This document shows, one piece after another, positions 1-64,000 of a stretch of 64,000 nucleotides of DNA. The position numbers and the translations under genes are program-made. The stretch lies in assembly GCA_964548075.1 (NCBI GenBank), contig CAZJQQ010000004.1:115872-179871 (forward strand), in the 5' to 3' direction. Below the pieces are notes generated by a model that was not told the origin of the DNA, made no database searches, and saw only the letters and a list, made by a program, of their open reading frames with translations. Positions within the stretch are counted from its first letter, which is position 1, and the number at the start of each line of letters is the position of its first letter. This DNA is from an uncultured Clostridia bacterium (GTDB taxonomy: Bacteria; Acidobacteriota; Blastocatellia; UBA7656).

Positions 1-939
1 CCAGCGCGTGCGAAGCGCTTTCAGGACGCCTGCAGGATGTCGCAGGTAAGTTGCCATAGGCGGCAGATAGGACAACGGCGGGTATCGCTCCGGAAAGGGC
101 CGGTCCCAGTTCTTCATCACATCGCGCACCAGCCATCGCGGCAGGCGTTTCGCTCTGTGCGCCGCCGGCGTGTCATCGACTCGAGCTTCCAGCAACTGGT
201 GCGCGAGACCGATCGCACATGCGACCCAGTCCGCCTGACGCTGGTCGCTTCCAAGGCACCGCTCCCAGTCGAAGCTCGCGGACCGCGACTCAACCGCTGC
301 CGCAATATCACAAAGCCACATCGGCCGCCACGCGCTATGCCGCAAGAAGTGCGTGCACAGGATGCGAAGCTGGTCTTCCGAACCCAACAAACGAAACTCT
401 GCTTCGCCAAGCCGCGCAGGCTCGGACCGCGTCATCAATTCATCCAGGCTCAGATCGTCCAGCTTGCCGAATCCCTCGTGCACGTCAACACTGTACTTTC
501 TTGCATCGGGACTCCGGAGTACCGAAACCGCCTTCTGATACTGGTCAGGCGAGAAGCACAAGTCTATGTCACCGTAAGGCCGCAGTCCCTCCTCCGGATA
601 CAAGCGCGCAACCGCCCAGCCTTTCACCAGCACCGGCTCCACTCCGGCTGAGTTCAGCAGCAAGATGACTTCTTCGATTTCGGTCTTGTGAATTGCGGCC
701 TGGAGGGAATGAAGTTGATACGCGGATCTCAATTGGTCCGCAGCCTCGCACTCGCTCAAGCTGCTGTCGCGAATACGCCACCAGCCAAGCGCCGCCGCGC
801 CTGACTGCAAGAGTAGCGGCGCGATTAGCTCAAGTTCTTCGGCAGAAATGTTCGGATCGGGAGAGACCGCGCGCCAACTGCCCGCGAGAAAGTTCGCAAC
901 GACACGGCCGAGCGATTGAGTTGCGTCTGTCTCAGTCAT
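1..939 (-). CDS. Nucleotidyltransferase family protein (NTP_transf_5-like), 5'-partial at window edge; start ATG at 939
   Basis: Minus-strand frame reads MTETDATQSLGRVVANFLAGSW...VEPVLVKGWAVARLYPEEGLRPYGDIDLCF..., which matches the uncharacterised nucleotidyltransferase family motif (PxLxKG...YP....R...DIDLxx). It is open to the window start. The plus-strand ORFs 37..651 and 219..668 are Arg-rich antisense artefacts. Confidence 0.6.
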   Translation of the reverse strand, partial: MTETDATQSLGRVVANFLAGSWRAVSPDPNISAEELELIAPLLLQSGAAALGWWRIRDSSLSECEAADQLRSAYQLHSLQAAIHKTEIEEVILLLNSAGVEPVLVKGWAVARLYPEEGLRPYGDIDLCFSPDQYQKAVSVLRSPDARKYSVDVHEGFGKLDDLSLDELMTRSEPARLGEAEFRLLGSEDQLRILCTHFLRHSAWRPMWLCDIAAAVESRSASFDWERCLGSDQRQADWVACAIGLAHQLLEARVDDTPAAHRAKRLPRWLVRDVMKNWDRPFPERYPPLSYLPPMATYLRHPAGVLKALRTRW

Positions 940-970
940 TGCACTTGTGCAGCCAGGGTTCTGCGTCCAG

Positions 971-1019
971 GCTCAACGCTAAAAGAAAACGGGCTGAGGT
1001 TCAGATGATAACTGAACCT
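971..1019 (-). terminator. Rho-independent terminator for the 1053..5957 gene
   Basis: Perfect hairpin gggctgaggttcag/ctgaacctcagccc at 984..1019. On the minus strand it is followed by GTTTTCTTTTAGC. Confidence 0.5.
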
Positions 1020-1052
1020 CAGCCCGCCAGTCAGGACGTGGTTACGGCGATG

Positions 1053-4000
1053 CTATTTGAGTCTCATCGCCGGATCGCCGAACAAGATCCACGAACGACG
1101 CACATCCGCATCAGTAACAGCTAGCTTCGCTCGCGCCGCCGCCTCGCCAACAGTGATCGAGCCGCCGCCGAACAACAGCCGATACAACTCCTGGTTCAAC
1201 GTCTCCTGCTCCCCGGGCAAGCACTGCGCCGACGACGCCCACACCGCCGCCGCGCCCCCGTTCGCCTTGAGCAGCGATTCCGCCAGGCTATCCAGCACCG
1301 GATCGTCGAAGTAGCCGTTAAGGCACGTCATCATCACAAAGAACGCGAGCTTCTGGCTGTTGGTCATGCTCGCCGCATCGCCGTTGGTCAGAATGTTGCC
1401 GCGCCACTGGTTCACCGAACCGTGACCATTGTAGTTCACGATCGTCTTCCCCTGATTGATCGCCGCCAGTATCTGGCTCTTCACCGTTGCGTCATCGCCC
1501 GACCCCCGCACCACTTCCTGCACCTGCATCCCTCCAGGCACCAGCGGCCTCAACGCTGCCATGACACCCGCGAAGTTGTATCCGTCATTCAGGTCCGCTG
1601 TCAGCAGCACCGAGTTGGACCCCGTCGAGCTTTCGTAGCTCACGATCTTTCCGACTAGCGCCGCCGACTCAGCTGCATTACGCGCCGGCAACCGCCCGCT
1701 TGCTATATCCGGCAATCCCGTCCCCTGGAAGTCCACGAACCAGTCGTCGCTCGCCGCTTCCATGTACGCGCTGTCGTATAGCTTCGTCGGCACTAGATCG
1801 CTGTCCCCGTACCCCAGATAGTTCTTCGGGTCATAGCTCGAATCGCCCGCAAACACCACAAAGCGCGGCAGCCGCCTCCAGTTGTCCCGGGTGAACCTAA
1901 GGAAGTCCTTGATCGATTGTGGCGACTTATTGCCGTAGCTGAACTCGTCATACAGGTCTTCCACATCCACTACCGCCACCGACAACCCCTGGCTTTCCCT
2001 CAGCGCCTTCAGCGGTCCCAGGCTCCCCTTTAGTTCCTGCGTCGTGATCACAACGTAGTCGTGCTGCAGACCCTTCTCGTGCCAGTTCGACGGCGCGTTG
2101 GCCTTCGCCGTTGCGCTCATCGCCCTCGCCCCGGTGAACGCCAGCAGCGATCTCGTCCCAATGCCCGGCGGCGTCAGCGTGATGCTCGAATTGGACTTCG
2201 ACCCGCCGATCGTCCCGGTCAGTTCCTGCGGGCTACTCACGTCCGTAACATCCATGACCCGAACATCGGACGACGTGAATCCCCCGATGGTCACCGGCTG
2301 CCCGGCCTTAACCACCGCGCGCAACTGGTTGCTGTCAGCCGTCAGAGTATGCGTGTAAGAAACCCGCACCGTGTCCATCAGGCTGATGTCGGCGCTGCCC
2401 CCCTGCGCGATCAACTGCACAGTGTTCACTCCTTCGCGCAATTGCGACTGGGCGATCGGGAAGCTCGCCTTTCCGCGCTCCTGACCATTAAAGCTCACCG
2501 TGCCCACTGCGACTCCGTTGAGCGTCACTCGCGCCTGATGCGGCGTCAGCGTCACTCCTTGCAGGTACACGGCAAGCGTCGCCTGTGACAATGAGCTCGA
2601 TGCGACGTTGGTCAACGTCAACGACTGGTCCACCGCCGTGCTCCCAACCACTGGCCCAAAGAAGTTTTCCGCATCCCCGTTGCGCAATCCCGCGAAGTAC
2701 AACGTGCGGTCCTTGCGCTCGACTGCGGCGGCGAAACTCCCGGGCGCGTTTAGACCCCCCGCCGTCTTCGTTGCTTTGATGCGCGCGCCGTTTTGCCCTC
2801 CGGCCACCAGCCAGTAGACGTGGGTGCTGGTCGCCGCGCTGTTCAACCCTAAGCCGTAGAACTCGATGCTATCGCTAGGATCGAGCTTGCCGTCCAGCTC
2901 GCCGTTGACGATGATCGGCACTTGCGCGCCGTCGACATACAGTTGCAGGTTTCGCGCATCCACGTTTGCACTCAAGCCTGCGGCAACCAGGTCTTGCTGC
3001 TTGATGCGATACCAGCCCTCTTTGTTGACTCCAAGCTTGACGGCTTGCTGACCCGCCAGATCGGTCTGTTGTTTGATTGCTGCAGGCGTGAGGCTCGCGA
3101 TTTCTGCCTGACGCTCAACCACCGTCGAGCCTTGCCCGAGTGTCATCTGCGCCGAGGCTAGACCTATGCGGGTCAGCAAGACTGACTGCTCGACGCTCGG
3201 CGCCTTGCCGCCTTTCGCGTCGAGGCTGATGGGTCCAGTCCACGTGCTCTTGCCGCTGAGGTCAACGTCTTCGAGCCAGTAGCGCGTCCCCGCCTGTGTC
3301 AACTGGTCGCCCCACGCGTAGGACTTGCCGGCCGTGAGGGCAACCTTGGGTCCGGTCACAAGCGCGGACCCGGCGATCGTCTGCGGATTGATCTTCGTAC
3401 GCTGCCCGTTCGCCTCGCGATAGACGTTGTAGCCGAGGTTGTCTACTTCATAACCCGAGCTCCACCGCAACAGCACCCGCCCGTCATCGAAACCTTCGGC
3501 AGTGAATGTCTTCACCTTTGCCTCTGTGGGAGCGGTGCAAGAGGGAAACTTGAACGAGCCGATGCGCGTGTTCCAGTTCCTGGTCGCGTCGGCGCCGACG
3601 TTGGTGAAGTACATGCCGGCGTACCAGAAAGTGCAATCGTCGGCCGGGTCAACACTCATCGACGTGTAATCGCCCCAGCGATGAATGGGGGTGCCGCCGG
3701 CAGTAGTGGTTTGCGGGCCGGTGCCGGCGATCAGTTGGACTTCCGTCTGCGGCAAGTTATTGAGCGGATCGCCAACGAGACGCCCGGAATAGGCAATGCT
3801 CGGGAAGTTCGGGCTGGTTACGTTGGAGGTGCTGTAGCCGAGCGCCACGTTGCCAACGTGGTCGGCGGCGATACTCGCCATCCAGCGATAGAGGGTGGTA
3901 TCCGGGGCGTAAATCTGGGTTTGAACCATCGTCGTTGAAACGACGCCGCCGGTCACATTGAGTTGCGCCCACTGCGGGCGGGCCGTGGCGCCGGCAGACC

Positions 4001-5957
4001 GCGTCGTTTGCGTCACCCACAATGATTCGACGCCGCCGACGATGCGATATTGCACCTTTTGCATCAGTCGGTCGTCGAGCGTATCAAGATTATGTGACGC
4101 GGTCGCTGGCGGCGGCTGCGGCACCACATCCCCCAGGCTTAAGCCGTAGGCGGCTTGGGTGATAATGGTTGCCGCGCCAAGCGTGCCCCCGCCGGCACAA
4201 TTAGCGCCCGGTGTAAACTTTCTCACTTCGAATGCGAATATGCTTGTCGACTCTGATACAAAGTAGTTCGGAGTGTTGGCTGGGGGTACGTTGCCGACTC
4301 CTCTCGCGCCGCTGATGTTGCTGGGGATCATGGTAAAGATAGTGCTAGTAGGGATGAAGCCGATTGCCCCTCTGAGCACGGCGCCACTCTCCATATCCGA
4401 TTTGTTGAACGAGGCAAACAGCACGCCTGAGAACGCCGTGCCATTGGCGCCGAATTCGTTGGCCGCCATGTAAAGGCAGCCGTCGTTCCAGTTGCCAAAC
4501 TTGGGATAGTCGTTGAGCGTCGTCGCAGGGACTGCGCCGGTATCCATTTGCACGGCATAAAACCACCAGCCGCCGGCGACCGGATCGTTGGTCTTGGAAA
4601 TCGCGAAGCATTGATAATACGGCGCGATCGGATTGCCGCCGGACGTAGCAAAGGCAAAGTTGGTGAGAATCCAGCGATCCCCAAACTGATCGTAGACCAC
4701 CACCGGGTCGCCAAAATTATTGGCGTTGCACGGCGTCCCGATTCCTTGCCCGGCCCACAACGAATTCTCTGTAAAGCTCGCGAGCAGCGTGCCGGTCTTG
4801 CTGTAGATGGCAAAGGCATCGTTGACCGACAGGATGTAGTGGTTTAAGCCGACATCGCCGTTGACGTCCGGCGGCCAGCCCGCGCCTGCCTGTCCCCCCG
4901 TAACTGCACTGTTAAAGCTCAACCCCGCAAAGTTTTGAGTCGGACTGGGCATTGGGGCCAGCGGGATGTTGTTGGGAGTGTTGCTTACCGGAGCCGCTGC
5001 TCCTGCCGCGACCTTTTCGGGATTCAGCTCCTTTTCCACTTCGACTTCGATCTTTGGTATGGAAGGCACAGCGGGCAGGTCGCGCACATCGCCGTTATAT
5101 TCGGAGGGCCTGATGCCTGCTATGTCATAAGTGATGCCGTCCATACCCTTCGCTGCCAGCTCTTCTTTGGAAAGCCCTTTGATCTGCGGCTCCGGCGATG
5201 CAGTTGTCGCGGCAGCGCCGTTCAGTGTTCCGGCGGCCGCAAGCCTTCTTCTCTCTGCTCGCTCCTCGTGCTCGCGCGCTTCTTCCTTATTCGCATCGTG
5301 CGATTCGGCTGACGCCACTACCGCGCCTTTTGCCGTCTGTGCATTCGCGTCTGCCTTCGCCGATTCGGCAGCCGTTGGCGATGACGGCTTGACGACCTCC
5401 GGATTGCGGCGGATTGAGAACACCGGGTTCCTCTCCGGAGTCACAGGCGGCGGCAGAGGCGAGGGTCGGAAGACGCCCTGGCCTATCGCGAGTGCGTTCG
5501 CCGGGCTCTGACGCTGCGCTCTTTGCGCGAGCCCTTTGCGTCCCAGCAGCTTTGGCTTCGCGGTCCTTGCTAACTCGCGTATTCGCGAGCCGACGAGTTT
5601 ATTGCTCGCCCTGATTCCGGCGGCGGATTTCTGCGCGTCATGGCCGAGCACGTCAGCGGCCGGGCTGTTGGGCTTTGCCTCTTGCGAGCCGGGCGGTCCC
5701 GCAGCCGTGGACGCTGCTCCCGATGTTGGCGCTACGCTGCTTGCGGCCAGTGATGTCGCAGCGTGTTGCCCAGCAACAGTCGGTTGAGAAGATCTTTTCA
5801 TGAAGAGCAGACTAATGCCTGTTGCGAGGATGGCAAGGCATAGCGATACAAGCATCGCGCGCGAAAAGTTATTCTTGCGATTGCTCGATTCCCCCGGGAG
5901 GCCGGCCAATTTCGGGGCGTTCTTGATACTCATTGATGCTTCTCCTCTACTGCTCAC
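1053..5957 (-). CDS. Giant membrane-anchored surface protein (1634 aa) with a C-terminal peptidase C25 (gingipain-like) domain
   Basis: N-terminal signal-anchor (AMLVSLCLAILATGISLLF), then low-complexity A/S/P-rich linkers and a conserved beta-rich middle region. C-terminal about 400 aa resemble a C25 cysteine peptidase: ...VNYNGHGSVNQWRG (His) and FFVMMTCLNGYFDDP (Cys). Paralog of 6324..12509. Confidence 0.8.
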   Translation of the reverse strand: MSSRGEASMSIKNAPKLAGLPGESSNRKNNFSRAMLVSLCLAILATGISLLFMKRSSQPTVAGQHAATSLAASSVAPTSGAASTAAGPPGSQEAKPNSPAADVLGHDAQKSAAGIRASNKLVGSRIRELARTAKPKLLGRKGLAQRAQRQSPANALAIGQGVFRPSPLPPPVTPERNPVFSIRRNPEVVKPSSPTAAESAKADANAQTAKGAVVASAESHDANKEEAREHEERAERRRLAAAGTLNGAAATTASPEPQIKGLSKEELAAKGMDGITYDIAGIRPSEYNGDVRDLPAVPSIPKIEVEVEKELNPEKVAAGAAAPVSNTPNNIPLAPMPSPTQNFAGLSFNSAVTGGQAGAGWPPDVNGDVGLNHYILSVNDAFAIYSKTGTLLASFTENSLWAGQGIGTPCNANNFGDPVVVYDQFGDRWILTNFAFATSGGNPIAPYYQCFAISKTNDPVAGGWWFYAVQMDTGAVPATTLNDYPKFGNWNDGCLYMAANEFGANGTAFSGVLFASFNKSDMESGAVLRGAIGFIPTSTIFTMIPSNISGARGVGNVPPANTPNYFVSESTSIFAFEVRKFTPGANCAGGGTLGAATIITQAAYGLSLGDVVPQPPPATASHNLDTLDDRLMQKVQYRIVGGVESLWVTQTTRSAGATARPQWAQLNVTGGVVSTTMVQTQIYAPDTTLYRWMASIAADHVGNVALGYSTSNVTSPNFPSIAYSGRLVGDPLNNLPQTEVQLIAGTGPQTTTAGGTPIHRWGDYTSMSVDPADDCTFWYAGMYFTNVGADATRNWNTRIGSFKFPSCTAPTEAKVKTFTAEGFDDGRVLLRWSSGYEVDNLGYNVYREANGQRTKINPQTIAGSALVTGPKVALTAGKSYAWGDQLTQAGTRYWLEDVDLSGKSTWTGPISLDAKGGKAPSVEQSVLLTRIGLASAQMTLGQGSTVVERQAEIASLTPAAIKQQTDLAGQQAVKLGVNKEGWYRIKQQDLVAAGLSANVDARNLQLYVDGAQVPIIVNGELDGKLDPSDSIEFYGLGLNSAATSTHVYWLVAGGQNGARIKATKTAGGLNAPGSFAAAVERKDRTLYFAGLRNGDAENFFGPVVGSTAVDQSLTLTNVASSSLSQATLAVYLQGVTLTPHQARVTLNGVAVGTVSFNGQERGKASFPIAQSQLREGVNTVQLIAQGGSADISLMDTVRVSYTHTLTADSNQLRAVVKAGQPVTIGGFTSSDVRVMDVTDVSSPQELTGTIGGSKSNSSITLTPPGIGTRSLLAFTGARAMSATAKANAPSNWHEKGLQHDYVVITTQELKGSLGPLKALRESQGLSVAVVDVEDLYDEFSYGNKSPQSIKDFLRFTRDNWRRLPRFVVFAGDSSYDPKNYLGYGDSDLVPTKLYDSAYMEAASDDWFVDFQGTGLPDIASGRLPARNAAESAALVGKIVSYESSTGSNSVLLTADLNDGYNFAGVMAALRPLVPGGMQVQEVVRGSGDDATVKSQILAAINQGKTIVNYNGHGSVNQWRGNILTNGDAASMTNSQKLAFFVMMTCLNGYFDDPVLDSLAESLLKANGGAAAVWASSAQCLPGEQETLNQELYRLLFGGGSITVGEAAARAKLAVTDADVRRSWILFGDPAMRLK

Positions 5958-6094
5958 GCAAGCGCTAGTTCATCCAGCCCTGCGTGCATATTAAAGTGAC
6001 TGGTTCAATTTCGACCCGGGGGGAAGGTCTTTGCGGTATTAGTCATCTTCGGCGACCGCCGCGCTGATTGTTCTGCTTCCGATTAACCGCCCGC

Positions 6095-6123
6095 CATATT
6101 ATCCAGCTTTGACTTTGACATCA
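6095..6123 (-). promoter_or_regulatory. Sigma70-like promoter for the 1053..5957 gene: TTGATG, 17-nt spacer, TAATAT
   Basis: Minus strand reads TTGATGtcaaagtcaaagctggaTAATAT about 135 nt upstream of the start codon. The same arrangement is conserved upstream of the paralog. Confidence 0.4.
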
Positions 6124-6240
6124 AGAGTGTGGCGGGAAGAGCACGGAAGGGAAATCAGGAGTAGCGTGTCTGATCTCATTGTAAAGCGTTCTGCGACCAT
6201 GATAACGAATATAGCATCAGCTCATGAGCGGCGAAGAACG

Positions 6241-6270
6241 CGGGCCGGAGATCAATTGAATCCCCGGCCC
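6241..6270 (-). terminator. Possible terminator hairpin after the 6324..12509 gene
   Basis: gggccgg agatcaattgaatc ccggccc forms a 7-bp GC stem. There is no clear T-tract on the minus strand, so this is weak. Confidence 0.25.
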
Positions 6271-6323
6271 TCAGTAGTTCCTTTTTGCTGGGTGCGATCC
6301 AGCCGCACTACCAATCGCAGCAG

Positions 6324-9300
6324 CTACTTGAGCTTCATACTTGGATCTCCCAGCAGAATCCACGTTCGCCTCACGTCGCCGTTTGTGACCGCGGCCTTCG
6401 AACGCGCCGTCGCCTCGCCTATCGTTATCGGAGTTCCATTGAAGATCATCCCGAACACTTGCTGATTCAGAATCGCTTGAATGTCTGGCGTGGTCATCCC
6501 CGACGATCCCCACACCGCAACGGCTCCCCCATTGGCTTTCAGCAAGCTTTCGGCGAGACTGTCCAGCGCCGCGTCCTGAAAGTAGCCGTTCAAGCACGTC
6601 ATCATCACAAACATCGACAACTCACCGGCGTTAGTCAGCCCGGCGGCGTCCGCCGAAGTCAGGATGTTGCCTCGCCATTGATCCACCGACCCGTGACCGG
6701 TGTAGTTGACGATGATCTGCCCGCGATTGATCGCGTCGATCAGTCTCGCTTTCGCGGTCGCATCGTCCAGGTGAGCTCGATCCACTGTCTCGACTCGGAT
6801 GTTGGGCGGAATGAAGCCTCTCAACAGATTGCTCGCACTCCCAAAGTCGTAAGTGTCGTTGTGATCGTTCACCAACAGCAACGTGCCGGCTGACGGCTGG
6901 CCGTCGTAGCTGGCGATCTTGGTGGCAAGGCGCAACGCTTCGGTTGCCGAACGCGCCGGCAAGCGGCCAATAGCCATGTCCGGCAAGCCGTCGCCGTTGA
7001 AATCAACCAACCAGTCGTCGGAAGCCGTCTCCATGTACTGCGTGTCAATCAGTTTGGTCGGCACCAGATCCGAGTCGCCGAACCCCAGATAGTTCTTCGG
7101 ATCGAAGCTCGCATCGCCGGCCAGCATCACGAAGCGCGGCGCTTTCTTCCAGGTGGTGGCGGCATACGCCAGGAAGTCTTTCACTGCTTGCGTCGTCTTC
7201 TGACCGTAGCTGAACTCGTCGTAGACATCCTCTATGTCCACGACCGCCACCGAATATCCCTGCTTCTGCCTTAATGACACCAGCGAGCCGAGCGATGCGA
7301 AGAACTCGCGGCGAGTGAGTATCACGAGGTTCGCACCGTTGCCGGGCTGGCGCCACGACGATGGGCTGTTGGGCGCAAGGCTGACGGGTTTCGACATATC
7401 GCCCGCAATCGCCAGCAGCGTGCGCGGCTCCGCGCTTTGAGGGTTGAGCGACACCGCGTAGCCGCCGCTCTTCTGCTGTTGCACGGTCCCGATCAGTTCC
7501 TGCACCGCAGCGGGATTGGTGATGTCGAGCACGCGAATGGCAGGGCTGCTGAAGCCGTCAACCGTGACCATCTGTTTCCCGGCGACGGTGAACCGCAGCG
7601 CGTTGCCTTCAGCCGTGTAGCGATGCGGGTACGTCAGCCGAATATAGTCAACGAGACTGATATCGCTCGGTCCCCCTCGCGAAGTGAGGCGCAAGACATT
7701 TTGTCCTTCCCTCAACTGCGGCGCCTGAACGTTGAATCGTCCGACGCCTTCCGACTGGCTGTTGAAGGAAATCGTGCCCGCGTACGAACCGTTCAACTCG
7801 ACCGTGACATTGTGCGCGGCGGTAGTGACGCCTTGGAGAGCTACTTCCAGCGTTGCACCGTCGCTCGATCCCGTTTCGACCCGCGACAGCGACAGCGATT
7901 GATCCACCGGGTCGCGCGCTATGACCGAACCAAAGAAGTTCTCCTTGTCGCCGTTGCGCAACCCGGAGAAGTAGATAGAGTGGTCACGGCGCTCAACCGC
8001 GTACGGGAAGGTGCCGCCGGTGGCATCCGGACCCGCAGCATTGTTCTGACCGATGCGCTTGCCCGGTTGATCGCCGGCCGTGAGCCAGTACGTGCGCAAG
8101 TTCGTGTAAGCCGAATCTACGCCGATCCCGTAGAACTCGATGGCCGAGAGCCGGCCGTCTTTTTCGGTGACAACGTTGATAGGTTGTTCCTGCCCGTCCA
8201 CTGAAAGCCGCAGCAGGCGCGGGTCAACGCGCGAATCGAGTCCGGCTGCTGCCAGCTCGGATTGTGAGACTTGATACCATCCCTCCCGCTGCACTGAGAT
8301 TTTGACGGCTGACTGACCGGCGATGATCGCCTGACTCGCCAGTCCCGCGATGGTCATCGGTATCTGCGTGGTTCTCGGCTCGAGCGGCGAGGTTGTGCCG
8401 TCCGCGTCCGCGCTGCCAGTGAGTTCGCCTATCAGCTTCGACTGTGGTTCGACGTCGGCGGACGATAACTTCTTGACGCCACCGGTAGTCCCGCGCACAG
8501 GCCCGTACCATATGCTGGAGCCGTCGAGATCGATCGACTCAAGCCAGTACATCGAGTCGGCATTGCTGCCCTGCGAGTCGCGCCACACGTAAGACCGGCC
8601 CGCGCCAAGCACAGTCCTGGCGCCGACAAAGAGCGCCGAGCCGGCGACGAAGTCGGGCGTCACTCGAACGCGTTTGCCGGCGTCTTCGCGGTAGATGTGG
8701 AAGCCGAGGTTGGCGACCTCGTATCCGGTTTGCCATCGTAGGAGCACGCCGCCATTCGGACTGTTTGGAGTCGCGGCATAGCCGTCGGCTGTGAACCAGT
8801 TCAGCGTGGCGTCGGTCGGCGCGGTGTCGTCGAAGCAAACTGTTACATCATTGACGGTTGGCGTTACCGTGCTGTCGGTCGTGGACAGGTAAGCCTTGTA
8901 CTTCAGATAGCGATTGCCGTTGAACTGAGTGAGCGAAGCGCCGCTGGTGGTAAAGAAGGTCGCGGCGGTGCCGTCGGGGCCAACAAAGTTGAATGGGCCT
9001 ACATCGCTGGTGCTGGCCGCCACCTGGAACTGGAGGGTGGTGTTTGCCGGGACGGTGGCATTCCACGACAGCGTGGGCCAGGTGGGAACCAACCCGACGG
9101 CCGGGTTCGCGTCCTTCAGTGAGGAGACGAACGTGCCTGAAGGCGTCGTCATGAAAGTCCTGAAGCCAGCATCGGTTACAACGCCGCCAGTCAGGGGAAC
9201 GGTCCAGACCGTACCGCTCGTAGCTCCGTTGACCCGGTCACCGCCCGCGTAGAGGCTGGCGCCGGTCGTGGAACTGCCGGTACGGGTGATCGCGTAGGTT

Positions 9301-12300
9301 CCTAGGGAGGGGTTCGCGGTCGGACGTATTGCCAACGCGTACTGCGTGCCCGCCGTCAGCGTCGCCGGGCTGGCGAAGTTTCCGGTGTAGAAGATCGCGG
9401 CGCCGCTGGAGAAGCCCGTGATCGTCGCGGACGCGAGGTCGGCTCCCGTGGGCAGGCCACCGCTGGTCGCCCTCACCGAGAGCGTGAGGTTGGGCGTTGT
9501 GCCCGTGCAACCGCTACAGAACAGGTTGATGTCGGCCCTTGTGAGCTGACCTGTGACGGTCGGCGTGAACGTCTGTCCACCCCAGGTCGTGATGGTGATG
9601 CCAAGCCCGAAACCACCGATGGCCTCGTTCAGTTGGTCAAGGTTCTGCTTCGAGAGGAGAATGTTGCCCGCGCTGGTCGTGAGGTCGCACTTCGCCGGAG
9701 TTCCCACGGAGAAGTCAGCCTGCGAGGTATCCGTCAGGCACCCCGTCACAGCCGCCGCGGTGAGCGCGAAGTTGTTCGTCGACGTCCCGCCGTCGGGAAC
9801 AACAACGGGCGTGGTCGTAGCGGAGTTATAGCCCAGAGCGCTGGCCGAGATGCTCGGATACGTCCCTGCCGGTATGTTCGTGAAGGAATAAGTGCCGTTG
9901 ACAGCCGTCGTCGTCATCCGGCTGCCGAACGCGACGCTCGCACCGCTGATCGGCGAGCCGCCCGGAGTCACGGTCACTGTACCGGACACGGTTCCGTTGC
10001 CGATTGCAGTACACGAGGGAAACTTGAAGGAGCCGATCCGCGTCAGGTCATTCAGCCCGTCCGTGGCGTAATACTCCTGCGTATACCAGAAGGTGCACCC
10101 ATCGGTCGGATCGAGGGTCATTGCACTGTAGTCACCCCAGCGGGTACAGGTGCCACCGCACGTGCCCACTTGCGTACCAGTGCCTTGAATGAGATCGACC
10201 TCCGTCTGCGGAAGCGAGCTAAGCGCATCGCCGAACAATCGTCCCGCGTAACGGATCGCGGGTTTCATCGTGCTGTTCGAGGCACTGTAGCCGATCATCA
10301 TATCGCCCGCGCGATCAACTGCTAGACTGGGCATGAAGCGGCTCACGGTGCTGTCGGGGCTATGCGTGGAGACCTGCGTCGGAGCTGCCGCGATGGTACC
10401 GCCCGTGACAACGGTCTGGTACCAGCGGACCCCGGCTTGTCCAGCTACGCTGCCCAGGACGGTGTGCGAGTCCCAGAGCGACTCAACGCCGCCGATGTTC
10501 GTGTACTGGTTCTGCATCATCGACCTGGTGGGGAGCGTGTCGAGATTGTTGCCGCCCAGGGAAGGCACGGTAGCCGGGGGACCCACCCAGCTCGTGCCTG
10601 CAATCGAGGTCGTGACCCCGGTGAACGTCGAGAGAAAGACATTGTTCCAATCGACGTGGAACTTCCAGATTGCCAACGCATTGGTATATGTGCCGGTTCC
10701 GACGAAGTAGTTCGGTGTCCCGGCCGGCGGCGTGCCGGACTGGAGTCGGGCGTTGCTGGGAATAATCGTGAAGACTGTGCCTCCATTCTGGTCCAGCCTT
10801 GGCGCGTCGAACGAAACAATCTGCGGGTTTGCCGCCCCGGCATACATCTGCGCCTTGTTGAACGCCCACTGTCGACTGAAGATGAACGATCCGCTGGTCG
10901 CGCCGAATCCGAACATGTTCGCGTTCATATATATGCCGTCAGGCCAGACGCCCAACTTCGGATAGTCGTTCAGCGCGTCTGGGACTTGGATCGAGTAGAA
11001 GTTCCACCCGCCCACGACCGGGTCGCCGGTCTTCGAGACCGCGAAGCATTGGAACGCACCGGGCGGGTTCACCACGTTGCCTCCGCTAAGCTGGAATGCG
11101 AAGTCCGTGATAATCCAGCGATCCTCAAAGGTGTCGTACAGAACCACGGGATCGCCAAAGTTGTCAGTGTCGCACAAGTTTCCAAAGCTGCCCTGGCTCA
11201 TGAACGTGTTGAAGGTGAAAGCCGCCAACTGAGTACCGGTTTTGTTGTAGATACCAATTGACGTGTTGACCGTCTCAATGTAGTGGTTTGGACCCACGTC
11301 GCCGTTTGTATCTGGCGGGTGGCCGGCGCCCCAGGTGTTGAAATCGAGGCCGTCGAAGTTCGCGATCGGTGAAGGGGCCGGAGCGGCCGGTGCAACTTTC
11401 GGCGCGGCAGGCTTAGACGGCGTTGGGGGTTTCGGTCCTATGAAGAGCGGCTCAAACTCCGGGGCTTCCTTCTCGGGCCGCTCCTTCTTGACCGGTGGAG
11501 TCCTTGGCAAATCTCTAAGGTCGCCATTGAATTCTTTCGCCTTCACCAGATGTAATTCTTTGGGCTTGAGGTTAATGGTTTGGACCGTTGCACTAACTGC
11601 TCGCTCCTGCGTGGGCCCGACCGAACTTCCGTCTTTGGTCGGCGCGGCTGCAATTGCTGAACCTGCGGCAGGAGCAGGATTGAGTTTTCCATTAGCGGTT
11701 TTGGGGGTTGTATCGCCGTTTTCAGCGCTCAAAGTTATCTCACCGCCGGTACCCTCCGCGGATGCGAGCTTCTCTGCCGGCAGATTTTCTGCATCAGCGC
11801 GCTCTGCGGTCGCTGAGACAGGAAGGCCTGTTTGCTCAACTGAACTTCTTTCCGATCGCCCTTGCTGCGCATCAAGTGAAGTCGCGGATGATTGTAATCC
11901 CGTATCAGCCGATTCAGATGACGCTTGCTTGCTGGTTGGGTCCGGCTTGCGGAGGATTGAGAATACCGGGTTCCTTCGCAGGGGCAAAGGCGGCGGCAGG
12001 GGCGAGATTCGGAAGACGCCCTGGCCTACTCCCGGTGAAATGGCCGTGTTCTGACGCTGCGCACGAGGTATTTGCGCGAAACCTTTGCGTTCTAGCTGCT
12101 GTAGCTTCGCGGTTCTTGCCAACTCGCGTATTCGCGAGCCGAGGAGTTTAGCCCGCGCCCGGCGTGCGGCGGCGGATTTCTGTGCGCCATTGCCAAGTAT
12201 GCGTTGAAATGCAGTGGCCGGGCGAGGGGGTCTTGCCTCCTTCGAGCTAAGGGGTCCCACAACTGCAGGCGCAACGGCTGATCTCTGCTCTGCGCCGCTT

Positions 12301-12509
12301 GCTGCCGGTGAAGTCGCGGCGTCTGGCTGGGCACCGGGCAGTTGAGAAGATCTTTTTATGAAGAGCAGGCTGATGCCTGTTGCTAAGATGACAAGGCATA
12401 GCGATACAAGGATCGCTCGCGAGACGTTATTCGTTCGACGACTTGGCTCAGCCGGCGCGCCGGTGACATTCGGTGTGTTCTTAATAGTCATTGGTGCTTT
12501 CTCCTTCAC
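6324..12509 (-). CDS. Giant membrane-anchored surface protein (2061 aa) with a carboxypeptidase-regulatory-like beta-sandwich and a C-terminal peptidase C25 domain
   Basis: N-terminus is nearly identical in pattern to its paralog (TIKNTPNVTGAPAEPSRRTNNVSRAILVSLCLVILATGISLLFIKRSS). Contains GTYSFTNIPAGTY (CarboxypepD_reg-like). C-terminal C25 motifs: VNYTGHGSVDQWRG and MFVMMTCLNGYFQD. Ends ...WILLGDPSMKLK, compared with ...WILFGDPAMRLK in the paralog. Confidence 0.8.
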   Translation of the reverse strand: MKEKAPMTIKNTPNVTGAPAEPSRRTNNVSRAILVSLCLVILATGISLLFIKRSSQLPGAQPDAATSPAASGAEQRSAVAPAVVGPLSSKEARPPRPATAFQRILGNGAQKSAAARRARAKLLGSRIRELARTAKLQQLERKGFAQIPRAQRQNTAISPGVGQGVFRISPLPPPLPLRRNPVFSILRKPDPTSKQASSESADTGLQSSATSLDAQQGRSERSSVEQTGLPVSATAERADAENLPAEKLASAEGTGGEITLSAENGDTTPKTANGKLNPAPAAGSAIAAAPTKDGSSVGPTQERAVSATVQTINLKPKELHLVKAKEFNGDLRDLPRTPPVKKERPEKEAPEFEPLFIGPKPPTPSKPAAPKVAPAAPAPSPIANFDGLDFNTWGAGHPPDTNGDVGPNHYIETVNTSIGIYNKTGTQLAAFTFNTFMSQGSFGNLCDTDNFGDPVVLYDTFEDRWIITDFAFQLSGGNVVNPPGAFQCFAVSKTGDPVVGGWNFYSIQVPDALNDYPKLGVWPDGIYMNANMFGFGATSGSFIFSRQWAFNKAQMYAGAANPQIVSFDAPRLDQNGGTVFTIIPSNARLQSGTPPAGTPNYFVGTGTYTNALAIWKFHVDWNNVFLSTFTGVTTSIAGTSWVGPPATVPSLGGNNLDTLPTRSMMQNQYTNIGGVESLWDSHTVLGSVAGQAGVRWYQTVVTGGTIAAAPTQVSTHSPDSTVSRFMPSLAVDRAGDMMIGYSASNSTMKPAIRYAGRLFGDALSSLPQTEVDLIQGTGTQVGTCGGTCTRWGDYSAMTLDPTDGCTFWYTQEYYATDGLNDLTRIGSFKFPSCTAIGNGTVSGTVTVTPGGSPISGASVAFGSRMTTTAVNGTYSFTNIPAGTYPSISASALGYNSATTTPVVVPDGGTSTNNFALTAAAVTGCLTDTSQADFSVGTPAKCDLTTSAGNILLSKQNLDQLNEAIGGFGLGITITTWGGQTFTPTVTGQLTRADINLFCSGCTGTTPNLTLSVRATSGGLPTGADLASATITGFSSGAAIFYTGNFASPATLTAGTQYALAIRPTANPSLGTYAITRTGSSTTGASLYAGGDRVNGATSGTVWTVPLTGGVVTDAGFRTFMTTPSGTFVSSLKDANPAVGLVPTWPTLSWNATVPANTTLQFQVAASTSDVGPFNFVGPDGTAATFFTTSGASLTQFNGNRYLKYKAYLSTTDSTVTPTVNDVTVCFDDTAPTDATLNWFTADGYAATPNSPNGGVLLRWQTGYEVANLGFHIYREDAGKRVRVTPDFVAGSALFVGARTVLGAGRSYVWRDSQGSNADSMYWLESIDLDGSSIWYGPVRGTTGGVKKLSSADVEPQSKLIGELTGSADADGTTSPLEPRTTQIPMTIAGLASQAIIAGQSAVKISVQREGWYQVSQSELAAAGLDSRVDPRLLRLSVDGQEQPINVVTEKDGRLSAIEFYGIGVDSAYTNLRTYWLTAGDQPGKRIGQNNAAGPDATGGTFPYAVERRDHSIYFSGLRNGDKENFFGSVIARDPVDQSLSLSRVETGSSDGATLEVALQGVTTAAHNVTVELNGSYAGTISFNSQSEGVGRFNVQAPQLREGQNVLRLTSRGGPSDISLVDYIRLTYPHRYTAEGNALRFTVAGKQMVTVDGFSSPAIRVLDITNPAAVQELIGTVQQQKSGGYAVSLNPQSAEPRTLLAIAGDMSKPVSLAPNSPSSWRQPGNGANLVILTRREFFASLGSLVSLRQKQGYSVAVVDIEDVYDEFSYGQKTTQAVKDFLAYAATTWKKAPRFVMLAGDASFDPKNYLGFGDSDLVPTKLIDTQYMETASDDWLVDFNGDGLPDMAIGRLPARSATEALRLATKIASYDGQPSAGTLLLVNDHNDTYDFGSASNLLRGFIPPNIRVETVDRAHLDDATAKARLIDAINRGQIIVNYTGHGSVDQWRGNILTSADAAGLTNAGELSMFVMMTCLNGYFQDAALDSLAESLLKANGGAVAVWGSSGMTTPDIQAILNQQVFGMIFNGTPITIGEATARSKAAVTNGDVRRTWILLGDPSMKLK

Positions 12510-12649
12510 TGCTCAGGTAAGCCATAATCCATCCGGCCCTGCATGCATCTTGAGCGGCTGGTTTCAATTCGAACGGGGGCGCCGTCAACGTCTGTCAGAT
12601 ACTTCCCCGGCCGAAGTTTGATCGTTCTGCTTGTGAATTGCCGCCCGCA

Positions 12650-12678
12650 ATACTATCCACCTTTCACTTTGACATCAA
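12650..12678 (-). promoter_or_regulatory. Sigma70-like promoter for the 6324..12509 gene: TTGATG, 17-nt spacer, TAGTAT
   Basis: Minus strand reads TTGATGtcaaagtgaaaggtggaTAGTAT. It is a duplicate of the promoter and leader at 6095..6123. Confidence 0.4.
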
Positions 12679-12763
12679 GGGGAGGACGGGGAAATAAACG
12701 AAAGAGAATCGGGGAATATCGTGTCTGGATATGTTCACGAGCAGGAGGATGGCGGGAGACCGG

Positions 12764-13240
12764 CTAGATGAACACAAATCGATCCGCTAGAGCGAAATTG
12801 ACCAACGAGCAGAGGCCAATCGTGATCAGGTTCGCGGCATAAGGGTTGACCTTGAGCACGCTCACCAGTATGAACATAAGGGCTAGATTGCCAATCAGTG
12901 ACATCGCTCCGTTCGTTGCGTTGAACCGCAGCAGTGCAAGCGTGCCATGAGAACTTGCACGGTCAGCCCACGTCCATCTTCTGTGCCAAACGAAATTGTT
13001 CAGCACCGATGCCTCGACCGCCAATGCGGTCGCCATTAGATAGTGCATTCCTCCAACGCGCATCAGAACTGCGAGCGTCACCGTTTGCACGATGACGCCG
13101 CCAGCTCCGACCGCGCTGAACTTTGCGAACCGATGGAAGACTCCCTGTGAGCGCGCACGACCCGCTCGCCTTGCGACTTCATTCCGGGATATGTGCGCGC
13201 TCTCTTCGCGGGCTTCGGCAACCGGGTGAAAGCAGTCCAT
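12764..13240 (-). CDS. GtrA family membrane protein
   Basis: FAKFSAVGAGGVIVQTVTLAVLMRVGG...NNFVWHRRWTW...NFALADRFVF is the typical GtrA signature. The ATG overlaps the stop of the upstream gene by 1 nt (TGATG). Confidence 0.7.
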   Translation of the reverse strand: MDCFHPVAEAREESAHISRNEVARRAGRARSQGVFHRFAKFSAVGAGGVIVQTVTLAVLMRVGGMHYLMATALAVEASVLNNFVWHRRWTWADRASSHGTLALLRFNATNGAMSLIGNLALMFILVSVLKVNPYAANLITIGLCSLVNFALADRFVFI

Positions 13241-13950
13241 CAAACTCTCTCCGCGCGATACAGCGTTATCGTGTTTCGCGTGACGGACACCACCAGCACG
13301 ACTGTCATCAGCGCCATCGCGACAACTGCGCCGACATCGAAGAACAAGTACCGGTCGCCAAATGCGTGCGTGGCCGGATGTGACATTGCTCTGATATTGC
13401 CGATCGCGAGCAGTATCCTTAACTCGGTCGGACTGAACTTATAAAAAGAGAGCTTGAAAGTTCCAATCGTATAAGTCGCAAGGTAAACATCAATCGAGAT
13501 CATGAAATAAACCACCAGCACCGCGAGAGCGATCGTCCACGTCATGTAGCCCGACAGCGCCAAGCCGCAGATGATGAACAAAATGCCGAACGCGTCGATG
13601 ATGTGATCCACGTAGAACCCGTACCGAGGCCGCTGCTTGTTCCGCGTCCGGGCGAGCGTGCCGTCAAGGCTGTCGCCAAACCAGTTGATCGCCAGGCACA
13701 GGTTGACGATCAGAAGCGCCGGCGCCCACCACTTCGCGAGCGCGTAACACACGCCCGCCACGAACATCGCGCCGAAGCCGAGCAGTGTCAGGTGGTCTGG
13801 CTTGACCCACGGCGGCATGTTTCGCGCAAGCCAACTCAGACAGACCCGCTCGAGCGGCGCGAGCAGGCTTGTCTGCTGCCTGACCGCGCTCTTGAATTCC
13901 GGAGTCAGGATCGGCCCTACTGCGGGATTGCTAACGGATGTTTGGTTCAT
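13240..13950 (-). CDS. CDP-alcohol phosphatidyltransferase family protein
   Basis: Motif DHLTLLG....GDSLDGTLAR....D...D with multiple TM helices. Start chosen at MNQTSVSNP (ATG at 13950), which overlaps the upstream stop as ATGA. The longer ORF up to 14199 is Arg/Cys-rich and not protein-like. Confidence 0.75.
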   Translation of the reverse strand: MNQTSVSNPAVGPILTPEFKSAVRQQTSLLAPLERVCLSWLARNMPPWVKPDHLTLLGFGAMFVAGVCYALAKWWAPALLIVNLCLAINWFGDSLDGTLARTRNKQRPRYGFYVDHIIDAFGILFIICGLALSGYMTWTIALAVLVVYFMISIDVYLATYTIGTFKLSFYKFSPTELRILLAIGNIRAMSHPATHAFGDRYLFFDVGAVVAMALMTVVLVVSVTRNTITLYRAERV

Positions 13951-14384
13951 ACTTGCCTCGCCATATTCTTCACTGCAGCGTAAGCGTCGAGCGGTGACAG
14001 CAAAACGATGATCAACCAGATGGGAATCGAGATCAGGGCGAGGATCACTCGCTTGATAAAGGCGCTTTGATGTTCCGTCGAAGGCGCCGCCAGGGCGCCG
14101 GTGACCACAGCATTGACGAGCGGCCCCGAAATCCTGCGATACACATCCGTCCGGGCGCCGGCCGCTAGCGCTATGGTTGCAAACAACGCCGCGCTGCATG
14201 CGGCGGCTCCGGCCGGCAGATCCTGCATCGGATTAGGGCCTGCGCCCTCCTCGCCGGGCTGCCGCGCGCCGCACCTTCTGCAAAACTTGTCGCGTTCGAG
14301 CAGCCCCGAGTCGCACTCGGTGCAAGCCTTAACGGCAACCGTTCTCGCTTCTTGTTGCAGCTCATCCATAACAACCACCCGCAT
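13947..14384 (-). CDS. Zinc-ribbon domain membrane protein
   Basis: CTECDSGLLERDKFCRRCGARQ zinc ribbon followed by two or three TM segments. Translationally coupled (ATGA) to the CDP-alcohol phosphatidyltransferase gene. Confidence 0.45.
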   Translation of the reverse strand: MRVVVMDELQQEARTVAVKACTECDSGLLERDKFCRRCGARQPGEEGAGPNPMQDLPAGAAACSAALFATIALAAGARTDVYRRISGPLVNAVVTGALAAPSTEHQSAFIKRVILALISIPIWLIIVLLSPLDAYAAVKNMARQV

Positions 14385-14553
14385 CGAAGTGTTGTGCGTC
14401 CCCGATGCCTCAAGTCCACCGCCTGCAAGGGCAACCGTGATGCCACAAGCATTCTGTCAAAAGGGCGCCGAAAAACGGCCAGATTTGACAAAGACAGATG
14501 CGATGAGAGAAGAGCGAGCGCAGTAAAAATCTGACACTCGGCTCAGTCTGGTT

Positions 14554-14661
14554 GATGCGTGAGGCGTGATGCGTGATCCGTGAAACGTGATAGATGGTTG
14601 TTCGCGCCGCCTATTCTGGTCACGGATCTCGCATCACCCTTCACGGATCTCGCATCACGTC
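14554..14661. promoter_or_regulatory. Operator-like array: three copies of an 18-nt motif (one inverted, two direct) in a divergent promoter region
   Basis: gtgatgcgTgatccgtga at about 14567..14584. tcacggatctcgcatcac appears twice at about 14620..14637 and 14641..14658. It lies between the divergently transcribed 13947..14384 operon and the 14758 gene. Confidence 0.4.
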
Positions 14662-14757
14662 TTGATTATTGCCATTGCAAACAGCGGTTTGTTACTATCC
14701 TCGTTAGCTGAGGAGTCCGCAGCTACAGCTCCCGTATCCGTGCCGGAGGAAGAATCA

Positions 14758-15366
14758 ATGAAATCCTTGCCGCGCGCGCTGGTGATGATTGCACTGGCGC
14801 TCTCATTCATCGGTGTTGTTGCCTTTGCCCGAGAACTCGGCGCGCGTGAGGCCCGTGAGAAAATCGCGCAAGCGCTCGGGTTCGACAAGCCCGACAACGT
14901 GCACATCAAAAACATCAGCCGTGGCATGGGAAGCGAGACAATCGTCGAAGCTCAGTTCGAAGCGGCGTTCCGATTCACGACGGATAAAGATGGAAAGTGG
15001 CAAGCGGTCGAAGTCCGGGCTGGCGACCGCAACTGGGAATCGATCGAGCTGATACAGACCGCCCTTCGCAAAGAGAAGGCGTTGAGGACCGGCGCGGAGC
15101 TTCGCACGATTGCGACCGCGCTTGAAGCTTATCGCCGCGATAGCGGTTCCTATGTCGATGCAAATAGCGGTTCCGCGCTGATCGATCATCTTGCACCACG
15201 CTATATGAGTTCGATCATCAGGCTCGATGCCTGGTCCCGCGAGTTGACCTACAAGGGCTCGCCTGGCGGCTACCGGCTTTCGAGCCTCGGACCCGACGGA
15301 AAGCCGGACACAGATGACGACATCGTTTTCGAGAACGGCCGGTTGGTAAAGGGAGCCAATGAGTGA
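14758..15366 (+). CDS. Secreted protein with type II secretion GspG-like C-terminal domain (T2SSG fold), no prepilin leader
   Basis: Start ATG at 14758 with GGAGGA 8 nt upstream. Signal peptide MKSLPRALVMIALALSFIGVVAFA. C-terminal ...LEAYRRDSGSYVD...LDAWSRELTYKGSPGGYRLSSLGPDGKPDTDDDIVF matches the pseudopilin G C-terminal pattern. The upstream extension to 14587 translates the repeat array. Confidence 0.6.
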   Translation: MKSLPRALVMIALALSFIGVVAFARELGAREAREKIAQALGFDKPDNVHIKNISRGMGSETIVEAQFEAAFRFTTDKDGKWQAVEVRAGDRNWESIELIQTALRKEKALRTGAELRTIATALEAYRRDSGSYVDANSGSALIDHLAPRYMSSIIRLDAWSRELTYKGSPGGYRLSSLGPDGKPDTDDDIVFENGRLVKGANE

Positions 15367-15872
15367 CGCGAGACCCGGAAGAAACTCACAGCCGCGTTGC
15401 CGCTGCTCATCGAACCGCCCTCACGTTGGTGCTGGCTCTAGCGATGAGCATTGTGATCTACGCCGGCGTGGGGCTACTGATCCTGAATCTTCGGGGCGCC
15501 AGTACGCAAGCGCAGCTCCCGTACTCGTTCTACGCGGCAGCAGCCGTGCTCGCGATCGGTTCGATTCTGCTTCGACGCGCGCAGTTGCACAGGATGAAGC
15601 TGGAAGTCGTGGCCGGAACGCGCGGCGTCGAGGGGCTCATCAAGCATTTGCTGAACGCGACGATCCTGGCCGCCGCTATCGCAGAGGTGATTGGCGTGCT
15701 GGCGTTGGTGGTCGCCTTCTTTGGCGGCGATCAGAATGACGTGATAAGGCTCGGGGTTGTCGCCCTGGCGGTCTCGCTGTACAACTACCCGAGGCGGTCG
15801 GCGTGGCAGCGAGCAGTGGATTATTTCTCCGCGACAAACGCGGGCACGAGTGAGGGCAGGTTAGGCCTGTGA
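15363..15872 (+). CDS. Hypothetical integral membrane protein (4 TM)
   Basis: ATGA overlap with the upstream gene. Hydrophobic helices, for example LTLVLALAMSIVIYAGVGLLIL and VIGVLALVVAFFGG. Confidence 0.5.
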   Translation: MTRDPEETHSRVAAAHRTALTLVLALAMSIVIYAGVGLLILNLRGASTQAQLPYSFYAAAAVLAIGSILLRRAQLHRMKLEVVAGTRGVEGLIKHLLNATILAAAIAEVIGVLALVVAFFGGDQNDVIRLGVVALAVSLYNYPRRSAWQRAVDYFSATNAGTSEGRLGL

Positions 15873-15878
15873 CCGGAA

Positions 15879-15956
15879 GTAGCATAGACTTTAGTCTGTG
15901 TCCGGTGGATTATTCAGTCTATCGATATGACTGCCACAGACTAAAGTCTATGATAC
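15879..15956. repeat. Palindromic element family P1: 22-bp inverted arms gtagcatagactttagtctgtg with a 34-nt loop; second copy at 57402..57478
   Basis: catagactttagtctgtg ... cacagactaaagtctatg, followed by TTTT. It lies between the 15363..15872 gene and the TPR gene, 26 nt before the TPR start. Confidence 0.8.
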
Positions 15957-15981
15957 TTTTCGGCATAGAAAGGGAGCGATT

Positions 15982-18096
15982 TTGAGAAACAAAAAATTCA
16001 CAGCCAGCGCGGCTCTTGCTCTGGTGATGGCACTAGCAGGTGCCGCGAACGTGGAATCGGCCTCGGGAGCCGGTTTCAGGGCTCAAGAAAATTCGCAGTC
16101 AGCGAGCGCCGACAAACGCGCCGACGCGCTGAAGAAGTACCTCGAGGCAAAGCGGCTAGACGAGGCGGGCAACTATCCCGGCGCGGTCGCTGCGTACAAG
16201 GAGGCACTGGCGTTGGACCCGCAGTCCGTCGAGCTGAGAACGGCGCTCGGTTCGTTATTCCTGAAAAACCGCAACGTCATCGACGCCGAGGCCCAGGCGA
16301 AAGAGGCGATGAAGCTGGCACCCGATAGCATCGACGTGCGCAAGCTGCTGGCTCGCATCTATATTTCCCAGACCTTCGTTGGCACAACTCTGGTCAAAGA
16401 GAAGGCTCGCGCCGCGATAAAGGAGCTCGAGGAGATTGCTCGTCTCAGCCCGAACGCCAAGATCGAGGTGGGCGATCAGGAACAGGCTGTTCTGGCGATC
16501 ATCGGCGAGATGTACTGGACGCTCGACGAACAGGACAAGGCGCTCGACGCATTTAAGCGCGTTTCCGAGGGCAGCTCGACGGCCGATCGCGCGCACTATC
16601 AACTCGCGCAGCTCTACTCTCAGAAAAACAAGTTCCGCGAAGCCGCCACCGCGGCGCGCAAGGCTTATGACATTGATCCCAAGTCGCCTGCGTACGCGGG
16701 ACTGCTCGCCAGATCGCTGCTGCGCATCGGGCGCACGCAAGAAGCGTTGGATATTTACAAGAAAGCTATCGGGATCAAGGAAGTCGCGAGCAAGGACCCC
16801 AAGAAACCCGCCGAAACCGCGACGTCCGGGGACAAGGATGATGAAGAGACAGGGGTGCTCATCAACTCTCCGCTGCTGCTCGACTACTTGGAAGCGTTGG
16901 TGTACTCGGGCCGCTACGACGAAGCAAACAAGCGGCTTGATCCGTTGATCAAGGTCGTCCGCAAAGACACCCCTGCCTATTTGAATTTGATCAGGGTGAA
17001 GGGGGACGTGTTGAGGAGAACCGGCAAGCGCGAAGAGGCTGTGCAGTTGTTCGAAACCGCGCTCAAGGGACAGGACGTGTCCGACAGCCTGCAGGTCGTG
17101 TACGCGCTCGCGGAGACCTACGAAGAGATGCTCCAGTTTGATAAGGCGGTCTCAACGTATGAAGATGCGCTCACGTCGATCGTCAACCCTGATGGAACTG
17201 TGGGCGCGCGTGAAGGGGAGAAGCAAGCCGCCGAGGTCGTGCTTCAGCGAATAGCTCTCGCGTACCGCGTGGCCGGTAAACGCGACAAGGCGATGGAAAC
17301 CTTCGAGCGCATGAAAAAAGTCGTGGGCAAGGATCGGCCGCGCGCCGACCAGCTCATCGTGGACACATTGATCAACGAGGGCAAATACAAAGAGGCGCTC
17401 GCCGCTGCGACCGATGCCGCCGCGCGATTCCCTGACGAGCGCTCGTTCAAGCTCTATCGCGCGCAGTCCGCCGGCCGTCTCGGCGACGTGGCAACGGCTG
17501 ACGCGACGCTGAAGTCGTTGCTGAAGGACGGGCCCGAGGACGCTGACGTATACCTGTTCTGGTCAAGCGTGCAGCTCGAGGCTAACCAGGTGAAGGAAGC
17601 TGAAGAGAGCGCGCGCAAGGCCGTCGCGCTCGAGCCGAATGACGTCGGTCCGCTGGTTACTCTGGCGAGCGTGCAGGACAGAGAGAAAAAGTACAAAGAA
17701 TCTGAAGCCACCTTAAGGAAGGCGCTCGAGATTGACCCGGACAACGCCACGGTGTTGAACAACCTCGGCTACTTTCTTGCGGACCGGAACGAGCGGCTGG
17801 CTGAAGCGGAAGCGCTGATACGACGAGCGGTGAACATCGAGCCTACGAACGGGTCGTTCCTGGATTCGCTCGGATGGCTGCTGTACAGACAGGGCAAGCT
17901 CGCGGAAGCGCAAAAGTATTTGGAGCAAGCGGTCATCTATCAACAGCGTTCAAGTACGATCCACGATCATCTTGGCGATCTGTACAAGAAACAGGGACAG
18001 ATGGATAAGGCTCGCGCGAAGTGGGAAGACGCGCTGAGGCTCGCGACCGAGCCGGATGAGATAAAGAAGATCAAGGAGAAGCTGGGGAAGAAGTAG
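15982..18096 (+). CDS. Tetratricopeptide-repeat (TPR) protein, secreted
   Basis: TTG start with AGGGAG SD. Signal peptide [29 protein letters not shown]. Many TPR-like units ([33 protein letters not shown], ...). Confidence 0.85.
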
Positions 18097-18352
18097 AAGG
18101 CGGAAGGCAGAAGGCAGAAAGCAGAAGGCAGAAAGCGGAAGGCAGAAAGCAGAAGGCAGAAAGCGGAAGGCAGAAAGCAGAAGGCAGAAGGCAGAAAGCA
18201 GAAGGCAGAAGGCAGAAGGCAGAAGGCAGAAGGCAGAAGGCAGAGGTGAGAATATCTTGAGTTCCACGTATATCAAAAACCGTCAAACGACTGCCTTCTG
18301 CTTTCTGCCTTCTGCCTTCTGCCTTCTGCTTTCTGCCTTCTGCCTTCTGCCG
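18097..18352. repeat. Long simple-repeat hairpin: about 21 (GAAGGCA/GAAAGCG) units, about 45-nt loop, about 9 inverted (CTGCCTTCTG/CTTTCTG) units
   Basis: Begins at the TPR stop codon. Its inverted arm lies inside the 5' end of the next ORF. The same unit recurs after tRNA-Gln at 21039..21097. Confidence 0.8.
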
Positions 18353-18928
18353 TGGACGACTGAGCGTGTTTACTCGCAAGAAAAGGGCTCGGGAGTCGCC
18401 GGCGGCGGGCGAGTGGCCCGTGGAAAAAATGACAGTGCTCACGCTGCGAAGCCACGGGACTCGCGGCCCGATCCCGCCGCCTCGGTGGAGAACGAGTCGA
18501 GTGAGCGCGCTTCAAACCGGAGCATTCGCGAGATTGAATCCCTCGAGCAGCAGTGCCTGGATGAAGTTAACCGTGTGCGCCGGCGCAACCGGCTTCCTCA
18601 ACTCAGCATTTATGAAGAGCTGCTGCCGGTGGCTCGCGACTACAGCCGGCGAATGGCCGAACAGAATTTCTTCTCGCACAACGATCCCGAAGGGCGCACC
18701 GTTCGCGAGCGAGTGGAAGAGGCGGACATCAGATGGCGAATGGTGGGTGAGAACCTGGCTTATTCGAACGGCTACGTCAACCCGGTCGCGGCGAGCCTTC
18801 ACGGCTGGATGGATAGCCCGGGCCATCGCCGAAACATCCTCGATCCGGATTTCAGATTGACTGCGGTGGGCGTATGGATCAAGCCGGACGGAACGGTTTA
18901 CTTCACCGAGATTTTTCTCAAGCAGTGA
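18257..18928 (+). CDS. CAP/SCP (YkwD-like) domain protein
   Basis: [49 protein letters not shown]...GENLAY...[24 protein letters not shown] is the CAP domain signature. The only in-frame start is TTG at 18257, with AGGTGA 7 nt upstream. That would make the hydrophobic N-terminus [20 protein letters not shown] the signal peptide, encoded by the repeat arm. Start uncertain. Confidence 0.65.
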
Positions 18929-18980
18929 CATCCAAGAGTATTCTGCAATCTGAAACCCACGGATTGTGTGGGGAGAATCT

Positions 18981-19196
18981 ATGACCACAAAAGAACTCAT
19001 CAACACCGAGATTGAAAGACTTAGCGAAGACGAGTTGAAGAAAGAATACGGAGTTGTCCGTGGCCTGACTGAATCAAAAGCTGGCGAACAAAAACCCAGT
19101 TTCATGTCCAGACTCAAGCGTATCCAAATCGAAGCGCCAGAAGATTTCGCCGCCAATGTAGACCTCTACGTGAGCGGAGAAAAGCGTGTCGAGTAG
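18981..19196 (+). CDS. Putative antitoxin (VapB-like) of a type II TA pair
   Basis: Small acidic protein MTTKELINTEIERLSEDELKK... with GGGGAGA SD. Overlaps the downstream PIN gene by 11 nt. Confidence 0.5.
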   Translation: MTTKELINTEIERLSEDELKKEYGVVRGLTESKAGEQKPSFMSRLKRIQIEAPEDFAANVDLYVSGEKRVE

Positions 19197-19593
19197 AGTA
19201 TTTGTTGATACTTTGTTTGTGATCGCGTTGATAAACAAGCGGGATCAGTATCACGAACGAGCGGCCGAATTGGCCGATCAGCTTGAAGGCCAACCTTTGC
19301 TTGTTACGGACGCTGTACTGCTGGAGATTGGCAATGCCCTGGCGCGATACTTCAGACAGGAGGCAGTCGAAGTAATAGAGGAATTCTTTGCTTCGGCGGA
19401 AGTGGAAATAGTGAGACTCGATCCGGACCTCTTTGAGCGAGCCTTTGATACCTACAAAGGGCATCAAGACAAGGAATGGGGACTCGTTGATTGCGCCTCG
19501 TTCGTCGTTATGAAGGAGGCGAGTGTGTCGTCAGCTCTAACATTTGACCAGCACTTTGTGCAGGCCGGATCTAAGGCTTTGATGCGTGATTAG
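19186..19593 (+). CDS. vapC: PIN-domain toxin VapC
   Basis: VFVDTLFVIALINKRDQYHERA ... LLVTDAVLLEIGNAL ... DCASFVVMKEASVSSALTFDQHF carries the PIN acidic residues. Confidence 0.8.
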   Translation: MSSRVFVDTLFVIALINKRDQYHERAAELADQLEGQPLLVTDAVLLEIGNALARYFRQEAVEVIEEFFASAEVEIVRLDPDLFERAFDTYKGHQDKEWGLVDCASFVVMKEASVSSALTFDQHFVQAGSKALMRD

Positions 19594-19619
19594 CGGCGAA
19601 CGAGCGGGTCATTCTACGA

Positions 19620-19919
19620 ATGCCGCAAGGACCAACGATCCTCAAACGATACGGGATGGCAGAGTTGCTGCACGAGTTTTGGGAGGACGACGAACGCAGC
19701 ACGTTCTGCCTAGCTGGTCCGATGGGTGATGGGGCCCGCGAACTACTCGGTTCCGAGGCTAGGCTCCTCTGGACTGTAGAAGCCGAGAGCCACTTCGATG
19801 CGATGACAAAGTACTACGAATTCAGGAACTGGGGCGAGTACACAACGGAACATGAGTGGGACATGCAGCCGTACTCAGAGGAATGGCTGGAACTTCAATT
19901 GGCTCGAAAGCCCCACTAA
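19620..19919 (+). CDS. Hypothetical protein
   Basis: Protein-like composition (FWEDDERSTFCLAGPMGDGARE..., W/Y/E-rich) with no recognisable family. Lower GC than the surroundings. Confidence 0.35.
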   Translation: MPQGPTILKRYGMAELLHEFWEDDERSTFCLAGPMGDGARELLGSEARLLWTVEAESHFDAMTKYYEFRNWGEYTTEHEWDMQPYSEEWLELQLARKPH

Positions 19920-19947
19920 AGACCTGTAACTCACCAAACCGTTCTTC

Positions 19948-20820
19948 ATGCGAGTACGATCCTACGCAAAAATCAACTGGACGCTCGACGTGCTCTTCAA
20001 GCGCGACGACGGTTACCACGAGCTTCGAACCATCTATCAAACTGTTTCGCTTCACGACACCTTGATCATCACCGAGACCGCCCGCCCAATCGAGATTGTA
20101 TGCGATGACTCGCGAGTCCCGTGCGATGAATCGAATCTAGCGTTCAAGGCTGCCGCCGCGTTGCGCGAAGCGGTCTGCCTTTCAAAGGGCGCGCGCATCG
20201 AGATCGGGAAGCGCATACCGGTAGCGGCCGGGTTGGGCGGGGGATCTTCAAACGCTGCGGCGACGCTTCTCGCGCTGGTCAAACTGTGGCAGGTTGAGGT
20301 CGATGAACGAAGCCTCTTTCGAATCGCGGCGAGTCTTGGATCGGATGTACCTTTCTTTCTAATCGGAGGCACGGCGCTCGGCATCGGGCGAGGCGAAGAG
20401 GTCTCCCAGATCGAACAGGTGGACTGTCAGCATCTGCTCCTTGTTAATCCGGGCTTCGCAGTCTCAACACGCGACGCATACGAAAGGCTTTCACGGTTGA
20501 CAAGGCCAGAAGCGGCTAATAATATACCTTTTACTTTACTGGCCGCTAAAGGCGTCAGTGGGCTACCGCTCGTGGCGAGAAACGATCTGGAGAAGGCCGT
20601 GCTCGCCGCTCACCCAGAAATCGCGGAAGTCAAACGCAGGCTTCTAAGCCTTGGCGCGAGACACGCTCAGATGTCCGGCAGCGGCGCAACTGTCTTTGGG
20701 GTCTTTGATAATTCGCAGACGATCGAGCAAGCCGAGTCTGAAGTGCGCGCGGCCGGTTACTGGACGCAGAACGTGCGCACTGTTGACGCGCGCGAGTATC
20801 AGGCCACGATCTTCCAGTGA
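19948..20820 (+). CDS. ispE: 4-diphosphocytidyl-2-C-methyl-D-erythritol kinase
   Basis: AKINWTLDVLFKRDDGYHEL ... IPVAAGLGGGSSNAAATLLAL ... GSGATVFGVF are GHMP kinase IspE motifs. Confidence 0.9.
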   Translation: MRVRSYAKINWTLDVLFKRDDGYHELRTIYQTVSLHDTLIITETARPIEIVCDDSRVPCDESNLAFKAAAALREAVCLSKGARIEIGKRIPVAAGLGGGSSNAAATLLALVKLWQVEVDERSLFRIAASLGSDVPFFLIGGTALGIGRGEEVSQIEQVDCQHLLLVNPGFAVSTRDAYERLSRLTRPEAANNIPFTLLAAKGVSGLPLVARNDLEKAVLAAHPEIAEVKRRLLSLGARHAQMSGSGATVFGVFDNSQTIEQAESEVRAAGYWTQNVRTVDAREYQATIFQ

Positions 20821-20847
20821 GCAGCCCAACCTGGAGGATCGAAGGTG

Positions 20848-20882
20848 GAAGATCGAGGATCGATCCTCTATCTTCAATCTTC
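20848..20882 (+). terminator. Candidate terminator hairpin after ispE
   Basis: gaagatcgaggatcgatcctctatcttc contains the palindrome gaggatc/gatcctc. A weak T-rich tract follows. Confidence 0.3.
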
Positions 20883-20955
20883 GATTCTCTGTTCTGTGGT
20901 GGGCTGGTTAGTCTTTAACGCGGTGGATTCCAGTCTAATCTTATCAGCATAATAC

Positions 20956-21030
<75 letters not shown>

Positions 21031-21034
21031 ACGC

Positions 21035-21102
21035 AGTAAGCAGAAGGCAGAAGGCAGAAAGCAGCGGCTGCCTACCGCCTACTGCTTTCTGCCTTCTGTT
21101 TC
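21035..21102. repeat. Simple-repeat hairpin (GAAGGCA units) directly after tRNA-Gln, probable terminator
   Basis: cagaaggcagaaagcag ... ctgctttctgccttctg is a 17-bp perfect stem, followed by TTTCG. It uses the same repeat unit as 18097..18352. The prs SD (GGAGG at 21105) follows immediately. Confidence 0.7.
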
Positions 21103-21113
21103 GTGGAGGCAGT

Positions 21114-22052
21114 GTGAACATAAAAGTCTTTTCAGGAAACGCGAACCGGCCGCTCGCTGAAGAGATTTGCTATCACCTGGGGATCGAGATCGGCAAGGCC
21201 CAGACCGGGCGTTTCTCCGACGGCGAGTTCAACTTTCAGATCCTGGAGAACGTGCGCGGCGAAGACTGCTTCATCGTTCAACCGACATGTCCTCCAGTCG
21301 ATTCGAACGCGATGGAGCTGCTCATCATGCTGGACGCGTTTCGGCGCTCGTCGGCGAAGCGAATCACGGCGGTGATACCGTACTACGGTTACGCGCGCAA
21401 GGATCGCAAGGACCGGCCACGAGTTCCGATCTCGTCGAAGCTGATAGCTAATCTGATATCAGAAGCCGGCGCGGATCGCGTGCTGCTGTTCGATCTGCAC
21501 GCGGGTCAGATCCAGGGGTTCTTTGATATACCGGCCGACCACTTGTTTGCGGCACCGGTACTGGTCGGGCATTTTCAGGCGTTGGAGTTGCCGAACCTGA
21601 CTGTGGTTGCGCCCGACGCGGGAGGCGTCGAACGCGCGCGCGCTTATGCGAAACGCCTGGACGCAGAGCTGGCGATTATCGACAAACGCCGCGATTACGA
21701 GCGGCTGGGAGAAGTCGAGGTTCTTCACGTCATCGGCGAGGTTGAGGGACGCACGGCGCTGATCGTAGACGACATGGTCGATACTGCCGGAACGCTGGTG
21801 AAAGCGGCTGAGGCGCTTAGAGACAACGGCGCTAAGTCCGTGCTGGCATCGGCTACGCATGCGGTGCTTAGCGGACCGGCCGTTCAGCGAATCGAAGAGT
21901 CGCCGATCGAGCAACTGGTAGTGACTAACACTATTCCGGACGGCGTAGCTTGCGGGTCAGCGAAGATCAAGTGTTTGAGTGTGGCGAAGCTCCTCGCTGA
22001 AGCTATTCTGTCCATACACGACGAGACGTCGGTGAGCAGGCTGTTTATTTGA
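21114..22052 (+). CDS. prs: Ribose-phosphate pyrophosphokinase
   Basis: GTG start ([19 protein letters not shown]...), then [20 protein letters not shown], and the PRPP-binding site [13 protein letters not shown]. The track ORF from 20988 reads through the tRNA and the hairpin and is rejected as the start. Confidence 0.9.
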
Positions 22053-22056
22053 GAAT

Positions 22057-22133
22057 CCCTGGGAGCGCAGGCATCCCTGCCTGCTCTGGCGATGCGCGAA
22101 GGACAGGCAGGCAGGGATGCCTGCGCTCCCAGG
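22057..22133. repeat. REP pair (inverted REP core CCTGGGAGCGCAGGCATCCCTGCCTGC)
   Basis: Left copy at 22057..22084, inverted copy at about 22105..22133. Same element as at 25203, 26833 and 27569. Confidence 0.8.
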
Positions 22134-22149
22134 TAGGAGTTATTAAGAA

Positions 22150-22824
22150 ATGATCAAGGATCTAACAATCAACGCAAGCGCGCGTGAGGGAGTGGGCAAG
22201 GGTCCGACTCGCCGGCTGCGCGCGCAAGGGATGATTCCCGCTGCGGTCTATGGCGAAGGCGGGGACGCGGTTGCGGTTGCCGTCAGCGCCAAAGACATCG
22301 CAACCATACTTCGCTCGGGTTCGGGTCACAACACCATCTTCAAGCTTGCGCTCCCGCACGCCGACGGCGAACCCGCCAACGTGATCATCAAGGACTATCA
22401 AGTCGATCCGGTCAAGGGCCGCTTGCTGCACGCAGATTTGTTGCGGCTGTCGATGACCACGTTGACCCGCGTGAGCGTTTCGGTTGAAACAATCGGTGAG
22501 CCCCCCGGAGTAAAGAGCGAGGGCGGAATACTTGAGCTTCAACTTCGCGAGATCGAAGTCGAGTGCTTGCCGGGCGACATACCGGAGCACCTGAGGGTCG
22601 ACGTCTCGAACCTTCAGATTGGCGACCACGTGACGGTGGCCGACCTCGTCTATGATCGCGAAAAGGTCAAGTTGCTTGTTGCCGATGAACATCAGATCGT
22701 CGCCGGCGTGTTGGCTCCGCGAATGATCGAGGAAGTCGTTCCTGTTGCTGTGGTTCCTGAGGGTGAGGAGGGCGCAGCCGCCGAGCCCGAGGTGATCAAG
22801 AAGGGCAAGGCTGACGAAGAATAG
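22150..22824 (+). CDS. rplY: 50S ribosomal protein L25 / general stress protein Ctc
   Basis: MIKDLTINASAREGVGKGPTRRLRAQGMIPAAVYG... is a typical L25 N-domain, with an acidic C-terminal tail. Confidence 0.9.
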   Translation: MIKDLTINASAREGVGKGPTRRLRAQGMIPAAVYGEGGDAVAVAVSAKDIATILRSGSGHNTIFKLALPHADGEPANVIIKDYQVDPVKGRLLHADLLRLSMTTLTRVSVSVETIGEPPGVKSEGGILELQLREIEVECLPGDIPEHLRVDVSNLQIGDHVTVADLVYDREKVKLLVADEHQIVAGVLAPRMIEEVVPVAVVPEGEEGAAAEPEVIKKGKADEE

Positions 22825-22927
22825 TCCATCGTCCGTAGTCAGTAGTCAGTAGTCCGTAGCAATGAAGGACTAACAACTGGCTACGGACTACGGACTACGG
22901 ACTACGGACTACGGACTACGGACTATG
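22822..22927. repeat. Simple-repeat hairpin (GTAGTCA/GTAGTCC units versus GGACTAC units) filling the entire rplY-pth intergenic region
   Basis: Starts at the rplY TAG stop (aTAGTCC). Its last unit, ggactATG, supplies the pth start codon. Confidence 0.75.
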
Positions 22928-23512
22928 AAGCTAATAGTCGGGCTCGGGAATCCGGGGCGGGAATACGAAATGACCCGCCATAATCTCGGGTTCATGCTCA
23001 TTGACAGATTGCTTACGCGGGCCGGCGGACGCCGGTTTCGCTCCGAGTCCAGCGCAAAAGTGGCGGAGGTCGCGCTGGCAGGTCAGCGAGTGTTGCTCGC
23101 GAAGCCGCAGACGTACATGAATTTGAGCGGCGATGCGGTTCGTCCCTTGCTCGACCGGTACGGCGAAGGGAAGCCGGCAAACCTGCTCGTTGCGAGCGAT
23201 GATGTCGCGCTTCCATTCGGCATGATTCGCGTGCGGGAGCGAGGAAGCGCGGGTGGCCAGAAAGGCCTGAAGTCGATCATCGAACGGCTGGGCACCCAGG
23301 AGTTCGCGCGAGTGAGACTCGGTGTAAAGCCTGATCACCCGCTCGATGATCTCTCTAGATATGTGCTTTCGCCGATTCGCAACCGCGACCGTGAGCAGTT
23401 GGAAGAGACTCTCGAACGCGCCGTCGACGCCGTGACGGTGATTCTGAGCGAAGGCGTGGAACGGGCGATGGCCCGCTTCAACGAACGAGTGAAAAGTGAG
23501 AATGAAGCGTAG
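22925..23512 (+). CDS. pth: Peptidyl-tRNA hydrolase
   Basis: MKLIVGLGNPGREYEMTRHNLGFMLIDRL ... QTYMNLSGDAV is the Pth signature. Confidence 0.9.
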   Translation: MKLIVGLGNPGREYEMTRHNLGFMLIDRLLTRAGGRRFRSESSAKVAEVALAGQRVLLAKPQTYMNLSGDAVRPLLDRYGEGKPANLLVASDDVALPFGMIRVRERGSAGGQKGLKSIIERLGTQEFARVRLGVKPDHPLDDLSRYVLSPIRNRDREQLEETLERAVDAVTVILSEGVERAMARFNERVKSENEA

Positions 23513-23513
23513 C

Positions 23514-23597
23514 GAGTTCAGAGTTCAAGCTTTAGCTTGCCTTTAGCAGGCTTTATTTCGAATGACCGGAGCAAGCTAAAGCTTGTACTCTGAACTC
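23514..23597. repeat. Palindromic element family P2: 27-bp arms gagttcagagttcaagctttagcttgc with a 30-nt loop; second copy at 31511..31591
   Basis: Left arm 23514..23540, right arm 23571..23597, one mismatch. Begins 1 nt after the pth stop. Confidence 0.8.
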
Positions 23598-23768
23598 CCT
23601 GTTCTTTCTCAAGAGGTTCTAAAAGTGAATCTCCTTGCTCTGGCACAAGAGGCCAGGGCTTTAACCGAAGCGTCGCGGGCCGCGACCTGATCAACTCGAT
23701 CTCAGATTCGAGGTCGAGTATCCCGAGCGGCGGCGAGCGAAGTAATCCAAAAGGAGGATATCTCTCTG

Positions 23769-24206
23769 ATGAGAGTTTATGAAGTGCTGTTTATTGTCGC
23801 TCCCAACATCGAGGAGAGCGACATCGAAACCCTTGTCACTCAATTGAGTGACGTGGCAACCAACCAGGGGGCCCGCATCGCGAAGATCGATCGAATGGGC
23901 CGCCGCAGACTCGCCTATCCCATCGGGAAATTCAACGACGGTCACTACGTGGTGTTCACCATCGAGGGAAGCGGCGCTGAGATCGCCGAACTCGAACGGC
24001 GCATGCGAGTCACCGACGCAGTGATCCGCTATATCACAATCCGCATCGACGAAGATTTGAAGCGCGCCGAGAAGTTTCGCGCTCGACGCGTGGCGCACGC
24101 CGCTGCAAGCGCCGGTTCCAGGCGCGGCGGCAGCCGTCGCGCTGAACCCGTACTTCCCATAGGAGACGATGAGGAAGACGGGGACGAGGAGGAAGCAGAG
24201 CTATGA
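23769..24206 (+). CDS. rpsF: 30S ribosomal protein S6
   Basis: [23 protein letters not shown]...RRRLAYPI with an acidic C-terminal tail ([13 protein letters not shown]). SD is AAGGAGGA. Confidence 0.9.
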
Positions 24207-24496
24207 GCAGCGAACACAGAGAGCACGGACGCCGCGACGACAGAGGCGGCCGCCAGGGCGGCGGACAAGGCGGCGGGCGCCGATTCATACGCGCGCGCAA
24301 GTCGTGCCGCTTCTGCGCCGACAAGGTCGATTACATAGACTACAAAGACGGCCGGCTTCTCGGGAGCTACATCCCAGAGCGCGGCAAGATATTGCCTCGG
24401 CGAATATCCGGCACGTGCGCGCCACATCAGCGTATGCTTGCGACTGCGATCAAGCGAGCTCGCAACGCCGCGATTCTGCCGTTCACTTTGGATTAG
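24203..24496 (+). CDS. rpsR: 30S ribosomal protein S18
   Basis: [64 protein letters not shown] overlap with rpsF. Confidence 0.9.
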
Positions 24497-24590
24497 TCCG
24501 TAGTCCCTGGTCCGTAGTCCGTAGCAAATCCGGCTACTGACTACTGACTACTGACTACTGACTACTGACTACTGACTACTGACTGTTAGC
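24494..24590. repeat. Simple-repeat hairpin (GTAGTCC units versus CTACTGA units) between rpsR and rplI
   Basis: Starts at the rpsR TAG stop. Inverted arm is (ctactga)x7. Ends 14 nt before the rplI start. Arms mismatch at every 7th position. Confidence 0.75.
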
Positions 24591-24603
24591 GAGGACTTAT
24601 CAA

Positions 24604-25200
24604 ATGGCACACATGGATGTTCTGCTTTGTGAAGACGTCGATAACCTGGGACAGCGCGGGCAAGTCGTGAAAGTGCGCGCGGGTTACGGCAGAAACTACC
24701 TGCTGCCGCAGAAGCTGGCGATAAAAGCCAGCGCCGGCAACAAGAAAATGCTCGACGAGCAACGGCGCCTGCTCGCGAAACGCGAACAGCGCGAGCACCT
24801 GGCCGCTCGAAGCGAGTCCGACAAGTTGCAGGGAATCGAGCTGCGTTTCGAGCGCCGCGTGGGTGAGCACGGGATACTCTTTGGATCGGTGACCGCGCTG
24901 GACATAGCCGAAGCGCTCAAGGAACGCGGGCTGCCCGTCGAGCGCCGCAGGATCGCTTTGCGCGAGCACATCAAAGAAGTTGGCGACTACGATGTCACTA
25001 TCAAGCTGCACCGCGACGTGACCCCTTCGATCAAGGTGCTTGTTCGCAAGGAGGGCGCGGAAGAGGGAAAGGTGGAGGAAGAGGTGAAGACCGCGGAAGC
25101 GGCTCCAGCAGCCGATTCCACGCCACCAGAAACTGTCGACGCCGAGGCATCGCCGGATGCGCTCGCTTCCGAATCGGAAGCGGAAATCGCTACGGAATAG
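24604..25200 (+). CDS. rplI: 50S ribosomal protein L9
   Basis: MDVLLCEDVDNLGQRGQVVKVRAGYGRNYLLPQKLA... with an acidic C-terminal tail. Start could be ATG 24604 or 24613. Confidence 0.9.
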   Translation: MAHMDVLLCEDVDNLGQRGQVVKVRAGYGRNYLLPQKLAIKASAGNKKMLDEQRRLLAKREQREHLAARSESDKLQGIELRFERRVGEHGILFGSVTALDIAEALKERGLPVERRRIALREHIKEVGDYDVTIKLHRDVTPSIKVLVRKEGAEEGKVEEEVKTAEAAPAADSTPPETVDAEASPDALASESEAEIATE

Positions 25201-25202
25201 CT

Positions 25203-25300
25203 TGTATGGGCGGCCCTGGGAGCGCAGGCATCCCTGCCTGCTCGGGGTCGCGCAGGAAGAGGCAGGCAGGGATGCCTGCGCTCCCAGGGCCGTCCATACA
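25203..25300. repeat. REP pair with extended flanking palindrome
   Basis: tgtatgggcggccctgggagcgcaggcatccctgcctgc ... gcaggcagggatgcctgcgctcccagggccgtccataca. Confidence 0.8.
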
Positions 25301-25486
25301 TGTTGCTCGACGCACTTGAAGCTTCCTGTTATCATCGCCCGCGCGGAATCGCTGAAGGAGCAGCGTTCTGTTCGGCGTCGACCTTGCGACCCTCCTCTAC
25401 ACTTCGTTAACGCACCCGGGCGGGCCGTCTTGCCCACGACTTAAAGTAACAATCGCCGGCACGCTGGCAACAGGCGAACCTCACTT

Positions 25487-26830
25487 ATGACGCGAGCGGC
25501 AATGGGTGACCCTTTTTTCGATAAAGGCCTCCCGTCCAACGTCGAGGCCGAGCGCTCTATTCTGGGCGCGATCCTGCTGGATAACGCAGTCTGCAACCAG
25601 GCAATCGAGTTGCTGCGCCGCGACGATCTCTTCCTCGACTCCCACCGACGAATCTTCGACAAGATGATTGCGCTCACCGAGCGGCTCATGCCCATCGACT
25701 TGATCACTCTCAGCGATGAGCTGCGCCGCGCCGGCGAGTTCGAGCAGATCGGCGGCGCTACCTACATCGCATCGCTGATCGACGGCGTGCCGCGCACCGA
25801 CACCATCGAGCCTTACGCCAAGCTCGTCAAACAGAAGTCGATGCTGCGAAGACTGATCTCGGCCTCCCAACAAATCGTCTCGCTCGCATTCGAAGAAGAA
25901 GACGACGCCGACGTGATCATCGACAAGGCCGAACGTATGATCTTTGAGATAGCAGAAGATCGCGTTCGCCAGGGCTTTCAATACATCGGCGACGTCGCGC
26001 ATCGCAGGCTCGAGCAAATCGAGCAGATGGCCGGCCGGCCCGAGATGATCACCGGCGTGCCGACCGGCTTCACCGACTTCGATCGAATGACCTCCGGCCT
26101 CCAACGCCAGGAGCTGATCGTGATCGCCGCGAGGCCGTCCATGGGAAAGACGGCCCTGGCTTTGAATATGGCTCAGTACGCGGCCAAGAACGCAAACGTC
26201 GTCGGCATATTCAGCCTCGAGATGTCAGCCGAGCAACTAGTGTCGCGGCTGCTTTGCTCGGAAGCGCGGGTCGATGCTCACCGGCTGAGGACCGGGTATC
26301 TCAATCGCGAGGAATGGGCCCGGCTGGCGGATGCGTTGCGGCGCCTGTGCGAGACGAAAGTCTTTATTGACGACTCCGCCGCCGTCAGCGTTATGGAGAT
26401 GCGCGCGAAGTGCCGGAGGTTGAAGGCCGAGCACGGGCTGGACATGCTCATCGTCGATTATCTGCAACTTATGGCCGGCCGCGGACGAATCGAATCGCGC
26501 CAACAGGAAGTTTCTCAGATTTCGCGCGACCTCAAGGGACTGGCTAAGGAACTGGACATCCCAGTGGTCGCGCTGTCGCAGCTTTCGCGCGCGCCCGAAC
26601 AACGTAGCGAGCACAAACCGCAGTTGAGCGATTTGAGGGAAAGCGGCGCGATCGAACAAGACAGCGACGTGGTGTGCTTCATTTACCGGGAAGAACTCTA
26701 CAACCCGACGGATGAGAATCAAGGAACGGCCGAACTGATCATCGGCAAGCAGCGCAACGGCCCGACTGGAATGGTCCAGTTGGCTTTCCTCAAAGAGTTC
26801 ACCAGGTTCGAGAACATGTGGCGCGAGTGA
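25487..26830 (+). CDS. dnaB: Replicative DNA helicase
   Basis: N-domain [13 protein letters not shown] and Walker [13 protein letters not shown]. ...[13 protein letters not shown]..., ...LIVDYLQLM... and ...[12 protein letters not shown]... are RecA-fold DnaB motifs. Confidence 0.9.
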
Positions 26831-26832
26831 CA

Positions 26833-27672
26833 CCTGGGAGCGCAGGCATCCCTGCCTGCCTGACATTCGCGCGAGAAGCAACTTGGACTGAGAATTGCGC
26901 TCAATGGAAAGCGGCAGGCAGGGATGCCTGCGCTCCCAGGGCTCCCAGGTTATGCCTGACGATTGGCAAAAGCGCCCCCGCCTGCCGAAGAGCAATGCGC
27001 ACCCGACTGGGGTGCCGCAATGGTATTCGAGGGGCTACGTGCCGCATTTCGAGATGCCGGGCCTGACCCAGACGATGACCTTTCGCCTGATCGATTCCAT
27101 GCCGCAATCGGTGCTCGAACTCTGGCGCGAAGAACTCCGCCGCCTCCCGGAAAAGGAATCTGACCTCGAACGCCGCAAACGCATTGATGCTTATCTTGAT
27201 CAAGGACACGGCAGTTGCTATTTGAAAGACGAGCGGCTGGCGGGAATCGTCCAGAATGCGCTGCTTTATTACGACGGCCAACGATACTTACTGCACGCCT
27301 GGGTCGTCATGCCTAATCACGTTCACACTCTGTTTACTCCGGAAGCAGGCTGGACGTTGAGCAAGATCGCGCATTCGTGGAAATCCTACACCGCCAATGA
27401 ATGTAACCGGGTGCTGATGCGAAAAGGCGAGTTCTGGCAGCGGGAACCGTTTGATCGGTACATTCGCAATGAACAGCATTACGAGAACGTCGTGAGGTAC
27501 ATTGAACACAATCCGGTTAAGGCCGGATTGTGTGATAGACCTGAAGACTGGCGCTGGAGTAGTGCCTACCTGGGAGCGCAGGCATCCTTGCCTGCAGACC
27601 CTGCGGAAGGTCCTTCATAAACGAAAGAGGCGAGCTGCGAAAGCAAGCAGGCAGGATGCCTGCGCTCCCAGG
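26833..27672. mobile_element. REP-RAYT-REP unit (REP-associated tyrosine transposase flanked by inverted REP pairs)
   Basis: REP pairs at 26833..26949 and 27569..27672 flank the RAYT CDS. Identical REPs are dispersed at 22057 and 25203. Confidence 0.75.
26952..27620 (+). CDS. REP-associated tyrosine transposase (RAYT, IS200/IS605 HuH family)
   Basis: HuH motif YLLHAWVVMPNHVHTLF. Catalytic Tyr region RYIEHNPVKAGL ... WRWSS. Start ATG at 26952 immediately after the REP. The longer ORF from 26895 merely translates the REP. Confidence 0.8.
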   Translation: MPDDWQKRPRLPKSNAHPTGVPQWYSRGYVPHFEMPGLTQTMTFRLIDSMPQSVLELWREELRRLPEKESDLERRKRIDAYLDQGHGSCYLKDERLAGIVQNALLYYDGQRYLLHAWVVMPNHVHTLFTPEAGWTLSKIAHSWKSYTANECNRVLMRKGEFWQREPFDRYIRNEQHYENVVRYIEHNPVKAGLCDRPEDWRWSSAYLGAQASLPADPAEGPS

Positions 27673-27674
27673 TT

Positions 27675-28463
27675 ATGCCCGAACTTCCTGAAGTAGAAAC
27701 CCGGCTGCTCTATTTCCGGCGCACGGTCCTCGGCCAATGCGTCGAGCGCGTGATAATCACCGCTCCAAACATGATCAAGAGTCCCACCGCTCGAGCGTTC
27801 GCACGTGGGTTGCGAGGGCGGTGCTTCGTCGAAGCCTTCAGGCGCGGGAAGTATCTGATCGTTGCGCTCGACGATGGCCGCGCGCTGATTTTGCACTTCG
27901 GGATGGGCGGCGACCTCTGCTACTACGAACGCCCGAAGGAGCGTCCCGATTACACTCGCATCGAGTTCATTTTCAGGAATGGCTGGAGGCTTGCCTTCAC
28001 TTGCCCGCGGAAGATTTGCCGAGTGATGCTGGTGGATGACGCCACACAGGTTCCCGCTCTTCGAGAGATGGGCCCAGAGCCACTTGGCTCCGCGTTCAGC
28101 TTTGCTTTCCTCGAGCGATTGATCGGGGAGCGGCCGCGGCGTCAGATCAAGCCGCTGCTGATGGATCAGAAGATGATTGCCGGAGTGGGCAACATCTACG
28201 CCGACGAGATTCTCTTTGAAGCGCGAGTGCGGCCCGATCGCCCCGCGTCAAGCTTGACCGAAGAAGAGATCAAGCGCATTCACCGGGAGACGCGCCGCGT
28301 GCTGAGACGCGCGATGCGAACGGCGGGCGACGAAGAGTTCCCGTCGGACTTCCTGGTTTCACGGGACGCGCGCGGAGCCGTATGCAAAACCTGCGGTCAG
28401 CCGATAGAGAAGAAATCGATCGGCGGCCGCACCGCGAATTTCTGCTCGCACTGTCAGGTGTGA
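27675..28463 (+). CDS. mutM: Formamidopyrimidine-DNA glycosylase
   Basis: N-terminus MPELPEVE. H2TH region GVGNIYADEILF. C-terminal zinc finger CKTCGQPI...FCSHCQ. Confidence 0.9.
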   Translation: MPELPEVETRLLYFRRTVLGQCVERVIITAPNMIKSPTARAFARGLRGRCFVEAFRRGKYLIVALDDGRALILHFGMGGDLCYYERPKERPDYTRIEFIFRNGWRLAFTCPRKICRVMLVDDATQVPALREMGPEPLGSAFSFAFLERLIGERPRRQIKPLLMDQKMIAGVGNIYADEILFEARVRPDRPASSLTEEEIKRIHRETRRVLRRAMRTAGDEEFPSDFLVSRDARGAVCKTCGQPIEKKSIGGRTANFCSHCQV

Positions 28464-28683
28464 GCAACGAACTCGGTTTACTAAACCAACACCAGCTTCT
28501 TAGCGTTCTTTGCGTCTTGGCGGCTTTGCGCGAAAAAGTTTCTCGCGAACGGGTTTCTTGCGGAGGCGGCATTCCTGAGTTCTCACACCCGATTCGCAGA
28601 CTGGTTGCGAGCCGAGGGCGCATTGTGGTTCCGTAAATACCTCAAGTCTCCCAACACACTCGTTTGAACGGAGCAACGCTGAT

Positions 28684-29265
28684 ATGGACCCAAACATCTG
28701 GAGCCACCTGCTTCACCCTGACCTGTCGATACTCGAGAAGATAATCCGTCCGGTGATCGTCTACCTGTTTCTGGTAGTCGGTCTGAGGCTTGCCGGTAAA
28801 CGCGAACTCGCTCAACTGAACCCGTTTGATTTGATCGTGCTGCTGACGTTGTCCAACACTGTGCAGAACGCGATCATCGGCAACGACAACTCGGTAACTG
28901 GCGGGCTGATCGGCGCTACGACGCTGCTGGTCGTGAACTACATCGTTGTGCGATTTCTTTTCAAACACCGGAAGATTGATCGGCTTGTCGAGGGCGATTC
29001 CGACGTGTTGATCGAAGGAGGACAGATCAAACACAACCGGCTGAAAAAGGAGCTGATAACCTTGTCCGAACTTGAGTCGGCCGCGCACAAGCAAGGTTTT
29101 GGTTCGCTCGACGAAATCGACCAAGCGCAGATCGAACCTGGTGGAACATTCTCGTTCATCGGAAGGAAGCCCGCGCCCGAAGCCGAGCGCCACAGCGAGG
29201 TGCTCGCGCGTCTTGATCGGATAACGGGTGAGCTGGCAGAATTGCGCGCGGCGGTGCAGCGATGA
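28684..29265 (+). CDS. DUF421 (YetF-like) membrane protein
   Basis: ...RELAQLNPFDLIVLLTLSNTVQNAIIG..., two N-terminal TM segments, then a soluble C-domain. This is the typical DUF421 pattern. Confidence 0.7.
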   Translation: MDPNIWSHLLHPDLSILEKIIRPVIVYLFLVVGLRLAGKRELAQLNPFDLIVLLTLSNTVQNAIIGNDNSVTGGLIGATTLLVVNYIVVRFLFKHRKIDRLVEGDSDVLIEGGQIKHNRLKKELITLSELESAAHKQGFGSLDEIDQAQIEPGGTFSFIGRKPAPEAERHSEVLARLDRITGELAELRAAVQR

Positions 29266-29398
29266 ACCAAAGAGCAAAGAGGTAAGAGGTAAGGGGTAAG
29301 GGCGGCTTACGCTCATTGCTCTTTGCCCTTTGCCCTTTGCCCTTTGCCCTTTGCCCTTTGCCCTTTGCCCTTCGCTCTTTGCCCTTCGCTGCTACAGC
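29266..29398. repeat. Simple-repeat hairpin (GGTAAGG/GCAAAGG units versus CCCTTTG units) between convergent genes
   Basis: aaagagcaaagaggtaagaggtaaggggtaaggg ... ctctttg(ccctttg)n. My base count in this repeat disagrees with the ORF track by about 7 nt, so coordinates are approximate. Confidence 0.7.
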
Positions 29399-31203
29399 GC
29401 AAGCTTGCCTACGCTTCCCTTACCGACGCGCGGGCCGCGATTGTCACGGGCCGGCGCGTGATCCATATTCGCCGTCCGCATTCCAATCTCGTATGCGTAT
29501 TGCCCGATGCGCGCCATCTTCTCGTAGTTGATCTTCTCCGCACTGTCGGTGTTCGCGTGATAGTCGGGATGCAGGCCCGTCGTTAGGAAAACGATTGGCA
29601 CGCCCTTCAAGGCGTAGCTGTAGTGATCGCTCCGATAGTAAATCTGTTCGAGGTCCGTCGGATCGTTCATCTCATAATCGAGTTTCAACGGCTTCACGAG
29701 CGGGCCGTTCGCATCAACGGTGATGTTATGAAACTCGGTGCTTATGCGGTCCGACCCGACGATGTACACCGTGTTAGCTTCTTCAGCTTTGTTGTCGCGG
29801 TTGCGCCCGACCATGTCCATGTTGACCTGCGCGACGATCTTATCCATCGGCACCGTCGGATAGTCCGCGAAGAAGCGCGAGCCCCACAGTCCTTTTTCTT
29901 CGCCCGAGTGCCAAACGAAAACGAGCGACCGCCGAGGCTTCGGCCCCGTCGCGAACGCCTTCGCCATACCCATGATCGTCACTGTTCCCGAGCCGTCATC
30001 GTCGGCGCCGTTCCAGACTCGATCGTCGATTGCGCCTGCGGTCACTCGGCCGCGCGCGCCGCTGCGCAACGGTCCGCTTGCGCCTTGAGTGACTTCGCCT
30101 TCCGCGTAGCCGACGTGATCGTAGTGCGCTCCAAACGCAACATACGTGTCTTTGAGTTTTGGATCCGAGCCTTCGATTATGCCAACGACGTTGTGGGTGT
30201 ATTGGGTTCGCACGACCTGATACTTCGCATCGATGTTGAAAGTTATCCGAACATTCTTAAGCGTGAACCCCGGGAGCGGTTCACCTTTTGAAGCTTTGTC
30301 TTTCAACTCCGCGTATTTCACCTCGCTGCCGCTGAAGAGGAATTCGAAGAAGTAATCCTGGCCGGTGGCCGCCGGTGGAACTGCCGCGTCCAGCCTCTGG
30401 ACCGTTGTGAAGTCCGAACCGTCCGCCTGACCTCCGCCAAACTGACCGCCCGCAGGAGGGCCGCCCTGTCCTTGACCCTGGCCGCCTTGTCCCTGAGCAC
30501 CTTGCGCTTGGGCACCTTGTCCCTGAGCACCTTGTCCTTGACCGCCCTGTCCCTGAGCACCTTGCCCGCCGCCTCGTCGAAAGCCGCCCCCAACGCCTAT
30601 GCTTGCTACGGCGCCTTCTTGCTCAGTCGCGTAACGCGAACGGCCACCCAGTGCGCGGCGATACTGCGCTCCCTCCATACCCTTGGGCGGCGTGTTTCCG
30701 AGAAACACCACCGTCTTGCCTTTCACCTTCTTACCTTCGTAGTCGTTGTGCTTGGCAAGGGGCGCGTTCAGGCCGTATCCCACGAACTCGATCTGGTCGG
30801 ACGTGAGCGTTTGCTTGCCGCCGACATTAGAAGGAAAGCTGATTCCTTCTCGGTTCTTGAACGTGCGAGTCTGGCCGCCCGCTTCGGCGGTAATCGTTGA
30901 GTTGTTTTCGCTCTTGACGCCGAGCACTCCAACTCTCTGGAAGTAAGACCCGTTCGGGCCGCCCGGCTTGACACCCCACGACCGAAGGCGCTCGGCTATG
31001 TATCCGGCGGCGAGCCCGAGTCCTTCGGTGTAGGTGTTTCGACCCTCGAGCTCATCGGAGGCCAGGTAAGCCAACCACTCTTTCAGGTCTTCCTGGGTAA
31101 TCGCATCCCGGCCGTTGCCCTTTGCCGAGGCGGTCGAGAACGTGAAAGCGGCCACCAGAGCCAGTTGTGTGACGATGGCGGTGATTCTGCGAAAAGATGA
31201 CAT
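29392..31203 (-). CDS. M28 family zinc peptidase with PA domain and a (GQGAQ)n low-complexity insert
   Basis: Signal peptide. M28 metal ligands AFGAHYDHVGY, WNGADDDGSGT, HSGEEKGLWGS, NMDMVG, RSDHY. The insert GGQGAQGQGGQGQGAQGQGAQAQGAQGQGGQGQGQGG is encoded by a 15-nt simple repeat. Confidence 0.85.
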   Translation of the reverse strand: MSSFRRITAIVTQLALVAAFTFSTASAKGNGRDAITQEDLKEWLAYLASDELEGRNTYTEGLGLAAGYIAERLRSWGVKPGGPNGSYFQRVGVLGVKSENNSTITAEAGGQTRTFKNREGISFPSNVGGKQTLTSDQIEFVGYGLNAPLAKHNDYEGKKVKGKTVVFLGNTPPKGMEGAQYRRALGGRSRYATEQEGAVASIGVGGGFRRGGGQGAQGQGGQGQGAQGQGAQAQGAQGQGGQGQGQGGPPAGGQFGGGQADGSDFTTVQRLDAAVPPAATGQDYFFEFLFSGSEVKYAELKDKASKGEPLPGFTLKNVRITFNIDAKYQVVRTQYTHNVVGIIEGSDPKLKDTYVAFGAHYDHVGYAEGEVTQGASGPLRSGARGRVTAGAIDDRVWNGADDDGSGTVTIMGMAKAFATGPKPRRSLVFVWHSGEEKGLWGSRFFADYPTVPMDKIVAQVNMDMVGRNRDNKAEEANTVYIVGSDRISTEFHNITVDANGPLVKPLKLDYEMNDPTDLEQIYYRSDHYSYALKGVPIVFLTTGLHPDYHANTDSAEKINYEKMARIGQYAYEIGMRTANMDHAPARDNRGPRVGKGSVGKLAL

Positions 31204-31216
31204 GTTTTGCTCCTCT

Positions 31217-31323
31217 GAAGAAAGTTCGTAGTTCGGCCTTCAGGCGGAAGTTCGTAGCCCCCTTTTTAACGTGAACGTTCAGTTACGAACTTCCGCCTGA
31301 AGGCCGAACTACGAACTCTTCTT
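31217..31323. repeat. Long perfect palindrome (34-bp stem agttcgtagttcggccttcaggcggaagttcgta) in the 5' leader of the M28 peptidase gene
   Basis: Arms 31222..31255 and about 31286..31319. On the minus-strand mRNA the hairpin ends 4 nt before the SD GAGGAG. Confidence 0.75.
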
Positions 31324-31510
31324 TGCCGCAGACCCGGCAGTCCGCGGCACAAGTACTTCGCTAGACAGTTCAATACGCGCGATCGCTTCCAAAGGATACA
31401 AAGAAATAACGCAACGAGGACGCGCCTTCCGGGTTCAATCTCATGTCCGATTCGTGATCTAATACACTTGGACAGAACGCGCCGCTGCTCTATTAACCTT
31501 CAACCCAGGC

Positions 31511-31591
31511 GGGGTTCAGAGTTCAAGCTTCAGCTTGCGTGATTCGATCGGGTAAAGCCTGGAAGCAAGCTGAAGCTTGAACTCTGAACCC
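31511..31591. repeat. Palindromic element family P2 (copy 2): 27-bp perfect arms ggttcagagttcaagcttcagcttgc
   Basis: Arms 31511..31538 and 31565..31591. Ends 4 nt before the GAGGAG SD of the A2M gene. Confidence 0.8.
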
Positions 31592-31608
31592 ACGCGAGGA
31601 GCACTTGT

Positions 31609-34600
31609 ATGTCACCGCGTTTCAGAATCGCATTGTGCACCCTGTTAGCCTTGCTTCAGTCTCTCGGACTCTTTACTGCGCAAATCGCAACAGGTCAGAC
31701 AAGACGGGTCTCAACGGCGCGCGCGCAGGGAGGCGATGTGAAAACCGGATTGCAGCTCCGATTGAGTGAGGGAACCGCCGTCGTCCTTAATCAGCCGGTC
31801 GCTTCGACTGCGCCCGCTGCGCGGCTTTCCGAGGACGACGCGCAAAATGTTTTGAAGCGGCTTCAGCCTCTTAAAGCAGAGCTGAGCGACGAACAGGACA
31901 TTGCGTTGCGCGATCGCTCGCTGCCTCCGCCGCGCGCGGGTAAGACCATCACCGATTCGTTCCCGCCTGCGGCAAAACTCGATGCGCCGGATAAGCTAGC
32001 AATGGGTCCGCTCGAGGTGCTGCGCTATTCGCCGGAAGGCGACGTGCCGCTGGTTCCTCAACTCAGCGTGACTTTCTCTCAGCCAATGGTGGCGGTCACT
32101 TCGCATCAAGACACGCTCGCCGCAGGAGTGCCGGTCAAGCTCACGCCGCAGCCTCCGGGACACTGGCGATGGGTAGGCACGAAGACCCTGCTGTTTGAAA
32201 CCGAAGGCCATTTCCCAATGGCGACCGAGTACACGGCGGAAATCCCCGCCGGCGTGAAATCGGCCACGGGAGCCATTCTCGCGGCGACGAAGAGTTGGAA
32301 GTTCACGACCCCGCCGCCCGTGGTGAAGTCGTCGTATCCAAATGACGGCCCAACCGTGCGTGACCCGCTGATGTTCGTCGAGTTCGATCAAAGGGTGAGT
32401 CCTGCTTCCGTGGTTGGGACGATTCGCGTGCGATCAGGCAATCGCGAATGGAAAACACGTCTCGCCACGAGCGCGGAAGTCGCCGCCGACGATGCCGTGA
32501 GCAAGCTCGCCGCTCGGGCTACCAAAGATCGCTGGCTCGCGTTCCGCGTTGTCGATCCCGCTAACGAAACGTCGCGAGCGCCGCTGCCTGCCGGCTCATC
32601 CATCAACGTGTCGATCGGGCCGGGCACACCGTCGCTTGAAGGCCCGCGACGAACGGCGGCGCCGCAGAGTTTTGCTTTTCGCACGTACGGACCTTTGCAC
32701 GTGACGCAGCATCGGTGTGGCTATCGTGAACAGTGCTCCCCGTTTGACCAGTGGACCGTCCAGTTCACAAATCCGATTGACGCCTCGGCATTTGAGCAGT
32801 CTCAAGTGCGAGTCGAAGAGATCAGCGCCGCCGGTAAGAAGCCGCAAACCGTCAGCCTCAAGAGCGCGATCTACGGCAACACGCTCAGCATCAGCGGAAT
32901 CAAGCCGGGCCGCACGAGTTATCGAGTGACGCTCGATCCGGCGATGCGCGACCAGTTCGGACAAGCGCTCGGCGAAACCACACCGATCGTCTTCAACGTA
33001 GGTTCGGCGCCGGCCGCTCTCGCGGGACCGGACAAGCAGTTCGTCGTCCTGGACCCCGCGGCACCACCGCGATTCTCGGTCTACAGCATCAATCACAACA
33101 GTCTGAGAGTGCGCCTCTACTCGGTAGGCCCCGAGCATTGGAGCCAGTTCCTCGCGTACATGCGCAACCGCGACGACCGAACACCGCGAACGCCACCGGG
33201 CCGGCTGGCTCTTTCAAAAGACGTTAACGTCGCCGCCAAACCCGATGAGATGGCTGAGACTCGCATTGATCTCACCCCCGTGCTCGACGCAGGCGTCGGG
33301 CAGGTATTCGTCGTCGTCGAGCCGGCTGTTCCAACCGCCAGGCGTTATCGCGATTCGGTCGCCGTGTGGGCGCAGGTCACTCAGATCGGCCTCGATGCCT
33401 TCGTTGATAGCTCGGAGTTGATAGGCTGGGCCACGTCGCTCAAAGATGGCGGGCCGATAGACGGCGCGCGACTGTCGATCGAAGTAGCGCACGCTGCCAG
33501 CTTGCGAACTGACGCTGCGGCTACAACACGCACCGACGGCACCGCCAACCTGGCTCTGAAAGACACCGCCAGTGAAGGCGCGCGCATTCTCGTCGCTCGC
33601 AAGGGCCGCGACGTAGCAATTCTTCCCGAGACCGCCTACTGGAACGATCGCAGCGGCTGGGTCAGGAGAGATCGGGGCGATTCGCTGCGGTGGTTTGTCT
33701 TCGACGATCGCAAGATGTATCGCCCCGGCGAAGAAGTTCACGTCAAGGGATGGATTCGCCGCGTGGGCGACGCTAAAGGCGGCGACGTGAATCCGCTCGA
33801 CGCCGGCGCGGCCAAAGTCGAATACGTCGTAAAAGACTCGCGCGGCAACGACGTCCTGAAAGGCGAAGCAAGAATCAACGCTCTCGGCGGATTCGACACC
33901 GCGTTCAAGCTGCCGGCAACGATGAACCTCGGCTACGCCCAGTTGCACCTTGAAGCGTTCGCCAACTTGCCCTCCTCAAACCGCGAGTATTCGCACCGGT
34001 TTCAAGTTCAGGAATTTCGCCGACCCGAGTTCGAAGTCACCTCGCAAGCCTCTGAAGGCCCACACTTCGTCGGCAGCAGCGCAACTACGACGGTAAACGC
34101 CGCTTACTACGCGGGCGGCGGACTCAGCAATGCCGAGGTGACCTGGCGAGTGACCACATCCACGGCTCGCTTCACGCCACCCAATCGCGATGATTTCACT
34201 TTCGGAAAGTGGATTCCGTGGTGGATCGATCGAAGCTCTTACACAGAGAGAAAAGTCGAAACGTTCAACGGCCGAACCGACGCGGCGGGCAAGCACACAC
34301 TGCGCATGGATTTCACTTCGGTTGATCCGCCTCAGCCATCAACGGTCACTGCCGAAGCCAGCGTGACGGATGTGAACCGTCAGGCTTGGACTGCATCGGC
34401 GAATCTGCTCGTCCATCCGGCGGATCTCTACGTCGGCATGCGCAGTCCTCGCACGTTCGTGCAAAAAGGCGAGCCGCTCATCGTGCAGTCGATCGTCGCC
34501 GATCTCGATGGAAAACTGATCGCCGGACGAGAGATAAAGATCCGAGCCGTTTTGATGGATTGGGTCTTTGAAAAAGGCGAGTGGAAGCAGCAAGAGACTA

Positions 34601-37600
34601 ACCCGCAGGAATGCACGGTGAGGTCGGCTGCCGATCCGGTTCAATGCCGCTTCGAAACTAAAGAAGGCGGGCAGTATCGTGTGACCGCGACGATACAGGA
34701 CGACCGCGAACGCAAGAACGAAAGCGAGCTGACGCTGTGGGTCGCCGGCGGAAAGGTCGTACCGAAGCGAGACATCGAGCAGGAAGACGCTCAGATGATT
34801 CCCGATCGCAAGGAATACCGAGCGGGTGACACAGCAGAGATCCTTGTGCAAGCGCCGTTCTATCCGGCGGAAGGGGTGTTGACGCTGCGGCGTTCAGGCA
34901 TCGTGAGCACCGAGCGATTTGCGATGGACGGCCCGTCGCACACGTTGCGCATTCCGATCGAGGAAGGCTACACGCCGAACCTTCACGTGCAGGTTGATCT
35001 CGTGGGCGCGGCAATGCGCACCGACAACGAGGGCAAGCCTGCCGAGAAACTGCCTAAGCGTCCCGCGTTCGCAAAGGGAGAATTGAATCTGCAGATACCG
35101 CCGCTTGCGCGAGAGCTTGCGGTCGAGGCGAAGCCTCGCGACAAGACTCTCGAGCCGGGCGGCGAGACGACGGTTGACGTTGAAGTGCGAGACGCAGCAG
35201 GCAAGCCCGTCGCCGGAAGCGAGCTCGCGGTTGTTGTCGTTGATGAAGCGGTGCTTGCCTTGACCGGCTATCGCATCGGCGATCCGATCTCGACGTTCTA
35301 CGCTCAGCGCCGCCCCGAGGTGACCGATCACCATTCACGCGATGATGTTCTGCTTGCGGCCCCCGAAGACCTAGCGGAGAAGCTGCAACGGACGGGTTTC
35401 AACACGGGCGGCGGGGAGCCAAGGCTTGGTGGTGACGCCGCGGCACCTATGAGGGCGATGGCACCGCCAAAAAACGGGCGAGAGTTCCAAAAGGCTGAGC
35501 TTTTAGCGGAGTTGCAGCAAGACCAAATTCGTATGCGCCAAAACTTCGACGCGCTTGCAACATTCGCGCCTGTCGTGCCGACCGATGCTAACGGGCGCGC
35601 GAGCGTCAAAGTAAAACTCCCCGACAGTCTGACTCGCTATCGAGTGATGGCTATCGCGGTCGCCGGCGGCAAGCAGTTCGGCGCGAATGAATCAAACATA
35701 ACCGCCCGCCTCCCGTTGATGGTGCGTCCCTCCGCGCCGCGATTCCTTAACTTCGGCGACACTTTCGAGCTGCCCATCGTCGTGCAAAACCAAACGGACT
35801 CGCCGATGGATGTCGATGTCGCAGTCCGAGCCGGCAACGCCGAACTGACAGCAGGCGCCGGCCGCCGCGTGACTGTCCCGGCCAACGATCGAGTCGAAGT
35901 GCGTTTTCCAGTCTCAGCCTCGCGAGCGGGGTCTGCGCGGTTTCAAATCGCGGGCGTGTCGGGCAAGTGGGCCGACGCCGCCGAAATCGAATTGCCCGTG
36001 TGGACTCCGGCGACGACCGAAGCGTTTGCGACTTACGGCGAGATCGACGAAGGCGCGATCGCGCAACCGGTCAAAGCGCCGAGCGATGCGATCAGACAAT
36101 TCGGCGGACTCGAAATCTCGACATCATCAACCGAGCTTCAAGCACTGACCGACGGCGTGATCTATCTCGTAGCTTATCCGTTCGAGTGCTCGGAGCAACT
36201 GTCATCGAGAGTGCTGGCCGTCGCAGCGTTGAAAGACGTGCTTGCGGCTTTCAAGGCAAAGGGGCTGCCTGAGCCGAAAGAGATGATCGAGGCCGTCGCC
36301 CGGGACATCAAGCGGTTGGAGTCGCGTCAAAGCGACGACGGCGGCTTTGGGTTCTGGCGGCGAGGCGATCAGGCGTGGCCTTACGTGAGTATCCATGTGG
36401 CCCACGCGCTTCAGCGAGCGAAGGATAAAGGCTTCGAGGTTCCGGCTTCGATGCTCGACCGCTCAAAGAAGTACCTGCGCGAGATCGAGCGGCACATACC
36501 CAATCATTACGGTCCGTATGCCCGCCGCGCGCTTGTCGCCTATTCGCTCTACGTGCGAAACCTGATGGGCGACAAGGACTCAGCGAAGGCTCGGCGTTTG
36601 ATTGCCGAAGCGGGGCTCGAAGGCGTGTCGCTTGAAGCAATCGGCTGGCTGCTGTCGGTGCTGTCGGGCGATCCGGCTTCGCAGACTGACCTTGCCGCCA
36701 TCCGCAAACATCTTAACAACCGAGCCACGGAAGAGGCTGCCACAGCCCATTTCGTGACTTCGTACAAAGACGACGATTATCTGCTGATGCACTCGGATCG
36801 CCGCGCCGATGGGGTCATCCTCGAAGCTTTGATCAAAGACCAGCCGGCCAGCGACTTGATTCCCAAGGTCGTGCGCGGCCTGCTCGCGCATCGCAAACAA
36901 GGCAGATGGGAGAACACGCAGGAGAACGCTTTCGTGCTGCTCGCGCTTGATAAGTACTTTTCGACTTATGAAAAGGTCACACCGGACTTCGTCGCGCGCG
37001 CGTGGCTCGGGGAAGCTTACGCGGGCGGACACGAGTTCCGCGGGCGCACGACCGAGCGTCACAACGTAAATGTCCCGATGCGGGCGCTTGCTGAAACTGC
37101 GGCGTCGCAGAATCTAATCCTGAGCAAGGAGGGCCCGGGCCGGTTGTACTATCGCGTTGGTATGCAATACGCACCCGCGAGCCTCAAGCTCGATCCTTCA
37201 GAGCACGGCTTCACAGTCGAGCGCGTGTACGAAGCAGTTGACAAGGCTGACGACGTGCGTCGCGACCCGGACGGAAGCTGGCACATCAAAGCCGGCGCGC
37301 GTGTGCGAGTGAAGCTGACTATGCTCGTCGCGACGCGCCGATATCACGTCGCGCTGGTTGATCCGATACCGGCGGGGCTTGAAGCGTTGAACCCGGCGCT
37401 CGCGGTCACGGGCAGCGTCCCGCAAGACCCGAACGACAAGACGACTGATCGCTGGTGGTGGTGGCGACGGCCATGGTTCGAGCACCAGAACATGCGTGAC
37501 GAACGCGTCGAAGCGTTTGCGTCTTTGGTGTGGGAAGGCGTTCACACCTACTCCTACGTAGCTCGCGCGACGACTCCGGGAGTGTTCGTCGTCCCGCCAA

Positions 37601-37671
37601 CGAAAGCCGAAGAGATGTACCACCCCGAGACCTTCGGCCGCAGCGGAACTGATAGGGTGATTGTTGAGTGA
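31609..37671 (+). CDS. Bacterial alpha-2-macroglobulin family protein (2020 aa)
   Basis: Signal peptide followed by large MG-like beta-sandwich arrays. Thioester motif in YPFECSEQLSSRVLAV (C-x-E-Q). Confidence 0.8.
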   Translation: MSPRFRIALCTLLALLQSLGLFTAQIATGQTRRVSTARAQGGDVKTGLQLRLSEGTAVVLNQPVASTAPAARLSEDDAQNVLKRLQPLKAELSDEQDIALRDRSLPPPRAGKTITDSFPPAAKLDAPDKLAMGPLEVLRYSPEGDVPLVPQLSVTFSQPMVAVTSHQDTLAAGVPVKLTPQPPGHWRWVGTKTLLFETEGHFPMATEYTAEIPAGVKSATGAILAATKSWKFTTPPPVVKSSYPNDGPTVRDPLMFVEFDQRVSPASVVGTIRVRSGNREWKTRLATSAEVAADDAVSKLAARATKDRWLAFRVVDPANETSRAPLPAGSSINVSIGPGTPSLEGPRRTAAPQSFAFRTYGPLHVTQHRCGYREQCSPFDQWTVQFTNPIDASAFEQSQVRVEEISAAGKKPQTVSLKSAIYGNTLSISGIKPGRTSYRVTLDPAMRDQFGQALGETTPIVFNVGSAPAALAGPDKQFVVLDPAAPPRFSVYSINHNSLRVRLYSVGPEHWSQFLAYMRNRDDRTPRTPPGRLALSKDVNVAAKPDEMAETRIDLTPVLDAGVGQVFVVVEPAVPTARRYRDSVAVWAQVTQIGLDAFVDSSELIGWATSLKDGGPIDGARLSIEVAHAASLRTDAAATTRTDGTANLALKDTASEGARILVARKGRDVAILPETAYWNDRSGWVRRDRGDSLRWFVFDDRKMYRPGEEVHVKGWIRRVGDAKGGDVNPLDAGAAKVEYVVKDSRGNDVLKGEARINALGGFDTAFKLPATMNLGYAQLHLEAFANLPSSNREYSHRFQVQEFRRPEFEVTSQASEGPHFVGSSATTTVNAAYYAGGGLSNAEVTWRVTTSTARFTPPNRDDFTFGKWIPWWIDRSSYTERKVETFNGRTDAAGKHTLRMDFTSVDPPQPSTVTAEASVTDVNRQAWTASANLLVHPADLYVGMRSPRTFVQKGEPLIVQSIVADLDGKLIAGREIKIRAVLMDWVFEKGEWKQQETNPQECTVRSAADPVQCRFETKEGGQYRVTATIQDDRERKNESELTLWVAGGKVVPKRDIEQEDAQMIPDRKEYRAGDTAEILVQAPFYPAEGVLTLRRSGIVSTERFAMDGPSHTLRIPIEEGYTPNLHVQVDLVGAAMRTDNEGKPAEKLPKRPAFAKGELNLQIPPLARELAVEAKPRDKTLEPGGETTVDVEVRDAAGKPVAGSELAVVVVDEAVLALTGYRIGDPISTFYAQRRPEVTDHHSRDDVLLAAPEDLAEKLQRTGFNTGGGEPRLGGDAAAPMRAMAPPKNGREFQKAELLAELQQDQIRMRQNFDALATFAPVVPTDANGRASVKVKLPDSLTRYRVMAIAVAGGKQFGANESNITARLPLMVRPSAPRFLNFGDTFELPIVVQNQTDSPMDVDVAVRAGNAELTAGAGRRVTVPANDRVEVRFPVSASRAGSARFQIAGVSGKWADAAEIELPVWTPATTEAFATYGEIDEGAIAQPVKAPSDAIRQFGGLEISTSSTELQALTDGVIYLVAYPFECSEQLSSRVLAVAALKDVLAAFKAKGLPEPKEMIEAVARDIKRLESRQSDDGGFGFWRRGDQAWPYVSIHVAHALQRAKDKGFEVPASMLDRSKKYLREIERHIPNHYGPYARRALVAYSLYVRNLMGDKDSAKARRLIAEAGLEGVSLEAIGWLLSVLSGDPASQTDLAAIRKHLNNRATEEAATAHFVTSYKDDDYLLMHSDRRADGVILEALIKDQPASDLIPKVVRGLLAHRKQGRWENTQENAFVLLALDKYFSTYEKVTPDFVARAWLGEAYAGGHEFRGRTTERHNVNVPMRALAETAASQNLILSKEGPGRLYYRVGMQYAPASLKLDPSEHGFTVERVYEAVDKADDVRRDPDGSWHIKAGARVRVKLTMLVATRRYHVALVDPIPAGLEALNPALAVTGSVPQDPNDKTTDRWWWWRRPWFEHQNMRDERVEAFASLVWEGVHTYSYVARATTPGVFVVPPTKAEEMYHPETFGRSGTDRVIVE

Positions 37672-37804
37672 CGGCAAGAAGAGAACGTCGGAGATTCTTA
37701 ATCAACTGGCAAGCGTCTCGTTGTCCTAACAAACTTGGCTAGAGAATTGCGCGGCGAGGGTGGTCTTGCTCAGCTTGCCCTGTGTTTGGCAAAAGAGATA
37801 ACAA

Positions 37805-38872
37805 ATGCCTGTGAGTTCTGCACCCGGATCTGGCCGTCAGCGGGATGTCGACGAGATCGTTATGTATGAAAGAGCGGCTGAAGTTGGTCGCCTTCTCTTA
37901 GGTGACCTTAAAGGACCTATGCAGTGGATCTATTACGACCAGTATCTCGGCAAGCCCAGAAAAGAGTTGCAAGCTCGAAAGCATTCGATACGCGCTTACC
38001 TTGGAACTGAGATAGGAAAGTTCTGCCGGAGGAATTTCGAGGATGTGAAGCCCAGGGATCTCGCCCGCTTATATGAGCCGCTTTACGCGCGCGGTAGTGT
38101 CTGGCGGCTTCCTCTGAGCGACTTCATTGAAGAGCTTGGGGTGCCCAAGGAAGGCGTACTCAGAGGAGCGCCGCTTCATGCAACCGTCTCTATCTCGTAT
38201 CTATGGGGGTTACAAACAGAATACCCAGAAATGCACCTAGTTAGAGACCTGGCGCTTTCGCTCAATGCGGTTGTCGCTGCCGAAAGGGAGTTGGAGGAAT
38301 ATGAGCGAATCCCGAAGAGTGAGGCCAAACTCAAGCAGGCCGAACTCGCCGCGCTACAGGGTCACAGTGCTTTCAACAAAAGGATGTGCATTCTCTCCTG
38401 CTTCAACTTGGTAGAGGCCTACGTAAATGGGCTAGCTTGGGAATATGTTCACACCCATGACATCTCACTTGTCTCAAAGGGTGACCAAGAGGCACTCACG
38501 GAAAAAGACAAGAACGGCAAAGATAGACTCGTAAACATAATCGATAAACTCGTAAAGATTCCGAGAATCGTAGCTCACCAGCAATATGGTCCGTTAGACA
38601 AGATGCGCGAGCCCCTGAAAACCTTCATCGAAACTGTTAAGCCATACCGCGACTCTATCGTTCATGCATCTCCATTTTCTGCTCCAGAGAACTTTGGTGA
38701 TTATGACAAACTCTCAAAATTGTATGAGCTCAGTTTGGATACCGTTAAAAAGGCGGTGAGCAATACACTGGCTATCATTAGTCAGATTCACCAATTCACT
38801 GGAGCAAACAACAATCTGCCGGAATGGGTTTACGCTCAGAACGACGACGGGTCATTTGACATGGCGTCTTAA
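37805..38872 (+). CDS. Hypothetical protein on a low-GC islet; possible HEPN-like nuclease domain (R-x4-H motif RDSIVH)
   Basis: About 50% GC against about 62% in the flanks. C-terminal helical region ...MCILSCFNLVEAYVNGLAWEYVH...YRDSIVHASPF. Alternative start ATG at 37919 has a better SD (AAGGA). No confident family assignment. Confidence 0.5.
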   Translation: MPVSSAPGSGRQRDVDEIVMYERAAEVGRLLLGDLKGPMQWIYYDQYLGKPRKELQARKHSIRAYLGTEIGKFCRRNFEDVKPRDLARLYEPLYARGSVWRLPLSDFIEELGVPKEGVLRGAPLHATVSISYLWGLQTEYPEMHLVRDLALSLNAVVAAERELEEYERIPKSEAKLKQAELAALQGHSAFNKRMCILSCFNLVEAYVNGLAWEYVHTHDISLVSKGDQEALTEKDKNGKDRLVNIIDKLVKIPRIVAHQQYGPLDKMREPLKTFIETVKPYRDSIVHASPFSAPENFGDYDKLSKLYELSLDTVKKAVSNTLAIISQIHQFTGANNNLPEWVYAQNDDGSFDMAS

Positions 38873-38900
38873 TCGTCACGTAGCGGAATACCACTAAGAG

Positions 38901-39194
38901 TTAGATAACCTCGTCGAACCGGGGCACTCTGAACAGGACGATGTCCGGATAGCCGTTTGCCTCAGCATTGAGCTTAACCTCATACGCATCGTTGCCGCTG
39001 CCAACGATCGTTTGGCTGCGCTCTAGAATGGCCACCCACTTGTCTTCGTACTGGCCTAGCTGTTCTTGGAGTGGGCCTAGAAGTTCCATAAACCATCTCG
39101 CGCTTTTCTCAGTCTGGGTGATGCCTGGATGGTTCCATTCCAGGAGGAGATTGTCAATTGAGGGCCGCAAACGCGGCACCTTTTCCATTTGCAA
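38901..39194 (-). CDS. Hypothetical small protein
   Basis: ...KWVAILERSQTIVGSGNDAYEVKLNAEANGYPDIVLFRVP.... Low-GC islet. Alternative start MELLGP at 39089. Divergent from the 39216 gene, with only 21 bp between them. Confidence 0.35.
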   Translation of the reverse strand: MQMEKVPRLRPSIDNLLLEWNHPGITQTEKSARWFMELLGPLQEQLGQYEDKWVAILERSQTIVGSGNDAYEVKLNAEANGYPDIVLFRVPRFDEVI

Positions 39195-39215
39195 ACAGGT
39201 TGTACGTGATATATT

Positions 39216-39545
39216 TTGCGAACCATGTCCAGCACTAAACGATATACGAGACTTCTGGACTTTGATATGCGAGAACAGGTTCGTTTCTCGACGGACGGCA
39301 ACGACGTACTAGAATTCGTCGTTCAACTAGAAATCAAGATCGATGACTCTTGGGCTTGGATTCGGCGCTATGACACAATGAATGGGGTTGCTCATCTTGA
39401 CGTCAAGTACGGCGATGGAACTATTGACAAGCACCGAGCAATGAACCTACCGTTCAAAGAGGCTTTCACCGTGGCGCTCGCTGAAATAGGATCCAACTGG
39501 CAGAAGCATCGCACTTGGTATTTGGAGGGGAGACGAAAGCGATGA
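39216..39545 (+). CDS. Hypothetical small protein (first gene of a coupled pair)
   Basis: ...WAWIRRYDTMNGVAHLDVKYGDGTIDKHRAMNLPFKEAF.... Low GC. Its stop overlaps the next start as ATGA. Confidence 0.4.
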   Translation: MRTMSSTKRYTRLLDFDMREQVRFSTDGNDVLEFVVQLEIKIDDSWAWIRRYDTMNGVAHLDVKYGDGTIDKHRAMNLPFKEAFTVALAEIGSNWQKHRTWYLEGRRKR

Positions 39546-39889
39546 AATGGTGGCGCAGATTTCTCTTTACCAAACACTCGGCACGCAGTGAATCGGAGTT
39601 CGTAAGCCTAAATGCTACGCTCAGCGCCCAATTCAACGCTTTCGTCGTGGCCCACTTGCAGTGGGCCGCTGACGTTCTTCCCGACAATGCGGCGATCCTG
39701 GTTGAAGTGGACGGAGATCAAGAATTCAATGAATGGTCGCGCAAGTTAGTGCATTCCTCCGTCGAGCCGGGGCAGTCAATATTCCCCGTTCTCTTTCGCC
39801 GGCTCCCGCACGATGCCAGTCATATGGAGATTCACCCACGTATCCTCGAACGACGTTCCGAAAGAATCATGGCTGATCTAGCCTTCTAG
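39542..39889 (+). CDS. Hypothetical small protein (second gene of a coupled pair)
   Basis: MKWWRRFLFTKHSARSESEFVSLNATLSAQFNAFVVAHLQW.... ATGA-coupled to 39216..39545. Confidence 0.4.
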   Translation: MKWWRRFLFTKHSARSESEFVSLNATLSAQFNAFVVAHLQWAADVLPDNAAILVEVDGDQEFNEWSRKLVHSSVEPGQSIFPVLFRRLPHDASHMEIHPRILERRSERIMADLAF

Positions 39890-39910
39890 TGGGCCTACAA
39901 CTGAGCCCAC

Positions 39911-40849
39911 TCAAATCACGAGATGGCCTCGCTTATCGGCAATCGTGATCGTTGCTTGAGTTCCAGAGTTGAATGCAACAAAGTCGCTTTCGATTCCGTC
40001 GCTGAAGATCACTCCAACCTCGGGCGTCTGCGAGATCAGCTTCAACGGCCGCGCACTGGTGATCTTGCCAAACACCAGCGTCGCCGAAGACGTCTTGCTC
40101 GGGAACGGTTCCCGCACAGTGTAGTAGAGATAATCCGAGTCCCACGCGAATCCGCCCGGCGGTTCAACCTTGACTCTGCCGCCTGAGGCTTCGCTTGCGA
40201 CTTTCGCGGCGCCGGTCATCAAGCTTCTAAACCAACCGGTCGAACCCAGACCAGTCGATACGATGATTCCGCTCGATGAGTGTTGCTCGCTCTTCTCGCC
40301 GACGCTGATCGTGTACCGCGCCGAGACGTGCGAGCGAACGCCGATGAACAGATCGTTCACCGCGTAGAGCTTCTGGCCGTCGTTCAACTCGGCTTTGGCC
40401 ATTGTCACTTCTTTGATCGGGCGCCGGTGAGCGAAGACTTCGGGCAGGATCGTTTCGAGATCGTCAACCGCGAACGGAAGCAGCACTCCTTCCCAGCGCG
40501 CGGTGTCGGGATTGACGCCGACCACTTGCTGAGTCGTCGTGTACTTGACCGTGTTCGCGACCAGCCCGTCCTGGCCGAGCACCACTACCGTGTCGTCATT
40601 GCCGAAGATGAAATTCGGAAGAAACGATCTATCAAGCACGTGAAGCCGGCCGATACGTTCGAGCGTCGCAACCGCTCCGGAGACCGACGCGCGGTATTGT
40701 TCGTGCTCGTGAAGGTAATCGGAGAAATCGGCGCCCAGGTGTTCGACGTAGAACTTTGCCTGACTGACCGTGTTGAAGCGCGCGACCAGATCATCGAGCC
40801 GCGTGTGGCGCGTGACCAGAACGACTTTGTTCTCGGTCAACCGATTCAT
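39911..40849 (-). CDS. ATP-NAD kinase-like (NAD kinase/diacylglycerol-kinase fold) family protein
   Basis: VVVLGQDGLVANT is a degenerate GGDGT. ...GVNPDT..., ...AVNDLFI... and ...STGLGSTGWFRSLMTGA... match the NADK fold pattern but diverge from canonical NadK. Downstream of the SPFH gene in the same operon. Confidence 0.55.
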   Translation of the reverse strand: MNRLTENKVVLVTRHTRLDDLVARFNTVSQAKFYVEHLGADFSDYLHEHEQYRASVSGAVATLERIGRLHVLDRSFLPNFIFGNDDTVVVLGQDGLVANTVKYTTTQQVVGVNPDTARWEGVLLPFAVDDLETILPEVFAHRRPIKEVTMAKAELNDGQKLYAVNDLFIGVRSHVSARYTISVGEKSEQHSSSGIIVSTGLGSTGWFRSLMTGAAKVASEASGGRVKVEPPGGFAWDSDYLYYTVREPFPSKTSSATLVFGKITSARPLKLISQTPEVGVIFSDGIESDFVAFNSGTQATITIADKRGHLVI

Positions 40850-40865
40850 GATTTCACTTGAGCGC

Positions 40866-41888
40866 TCACTTGTTGGAATTGAGCGTGAGCAGCTCGCGGA
40901 GCAGATCAGGTGAGATGTTCAACTGGCCGATCTTGTCCGCGCGTTCGGCGAGGCCCTGGAACGCGAGCGCGACCAATTGATCGGGTTGCATGCCGACGCT
41001 TGCTAGCGCTTGCAGCACCTTTGAGTCGACGCCTTCGAGCGCCTTCATCGTAGCCGCAACGCCGTATGCTTTCGCGTCGGATTCGGCCTTCGTGTTCTCG
41101 GTGGAAAGCGTGACCAGTTGTTTGTTCTTTTCTTCGAGCGCGATGTTGGATTCCATCTCGGCGTCGCGAAGCTGGTGTTGCTTCTCCTGCACGGCGCGCT
41201 CGGCGTCCATCTGCGCTTCGCGAATCTGGCGCTTCTTGTTCTCGACGGCGATCTCGGTGTTCAACTCGTTCTCTCGAATCGCGCGCTCCTGTTCAACTGC
41301 GGAGTTGCGCCGCGCGTAGATCGCTTCGTCGGCCTCGCGAAGCAGTTGTTCGCGGGCTTCGGCCTCCAGCGCTCGGCCCGTTTCGGGATTGGGTTTGATC
41401 GCCAGGATCGAGAGACCGAGCACCTCGAGACCGAGCGATGATATTTCAGTTGAAGCCGCGAGGCCCTTCGTGACCTCCCGAACAAGCGCGTCGGATGCTC
41501 GTAGCGCGTCCCGAAGCGCGAGCGTCTGAAGCTCTTTGCGAGTGAGCACCTTGATCACGTTGATGACTCGCGCCGAGAGCTTTTGCGGATCATCCGAGAC
41601 GTAGGTGCGCGCCGACGCATCGAGTGTGAAGTTCAAGAGCTGAGACACTCGTTTCGGGTCGGTTATTCGGTAGGTGGCCTGGCCTTGAATGCTGATCTCC
41701 TGAAAGTCCGAGGTGACCTCGTTGAATATGAACGGCGCGTCGGTGCTTGCGATGGGCACGGCGACAAGCGAGGTCGTCGGCGCGTAGTAGAAGAATGAAA
41801 GGCCGGCGCCCTCACGAACGATCCGGCCTTTCTTGTACTGAAGCAGGTAGCTCGTAGGCTGCATCTTTATGAATCGGAGTCCCAGCAT
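40866..41888 (-). CDS. SPFH/Band-7 (flotillin/stomatin-like) domain protein
   Basis: Start MLGLRFIKMQPTSYLL with AAAGGAGGG SD. SPFH core then a long coiled-coil: EAEAREQLLREADEAIYARRNSAVEQERAIRENELNTEIAVENKKRQIREAQ.... Confidence 0.85.
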   Translation of the reverse strand: MLGLRFIKMQPTSYLLQYKKGRIVREGAGLSFFYYAPTTSLVAVPIASTDAPFIFNEVTSDFQEISIQGQATYRITDPKRVSQLLNFTLDASARTYVSDDPQKLSARVINVIKVLTRKELQTLALRDALRASDALVREVTKGLAASTEISSLGLEVLGLSILAIKPNPETGRALEAEAREQLLREADEAIYARRNSAVEQERAIRENELNTEIAVENKKRQIREAQMDAERAVQEKQHQLRDAEMESNIALEEKNKQLVTLSTENTKAESDAKAYGVAATMKALEGVDSKVLQALASVGMQPDQLVALAFQGLAERADKIGQLNISPDLLRELLTLNSNK

Positions 41889-42022
41889 TCGACCCTCCTT
41901 TTCAAACACAAAGACGTTTCAACCACAAAGACACGAAGCCATAAAGCAAGCCCCTCAGATGTGCGCGTTGTGTTCGTGTATTGTGTCTTATAGTCTTCGT
42001 GTCTTTGTGTTCAGCCCTTCAC

Positions 42023-43108
42023 CTAGCCGTGCGTTCGCTCGAACTCTCTCATGAACGCGACCAGCGCTTCAACGCCGTCTTTCGGGAATGCATTATAGAT
42101 CGACGCTCGAATGCCTCCTACCGAACGATGGCCTTTGAGTCCATCGAGCCCGGCCTTCGTGGCTTCGCCGACGAATTGCTTTTCGAGATCTTCGCTCGGA
42201 AGCCGGAACGTCACGTTCATCAGCGAGCGGCAGTCGGCCTTCGCGTGGCCGCGATAAAAGCTGCTCGCGTCAATCAGGTTGTAGAGGAGCCCGGCCTTCT
42301 CTTTGTTGCGCCGCTCAGCCGCCTCGAGACCGCCTTGCTCGATCAGCCACTTCATCACCAGACGCATCACGTAAATCGTAAACACAGGAGGCGTATTGTA
42401 GAGCGATTTGTTCTTAACGTGAGTGTTGTAGTCGAGCATCGTGTGCATGCCTTGAGGGGTGCGGGCGAGCATGTCGTCCCGAATGAAGACTAGCGTGACT
42501 CCCGCGGGCGCGAGGTTCTTCTGCGCGCCGGCGTAGATCAGCGCGTACTTCTTCACATCGATCGGACGCCCGAAGATGTCGGACGAAGCGTCGGCCACCA
42601 GAGGCACGCCGCCGGTGTCGGGGTCGTACTTCCACTCGACGCCATGAATCGTCTCGTTGGTTGTGATGTGAACATACGCGGCTTCCCGGTCAAGCTTGAG
42701 TTCCTCTTGTCGGGGAACACGCTTGAAGCCATCCGCTTCCGTGGAAGCGGCAACGTTCACCTGACCGACCTTCTGGGCTTCCTTGATCGCTTTCTTGGAC
42801 CATGAGCCGGTGCTGACGTAGTCCGCTTTCCCGCCGGCGGGCATAAGGTTCATCGGGACCATCGAGAACTGCATCGACGCACCGCCTTGCAGAAACAGCA
42901 CGTGATAGTTGTCGGGGATGCCGGCGAGCTTGCGGATGTCGGCTTCGCAGCCCAGGATCATCTCATCGAACGCCTTCGAGCGATGGCTGATCTCGAGCAC
43001 CGACATTCCAACACCCGGAAGCGCGACCAGATCGCGCTGGGCTTCTTCGAGCACCGCGAGAGGCAGCACTGCCGGACCCGCTGAAAAGTTGTAGATCCTC
43101 TGTGTCAT
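42023..43108 (-). CDS. serC: Phosphoserine aminotransferase
   Basis: MTQRIYNFSAGPAVLPLAVLEEAQRDL ... LIYAGAQKNLAPAGVTLVFIR carries the class V aminotransferase SerC motifs. Confidence 0.9.
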   Translation of the reverse strand: MTQRIYNFSAGPAVLPLAVLEEAQRDLVALPGVGMSVLEISHRSKAFDEMILGCEADIRKLAGIPDNYHVLFLQGGASMQFSMVPMNLMPAGGKADYVSTGSWSKKAIKEAQKVGQVNVAASTEADGFKRVPRQEELKLDREAAYVHITTNETIHGVEWKYDPDTGGVPLVADASSDIFGRPIDVKKYALIYAGAQKNLAPAGVTLVFIRDDMLARTPQGMHTMLDYNTHVKNKSLYNTPPVFTIYVMRLVMKWLIEQGGLEAAERRNKEKAGLLYNLIDASSFYRGHAKADCRSLMNVTFRLPSEDLEKQFVGEATKAGLDGLKGHRSVGGIRASIYNAFPKDGVEALVAFMREFERTHG

Positions 43109-43174
43109 GATTCCTCCGGAATGAGTGTTAGGGGTTGGCGGTCAGAGCCTGGGCCAGCCCCTAGCCCCCAACCC

Positions 43175-44377
43175 CTAAAGCTTAAGCAAGCTCAACTCAA
43201 TTATGTCGTGCGAGTTCGCCTTGATCGCCTCCAGCACCGCGTCGGAAGGCGCCGAGTCGAGGTGAATGCTAGCGATAGCGGCGACCGCTCCGTCGAAGAC
43301 GATGTTTTCGGTTTCCTCGACGTTGATGCCCGCCTCTTTGAGCTGGTCAAAGACGTTTGCAAGCACGCCCACGCGATCGAAGTGCCTAACGACAAGCAGA
43401 TGCGTCGCCGGCGTCTTCTTCGCCAGGTTGACGACGTTGGGCGCTCGGCCCGTTTCCTTGTATTCGCGGATGATTCGCACGGTCTCTTCAGCGATGGCTT
43501 GCTGAGCCTGGTCGGTTGAAGCGCCGATGTGATGAGTGCCAATCACTCCTTCGACTTTGAAAACGCCGTCTTCTACTGTCCCCACGCCGGCTGTCGGCTC
43601 GCCTGCAAAAACGTCCAGCCCCGCGCGCAGCCCCTTTTCTTTCACCGCGCGAACGAGCGCCGCCTGATCGACGACCTCAGCGCGCGACGTATTGATGAAA
43701 TACGAGCCGGGCTTCATCGCAGTGAAGAACTTCTCGTCGATCAAATTCTTTGTGTCGTTGTTGAGTGCAACGTGCACGCTGACTACGTCTGAAGCCGACG
43801 CGACTTCGATCGGTGACTGCTTCATCTCGATTCCCAGCTTCTCGGCTCGTTCCTGGGTTAGCGAACGGCTCCAGGCAACAACCGGCATGCCGAACGCTCG
43901 GGCGCGCGTGATCATCTCCTGTCCGATTCGCCCGACGCCGATCAGCCCAAGCGTTCGGCCGAAGACTCCGCGCGCTTTGCTGTACTCTTTCTTGTTCCAG
44001 CGGCCTTGCCTCAGATCACTGACATTGTCAGGTATCCGCCGGTCGAGCGACAACAGCAATCCGAACGCCAGCTCGGCCACCGCGATCGAGTTCTTGCCCG
44101 GACAGTTCGTAATGTAGATGCCGCGTGAGGACGCGGTCTTAACGTCGATCGTGTTGTAGCCGGCCCCCGCGCGAACGACAAGACTCAGCCGGCCGGCTTC
44201 AAGCATCTCGCCGGTCACTTTCGTGCCGCGGACAACCAGTATGTCAGCGCCGCTCGACTTGATCGCCGTCGTGAGCGCGTCGTCTTTCAAATCGGCGTCA
44301 TACACTATCTCGAAGCCTGCTTGAAGCAGCTCTGTTCGCCCGGCGTCCGGGAATCTGTCTGCGATGAGTATTCTCAT
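43175..44377 (-). CDS. serA: D-3-phosphoglycerate dehydrogenase with C-terminal ACT domain
   Basis: NAD-binding GLIGVGRIGQEM. Catalytic region ...HIGASTDQAQ.... C-terminal ACT domain HLLVVRHFDRVGVLANVF. Confidence 0.9.
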   Translation of the reverse strand: MRILIADRFPDAGRTELLQAGFEIVYDADLKDDALTTAIKSSGADILVVRGTKVTGEMLEAGRLSLVVRAGAGYNTIDVKTASSRGIYITNCPGKNSIAVAELAFGLLLSLDRRIPDNVSDLRQGRWNKKEYSKARGVFGRTLGLIGVGRIGQEMITRARAFGMPVVAWSRSLTQERAEKLGIEMKQSPIEVASASDVVSVHVALNNDTKNLIDEKFFTAMKPGSYFINTSRAEVVDQAALVRAVKEKGLRAGLDVFAGEPTAGVGTVEDGVFKVEGVIGTHHIGASTDQAQQAIAEETVRIIREYKETGRAPNVVNLAKKTPATHLLVVRHFDRVGVLANVFDQLKEAGINVEETENIVFDGAVAAIASIHLDSAPSDAVLEAIKANSHDIIELSLLKL

Positions 44378-44421
44378 TGGTGATGCTCCTTGTTCCTTCC
44401 AGCCGGATCAAAGTCTTAGAC

Positions 44422-45651
44422 TCAAATCAAATGGCTCAACAAGCCATCTCGCAGCTTCGGCTCGAACCACGTCGATTTGGGCGGCATGATCTCATTCGCA
44501 TCGGCGATAGCCATCAAGTCGTCGACGGTCACCGGGTACAAGGAGAACGCCACTGCCGCGCGCCCTTCGTTGACCATCTCCTCGAGCGCCGCCGTGCCGC
44601 GGATCCCACCTACAAAATCAACTCGCTTGTCGGTGCGGACGTCTGCGGTTCCGAGCAGCGGATCGAGCAATCGCTCCTGAAGCACGCTCACATCCAGCGA
44701 CGAAATCGGATCGATCGGATTGGTAGTGCCCGACGGCACCGTCAGACTATGCCACCGGCCTCCCAGGTACATGCATATCTCGGATTTCTGCGCGGGCGAT
44801 GGCGAGACCGCGTCGGCGATGTCGAACTTCTCGGACAGCGCGGCGAGGAACTTGCTCGCTGACATTCCGTTCAGGTCCTTGACCACTCGGTTGTAGGGTA
44901 GAATCTGAAGCTGATCGGCAGGGAACAATACCGTGAGAAAAAAGTTGTACTCTTCCCCGCCGTCGTGGTCAGGGTTGGTTCGAAGTTCGGCGCGCGCGCG
45001 GCTCGCGCTCGCAGCGCGGTGATGGCCGTCGGCAATGTAAACGAGCGGAACTGATTGAAACGCTTCGATCAGAAGATCGCGATCCGCCTGACCGACTCGC
45101 CAGATCGTGTGCGCTACGCCATCCGGCGCCGTGAAATCGTATAGCGGGTCCTCCTGCTGCGCGCGAATGACAAGATCGTTGATCTCGTCGCGCCCGCGAT
45201 AGTTTAGAAACACAGGCCCGGTTTGCGCGCGAAGCGTCAGCATGTGGCGCGTGCGGTCATCCTCTTTGTCCTTTCGGGTGCGTTCGTGCTTGCGAACGAT
45301 GTCCGAGTCGTACTCGTCAATCGAGCAGCACGCGGCAATGCCCGTTTGTGTGTGCTCGCCCATGCGAAGTCGATACACGTAAAGGCTGGGAGTGTCTTCT
45401 ATAAACAGCGGCGCCTCCGCTTTCAACTTTTCGAAGTTCTCGGCTGCTTTGGCGTAAACCTCGTCGGAATGAACATCAATACCGTCAGGCAAGTCTATCT
45501 CGGGCCGCGAAACGTGCAGGAAGCTAAGCGGGTTCCCGGCTGCGAGCGCGCGAGCTTCTGCCGTGTTGACTACGTCGTAGGGAACCGCTGACACGGCCGG
45601 CGCATTTTCACTCGTTGGGCGAAGCGCTCGAAAGGCTCGAATTGTCGCCAT
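44422..45651 (-). CDS. DUF1015 domain protein (conserved partner of serA/serC)
   Basis: MATIRAFRALRPTSENAP...PYDVV... is the DUF1015 N-terminal signature. Start at ATG 45651; the longer ORF to 45681 is an N-terminal extension. Confidence 0.75.
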   Translation of the reverse strand: MATIRAFRALRPTSENAPAVSAVPYDVVNTAEARALAAGNPLSFLHVSRPEIDLPDGIDVHSDEVYAKAAENFEKLKAEAPLFIEDTPSLYVYRLRMGEHTQTGIAACCSIDEYDSDIVRKHERTRKDKEDDRTRHMLTLRAQTGPVFLNYRGRDEINDLVIRAQQEDPLYDFTAPDGVAHTIWRVGQADRDLLIEAFQSVPLVYIADGHHRAASASRARAELRTNPDHDGGEEYNFFLTVLFPADQLQILPYNRVVKDLNGMSASKFLAALSEKFDIADAVSPSPAQKSEICMYLGGRWHSLTVPSGTTNPIDPISSLDVSVLQERLLDPLLGTADVRTDKRVDFVGGIRGTAALEEMVNEGRAAVAFSLYPVTVDDLMAIADANEIMPPKSTWFEPKLRDGLLSHLI

Positions 45652-45908
45652 TTGATCTCCTTGACCCGGACAGTCAAACAAAAGGTCCCTTTTGATGGTG
45701 ACGTTCGCGGTCGCAGAGAGATGCTAGGATGCGGACGAAGGGCTGTCAACTTGACGGCCGCCGCGCGCTTCATCGGAAGCAGGCCGGGAAGATTCCAGGT
45801 TGAGCGTCGTATGTTCGGTGACAATACATTTACCGCCTCCGCTCGCTGCTCTATGATACGCGAGTAGGACATATTTGTTGCTTCGAGTCAACGAGGAGGC
45901 TGCTACTG

Positions 45909-46694
45909 ATGACTAGTGCAAGACCGGAACCGCTCGTGTTGAGGCGGCGCGAGGGAGCCGTGCTGACGCTTACGCTCAACCGGCCCGGCAAGAGCAACTC
46001 GCTTCACCCGGATCTGGTCAAGCAACTATCGGCCGCGCTGAAGGGCGCCGAAGCCGACACCGCCCTCAGCGTTGTGGTGCTCACGGGCGCTGGTTCGAGC
46101 TTTTGCGCGGGGCTGGATCTAGAGTTGCTCGTGAGCTGGACGATTGAACAAAAGCTCGCCTACCTGGAGACCGTGACGAGGGTCTTTCGCCGTGTGTGGT
46201 CTTTGCCGCAACCGGTGATCGCGGCGGTGAACGGGCCGGCCATTGCGGGCGGATTCGATCTCGCGGCGTTCTGCGATATCCGGCTCGCGGCAAACGAGGC
46301 GATCTTCGGCCAGGCGGAGATCAACATAGGTCTTACTCAGATCATTCATCCGCTGTACAAATCAATCGGGCTTGCGCGAGCGAAAGAGCTGGCGATGACC
46401 GGGCAGAACATTTCCGCTGACGAAGCCTTTCGCATCGGGCTGGTCAACCACGTTTATCCGCGCGAAGAGTTGATGCCGCGTGCGATGGAATTGGCCGCCG
46501 TGCTGGCATCAAAACCGCAAGGCGCCCTGTTTGCAACTAAGCGTCTCACTCGGGAGCTTATCGATCTGGACACAAACACAGCGCTCGATGAAATAGGCAA
46601 GACGTTTCGGAGCTGCCTGGCATCCGGCGAGCATCAACGTCGAGTCGTCGAGGTGTTTGCGAGTCTGAAGAAACGAGACACACCAGAAGAGTAA
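45909..46694 (+). CDS. Enoyl-CoA hydratase/isomerase (crotonase) family protein
   Basis: LTLNRPGKSNSLHPDLVKQL...VVVLTGAGSSFCAGLDL is the crotonase oxyanion-hole motif. Confidence 0.85.
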   Translation: MTSARPEPLVLRRREGAVLTLTLNRPGKSNSLHPDLVKQLSAALKGAEADTALSVVVLTGAGSSFCAGLDLELLVSWTIEQKLAYLETVTRVFRRVWSLPQPVIAAVNGPAIAGGFDLAAFCDIRLAANEAIFGQAEINIGLTQIIHPLYKSIGLARAKELAMTGQNISADEAFRIGLVNHVYPREELMPRAMELAAVLASKPQGALFATKRLTRELIDLDTNTALDEIGKTFRSCLASGEHQRRVVEVFASLKKRDTPEE

Positions 46695-46698
46695 ACGA

Positions 46699-49600
46699 TT
46701 GGCCATCAACCTAACGCCTCTGACCCGCTACGCCGAAATCTTCGGACGCCTGTTTGAAAGCAGCGAGCTTGAGCAACTCGCATCTGAAATCAGAGCGGGC
46801 CGGCGCGTGGTCGTCGTGTCGGGTCTCGCCGGAAGCGCGCGCGCGTTGGTCGTGACCGCGCTCGAAAAGAAGCTCGCTCGCCGCGTCATATTTGTAGCCC
46901 GGTCCAACCGCGAGGTCGAAGAGTTTCAACCGGACGTCGACTTTTTCTTTTGCGCGATCAACGGCGTGAGCGCGAGCGATCAAAGCGTGCTCACGATACC
47001 CGCCGTTGAAGCCGATCCCTACGACGGCACATCCCCTCACGCCGAGGTGCTCGAACAACGCGCGCTCGCACTCTATCGCGCGACTCGAGGCGAGGCGCGG
47101 ATACTGCTCACGTCGGTAGGTGCGTTGGCCGAGCGAACCATCTCGCCCGATCTCCTCAAGGCTTCAAGCATCGCGCTTCGCGTAGGCGAAGAGATGCCGC
47201 CCGAGCTGATTGTCGATCTGCTGATCGCCGCCGGCTACGTGCGCGAAGAACCTGTCGGCGCCGTCGGAGAATTCAGCCTGCGCGGCGGGATACTCGATGT
47301 CTTTTCGCCCGCCCACGATACTCCTCATCGAATCGAGTTCTTCGGCGACGCAGTCGAATCGATTCGCGAGTTTGATCCGGACACGCAACGCTCGGTCGGC
47401 CGCGCTTCGGAATCGACCATCGTTCCGATGCGCGAGCTTTCGGTGCGCCGCGAAGAGTTTATGACGTGGGCCGAAGCAGCCGAGCGTCACTGGGAGGATG
47501 ACCGATTTCGCCGGGACCTCAGGGCGCGGCTCGCTCACGCAGAACGGGGCGAGCCGTTTCCGGGATGGGAGTATCTAATTCCACTCACGCGGCCGCTCAC
47601 ATCTTCGGCGTTCGATTATTTCAAAGATGCGGTCCTGGTTATCGACGAACCGGTCGAGATCGAGAAGCGAGCGGCTGATCTCTATCGTTACCTCGCCGAT
47701 CGTTTCTCGCTCGCTGATGACTCAGGCGAGTTGGCGCTGCCCCCGGAGAAACTGTTCCTGACTGCGGAGGAACTTCGAACGCGATTTGAAGCTGCGACCC
47801 GCATCGAGCTTCGATTGCTCGGCCGCGACGCTGCCGCCACCGATGAACAGTTCAGTATCGCAAGCGGCCCGCTTGCGAGTCCCGAGAGCGCGCCGATTAC
47901 TTCCTTGACGAGCCTCGCAAGCCAGCGGCCTGCGCCACTGTTCCTCTTCCCGATCGTGTCGTCGACTCCCGACATCGCAGCCATCTCGCAATCGCCTCGC
48001 CGGTATCACGGCCGCATCGCGGATATGGCTCACGATCTCGAATCGGAAACGCGCACCACGTTGTTCGTGATGCCAAGCCTCGGGTTAGCCGAGCGAGTCA
48101 CCGAAATGCTCGCGGAATACTCGACTACCGCTGAGCTGTTGCCGTCCATGAGTAAGACAGCGAGCACGAAAGCGCGAGAGGCGTCCGCGCTCGCCAGCAA
48201 TCGAATCGTCACCGTCGGCAAGCTCGCAAACGGGTTCGCGCTTCCTGCCGCTGAGCTGTCCGTGCTGACCGAGAGCGATGTCTTTGGCGACGTCGAACGC
48301 GCAGCCTCGCAACGCGTCGTCAAAAAGTCCCGCAAGAAGCGGACCGCCGCAGCGTTTCTGTCCGATCTCGGAGACTTGAAGGTTGGCGACTACGTCGTCC
48401 ACGTTGACCACGGCATCGGCCAGTTCCAGGGGCTCGATCAAATCGCGACCGCCGGCGGACCAACCGGGAACGTGGCCGCCGGGCTTGAGCGCGGACGCGG
48501 CGACACCCGTGAGTTCATGCTGCTCACCTACGCCGAAGGCGCGCGCTTGTTTGTTCCGGTCGAGCGTCTGGATCTTGTTCAGCGTTACTCGGCAAGCGAA
48601 GGGCGCCACCCTCAACTCGACAAGCTGGGCGGGCTCGGCTGGCAAAAGGCGAAAGCGCGGGCGCGCCGGGCGATGCGCGACATGGCCGAAGAGCTGTTGA
48701 AGCTGTACGCCGAGCGCAAGCTGGTTCAAGGTCACGCTTACGGCGCGGACACGCCGTGGCAGCACGAGTTTGAAGACGCGTTCGAGTATCAACTCACGCC
48801 CGATCAGGAAGCCGCCATCGAAGACGTGAAGGAAGGGATGCAAAGCGCCCAGCCGATGGACCGTTTGATCGTAGGCGATGTCGGCTACGGCAAGACAGAA
48901 GTGGCTATGAGAGCCGCTTTCAAGGCGGTGATGGAAGGCAAGCAGGTCGCGGTGCTCGCGCCTACGACGGTGCTGGTCCTTCAACACTACAAGACTTTTC
49001 AGCAGCGCTTCAGCCCATTCCCCGCGCGCATCGAAATGCTCTCGCGTTTTCGAAGCGCCAAAGAACTAAAGGAATCCGTTAAGGCGATCGAGGCCGGAAC
49101 GGTCGACGTCGTAATCGGAACGCACAGGCTGCTCTCAAGAGACATTCGCTTCAAAGATCTGGGCTTGCTGGTCGTCGACGAAGAGCAACGATTTGGCGTC
49201 GCCCACAAAGAACGAATCAAACAGATGCGCAAGAAGGTCGACGTGATCGCGATGTCGGCTACGCCGATTCCGCGCACGCTAAACATGTCGCTCGCCGGGC
49301 TGCGCGATATGTCGGTGATCGAAACGCCTCCGCGCGACCGCCTCGCCATTCAAACTCACGTGGTTCAGTTTTCGGATTCGGTCGTCCGCTCGTCCATCGA
49401 GCTCGAGCTTCAACGCAGAGGGCAAGTGTTCTTCGTTCACAACCGCGTCGAGACGATTTTCACGATCGCGGAACTGATCGCGCGGCTCGTTCCCCAGGCG
49501 CGGATCGGCGTGGGTCACGGACAGATGGCAGAAAAGGAGCTTGAAGATGTCATCCTCAGATTCATCCGTCACGACCTTGACGTTCTGGTGTGCACGACGA

Positions 49601-50403
49601 TCATCGAAAACGGCATCGACATACCGCTAGCGAACACGATCATCATCAACCGCGCGGATAAGTACGGGCTGGCGCAGCTCTATCAACTGCGTGGGCGAGT
49701 CGGGCGCTCGAACCGGCGAGCCTATTCGTATCTGCTGATCCCGGCGGAAGACACTTTGACTGACATCGCGCGCCGGCGCCTCGCTGCGATTAGAGAGTTC
49801 TCGGATCTCGGCGCAGGCTTCCGCATCGCCGCGCTCGACCTCGAGCTTCGAGGCGCGGGCAATCTGTTAGGCGCTCAGCAGTCGGGACAGATCGACGCGA
49901 TCGGGTTTGACCTTTATACGCAGATGCTCGAACGGACGGTGAGGGAACTCAAGGGCGAGCCGGTTGAAGACGAATTGTCGACGGCGATCAACCTGGGCGT
50001 AGACATTCGAATACCTGAAGACTACGTCTACGACATGAGCCAGCGGCTGCGGACTTACAAGCGAATCTCGTCGGCTGAGAGCGAAGGAGAGCTGGCGGAC
50101 GTACACGCGGAGATCGCGGACCGTTACGGCCCGATTCCCGAAACAGTCGAGAACCTCTTCGAGTACTCGCGCCTGCGCCGCGAAGCTTCGAAGTTAGGCA
50201 TCATTTCTATCGACCGCGAAGGCGACCGGCTCGCAGTGAAGTTCACTGAGCAAGCGAAGATCGACCCTGATAAGTTGATCGCAATGGTCTCCGAGGGCTC
50301 GGCAAGCTTCGCCCCAAGCGGCGTGTTGAAGATCAGCTTGGCCTCGCAGGATGACGCGGCATTGTTTGATGAAGTCAGAGGACTATTGAATCACCTCCGC
50401 TAA
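46699..50403 (+). CDS. mfd: Transcription-repair coupling factor
   Basis: UvrB-homology N-domain and RNAP-interacting domain. Superfamily-2 helicase motifs GDVGYGKTEVAMRAAF, DEEQRFG, SATPIPRT. TRG motif RGRVGRSNRRAYSYLL. Apparent TTG start, with no in-frame ATG nearby. Confidence 0.9.
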   Translation: MAINLTPLTRYAEIFGRLFESSELEQLASEIRAGRRVVVVSGLAGSARALVVTALEKKLARRVIFVARSNREVEEFQPDVDFFFCAINGVSASDQSVLTIPAVEADPYDGTSPHAEVLEQRALALYRATRGEARILLTSVGALAERTISPDLLKASSIALRVGEEMPPELIVDLLIAAGYVREEPVGAVGEFSLRGGILDVFSPAHDTPHRIEFFGDAVESIREFDPDTQRSVGRASESTIVPMRELSVRREEFMTWAEAAERHWEDDRFRRDLRARLAHAERGEPFPGWEYLIPLTRPLTSSAFDYFKDAVLVIDEPVEIEKRAADLYRYLADRFSLADDSGELALPPEKLFLTAEELRTRFEAATRIELRLLGRDAAATDEQFSIASGPLASPESAPITSLTSLASQRPAPLFLFPIVSSTPDIAAISQSPRRYHGRIADMAHDLESETRTTLFVMPSLGLAERVTEMLAEYSTTAELLPSMSKTASTKAREASALASNRIVTVGKLANGFALPAAELSVLTESDVFGDVERAASQRVVKKSRKKRTAAAFLSDLGDLKVGDYVVHVDHGIGQFQGLDQIATAGGPTGNVAAGLERGRGDTREFMLLTYAEGARLFVPVERLDLVQRYSASEGRHPQLDKLGGLGWQKAKARARRAMRDMAEELLKLYAERKLVQGHAYGADTPWQHEFEDAFEYQLTPDQEAAIEDVKEGMQSAQPMDRLIVGDVGYGKTEVAMRAAFKAVMEGKQVAVLAPTTVLVLQHYKTFQQRFSPFPARIEMLSRFRSAKELKESVKAIEAGTVDVVIGTHRLLSRDIRFKDLGLLVVDEEQRFGVAHKERIKQMRKKVDVIAMSATPIPRTLNMSLAGLRDMSVIETPPRDRLAIQTHVVQFSDSVVRSSIELELQRRGQVFFVHNRVETIFTIAELIARLVPQARIGVGHGQMAEKELEDVILRFIRHDLDVLVCTTIIENGIDIPLANTIIINRADKYGLAQLYQLRGRVGRSNRRAYSYLLIPAEDTLTDIARRRLAAIREFSDLGAGFRIAALDLELRGAGNLLGAQQSGQIDAIGFDLYTQMLERTVRELKGEPVEDELSTAINLGVDIRIPEDYVYDMSQRLRTYKRISSAESEGELADVHAEIADRYGPIPETVENLFEYSRLRREASKLGIISIDREGDRLAVKFTEQAKIDPDKLIAMVSEGSASFAPSGVLKISLASQDDAALFDEVRGLLNHLR

Positions 50404-50464
50404 ACGAACACGAGCTTTTTCGCTGGCTTCCCGATAACCGGGCAGGTATGCTCTCGCAAACGAG

Positions 50465-51655
50465 ATGATCACTAAGCTCATTGTCGAATCGTTCAAGTCG
50501 TTAGAGTCGGTCACGGTTGAACTCGGACAGGTTAACGTTTTCATCGGGGCCAACGGGAGCGGTAAGAGCAACCTGCTGGAAGCCCTTGGTGTTCTCGGGG
50601 CGGCAGCTTCTGGACGGGTCGACGACGAGTCGCTGCGAAGGCGTGGCGTTCGCCCCGGCGTGCCACAGCTCTACAAGTCAGCGTTTCCGCGCCGAAAGGG
50701 AGAAAAAGAAACCCCTCATATTCTCTTTGAAGCCAGGCAAAACGGTGCTAGATACAGGGTGTCGCTGTGCAATCCGATCAATGACCCAAATCCAGCCTGG
50801 CAGTTCGAGACTGAGCTACTGGAACGCGAGCCGGGTGACAAGATTGTCGAGCGATCTCCCGGAGATGCGCATCTGAATCCGGACCAGGGGTTTGCCGCTC
50901 TGAAGGTGGTTGAATTAAGCAACGGCGATCCGGCGCTAAGTCTATTCGACGATCTACGTGGCTACCGCATCTATTGCGCAAACACTCCTACGCTTCGCGG
51001 GGCGCCAGATCTGCAATCGCGCGAACCGCTGGGTCTCTCCGGTGGTCGACTGCCCGATGCTATCAGAGAAATCAGGGGGGCGCGGTCGGGCAACAAACGT
51101 CTGAGAGATGCCTTTCAGCAAGTGATTTCATTGATTGACTGGGCGAAGAACGTTGAGTCAGCGGCATCAGCCTCCGTTCCTCTCTCACCATCTGCAACGG
51201 CGTCAAAGCGGGTTGTTCAATTCACTGATCGCTTCATGGCGGAGAAACGAAATGTTCTGACCGGCTACGACGCGAGCGAGGGCGCGCTTTATATCCTTTT
51301 CGCTGCGGTTCTTGCTCTTCATCCAACGGCTCCGAGGTGTTTCGCTATCGACAACCTTGATCAAGCGTTGAATCCTAAGCTCTCAATGCGGCTTGCGGAG
51401 GCTCTTTGCAGATGGCTTCTTGATTCCGGCGAGTCGCGGCAGGTCCTTCTTACCGTACACAACCCTACAGCGCTCGATGGACTCCCTTTGACGGATGACC
51501 GTGTGCGGTTGTTCACTGTGGACCGCGACAATCGAGGTCACACGGTCGTGCGCAGGGTGGAGCTGACACTGAAGTTATTGGCGAAGGCGGCTGAGGGATG
51601 GACGCTATCACGTCTCTGGGTAAACGGCTTGATTGGTGGTGTTCCGAATGTCTGA
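50465..51655 (+). CDS. ABC-type/SMC-like AAA ATPase (AAA_15/AAA_21-like), candidate OLD-family or PARIS AriA-like ATPase
   Basis: Walker A VFIGANGSGKSNLLEAL. Q-loop and signature-like ASEGALYIL. Walker B/D-loop CFAIDNLDQALNP. H-loop LTVHNP. About 55% GC, lower than the flanks. Confidence 0.8.
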   Translation: MITKLIVESFKSLESVTVELGQVNVFIGANGSGKSNLLEALGVLGAAASGRVDDESLRRRGVRPGVPQLYKSAFPRRKGEKETPHILFEARQNGARYRVSLCNPINDPNPAWQFETELLEREPGDKIVERSPGDAHLNPDQGFAALKVVELSNGDPALSLFDDLRGYRIYCANTPTLRGAPDLQSREPLGLSGGRLPDAIREIRGARSGNKRLRDAFQQVISLIDWAKNVESAASASVPLSPSATASKRVVQFTDRFMAEKRNVLTGYDASEGALYILFAAVLALHPTAPRCFAIDNLDQALNPKLSMRLAEALCRWLLDSGESRQVLLTVHNPTALDGLPLTDDRVRLFTVDRDNRGHTVVRRVELTLKLLAKAAEGWTLSRLWVNGLIGGVPNV

Positions 51656-52376
51656 GCCTTTGAGACTAGCTCTCGTCGTTGAAGGACCAACCGACAAGGT
51701 GGTCATTGAAGCGGCGATTTCGTCCATGCTTGATGCCCGACCGTTCGTTCTTAACCAATTGCAGCCAGAGGCGTCACTAGCATTCGGCGTAAGTGTCGGA
51801 TTCGGTCCACATGGCGGAGGATGGGGAGGCGTTTACCGATGGTGTCGACAGGCAGCCGACCGCAGTGGAGGCTCCTTAGACGCTGATCCTTTGTTCGAGG
51901 GCCACGATGTTCTAATACTCCACCTCGATGCCGATGTTGCTGGCGAGAGGTATCGGAGCGCGAATATCCACGAGGACCGCGGGGATTTGCCATGCGCAGA
52001 ACCCTGTCCTCCAGCACAAGCGACCACTGATCGGCTAAGAGAAGTGCTTTTGCGATGGGTCGGCGAGCAAACGACCCCGGACCGTACGGTGCTCTGCACT
52101 CCTTCGAAGAGCACTGATGCTTGGGTTGTAGCCGCCCTCTTTCCAACCGATCCGGCGGTGCTCGACGGCAACCATGAATGTCGCTCACACGGACAACAGC
52201 CGCTGCGCATCAGGATTGACAAGAGTCAGTCCGAGTACGAGAACCACGGAGCGACGCTGAGTGAGGCTTGGCTGACCGTAACGGAAATCTGCACTGAAGC
52301 ACGGCGATTCAGCGATGACTTTCGCAGGGCCGTTCAAACGGTGGATGAAATAGCCGATGTCACAGACAGTTCCTAG
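51648..52376 (+). CDS. TOPRIM-like (DUF4276/DUF4435-like) protein, candidate nuclease partner of the upstream ATPase
   Basis: Overlaps the ATPase gene by 8 nt. N-terminal LALVVEGPTDKVVIEAAI supplies the conserved Glu. VLILHLDADVAGE supplies DxD. This is the OLD-type Toprim pattern. Confidence 0.55.
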   Translation: MSEPLRLALVVEGPTDKVVIEAAISSMLDARPFVLNQLQPEASLAFGVSVGFGPHGGGWGGVYRWCRQAADRSGGSLDADPLFEGHDVLILHLDADVAGERYRSANIHEDRGDLPCAEPCPPAQATTDRLREVLLRWVGEQTTPDRTVLCTPSKSTDAWVVAALFPTDPAVLDGNHECRSHGQQPLRIRIDKSQSEYENHGATLSEAWLTVTEICTEARRFSDDFRRAVQTVDEIADVTDSS

Positions 52377-52415
52377 TTGAGTCGTCCATTGCCGTTTGAC
52401 TAGAAACTGACCGTG

Positions 52416-53486
52416 TCACTTATTGAACCCGTGGTCTGCGAGCCTTATCAGTTCGTCAATCGAAGCCTCTGTGAATCCTCGCGAGCGCATTTTCTTAATG
52501 AACGCCGGTGTGACTCCGTGATCCCGCATCCGAACCAGTTGTTCGATCGGCAGATTCTGAAGCCCAACTTCCTTGAGTCCGTTGATGAACTCTCCGTTGA
52601 CTCCGTGGTCTCGCATTCTTACCAACTGCTCCAAAGGAGGACGACCGTAGCCGAGCGCCTCGACTTCTTTGATGAAGTTCGCGTTTACTCCGTGATCCAC
52701 TGTTCTGGTCAGTTGCTCGAGCGATAGCCCCGTATAGCCCGCGGCGCGAATCTCGTTGATGAAGCGCGGATTCACTCCGTGATCGACCGTTCTGATAAGC
52801 GTCTCGACCGGAAGGTCCTTGAAGCCCAAACCGTCCAGCTCTTTGATCACAGACGGATTCACACCGTGGTCCACCATCCGAGTCAACAGGTCGACGGACT
52901 GAACGGTGTAGCCCAGAGCCTTCAGCTCTCTCACGTATTCGAGCGTGACGCCGTGCTGACCCATTCGCACCAGTTGATCGACGGAAGGGCGCTCGTAACC
53001 TTGAGCGTTCAACTCGTCGATGAAAGCCAGGCTAACATCGTGCATCGCAAGCGAGAACTGCTGAGCTTCGGTGGGCGCCGCGTAGCCTCGCTTCTGAAGT
53101 TCCGAGGCATAGGCAGGACTCGCTGAAAAAACGAAGTGGCCCGAGCCCTTGCCGTCTTTGAACCAGCCTTCGCAGTTGAACGTGCCCGCATCGCGAACGA
53201 GCTGAAACTGAACCTGCAAGCCTGCCGACATGATTTGCGCGCCGGTCAGACCTTGCAGCCGGTCGGGCTCGATGCGAAACGAGGTCATACTGTTGCCGCG
53301 GCCCATCGTGTCTGAACGATAGTTGAGCGTGAGTTGATACTGATTCGTGCCGCGCTTGGTGTCGATTATCCATTGACCCGAGCGCGAGTCTTGCGCGCTA
53401 GTCCGAAATGCGAAGACGGCGGCTAGAACGGCGCACAAGCCGGAAACTATCAGAGCGTTCCTCCAGGACCGATTTAGGTTCGTCAT
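52416..53486 (-). CDS. Secreted protein with N-terminal beta-rich domain and 7 tandem ~29-aa repeats (consensus ..D/EQLVRMxDHGVxxxFIxELxxLGY)
   Basis: Start MTNLNRSWRNALIVSGLCAVLAAVFAF with AAAGGAGAT SD. Repeats include SVDQLVRMGQHGVTLEYVRELKALGY, PLEQLVRMRDHGVNGEFINGLKEVGL and PIEQLVRMRDHGVTPAFIKKMRSRGF. Paralog of 53646..54731. Confidence 0.6.
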   Translation of the reverse strand: MTNLNRSWRNALIVSGLCAVLAAVFAFRTSAQDSRSGQWIIDTKRGTNQYQLTLNYRSDTMGRGNSMTSFRIEPDRLQGLTGAQIMSAGLQVQFQLVRDAGTFNCEGWFKDGKGSGHFVFSASPAYASELQKRGYAAPTEAQQFSLAMHDVSLAFIDELNAQGYERPSVDQLVRMGQHGVTLEYVRELKALGYTVQSVDLLTRMVDHGVNPSVIKELDGLGFKDLPVETLIRTVDHGVNPRFINEIRAAGYTGLSLEQLTRTVDHGVNANFIKEVEALGYGRPPLEQLVRMRDHGVNGEFINGLKEVGLQNLPIEQLVRMRDHGVTPAFIKKMRSRGFTEASIDELIRLADHGFNK

Positions 53487-53645
53487 AACAAATCTCCTTT
53501 TGCAGCTTCGTTGGCGGCTTTGCGAGTCTTTGCGATCTTTGCGCGAAACGCACCTTGAGGAGTCGTTTCGCGCAAAGACGCTAAGATCCGCAAAGAACGC
53601 CAGGCAAAGAGTGCCAAGCAAACAGGGCAAGCGGGCGGCGAGCCG

Positions 53646-54731
53646 CTACTTGTCGAAACCGTGAATCTTCAGCTCGATCAGTTGGTCTATCGAAGCGTCA
53701 TTGAACCCGCGCGATTTCATCTTTTGAATGAATGCCGAACTCACGCCGTGAATTCGCATCGCTACAATCTGATCGGTCGATACTCGATCGAAGCCCAGCG
53801 TCTTGATCTCCTTGACGAACTCGGTGCTGACCCCGTGGATTCGCATCGCAACCAATTGATCGATCGGGATTCGTTCGTAGCCAAGCTCGCGCAGCTCTTT
53901 GATGAATTCGTTCTTCACGCCGTGAATCCGCATCGCCACCAGTTGATCGATCGGCGGCTGGCGGTAGCCCTGCTCCTGCAAGTCTTTCACGAACTCGGTG
54001 CTCACCCCGTGAATTCGCATCGCTACAAGCTGGTCGAGTGGCGGGTGTTCGTAGCCGAGCGATTTGAGTTCTCCGATGAACTCCGGTTTGACGCCGTGAA
54101 TACGCATCGCGACCAGGTTATCGACGGGCACCTGATCGTAGCCCTCGTCTTTTATCGCCTTGATGAATTGCGGACCGGCGCCGTGAATGCGCATCGCAAA
54201 GAGATTATCGGTCGTCAGATGATCGTACCCGAGCGCATTGAGCTCGCGTATGAAGGTGAGGCCGATGTCGTGCACCGCCATCGAGAACAACTTCTCGTCG
54301 GAGAGTTGTTCGTATCCCAGACCTTTCATCTCAGCGGCGAACCTTTGATTGGGCACAAAGGTGAAACTCCCGGAGCCCTTGCCCTCTTTGAACCATCCTT
54401 CGCAGTTCAACGTGCCGGCTTCTCGCATGACTTGAAAGCTGACGGCTGAACCGCTGCCCGAAGCTTGAGCGGCACTCAGTCCTTTCAGGCTGTCCGCCCG
54501 AATGTCCGAAGACGACGAGTGGGTGCCGCCTCTCTCACTCCGGCGATGAATCGAGAAATAGACGAAGTCCGTGCCGGGCTTCATCTCGATGATCCATTCC
54601 CCGGTCATCGAACCTTGAGCCGGCGTTCGCGACGCGGAAATGCTCGAAACGGACGCGTAACAGAGCAGCGACGCAAGAACGGCCACCGCCGCTGTCAGCA
54701 TGTACTTAGACAGACCAGTCCTGGTGTTCAT
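53646..54731 (-). CDS. Secreted tandem-repeat protein, paralog of 52416..53486
   Basis: Start MNTRTGLSKYMLTAAVAVLASLLCYASV with AAGGAGA SD. Shared N-domain ...NCEGWFKEGKGSG.F.F.... Six repeats: PVDNLVAMRIHGVKPEFIGELKSLGY, PLDQLVAMRIHGVSTEFVKDLQEQGY, PIDQLVAMRIHGVKNEFIKELRELGY, .... Confidence 0.6.
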   Translation of the reverse strand: MNTRTGLSKYMLTAAVAVLASLLCYASVSSISASRTPAQGSMTGEWIIEMKPGTDFVYFSIHRRSERGGTHSSSSDIRADSLKGLSAAQASGSGSAVSFQVMREAGTLNCEGWFKEGKGSGSFTFVPNQRFAAEMKGLGYEQLSDEKLFSMAVHDIGLTFIRELNALGYDHLTTDNLFAMRIHGAGPQFIKAIKDEGYDQVPVDNLVAMRIHGVKPEFIGELKSLGYEHPPLDQLVAMRIHGVSTEFVKDLQEQGYRQPPIDQLVAMRIHGVKNEFIKELRELGYERIPIDQLVAMRIHGVSTEFVKEIKTLGFDRVSTDQIVAMRIHGVSSAFIQKMKSRGFNDASIDQLIELKIHGFDK

Positions 54732-55083
54732 CGTGTCTCCTTGAGCGCACACCTTTCCCGTTGCAGCGCGCAATCGAGGGCGCTGGGTTGATTTGACGCC
54801 CTTTCCGCGTCAAGTCCGTTCTTCTTCGCGGGATTAGCTTTTACTGGTCTCAGGTGAATGACGCCTGCGATGCAATGGTTTCAAGTTTATGTCGATTCGG
54901 GGACGAACCTGAAACCTAGGCGGCCGGCCGCCTCATTGGGGTCGCTCTCTCCTGAACTCTTTTCTCTCCCGGCCTGGGCCGGAGGAACAGCTAGCGTTAC
55001 CGTTCAAGGCTTTCCTTTGACTCTAACACTGCGGTTCGTGTAGGAATGTGGGCGTCCGCAACAGAGACTTCAAAGGACGTGAG

Positions 55084-56427
55084 ATGGAAAACAAAATCGC
55101 CCTGTTATTGCCGCTTTGCTTAATGCTCGTTGTAGCGTTTCCTCAACCGCAAGCCGCGCAGACAACCGCTGATCCTCAGCTTGTCGCCGAGATCGCGAAG
55201 ATCAAAGCTATCGACAATCACGCGCACCCGTTGCGATTCGTCGCTGAAGGAGAAAAGCCAGACGACGAGTACGATGCGCTGCCGATCGAGGGGCTCGCGC
55301 CGTTCGCGCTGCCGCCGCGACTCAATCCCGCAAACCCCGAGTACATCGGCGCCTGGCGCGCGCTCTTCGGATACAAACACGACGATATGAGCGAAGCCCA
55401 CATCAAGGAGTTGATGGCGGTCAAACAACGGGTGATGCGCGAGCGCGGCGACGGCTATCCCGCGTGGGTGCTTGATCAGCTTGGCATCGAGACGATGTTT
55501 GCTAATCGTGTGGCCATGGGCCGAGGCCTCGCAGCGCCGCGTTATCGATGGGTTTCATTCGTTGACGCGCTGATGCTCCCTCTAAACAACAAACGCGCGG
55601 GCCGGTCGAATCCAGACGATAGAGTCTTCTATGCCGGCGAAGAGAAGTTGTTGAAGCGCTACCTGGCCGAATCAAAAGTGGCGACACTTCCAGCGACGCT
55701 CGATGATTACTCGAAGAAAGTCGTTACGGCGACGCTTGAACGGCAGAAACGCGACGGAGCCGTAGCGGTGAAGTTCGAAGCCGCATATCTGCGCCGGCTC
55801 GATTTTGATGACGCGAGGGCGAGCGAAGCCCGCCTGGTCTACGCGAAGTACATCAAGGGCGGCGAGCCCCGGAACCTCGAATACAAGGCGCTTCAGGACT
55901 ATCTCTTCCGCTACATCGCGCGCGAAGCGGGGCGTCTTGGAATGGCCGTCCACATTCACGCCATCGACGGCGCGGGCAGTTTCTACAAGCAGAGCGGCAG
56001 CGATCCTCTGCTTCTCGAATCGGCGTTCAACGATCCCGGCTTGCGAAAGACCAACTTCGTCATCGTGCACGGCGGTTATCCGTTCACGAAGCACACGGCC
56101 TCGCTGATGAGCAAATCGAATGTCTACGCCGACTTCTCGGCGCAGACCTTCCTGCTCTACCCGCGAGCGCTCAGCGAGGTGCTGCGCAACTGGCTCGAGT
56201 TCTATCCCGACAAGGTGCTGTTCGGCACCGATGCGTTTGCGTTCACGCCCGAGGTCGGGTGGGAAGAGGGAGGATGGCTGGCGATCACGACCGCGCGGCA
56301 GGCGCTCGCGCTTGCGCTGACCGGAATGATGAACGACGGCGAGATCACGCGCGACCGGGCGCTCGAGTTGGCTCGAATGGTGATGCGCGAAAACGCGTTG
56401 CAGCTTTACAATCTCAAATCGAAGTGA
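55084..56427 (+). CDS. Amidohydrolase-2 family metal-dependent hydrolase (periplasmic)
   Basis: Signal peptide MENKIALLLPLCLMLVVAF. Metal ligands KAIDNHAHP (HxH), MAVHIHAIDG, VIVHGGYPF, LFGTDAF. Confidence 0.75.
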   Translation: MENKIALLLPLCLMLVVAFPQPQAAQTTADPQLVAEIAKIKAIDNHAHPLRFVAEGEKPDDEYDALPIEGLAPFALPPRLNPANPEYIGAWRALFGYKHDDMSEAHIKELMAVKQRVMRERGDGYPAWVLDQLGIETMFANRVAMGRGLAAPRYRWVSFVDALMLPLNNKRAGRSNPDDRVFYAGEEKLLKRYLAESKVATLPATLDDYSKKVVTATLERQKRDGAVAVKFEAAYLRRLDFDDARASEARLVYAKYIKGGEPRNLEYKALQDYLFRYIAREAGRLGMAVHIHAIDGAGSFYKQSGSDPLLLESAFNDPGLRKTNFVIVHGGYPFTKHTASLMSKSNVYADFSAQTFLLYPRALSEVLRNWLEFYPDKVLFGTDAFAFTPEVGWEEGGWLAITTARQALALALTGMMNDGEITRDRALELARMVMRENALQLYNLKSK

Positions 56428-56450
56428 GCTGTCGAGGACCGGGCATCAAG

Positions 56451-57377
56451 GTGAAGCGTTTTGCGTTGGTTTACATTCTGTTGTTCGCCGGGTTGCCGGG
56501 CGGTTGCCGGGCGCGCGGCAATCATTCGCCGGTTATTGCTACATTGAATGCGCACGACATTCATCGCGATGAGTTCGACCAATTCCTTGCGTCGAAGATG
56601 GGTGACGTCGGCACCGCCGATGTTTCGGATTCCATTCGTAGCCAAATGCTCGACGAGTACCTCAAGCGCTGGCTGGTGCTCGACGAAGCGGCGCGCACGG
56701 GGCTCAACGTGACCAGCGCCGAGATCGAACAGAGCACCCAGGACAACCCGCGGATGAAGTCCTCGGTTGCAACCGCCGCTACTCGCGAAGAGATGGCCCG
56801 TGATCTGCTTGTCGAAAAGTACTACCGTCAAATCGCGCTGCGCGACGTGCGCGTCTCTCCTGAAGAGGTCCAGCAGTATATCGAAAAGAACCAGTCGCGT
56901 CTGACGGACCGGCCGGGTTTCCTGGTGCGCGAGATCCGCGTTCAGTATCGAGAAGAGGCTGACCGGTTGCACCGCGAAGTAACCGAAGGCCGGCGCGATT
57001 TCGCATCGGTAGCGCGGCTCCATTCCGACGCCCCCAACGCCGAGCAGAACGGGCTTACTCGCTACGATGAAGGCCAGCTCCCGGACGTGCTCGAAAAGGC
57101 CGTCCAACAGCTTCAGCCCGGGGATGTGAGCCCGGTGATCGAATCCAACTACGGCTTTCACATGTTCAAACTGGAGCAGCGGATTAAGCCTCACGGGGCC
57201 GAAGAGCGGCGCTCGCAGCTTGACGACCGCCGCGCGCAGTTGACCGAAGAGCTGATCGCGAGAAAGAACCAGCAGGCGGTTGATAAAGCGATCGAGCTGC
57301 TCATATCGCAGGCAAAGATCCAAATAGCCGACTCGGCGCTGGGCTTCCCATACACCGGACAGCTAAGGCATAATTGA
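56451..57377 (+). CDS. SurA/PpiC-type peptidyl-prolyl isomerase (parvulin domain) chaperone
   Basis: GTG start with signal-like VKRFALVYILLFAGLPGGC. Parvulin region ...FASVARLHSDAPNAEQNGLTRYDEGQLPDVLEKAVQQLQPGDVSPVIESNYGFHMFKL.... Confidence 0.65.
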   Translation: MKRFALVYILLFAGLPGGCRARGNHSPVIATLNAHDIHRDEFDQFLASKMGDVGTADVSDSIRSQMLDEYLKRWLVLDEAARTGLNVTSAEIEQSTQDNPRMKSSVATAATREEMARDLLVEKYYRQIALRDVRVSPEEVQQYIEKNQSRLTDRPGFLVREIRVQYREEADRLHREVTEGRRDFASVARLHSDAPNAEQNGLTRYDEGQLPDVLEKAVQQLQPGDVSPVIESNYGFHMFKLEQRIKPHGAEERRSQLDDRRAQLTEELIARKNQQAVDKAIELLISQAKIQIADSALGFPYTGQLRHN

Positions 57378-57401
57378 GCGTCAAACCAGCCCAAAAACTC
57401 G

Positions 57402-57478
57402 TAGCATAGACTTTAGTCTGTGTCCGACAGTCGCCACGCGACTGCCCGCCGCGACACAGACTAAAGTCTATGCTACTC
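57402..57478. repeat. Palindromic element family P1 (copy 2): 24-bp arms gtagcatagactttagtctgtgtc
   Basis: cgtagcatagactttagtctgtgtccg ... cgcgacacagactaaagtctatgctac. Lies between the two SurA-like genes, 20 nt before the 57498 start. Confidence 0.8.
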
Positions 57479-57497
57479 GCAAGAGAGGATGTGCCGT

Positions 57498-58532
57498 ATG
57501 AAGTTCATAGTAACGATTCTGGCGATCGGGTTCGTGCTCGTGTTAGCGACCCCCGCGCGCGCTCAGGAGCCCGAGCTGGTCAACGAGATCGTCGCACGAG
57601 TCAATAGCGATATCATCACGCGTGCCGACTACCTGGGCGCGCTGCGCGACTTCAAGGAACAGCTAGTCCGCGAGATGGCTGGCAAGCCGGAAGCTCAAAT
57701 CAACGCCGAGTACGAGCGCCTGAAGCCGACAGTCCTTGACTACATAATCGAAAACGTGCTGCTCGAGCAGAAGGCCAAAGAGTTGAACATCGATGTCGAG
57801 GCCGAAGTCAACCAGCGCATGAAAGAGATCGCTACCGAAAACGGATTGCCCAACGTGCTCGCTTTCGAGAACGAGTTGAAAAAGCAGGGCGTCGATCCCG
57901 AATCAGCGCGCGCGCAGATTCGCAAGGGACTCCAACAGCAGTACGTCATTCAGCGTGAAGTGCTGTCGCCGATCTTTCAGCGTTTGAGCGACAAGGATCG
58001 CCGCGACTTCTACGACAAGCACAAGGAGGGGTTCACTACTCCCGGTGAGGTGACGATCTCGGAAATCTTCCTGCCACTCGAAGGTCACACCGCTGATGAG
58101 GTTGATCAGCGAGCCAGGCGTCTCGTCGCGGAGCTTCGCGCGGGCAAGAGCTTCGCCGAGGCGGCACTGGAGACCTCACCTGCGAGCCGCGCTTCTCGCG
58201 CGCAGAAGGGGAAGCTCGGGACCTTCAAGCAAGGCGAGCTCAAAGAAGACATCACCGCTGCAATCTCGACGCTCAAACCCGGCGAGGTGACTGAGCCGAT
58301 AAGACTCCAGGACGGATTCCAGATAATTCGGCTGGACGATCGCAAGCCTGCCACGCTCCGGGCCTTTGAAGACGCAGACGTTCAAAACGCCATTGGCCGC
58401 GCGGCGACGATGGAACGGGCCGAAGACGCGCGAAAGAAATACATGAAGAAGCTGCGCGAAGATGCGTTCCTCGAGATCGCTCCGGGCTACGTCACCGCTC
58501 AAGTGAAACCGGAGAAGACGGAGAAGAAATAG
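57498..58532 (+). CDS. SurA-like periplasmic chaperone/peptidyl-prolyl isomerase
   Basis: Signal peptide MKFIVTILAIGFVLVLATPARA. SurA N-domain (EIVARVNSDIITRADY). Parvulin-like region ...SFAEAALETSPASRAS...LKPGEVTEPIRLQDGFQIIRL.... Confidence 0.8.
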   Translation: MKFIVTILAIGFVLVLATPARAQEPELVNEIVARVNSDIITRADYLGALRDFKEQLVREMAGKPEAQINAEYERLKPTVLDYIIENVLLEQKAKELNIDVEAEVNQRMKEIATENGLPNVLAFENELKKQGVDPESARAQIRKGLQQQYVIQREVLSPIFQRLSDKDRRDFYDKHKEGFTTPGEVTISEIFLPLEGHTADEVDQRARRLVAELRAGKSFAEAALETSPASRASRAQKGKLGTFKQGELKEDITAAISTLKPGEVTEPIRLQDGFQIIRLDDRKPATLRAFEDADVQNAIGRAATMERAEDARKKYMKKLREDAFLEIAPGYVTAQVKPEKTEKK

Positions 58533-58535
58533 CGG

Positions 58536-58817
58536 GAGAGTAGAGGGGCAGAGGAGTGGAGGAGCGGAGGGGCCGAGGAGCAGAGGGGCAGAGGAGCAGA
58601 GGGGCAGAGGGGCAGAGGGGCAGAGGGGCAGAGGGGCAGAGGAGCAGAGGGGCAGAGGAGCAGAAGAGTAGAGGGGCAGAGGGGCAGAGGTGAAAGGTAG
58701 AAGGCTGCCGTCGTCTCCCCCGGTAGCGTCAAGCATTTTGTCCCCCTTCTCCTCCGCTCCTCTTCTCCTCCGCTCCTCCGCTCCTCCGCTCCTCTGCTCC
58801 TCTGCTCCTCTGCTTCC
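58536..58817. repeat. Simple-repeat hairpin with 8-nt units (CAGAGGGG/CAGAGGAG, about 18 units) and inverted arm (GCTCCTCC/GCTCCTCT, about 9 units)
   Basis: Starts 4 nt after the SurA-like stop. The inverted arm ends 4 nt before the ATG of the S4-domain gene, with no SD outside the hairpin. Confidence 0.8.
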
Positions 58818-58821
58818 CATC

Positions 58822-59085
58822 ATGCGTCTCGACATCTTCCTTAAGCTGTCACGACTCGTGCCGCGCCGGACGCTGGCTCAGGAGATGTGCGAAGCAGGCG
58901 TGGTAAAGGTCAACGGCCTGCGGGCCAAGAGCGCCCACGAAGTGCGAGCAGCCGATCTGCTTTCAATTCGACAGCGTGGTCGAGTCACAACCGTTCGCGT
59001 CCTCAGCGTTCCGTCGAAACCTCCTTCGAAGCGTGAGGCTACGTCGCTGTACGAAACGATCGGCGTCGAATCGCTTGAGGCTTGA
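58822..59085 (+). CDS. RNA-binding S4 domain protein (Hsp15-like)
   Basis: MRLDIFLKLSRLVPRRTLAQEMCEAGVVKVNGLRAKSAHEVRAADLL matches the S4 fold pattern. The longer ORF from 58690 translates the hairpin arm. Confidence 0.7.
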   Translation: MRLDIFLKLSRLVPRRTLAQEMCEAGVVKVNGLRAKSAHEVRAADLLSIRQRGRVTTVRVLSVPSKPPSKREATSLYETIGVESLEA

Positions 59086-59232
59086 CATAGCGCCCGCATC
59101 CGGAAGTTCCGGTCCCTGATGCCGGAGTAACTCTTATCCTTAGTTTTCCCTAAGACGCGGCGCTCCCGTGCTAGAATGACGCGGCCGCGTTCCTCCCCGA
59201 CAATTACGAACCCTCTTGAGGGAGATCAGGAC

Positions 59233-60645
59233 ATGCAGACTGGTTATCTAGTCATAGCGAAGGACGGCAAAGAGTACGGGCCTCTGGACCGGGACACGAT
59301 TCAGCGGTGGTACTACGAAGGCCGGCTCGACCAGAAATCGAGAGTGTACGAGCCGGGCAAGCACAAGTTTCGCCTGAAAGAAATGTTCGATCTCACAGTG
59401 TGGAACAACCCGGCGCTGATCGCGCAGGCCGCGTCCGCGTCAACCGCCGAGCCTTCGTTCGTGCCAAGGATGATGAGCGAACTTTCCGGCGAAGAAGATC
59501 GGCAACCCACGCCGGGTATGTTCGCGGCAGGGATACTGCTCACCATTAACGGCGCGATGGGCCTGCTGATCATAGGCCTGATCATGACCGGACAGCTCAC
59601 CGGGCTCAATCACCCTCGCGGCTACATCGTGCCGATCATCGATCTGATAGTTGCGGTTGGTCTGATCCGCGGGAATGAGAAGTACAGGAAGTGGGGCCTG
59701 GTGCGCGCCGTGTTGGGCGGCGGATTCTTCCTTCTTGGCGCGTTGGCATCCACATTGCAATCGAACGTCCCAGCGTCCGCGATATCAGAGGTTTCTGTAG
59801 CGACGGCGGCGGGCTGGGTCGAGGTTATCTTCCAGTTGGTGTTTTGTGCGGGCATTGCTGCGCTATTGTGGGGCGATTGGCCTTCAAAGGTTAGAGTTGG
59901 CATCGGCGTCGCCGCAGTCTTAGTTGCCTGGTCCGGCATCATCACAACGAGCGTAGTTTCGGGATTCGTCGCCGGCTTCAAAGAACAGGCAGAGATCGCA
60001 AAGTACTCGGTCGCGAGCGCAACCTTTGAGGACAACCGCCTGGGGGTCAGCGCCAGACTGCCTGAGGGCTGGGCGCTTCTGACGAAAGAGAATCCGATCG
60101 TGCCCGTGCCGGATGCGACGATGATCGCGATTCACAGCCGGTCAGGTTGTTTTGCCATGCTTCTGGTTGAGCCCGACACTCTTGGCGGTACGTCGCCAGA
60201 CGGTTACTTGACACTTGTGTTGCAGAACCGCCAGAAGACCACCCCGGCGATGAAGGAGCTTGGCCGGATGGACGTCGATTTCGGCGGCCACCAGGGCCGG
60301 AGGCTCGATACGTCGTGGACCCTTGATGGAAAAAAGTTGCGAGGGTTCTCGACCGCGTGCAAAGCCGGCCACAGCTACTACCTGCTCACGGGCTGGTGTC
60401 TTGACGAATCATTCTCAAAAGCATTCGCCGCGTTTCAGTCGCTCGAGGGCGTATTCGAGGTTGGGCCGCGCGCTGCTACGGAGCCTCCTGAAATTGCGTC
60501 GGAGTCCGAGGAAGACTTCTACGAACTTGTCTTTTTTATTCAAGACCAGAAAAAGCTGTCGAACGGCGACCAAACTATTCTTGCGCGCGGAATGTATGAG
60601 GGCGCTGAGGTTGGCTTCGAGCTTTCGCTGGGGTCCACGTGGTAG
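59233..60645 (+). CDS. Membrane protein with N-terminal DUF4339 (GYF-like) domain
   Basis: Start MQTGYLVIAKDGKEYGPLDRDTIQRWYYEGRL with GAGGGA SD, then 6-7 TM helices and a soluble C-domain. Ends at a TAG that is in-frame with the next ORF. Confidence 0.6.
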   Translation: MQTGYLVIAKDGKEYGPLDRDTIQRWYYEGRLDQKSRVYEPGKHKFRLKEMFDLTVWNNPALIAQAASASTAEPSFVPRMMSELSGEEDRQPTPGMFAAGILLTINGAMGLLIIGLIMTGQLTGLNHPRGYIVPIIDLIVAVGLIRGNEKYRKWGLVRAVLGGGFFLLGALASTLQSNVPASAISEVSVATAAGWVEVIFQLVFCAGIAALLWGDWPSKVRVGIGVAAVLVAWSGIITTSVVSGFVAGFKEQAEIAKYSVASATFEDNRLGVSARLPEGWALLTKENPIVPVPDATMIAIHSRSGCFAMLLVEPDTLGGTSPDGYLTLVLQNRQKTTPAMKELGRMDVDFGGHQGRRLDTSWTLDGKKLRGFSTACKAGHSYYLLTGWCLDESFSKAFAAFQSLEGVFEVGPRAATEPPEIASESEEDFYELVFFIQDQKKLSNGDQTILARGMYEGAEVGFELSLGSTW

Positions 60646-60669
60646 GAAGGATCGTTTGCGCCGGACCTT

Positions 60670-60993
60670 GTGACTTACACCGGCACGGCGAGTTATCGTT
60701 CCTTTGGCGCTGAGAGTGACTCATTCCTTCAGGCCCTCGATCACCTTTTCGAAACCAAACAAGCTCCGAAGCAAATGAAAAGCGAGACCCGCTTTAGCGC
60801 GCTCACTTTGGAAGGAGACCCTCGCGATCTTGAGAAGGGGCCGGTTAAGCTAAAACTGTTCTTCGAGAGTTCGGCTGAAGATCGGTACGCCGAGCTCTTC
60901 ACAGACATCGACCTCAAGGCCCGCAGGCTCTATGTAAGCGAGAAGGACCCGGAATATCGCGGGGCGATCATTCGAGCCCTACAGGCGCGTTGA
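60670..60993 (+). CDS. Hypothetical protein or possible 3' continuation of the upstream gene across an in-frame TAG
   Basis: GTG start with no SD. Same reading frame as 59233..60645, separated only by one TAG at 60643..60645. Confidence 0.3.
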   Translation: MTYTGTASYRSFGAESDSFLQALDHLFETKQAPKQMKSETRFSALTLEGDPRDLEKGPVKLKLFFESSAEDRYAELFTDIDLKARRLYVSEKDPEYRGAIIRALQAR

Positions 60994-61065
60994 GTCCTTC
61001 ACCCCACGCCTCGACCACATTTGCAAGCAGTCGATAAGGGACGGTAATCTCGAGCGGTCGCCAAA

Positions 61066-61485
61066 ATGACCAAACGATTCATCATAGAAGAACACGTCCG
61101 CTGGTCGGACACCGACCGTGCCGGGATTATTTATTACGGTCAGTTTCTGAGGTTCTTCGAGATCGCGGAGACGGAACTCTTTCGATCGGTGGGCCTGCCT
61201 TATTCTGACGTCTTTGACCGGTTCGACATCTGGCTTCCGCGGGTGCAGATCCATTTCGACTTTCGCAAGCCGCTCCTGCTTGACGATCTGATCGAGGTGT
61301 CGGCTTATGTAGGTCGCTTCGGGAACAAATCGCTCACGCTGCGATTCGAAGTAAACAAGAAAGGCGAACCTGATCTGGCGGCAGAGGGCCACGTCGTGCT
61401 CGCCTGCGTCAGTCGTTCGACGTTCAGGTCTGTTCCGGTGCCCGCCGCGATCATCGAAGCTCTAAGGCCCTACCTCAAAGATTAA
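61066..61485 (+). CDS. Acyl-CoA thioesterase (hotdog fold, YbgC/4HBT-like)
   Basis: VRWSDTDRAGIIYYGQFLRFFEIAETELFR ... LTLRFEV carries the 4HBT active-site Asp pattern. Confidence 0.8.
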   Translation: MTKRFIIEEHVRWSDTDRAGIIYYGQFLRFFEIAETELFRSVGLPYSDVFDRFDIWLPRVQIHFDFRKPLLLDDLIEVSAYVGRFGNKSLTLRFEVNKKGEPDLAAEGHVVLACVSRSTFRSVPVPAAIIEALRPYLKD

Positions 61486-61628
61486 TATGCTACCGCTCTT
61501 GTCGAAGTAACCGCCGTGGCCAAGCCAAACGCGTCACCAGCAGCCGTACTCCCATTTGAGATCGTTTGTCCCGGTGGTGGCCTTGACGATAGGCTTGGGA
61601 CGGTCGAGCACGATTGAACGCGGCGGTG

Positions 61629-62219
61629 TTATTTGCTGGCGATTTCGCTACTAAGCAGATGAGAATACCTCGCCCAGCTTGTTGGCTTGAGCCAATCCAG
61701 GCCGTCTTGGACTTTGGTTATCTTCTTGGTTATCGGGTCGTAAAGGTACATGCCACCTCTGGTAATCGTGAACATCGGCACGCCAAACTTGTCCGCTATC
61801 AAAAGATCCGGCCCCTGGGGCTCCGGATTGGACTTATTCGGATGAGTGTGAACTATTGCGATAATGGCCTGGTTCCATTCAAAAGTGAATCGGTAGGCTT
61901 CATTCGTATGCCCTCCCGGAACTGCTTTGATGGAGCCATCGGGCATGCGAAAGATCAATACAAGGGCCTCGATCAATCGGATTCCGTGCTCTGATTTGTC
62001 CCAGGCGCGCTCGAATTCCCGCACGACTTGCTCATCAATTCTGGAGACCACAAAGCTGGCCCGGCTTCGTCTCATAGCGTGGTTTTGGTCTGTGGCAATC
62101 TGAGCGGCGTCATCCCTATTGTTCTCCCGGCCGGTAACGGAGTTAGACGTTTGGGCGTCGGAGATTGGTGCTGTAACGATCAGGAAAAAAACAACCAGAG
62201 AGAAGCGGTACATAGACAC
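61629..62219 (-). CDS. Hypothetical secreted protein with HxHP...P...D (JAB/RadC-like?) motif
   Basis: Signal peptide MSMYRFSLVVFFLIVTAPISDAQ. Motif AIIAIVHTHPNKSNPEPQGPDL. No confident family. Lower GC. Confidence 0.45.
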   Translation of the reverse strand: MSMYRFSLVVFFLIVTAPISDAQTSNSVTGRENNRDDAAQIATDQNHAMRRSRASFVVSRIDEQVVREFERAWDKSEHGIRLIEALVLIFRMPDGSIKAVPGGHTNEAYRFTFEWNQAIIAIVHTHPNKSNPEPQGPDLLIADKFGVPMFTITRGGMYLYDPITKKITKVQDGLDWLKPTSWARYSHLLSSEIASK

Positions 62220-62462
62220 CTCCGGCAGACGGCGTTTGAATGCTTCAGGGCTTAGGGCCAGGAGGTTCCGATCCCACCCTTAGCCCTGAAGAACCGCATT
62301 GCTCCGGCCGGAGGCTTGCAGTAGGATGGCCGCGGCACTTGAACTGATTCGCACTCAATTCTTCCAATGCCGGTCCACTCAAGCTCGAACATACTCTGAA
62401 CGTCGTTCAGATGTCCTTAGAGACGTGCATAGAGTTTCTTAGAAGTTCTTAGAGGGACGGCC

Positions 62463-64000
62463 GTGACCCAGAAAGCACAACAATTCTACGAGTTCGGATC
62501 TTTCCGCATTGATGCTGCAAAGCGTCAGTTGCTGCGGGAAGGGGATGCTGTGCCGCTCACTCCCAAATGCTTCGACATGCTGCTCGCGCTTGTGGAAGAG
62601 AGTGGACGGGTGGTCGAGAAACGCGCGTTGATGACCCGGGTCTGGCCCGACAGCTTCGTCGAGGAAGGCAATCTCTCCTATAACATTTCCATGCTCAGAA
62701 AGGCCCTGGGTGAGCGGGCGGGCGAGCATCAGTACATTGTTACGATTCCAGGTCGTGGCTACAAGTTTGTAGCAACAGTAAACGGGGCGCGGGATGGAAA
62801 TGGCGATGCGACGTCGGAAGGTCAAGTCAGATCAGCCCTGCCCATCGAAGGAGAAGGGAAACCGGACGCTAACGATGAAGCCACGGCTGTGCAAGCCTCA
62901 GAAAAGAGCTCTGATGACGCGAAGCGCCTTCTCAAAGGATGGCAGGTTCTAGTTCTGATTACATCTCTGATTGCGATGACTGGCATCGGCTACGGATTAT
63001 ACCGGCTCATAAACCAGCGCAAACCGATGTCGCCTCCGCAACCGTTGATAAGCAGGCTCTCTTTCAGCGGCAACGTGACAAGCGCAGCCATTTCGCCGGA
63101 CGGCAAATTCGTCGGTCAAGTAATTGACGAGCACGGAAAGCAAAGCCTCCTGGTTAAACAGGTGGCCACAACAAGCTACCAGGAGGTAGTCCCACCTGCT
63201 CGAGTTCAATATCTGGGACTGACCTTCTCGCAAGATGGTGACTATATCTATTACGTCAGAACGGAAGAAACGAACGCTTGGGCAGGTGTGCTCTATAAGG
63301 TGCCTGTACTGGGAGGCACTCCGATAAGACTGCTAGTAGATGTGACTAGCCCCGTCACTTTTTCTCCAGACGGCCAGCGGTTTGCCTTTGTGCGGGTTAC
63401 AGAACGTGACGGGGAAACCACATTGATGGTTGCAAACCAGGATGGCAGCGGAGAGCAAAAACTTGCCATACGCAAGGCGCCTGGCTACTTCTCTAATGAC
63501 GGGCCGGCGTGGTCGCCTGACGGAAGGACGATCGCCTGTGCTGACGAAGGCGGCGTGGTTGAGGTGGAGGTAGAAGGTGGAATCGAAAGACGGATCTTTT
63601 CTGACAGATGGGATGGCATTGGACAGCTTGCGTGGCTCTCAGATGGCACCGGCCTTTTGATGACTGCTAGGGCCCAAGAGTCAACGGTTTTTCAAATATG
63701 GCATCTCTCCTATCCCGGCGGGGTAGCGCGGAGGGTTACGTACGATGTTAACAACTACCACAATATCGGACTGCCGTCAGACTCAAGCGCTGTGGTTACT
63801 ATGCGGACTGATCGAAAGTCGAGCATATGGACTCAGCCATATCAAGATATGGGCGGTGCGAGACAGATAACATTCAGCAATTACTGCGGAGGCGGAGGCA
63901 TATCCTGGGCTCCCGATGGCAAGATCGTCTATCGATCCATAGATGTGGACGGCAATGGCGCAATCTGGGTAATGGATCCGGATGGGAGAAATGAAAGACA
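62463..64000 (+). CDS. CadC/OmpR-type winged-helix transcriptional regulator fused to TM helix and TolB-like beta-propeller, 3'-partial at window end
   Basis: GTG start with GAGGGA SD. wHTH region [76 protein letters not shown] helix [23 protein letters not shown]40-like repeats (SPDG..., WSPDGRTIA). Confidence 0.75.

Follow-up and report, generated by a model that had tools for sequence, protein, structure and literature searches.

The window, by which we mean the whole analysed stretch of 64,000 nucleotides from an uncultured Clostridia bacterium (GTDB lineage Acidobacteriota; Blastocatellia), carries two adjacent genes, here named A and B, directly downstream of mfd. The original prediction had described genes of 396 and 242 amino acids with an overlap of 8 nt and had quoted several motifs in their products. 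Both open reading frames, the overlap (ATGTCTGA) and all of the quoted motifs (GANGSGKSN, AIDNLDQ and TVHNP in gene A; VVEGPTDKV and HLDADVAGE in gene B) were found in the sequence, and the motifs are conserved far above chance among 73 homologues of gene A and 94 homologues of gene B. The features of the locus are as follows.

50404..50464: left boundary of the optional segment, a 61-nt spacer from the mfd stop to the gene A start
50465..51655, + strand: gene A (396 aa, ATG start), compact SMC/Rad50-type ABC ATPase, PADLOC PDC-M31A
50546..50572, + strand: Walker A or P-loop of gene A, GANGSGKSN, residues 28-36
51338..51376, + strand: Walker B strand of gene A, CFAID (residues 292-296, a strand by DSSP), then N297-L-D299-Q-A-L-N-P
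51452..51466, + strand: H-loop of gene A, TVHNP, residues 330-334, with the strand 326-331 (DSSP) preceding it
51648..51655, + strand: 8-nt overlap of A and B, the start codon of gene B lying within the end of gene A
51648..52376, + strand: gene B (242 aa from ATG), stand-alone OLD/DUF4276-like Toprim nuclease, PADLOC PDC-M31B
51672..51698, + strand: Toprim Glu motif of gene B, VVEGPTDKV (E12, G13, T15, D16), after strand 1 (residues 5-10)
51921..51947, + strand: Toprim DxD motif of gene B, HLDADVAGE (D94, D96), after strand 3 (residues 88-92)
52095..52127, + strand: C150-T-P-S-K-S-T-D157-A-W159-V of gene B, after strand 4
52377..52415: right boundary, a 39-nt spacer from the gene B stop to the stop of the convergent gene at 52416..53630

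The overlap of the two reading frames implies that translation of A and B would be coupled. The mechanical open reading frame of gene B starts at an upstream TTG (51633) and gives a product of 247 aa, which is five codons longer. The flanks agree with those first described, with mfd upstream and two convergent paralogous repeat-protein genes downstream. The lower GC content that had been claimed for the pair is weak in total GC and clearer at third codon positions: the total GC is 0.565 where the window averages 0.585 (sd 0.024), an unremarkable 17th percentile, whereas GC3 is 0.58 in gene A and 0.56 in gene B against 0.688 (sd 0.053; 37 window ORFs), which is atypical at about 2 sd under the mean.

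The surroundings of the pair were also searched for signals and for mobility features. The scan for promoters and terminators around the pair was uninformative; it gave no promoter-like or terminator-like match in the 61-nt spacer, and the only terminator-like match lies within gene A, the count being below the shuffle expectation. The 2-kb segment was searched for flanking repeats, whether direct, inverted, att-like or from target duplication, and none was found; nor was an integrase found near the pair. The pair is solitary in that no further defence gene was found among the annotated ORFs of the window.

Gene A was analyzed by domain models and by conservation in 73 family members drawn from genomic loci. 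It is an SMC/RecF-like ABC ATPase as proposed, with a Walker A motif, a signature motif, the Walker B Asp, an H-loop and an ABC fold. The Pfam matches are AAA_21 (2e-17, full length), SMC_N and AAA_15, and NCBIfam recF matches the N-terminus (E 1.6e-11); solved structures match at the sequence level in the P-loop region only. The protein belongs to the ABC ATPase clade which is used by Septu, retrons, PARIS and Gabija. The family keeps the Walker A motif (GxNGSGKSN), the S-E-G of the signature and the His of the H-loop, with residues G28, N30, G31, G33, K34 and N36 of Walker A invariant in all 73 members and H332 kept in 68.

The segment IDNLD was earlier read as a D-loop, but it is a degenerate Walker B strand which ends at D296 and has Asn at the position of the catalytic Glu. 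Position 296 is D in 67/73 homologues and E in the rest, position 297 is N in 71 and E in 2, and D299 is kept in 70/73. Gene A, having N297, thus lacks the catalytic Glu that would come next to the Walker B Asp. A similar state is reported for NsnB of the validated Menshen system, where ‘EN’ replaces ‘DE’ at Walker B (PMC12065111), so that this protein shares with gene A an Asn after the Walker B acid. Because of the change from Glu to Asn, the ATPase would probably bind ATP and engage its heads with little or slow hydrolysis, and any ATP-driven steps are uncertain for the same reason.

Gene B has no match in Pfam, NCBIfam or PHROGs, its family profile gave no usable match to PDB sequences, and Foldseek found nothing significant in the PDB. 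An AlphaFold2 model of good confidence (pLDDT 86.5, pTM 0.87) shows a parallel sheet in Toprim layout with strands at residues 5-10, 33-39, 88-92 and 147-150. Its best structural matches are Toprim domains of the OLD family, the top one being the C-terminal region of BpOLD. The fold and the Glu plus DxD arrangement that the original prediction had read from the letters are thus borne out, with E12 after strand 1 and the DxD after strand 3. Among the 94 relatives E12, G13 and D94 are kept in all, D16 in 93 and D96 in 92. In the segment after strand 4, C150 is present in 85/94, P152 in 93/94 and W159 in all 94, while position 157 is E in 74/94 and D in 13/94, the acidic residue missing in about 7/94. 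This E/D157 is probably the acidic residue of the second metal site. The order of E12/D16, D94xD96, E/D157 (87/94) and K192 (90/94) follows that of E400/E404, D455/D457, E508 and K562 in BpOLD, the equivalence being one of motif order only; in BpOLD the second-metal ligands are E404 and T506/E508 and the catalytic Lys is K562 (PMC6755086).

The family assignment of gene B needs some narrowing. Of the two labels first suggested, DUF4435-like falls away as there is no match to that model, and DUF4276-like holds as a distant relation: DUF4276 (PF14103), a family assigned to the Toprim superfamily in the literature, is matched weakly by 9/94 relatives (best E 8.5e-5) and by the window protein not at all. 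OLD-like_TOPRIM is matched weakly by 2/94. The family also has five cysteines, C66, C116, C120, C150 and C178, each present in 76-89 of the 94 relatives and all present together in 60. It is large: clustering at 90% identity left 814 clusters in one search, and a second search (E<=1e-3) gave 1,037 representatives when the cutoff was 50% identity. Full-length members among the 150 best representatives stand alone and measure about 220-260 aa, except for a few of 300-370 aa.

The pair was then compared with the PADLOC models, a check that the original prediction had proposed, and both proteins are full-length matches to the candidate system PDC-M31. Gene A matches PDC-M31A with E 4.4e-158 (residues 1-396 on profile positions 1-395 of 395) and gene B matches PDC-M31B with E 1.4e-73 (residues 1-229 on 1-230 of 233), two more PDC-M31B models also matching gene B. 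The two genes also follow the PDC-M31 order, A first and B immediately after it on the same strand. As far as sequence can assign them, the two genes are a member of this catalogued candidate system. PDC-M31 is one of 145 ‘guilt-by-embedding’ candidates of Payne et al. (2024 preprint, 10.1101/2024.01.29.577857), which were drawn from genes found inside BREX, DISARM or type I restriction-modification (R-M) systems, and it is listed there as cassette CAS_00126, FAM_00005>>FAM_00304, with 102 RefSeq instances. No mention of PDC-M31 was found in the literature searched. Other defence ATPase models are far weaker on gene A (HEC-01A 2.5e-26, AriA 5e-18, mad3 6e-18, NsnB 3e-13), and the PADLOC models of AriB, mad4, AbiLii and the GajA Toprim gave no match to gene B. 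No defining difference from PDC-M31 was found, since the subunits, gene order, strand and type I R-M embedding in the examined loci agree; the window copy differs from the system at large in being solitary, in an acidobacterial genome and at a hotspot downstream of mfd.

The assignment to PARIS or OLD class 4, which had been the leading suggestion, does not hold. PARIS is a validated defence system of an ATPase and a Toprim protein (PMC11464382), and it resembles the pair in having the two as separate genes of one operon. However, its effector AriB is a DUF4435 protein, and the AriB and DUF4435 models miss gene B and its relatives; AriA is not the closest ATPase either. AriA, of about 53-55 kDa, has the insertions IS1 and IS2, of which IS2 lengthens the coiled coil and enables the hexamer (Burman et al., PMC11464382), and its hydrolysis uses the catalytic Walker B Glu E393 (PMC11464382), where gene A with its 396 aa has Asn. 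Gabija (OLD class 2) was also set aside. Gene A and gene B are related to OLD class 1/2 and GajA by the same ATPase clade and the same two-metal layout of the Toprim active site, but ATPase and Toprim are fused there and separate here, and gene B carries an insert, specific to its family, that bears conserved cysteines. The GajA model covers residues 1-89 only. The UvrD-like helicase that class 2 needs is lacking too: as had been noted for GajB, there is no such partner, and the sole helicase-like neighbour is the full-length housekeeping mfd.

Two further systems come nearer without including the pair. [quoted passage not shown] This match is far below that of PDC-M31A, and the B subunits are separate families, HEC-01B matching about 40 residues of gene B with E 0.009. 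HEC-01 gave no protection in one study (10.1101/2024.01.29.577857) and protected E. coli B in another (one instance). The MAD3-MAD4 pair of MADS likewise joins an AAA_15/21 ABC ATPase to a DUF4276-class Toprim protein, and mad3 of PADLOC matches gene A along its length, but gene B matches neither DUF4276 nor mad4, and NCBIfam MADS3 scores 44 bits on gene A against a cutoff of 420. The relation to DUF4276 and MADS is thus distant and not one of membership. Toprim effectors of DUF4276 type also occur as C-terminal domains of Menshen NsnC. No methyltransferase or other gene of MADS or Menshen lies near the pair.

The distribution was surveyed in species-representative genomes, where 191 of about 185,600 encode a relative of gene B, and 80 loci were kept. 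These loci span Acidobacteriota, Verrucomicrobiota, Planctomycetota, Elusimicrobia, Proteobacteria, Cyanobacteria, Spirochaetes and others. The pairing is strict, with a homologue of A directly upstream of B in 80/80 loci, and the junction has the same alignment geometry as the overlap of the window in 66. The type I genes hsdM, hsdS and hsdR adjoin the pair in the same orientation in at least 13/80 loci (about 16%), the order being hsdM-hsdS-[A-B]-hsdR in at least seven; apart from these genes the neighbours are unrelated between loci. In 67/80 loci the stored flanks, which reach up to 10 kb, show no R-M gene, and the same is true of 40 of the 47 loci having at least 5 kb on both sides. Plasmids gave one match in 72,556, on the conjugative plasmid pE5_001 of Enterobacter hormaechei, at 104163-106071 of NZ_CP042572.1. 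This copy retains both the 8-nt overlap and a D-N Walker B, and beside it lie an integrase and a CBASS-like operon with SAVED, E1-like and JAB genes. Phage records gave a single weak match.

The position downstream of mfd was analyzed in the relatives of the window genome, and the pair is there an optional insert, which agrees with the small islet first proposed and speaks against a conserved housekeeping context. The pair follows mfd in the window and in L004 (mfd 92% identical), L081/L082, L083 and L091. Several close relatives have an empty site: in L085, L087, L089 and L090, identified by a scan for the mfd C-terminus (92-95% identity), the mfd/dn1 junction runs from the mfd stop over 25-165 nt to the stop of the same downstream convergent gene. 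Other relatives carry other cargo at this junction, namely an MNT-HEPN pair in L096, an FRG-domain protein matching PADLOC PDC-S15 together with unknown genes and MNT in L097, and a GYD protein in L092; in further relatives the genes downstream of mfd are missing altogether. From the empty sites and the other cargo it follows that the pair is optional cargo at a variable site after mfd. Pseudogenisation of the pair in L004 was considered and rejected. The tblastn match of mfd on the same contig switches reading frame too, which suggests that the apparent degradation of the pair is due to assembly indels.

We consider it fairly probable that the pair is an accessory, horizontally spread defence module in which an ATPase regulates a Toprim nuclease in the manner of PARIS, OLD and HEC-01. 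Several findings weigh against this reading: HEC-01, the closest candidate with a tested phenotype, failed to protect in one study, the ATPase has no canonical catalytic Glu, the window copy is solitary, an R-M association is seen in about 16% of the loci, and some relatives of gene B have no acidic residue at position 157. The two proteins would be produced together through the coupled overlap and probably form a complex. ATPase A would act as an ATP-gated sensor or regulator which holds nuclease B inactive, and a cue from infection would activate or release the nuclease. An anti-restriction protein or foreign DNA could serve as this cue, since the pair is often found inside type I R-M operons. 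Nuclease B would then cut nucleic acid by two-metal catalysis, the substrate being perhaps DNA or perhaps tRNA or other RNA, and the cutting may stop the replication of the phage or mobile element.

The same embedding also permits a reading, unlikely in our judgement, in which the pair is not autonomous and serves type I R-M as an accessory in the way of rloA/rloB-type ‘restriction-linked’ genes or PrrC, either as a back-up triggered by inhibition of the R-M enzyme or as a modulator of restriction; the solitary copy of the window would then rely on R-M genes located at another place in the genome. Indeed hsdM, hsdS and hsdR are the only neighbours that recur, and in at least seven loci the pair has hsdS on one side and hsdR on the other. 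PrrC is reported to occur almost only inside type I R-M systems (10.1101/2024.01.29.577857), and Toprim proteins of RloB type are linked to type I R-M in the literature. Yet most loci have no R-M gene in their stored flanks, the copies downstream of mfd in the window's own clade have none, and the plasmid copy adjoins the CBASS-like operon instead. A bolder version of the defence reading, to which we give about the same low chance, takes PDC-M31 as a distinct fifth OLD-like lineage, in which an ABC ATPase naturally impaired in hydrolysis by its D-N Walker B would be purely an ATP-binding latch, next to a Toprim nuclease with a five-cysteine metal or redox site. Like PARIS, it could respond when type I restriction enzymes are inhibited, but through unrelated recognition surfaces. 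Such a five-cysteine site is not described for OLD, AriB or DUF4276 proteins.

More doubtful still is a selfish addiction module of toxin-antitoxin (TA) type, with B as nuclease toxin and A as its regulator, which would persist by post-segregational killing, any phage defence being incidental. Compact genes that overlap and a patchy distribution would fit this, the same hotspot holds the TA-type MNT-HEPN pair in a relative, and Pfam names AAA_21 a ‘putative AbiEii toxin’ domain, but this is a generic domain name, and no known TA family is matched by either protein. Plasmids hardly ever carry the pair, and its embedding in R-M operons and its CBASS-like adjacency point to immunity. A role in DNA repair linked to Mfd, with A and B acting like RecF and RecR (a Toprim protein with a Cys4 zinc finger) on stalled transcription or replication intermediates, is very improbable. 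It was considered for the adjacency, as the pair follows mfd on the same strand after 61 nt with no terminator-like site between and mfd adjacency is seen in five more relatives; the recF match and the conserved cysteines of gene B would also fit. It was rejected because the site is empty in closer relatives, and the equivalog-level match to RecF or RecR and the near-universal distribution of that pair are not seen here.

An ABC ATPase with a Toprim nuclease is among the most reused designs of bacterial immunity (OLD, Gabija, PARIS and retron effectors), and PDC-M31 is a sizeable candidate branch of it, which counts about 1,000 clusters at 50% identity and reaches across many phyla. The candidate family and the architectural class are already known, and the pair is a fairly ordinary, plausible defence module; only three points go beyond the routine, namely the Walker B without its Glu, the set of conserved cysteines and the hotspot downstream of mfd. 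If PDC-M31 does act in defence, another prediction by ‘guilt-by-embedding’ would be validated, and a natural ATPase without the catalytic glutamate would help to separate ATP binding from hydrolysis in such sensors. For the genome of the window the gain is modest, as two hypothetical genes are annotated, and a variable cargo site after mfd is revealed in Blastocatellia-like Acidobacteriota. Among the surveyed loci, one from Verrucomicrobia carries two diverged A-B pairs in tandem.

Within this acidobacterial clade the junction immediately 3′ of mfd (window 50404-52415; loci L085-L097 in other genomes) carries variable cargo. L085, L087, L089 and L090 have an empty site there, and the contents at other loci are as follows.

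Window, L004, L081-L083 and L091: PDC-M31 pair, a PADLOC candidate defence system of an ABC ATPase (gene A) and a Toprim nuclease (gene B)
L096: MNT-HEPN
L097: FRG-domain gene cluster (PADLOC PDC-S15) and an MNT
L092: GYD protein

The B-subunit gene at 7191-8023 of L081 (GCA_038040445.1, JBBPIG010000006.1) is absent from the gene list of the NCBI record, and the identical region of L082, a Logan assembly, carries it as a gene of 247 aa; public records may under-annotate the B family. In the syntenic Blastocatellia MAG of L004 (5021-10634) the tblastn matches to mfd and both PDC-M31 genes are broken between reading frames, which looks like assembly indel errors and not true pseudogenes.

Downstream of the pair two paralogous genes were found in the window.

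52416-53630, - strand: repeat protein
53646-54773, - strand: repeat protein

Each product is made up of repeats of about 35 aa ('LV.MR.HGV...FI..L...GY') and matched essentially nothing in Pfam; both have a hydrophobic N-terminal segment and are probably secreted. In L081 and L083 the repeat-protein genes adjoin a Peptidase_M56 (BlaR1-like) and Penicillinase_R (BlaI-like) pair; in the window no such pair lies between them and the amidohydrolase gene.

Five cysteines of gene B (C66, C116, C120, C150 and C178; window 51843-52181) are kept across the family, the full set being present in 60 of the 94 relatives, and they include those of an LPCxxPCPP loop located between strands 3 and 4. The set might bind a metal or have a redox role, and no counterpart of it was found in the literature consulted on OLD, AriB and DUF4276 proteins. 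One conserved cysteine has been lost, and position 157 is no longer acidic, in the homologue on the conjugative Enterobacter hormaechei plasmid pE5_001 (L165, NZ_CP042572.1 104163-106071), which is flanked by traI/dsbA on one side and by a CBASS-like operon (SAVED, E1-like, JAB) on the other, with an integrase close to the pair. This copy provides a PDC-M31 representative which is tractable by experiment. Two diverged pairs stand in tandem (A-B-A-B) in L049 (282-4418), with identities between the copies of 51% for A and 42% for B, and both A copies retain Asn after the Walker B Asp.

Other genes of the window are given below.

1053-5957, - strand: very large protein, 1,634 aa, Peptidase_C25 domain at its end
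6324-12509, - strand: very large protein, 2,061 aa, Peptidase_C25 domain at its end
31609-37671, + strand: bacterial alpha-2-macroglobulin, 2,020 aa
37805-38872, + strand: 355-aa ORF, GC 0.496 and GC3 0.538

Both values of the 355-aa ORF are the window minimum, no Pfam match was found for it, and it is probably a further foreign gene. L028 and L029 also have alpha-2-macroglobulin genes, there immediately 5′ of the PDC-M31 pair, an adjacency which is probably a coincidence.
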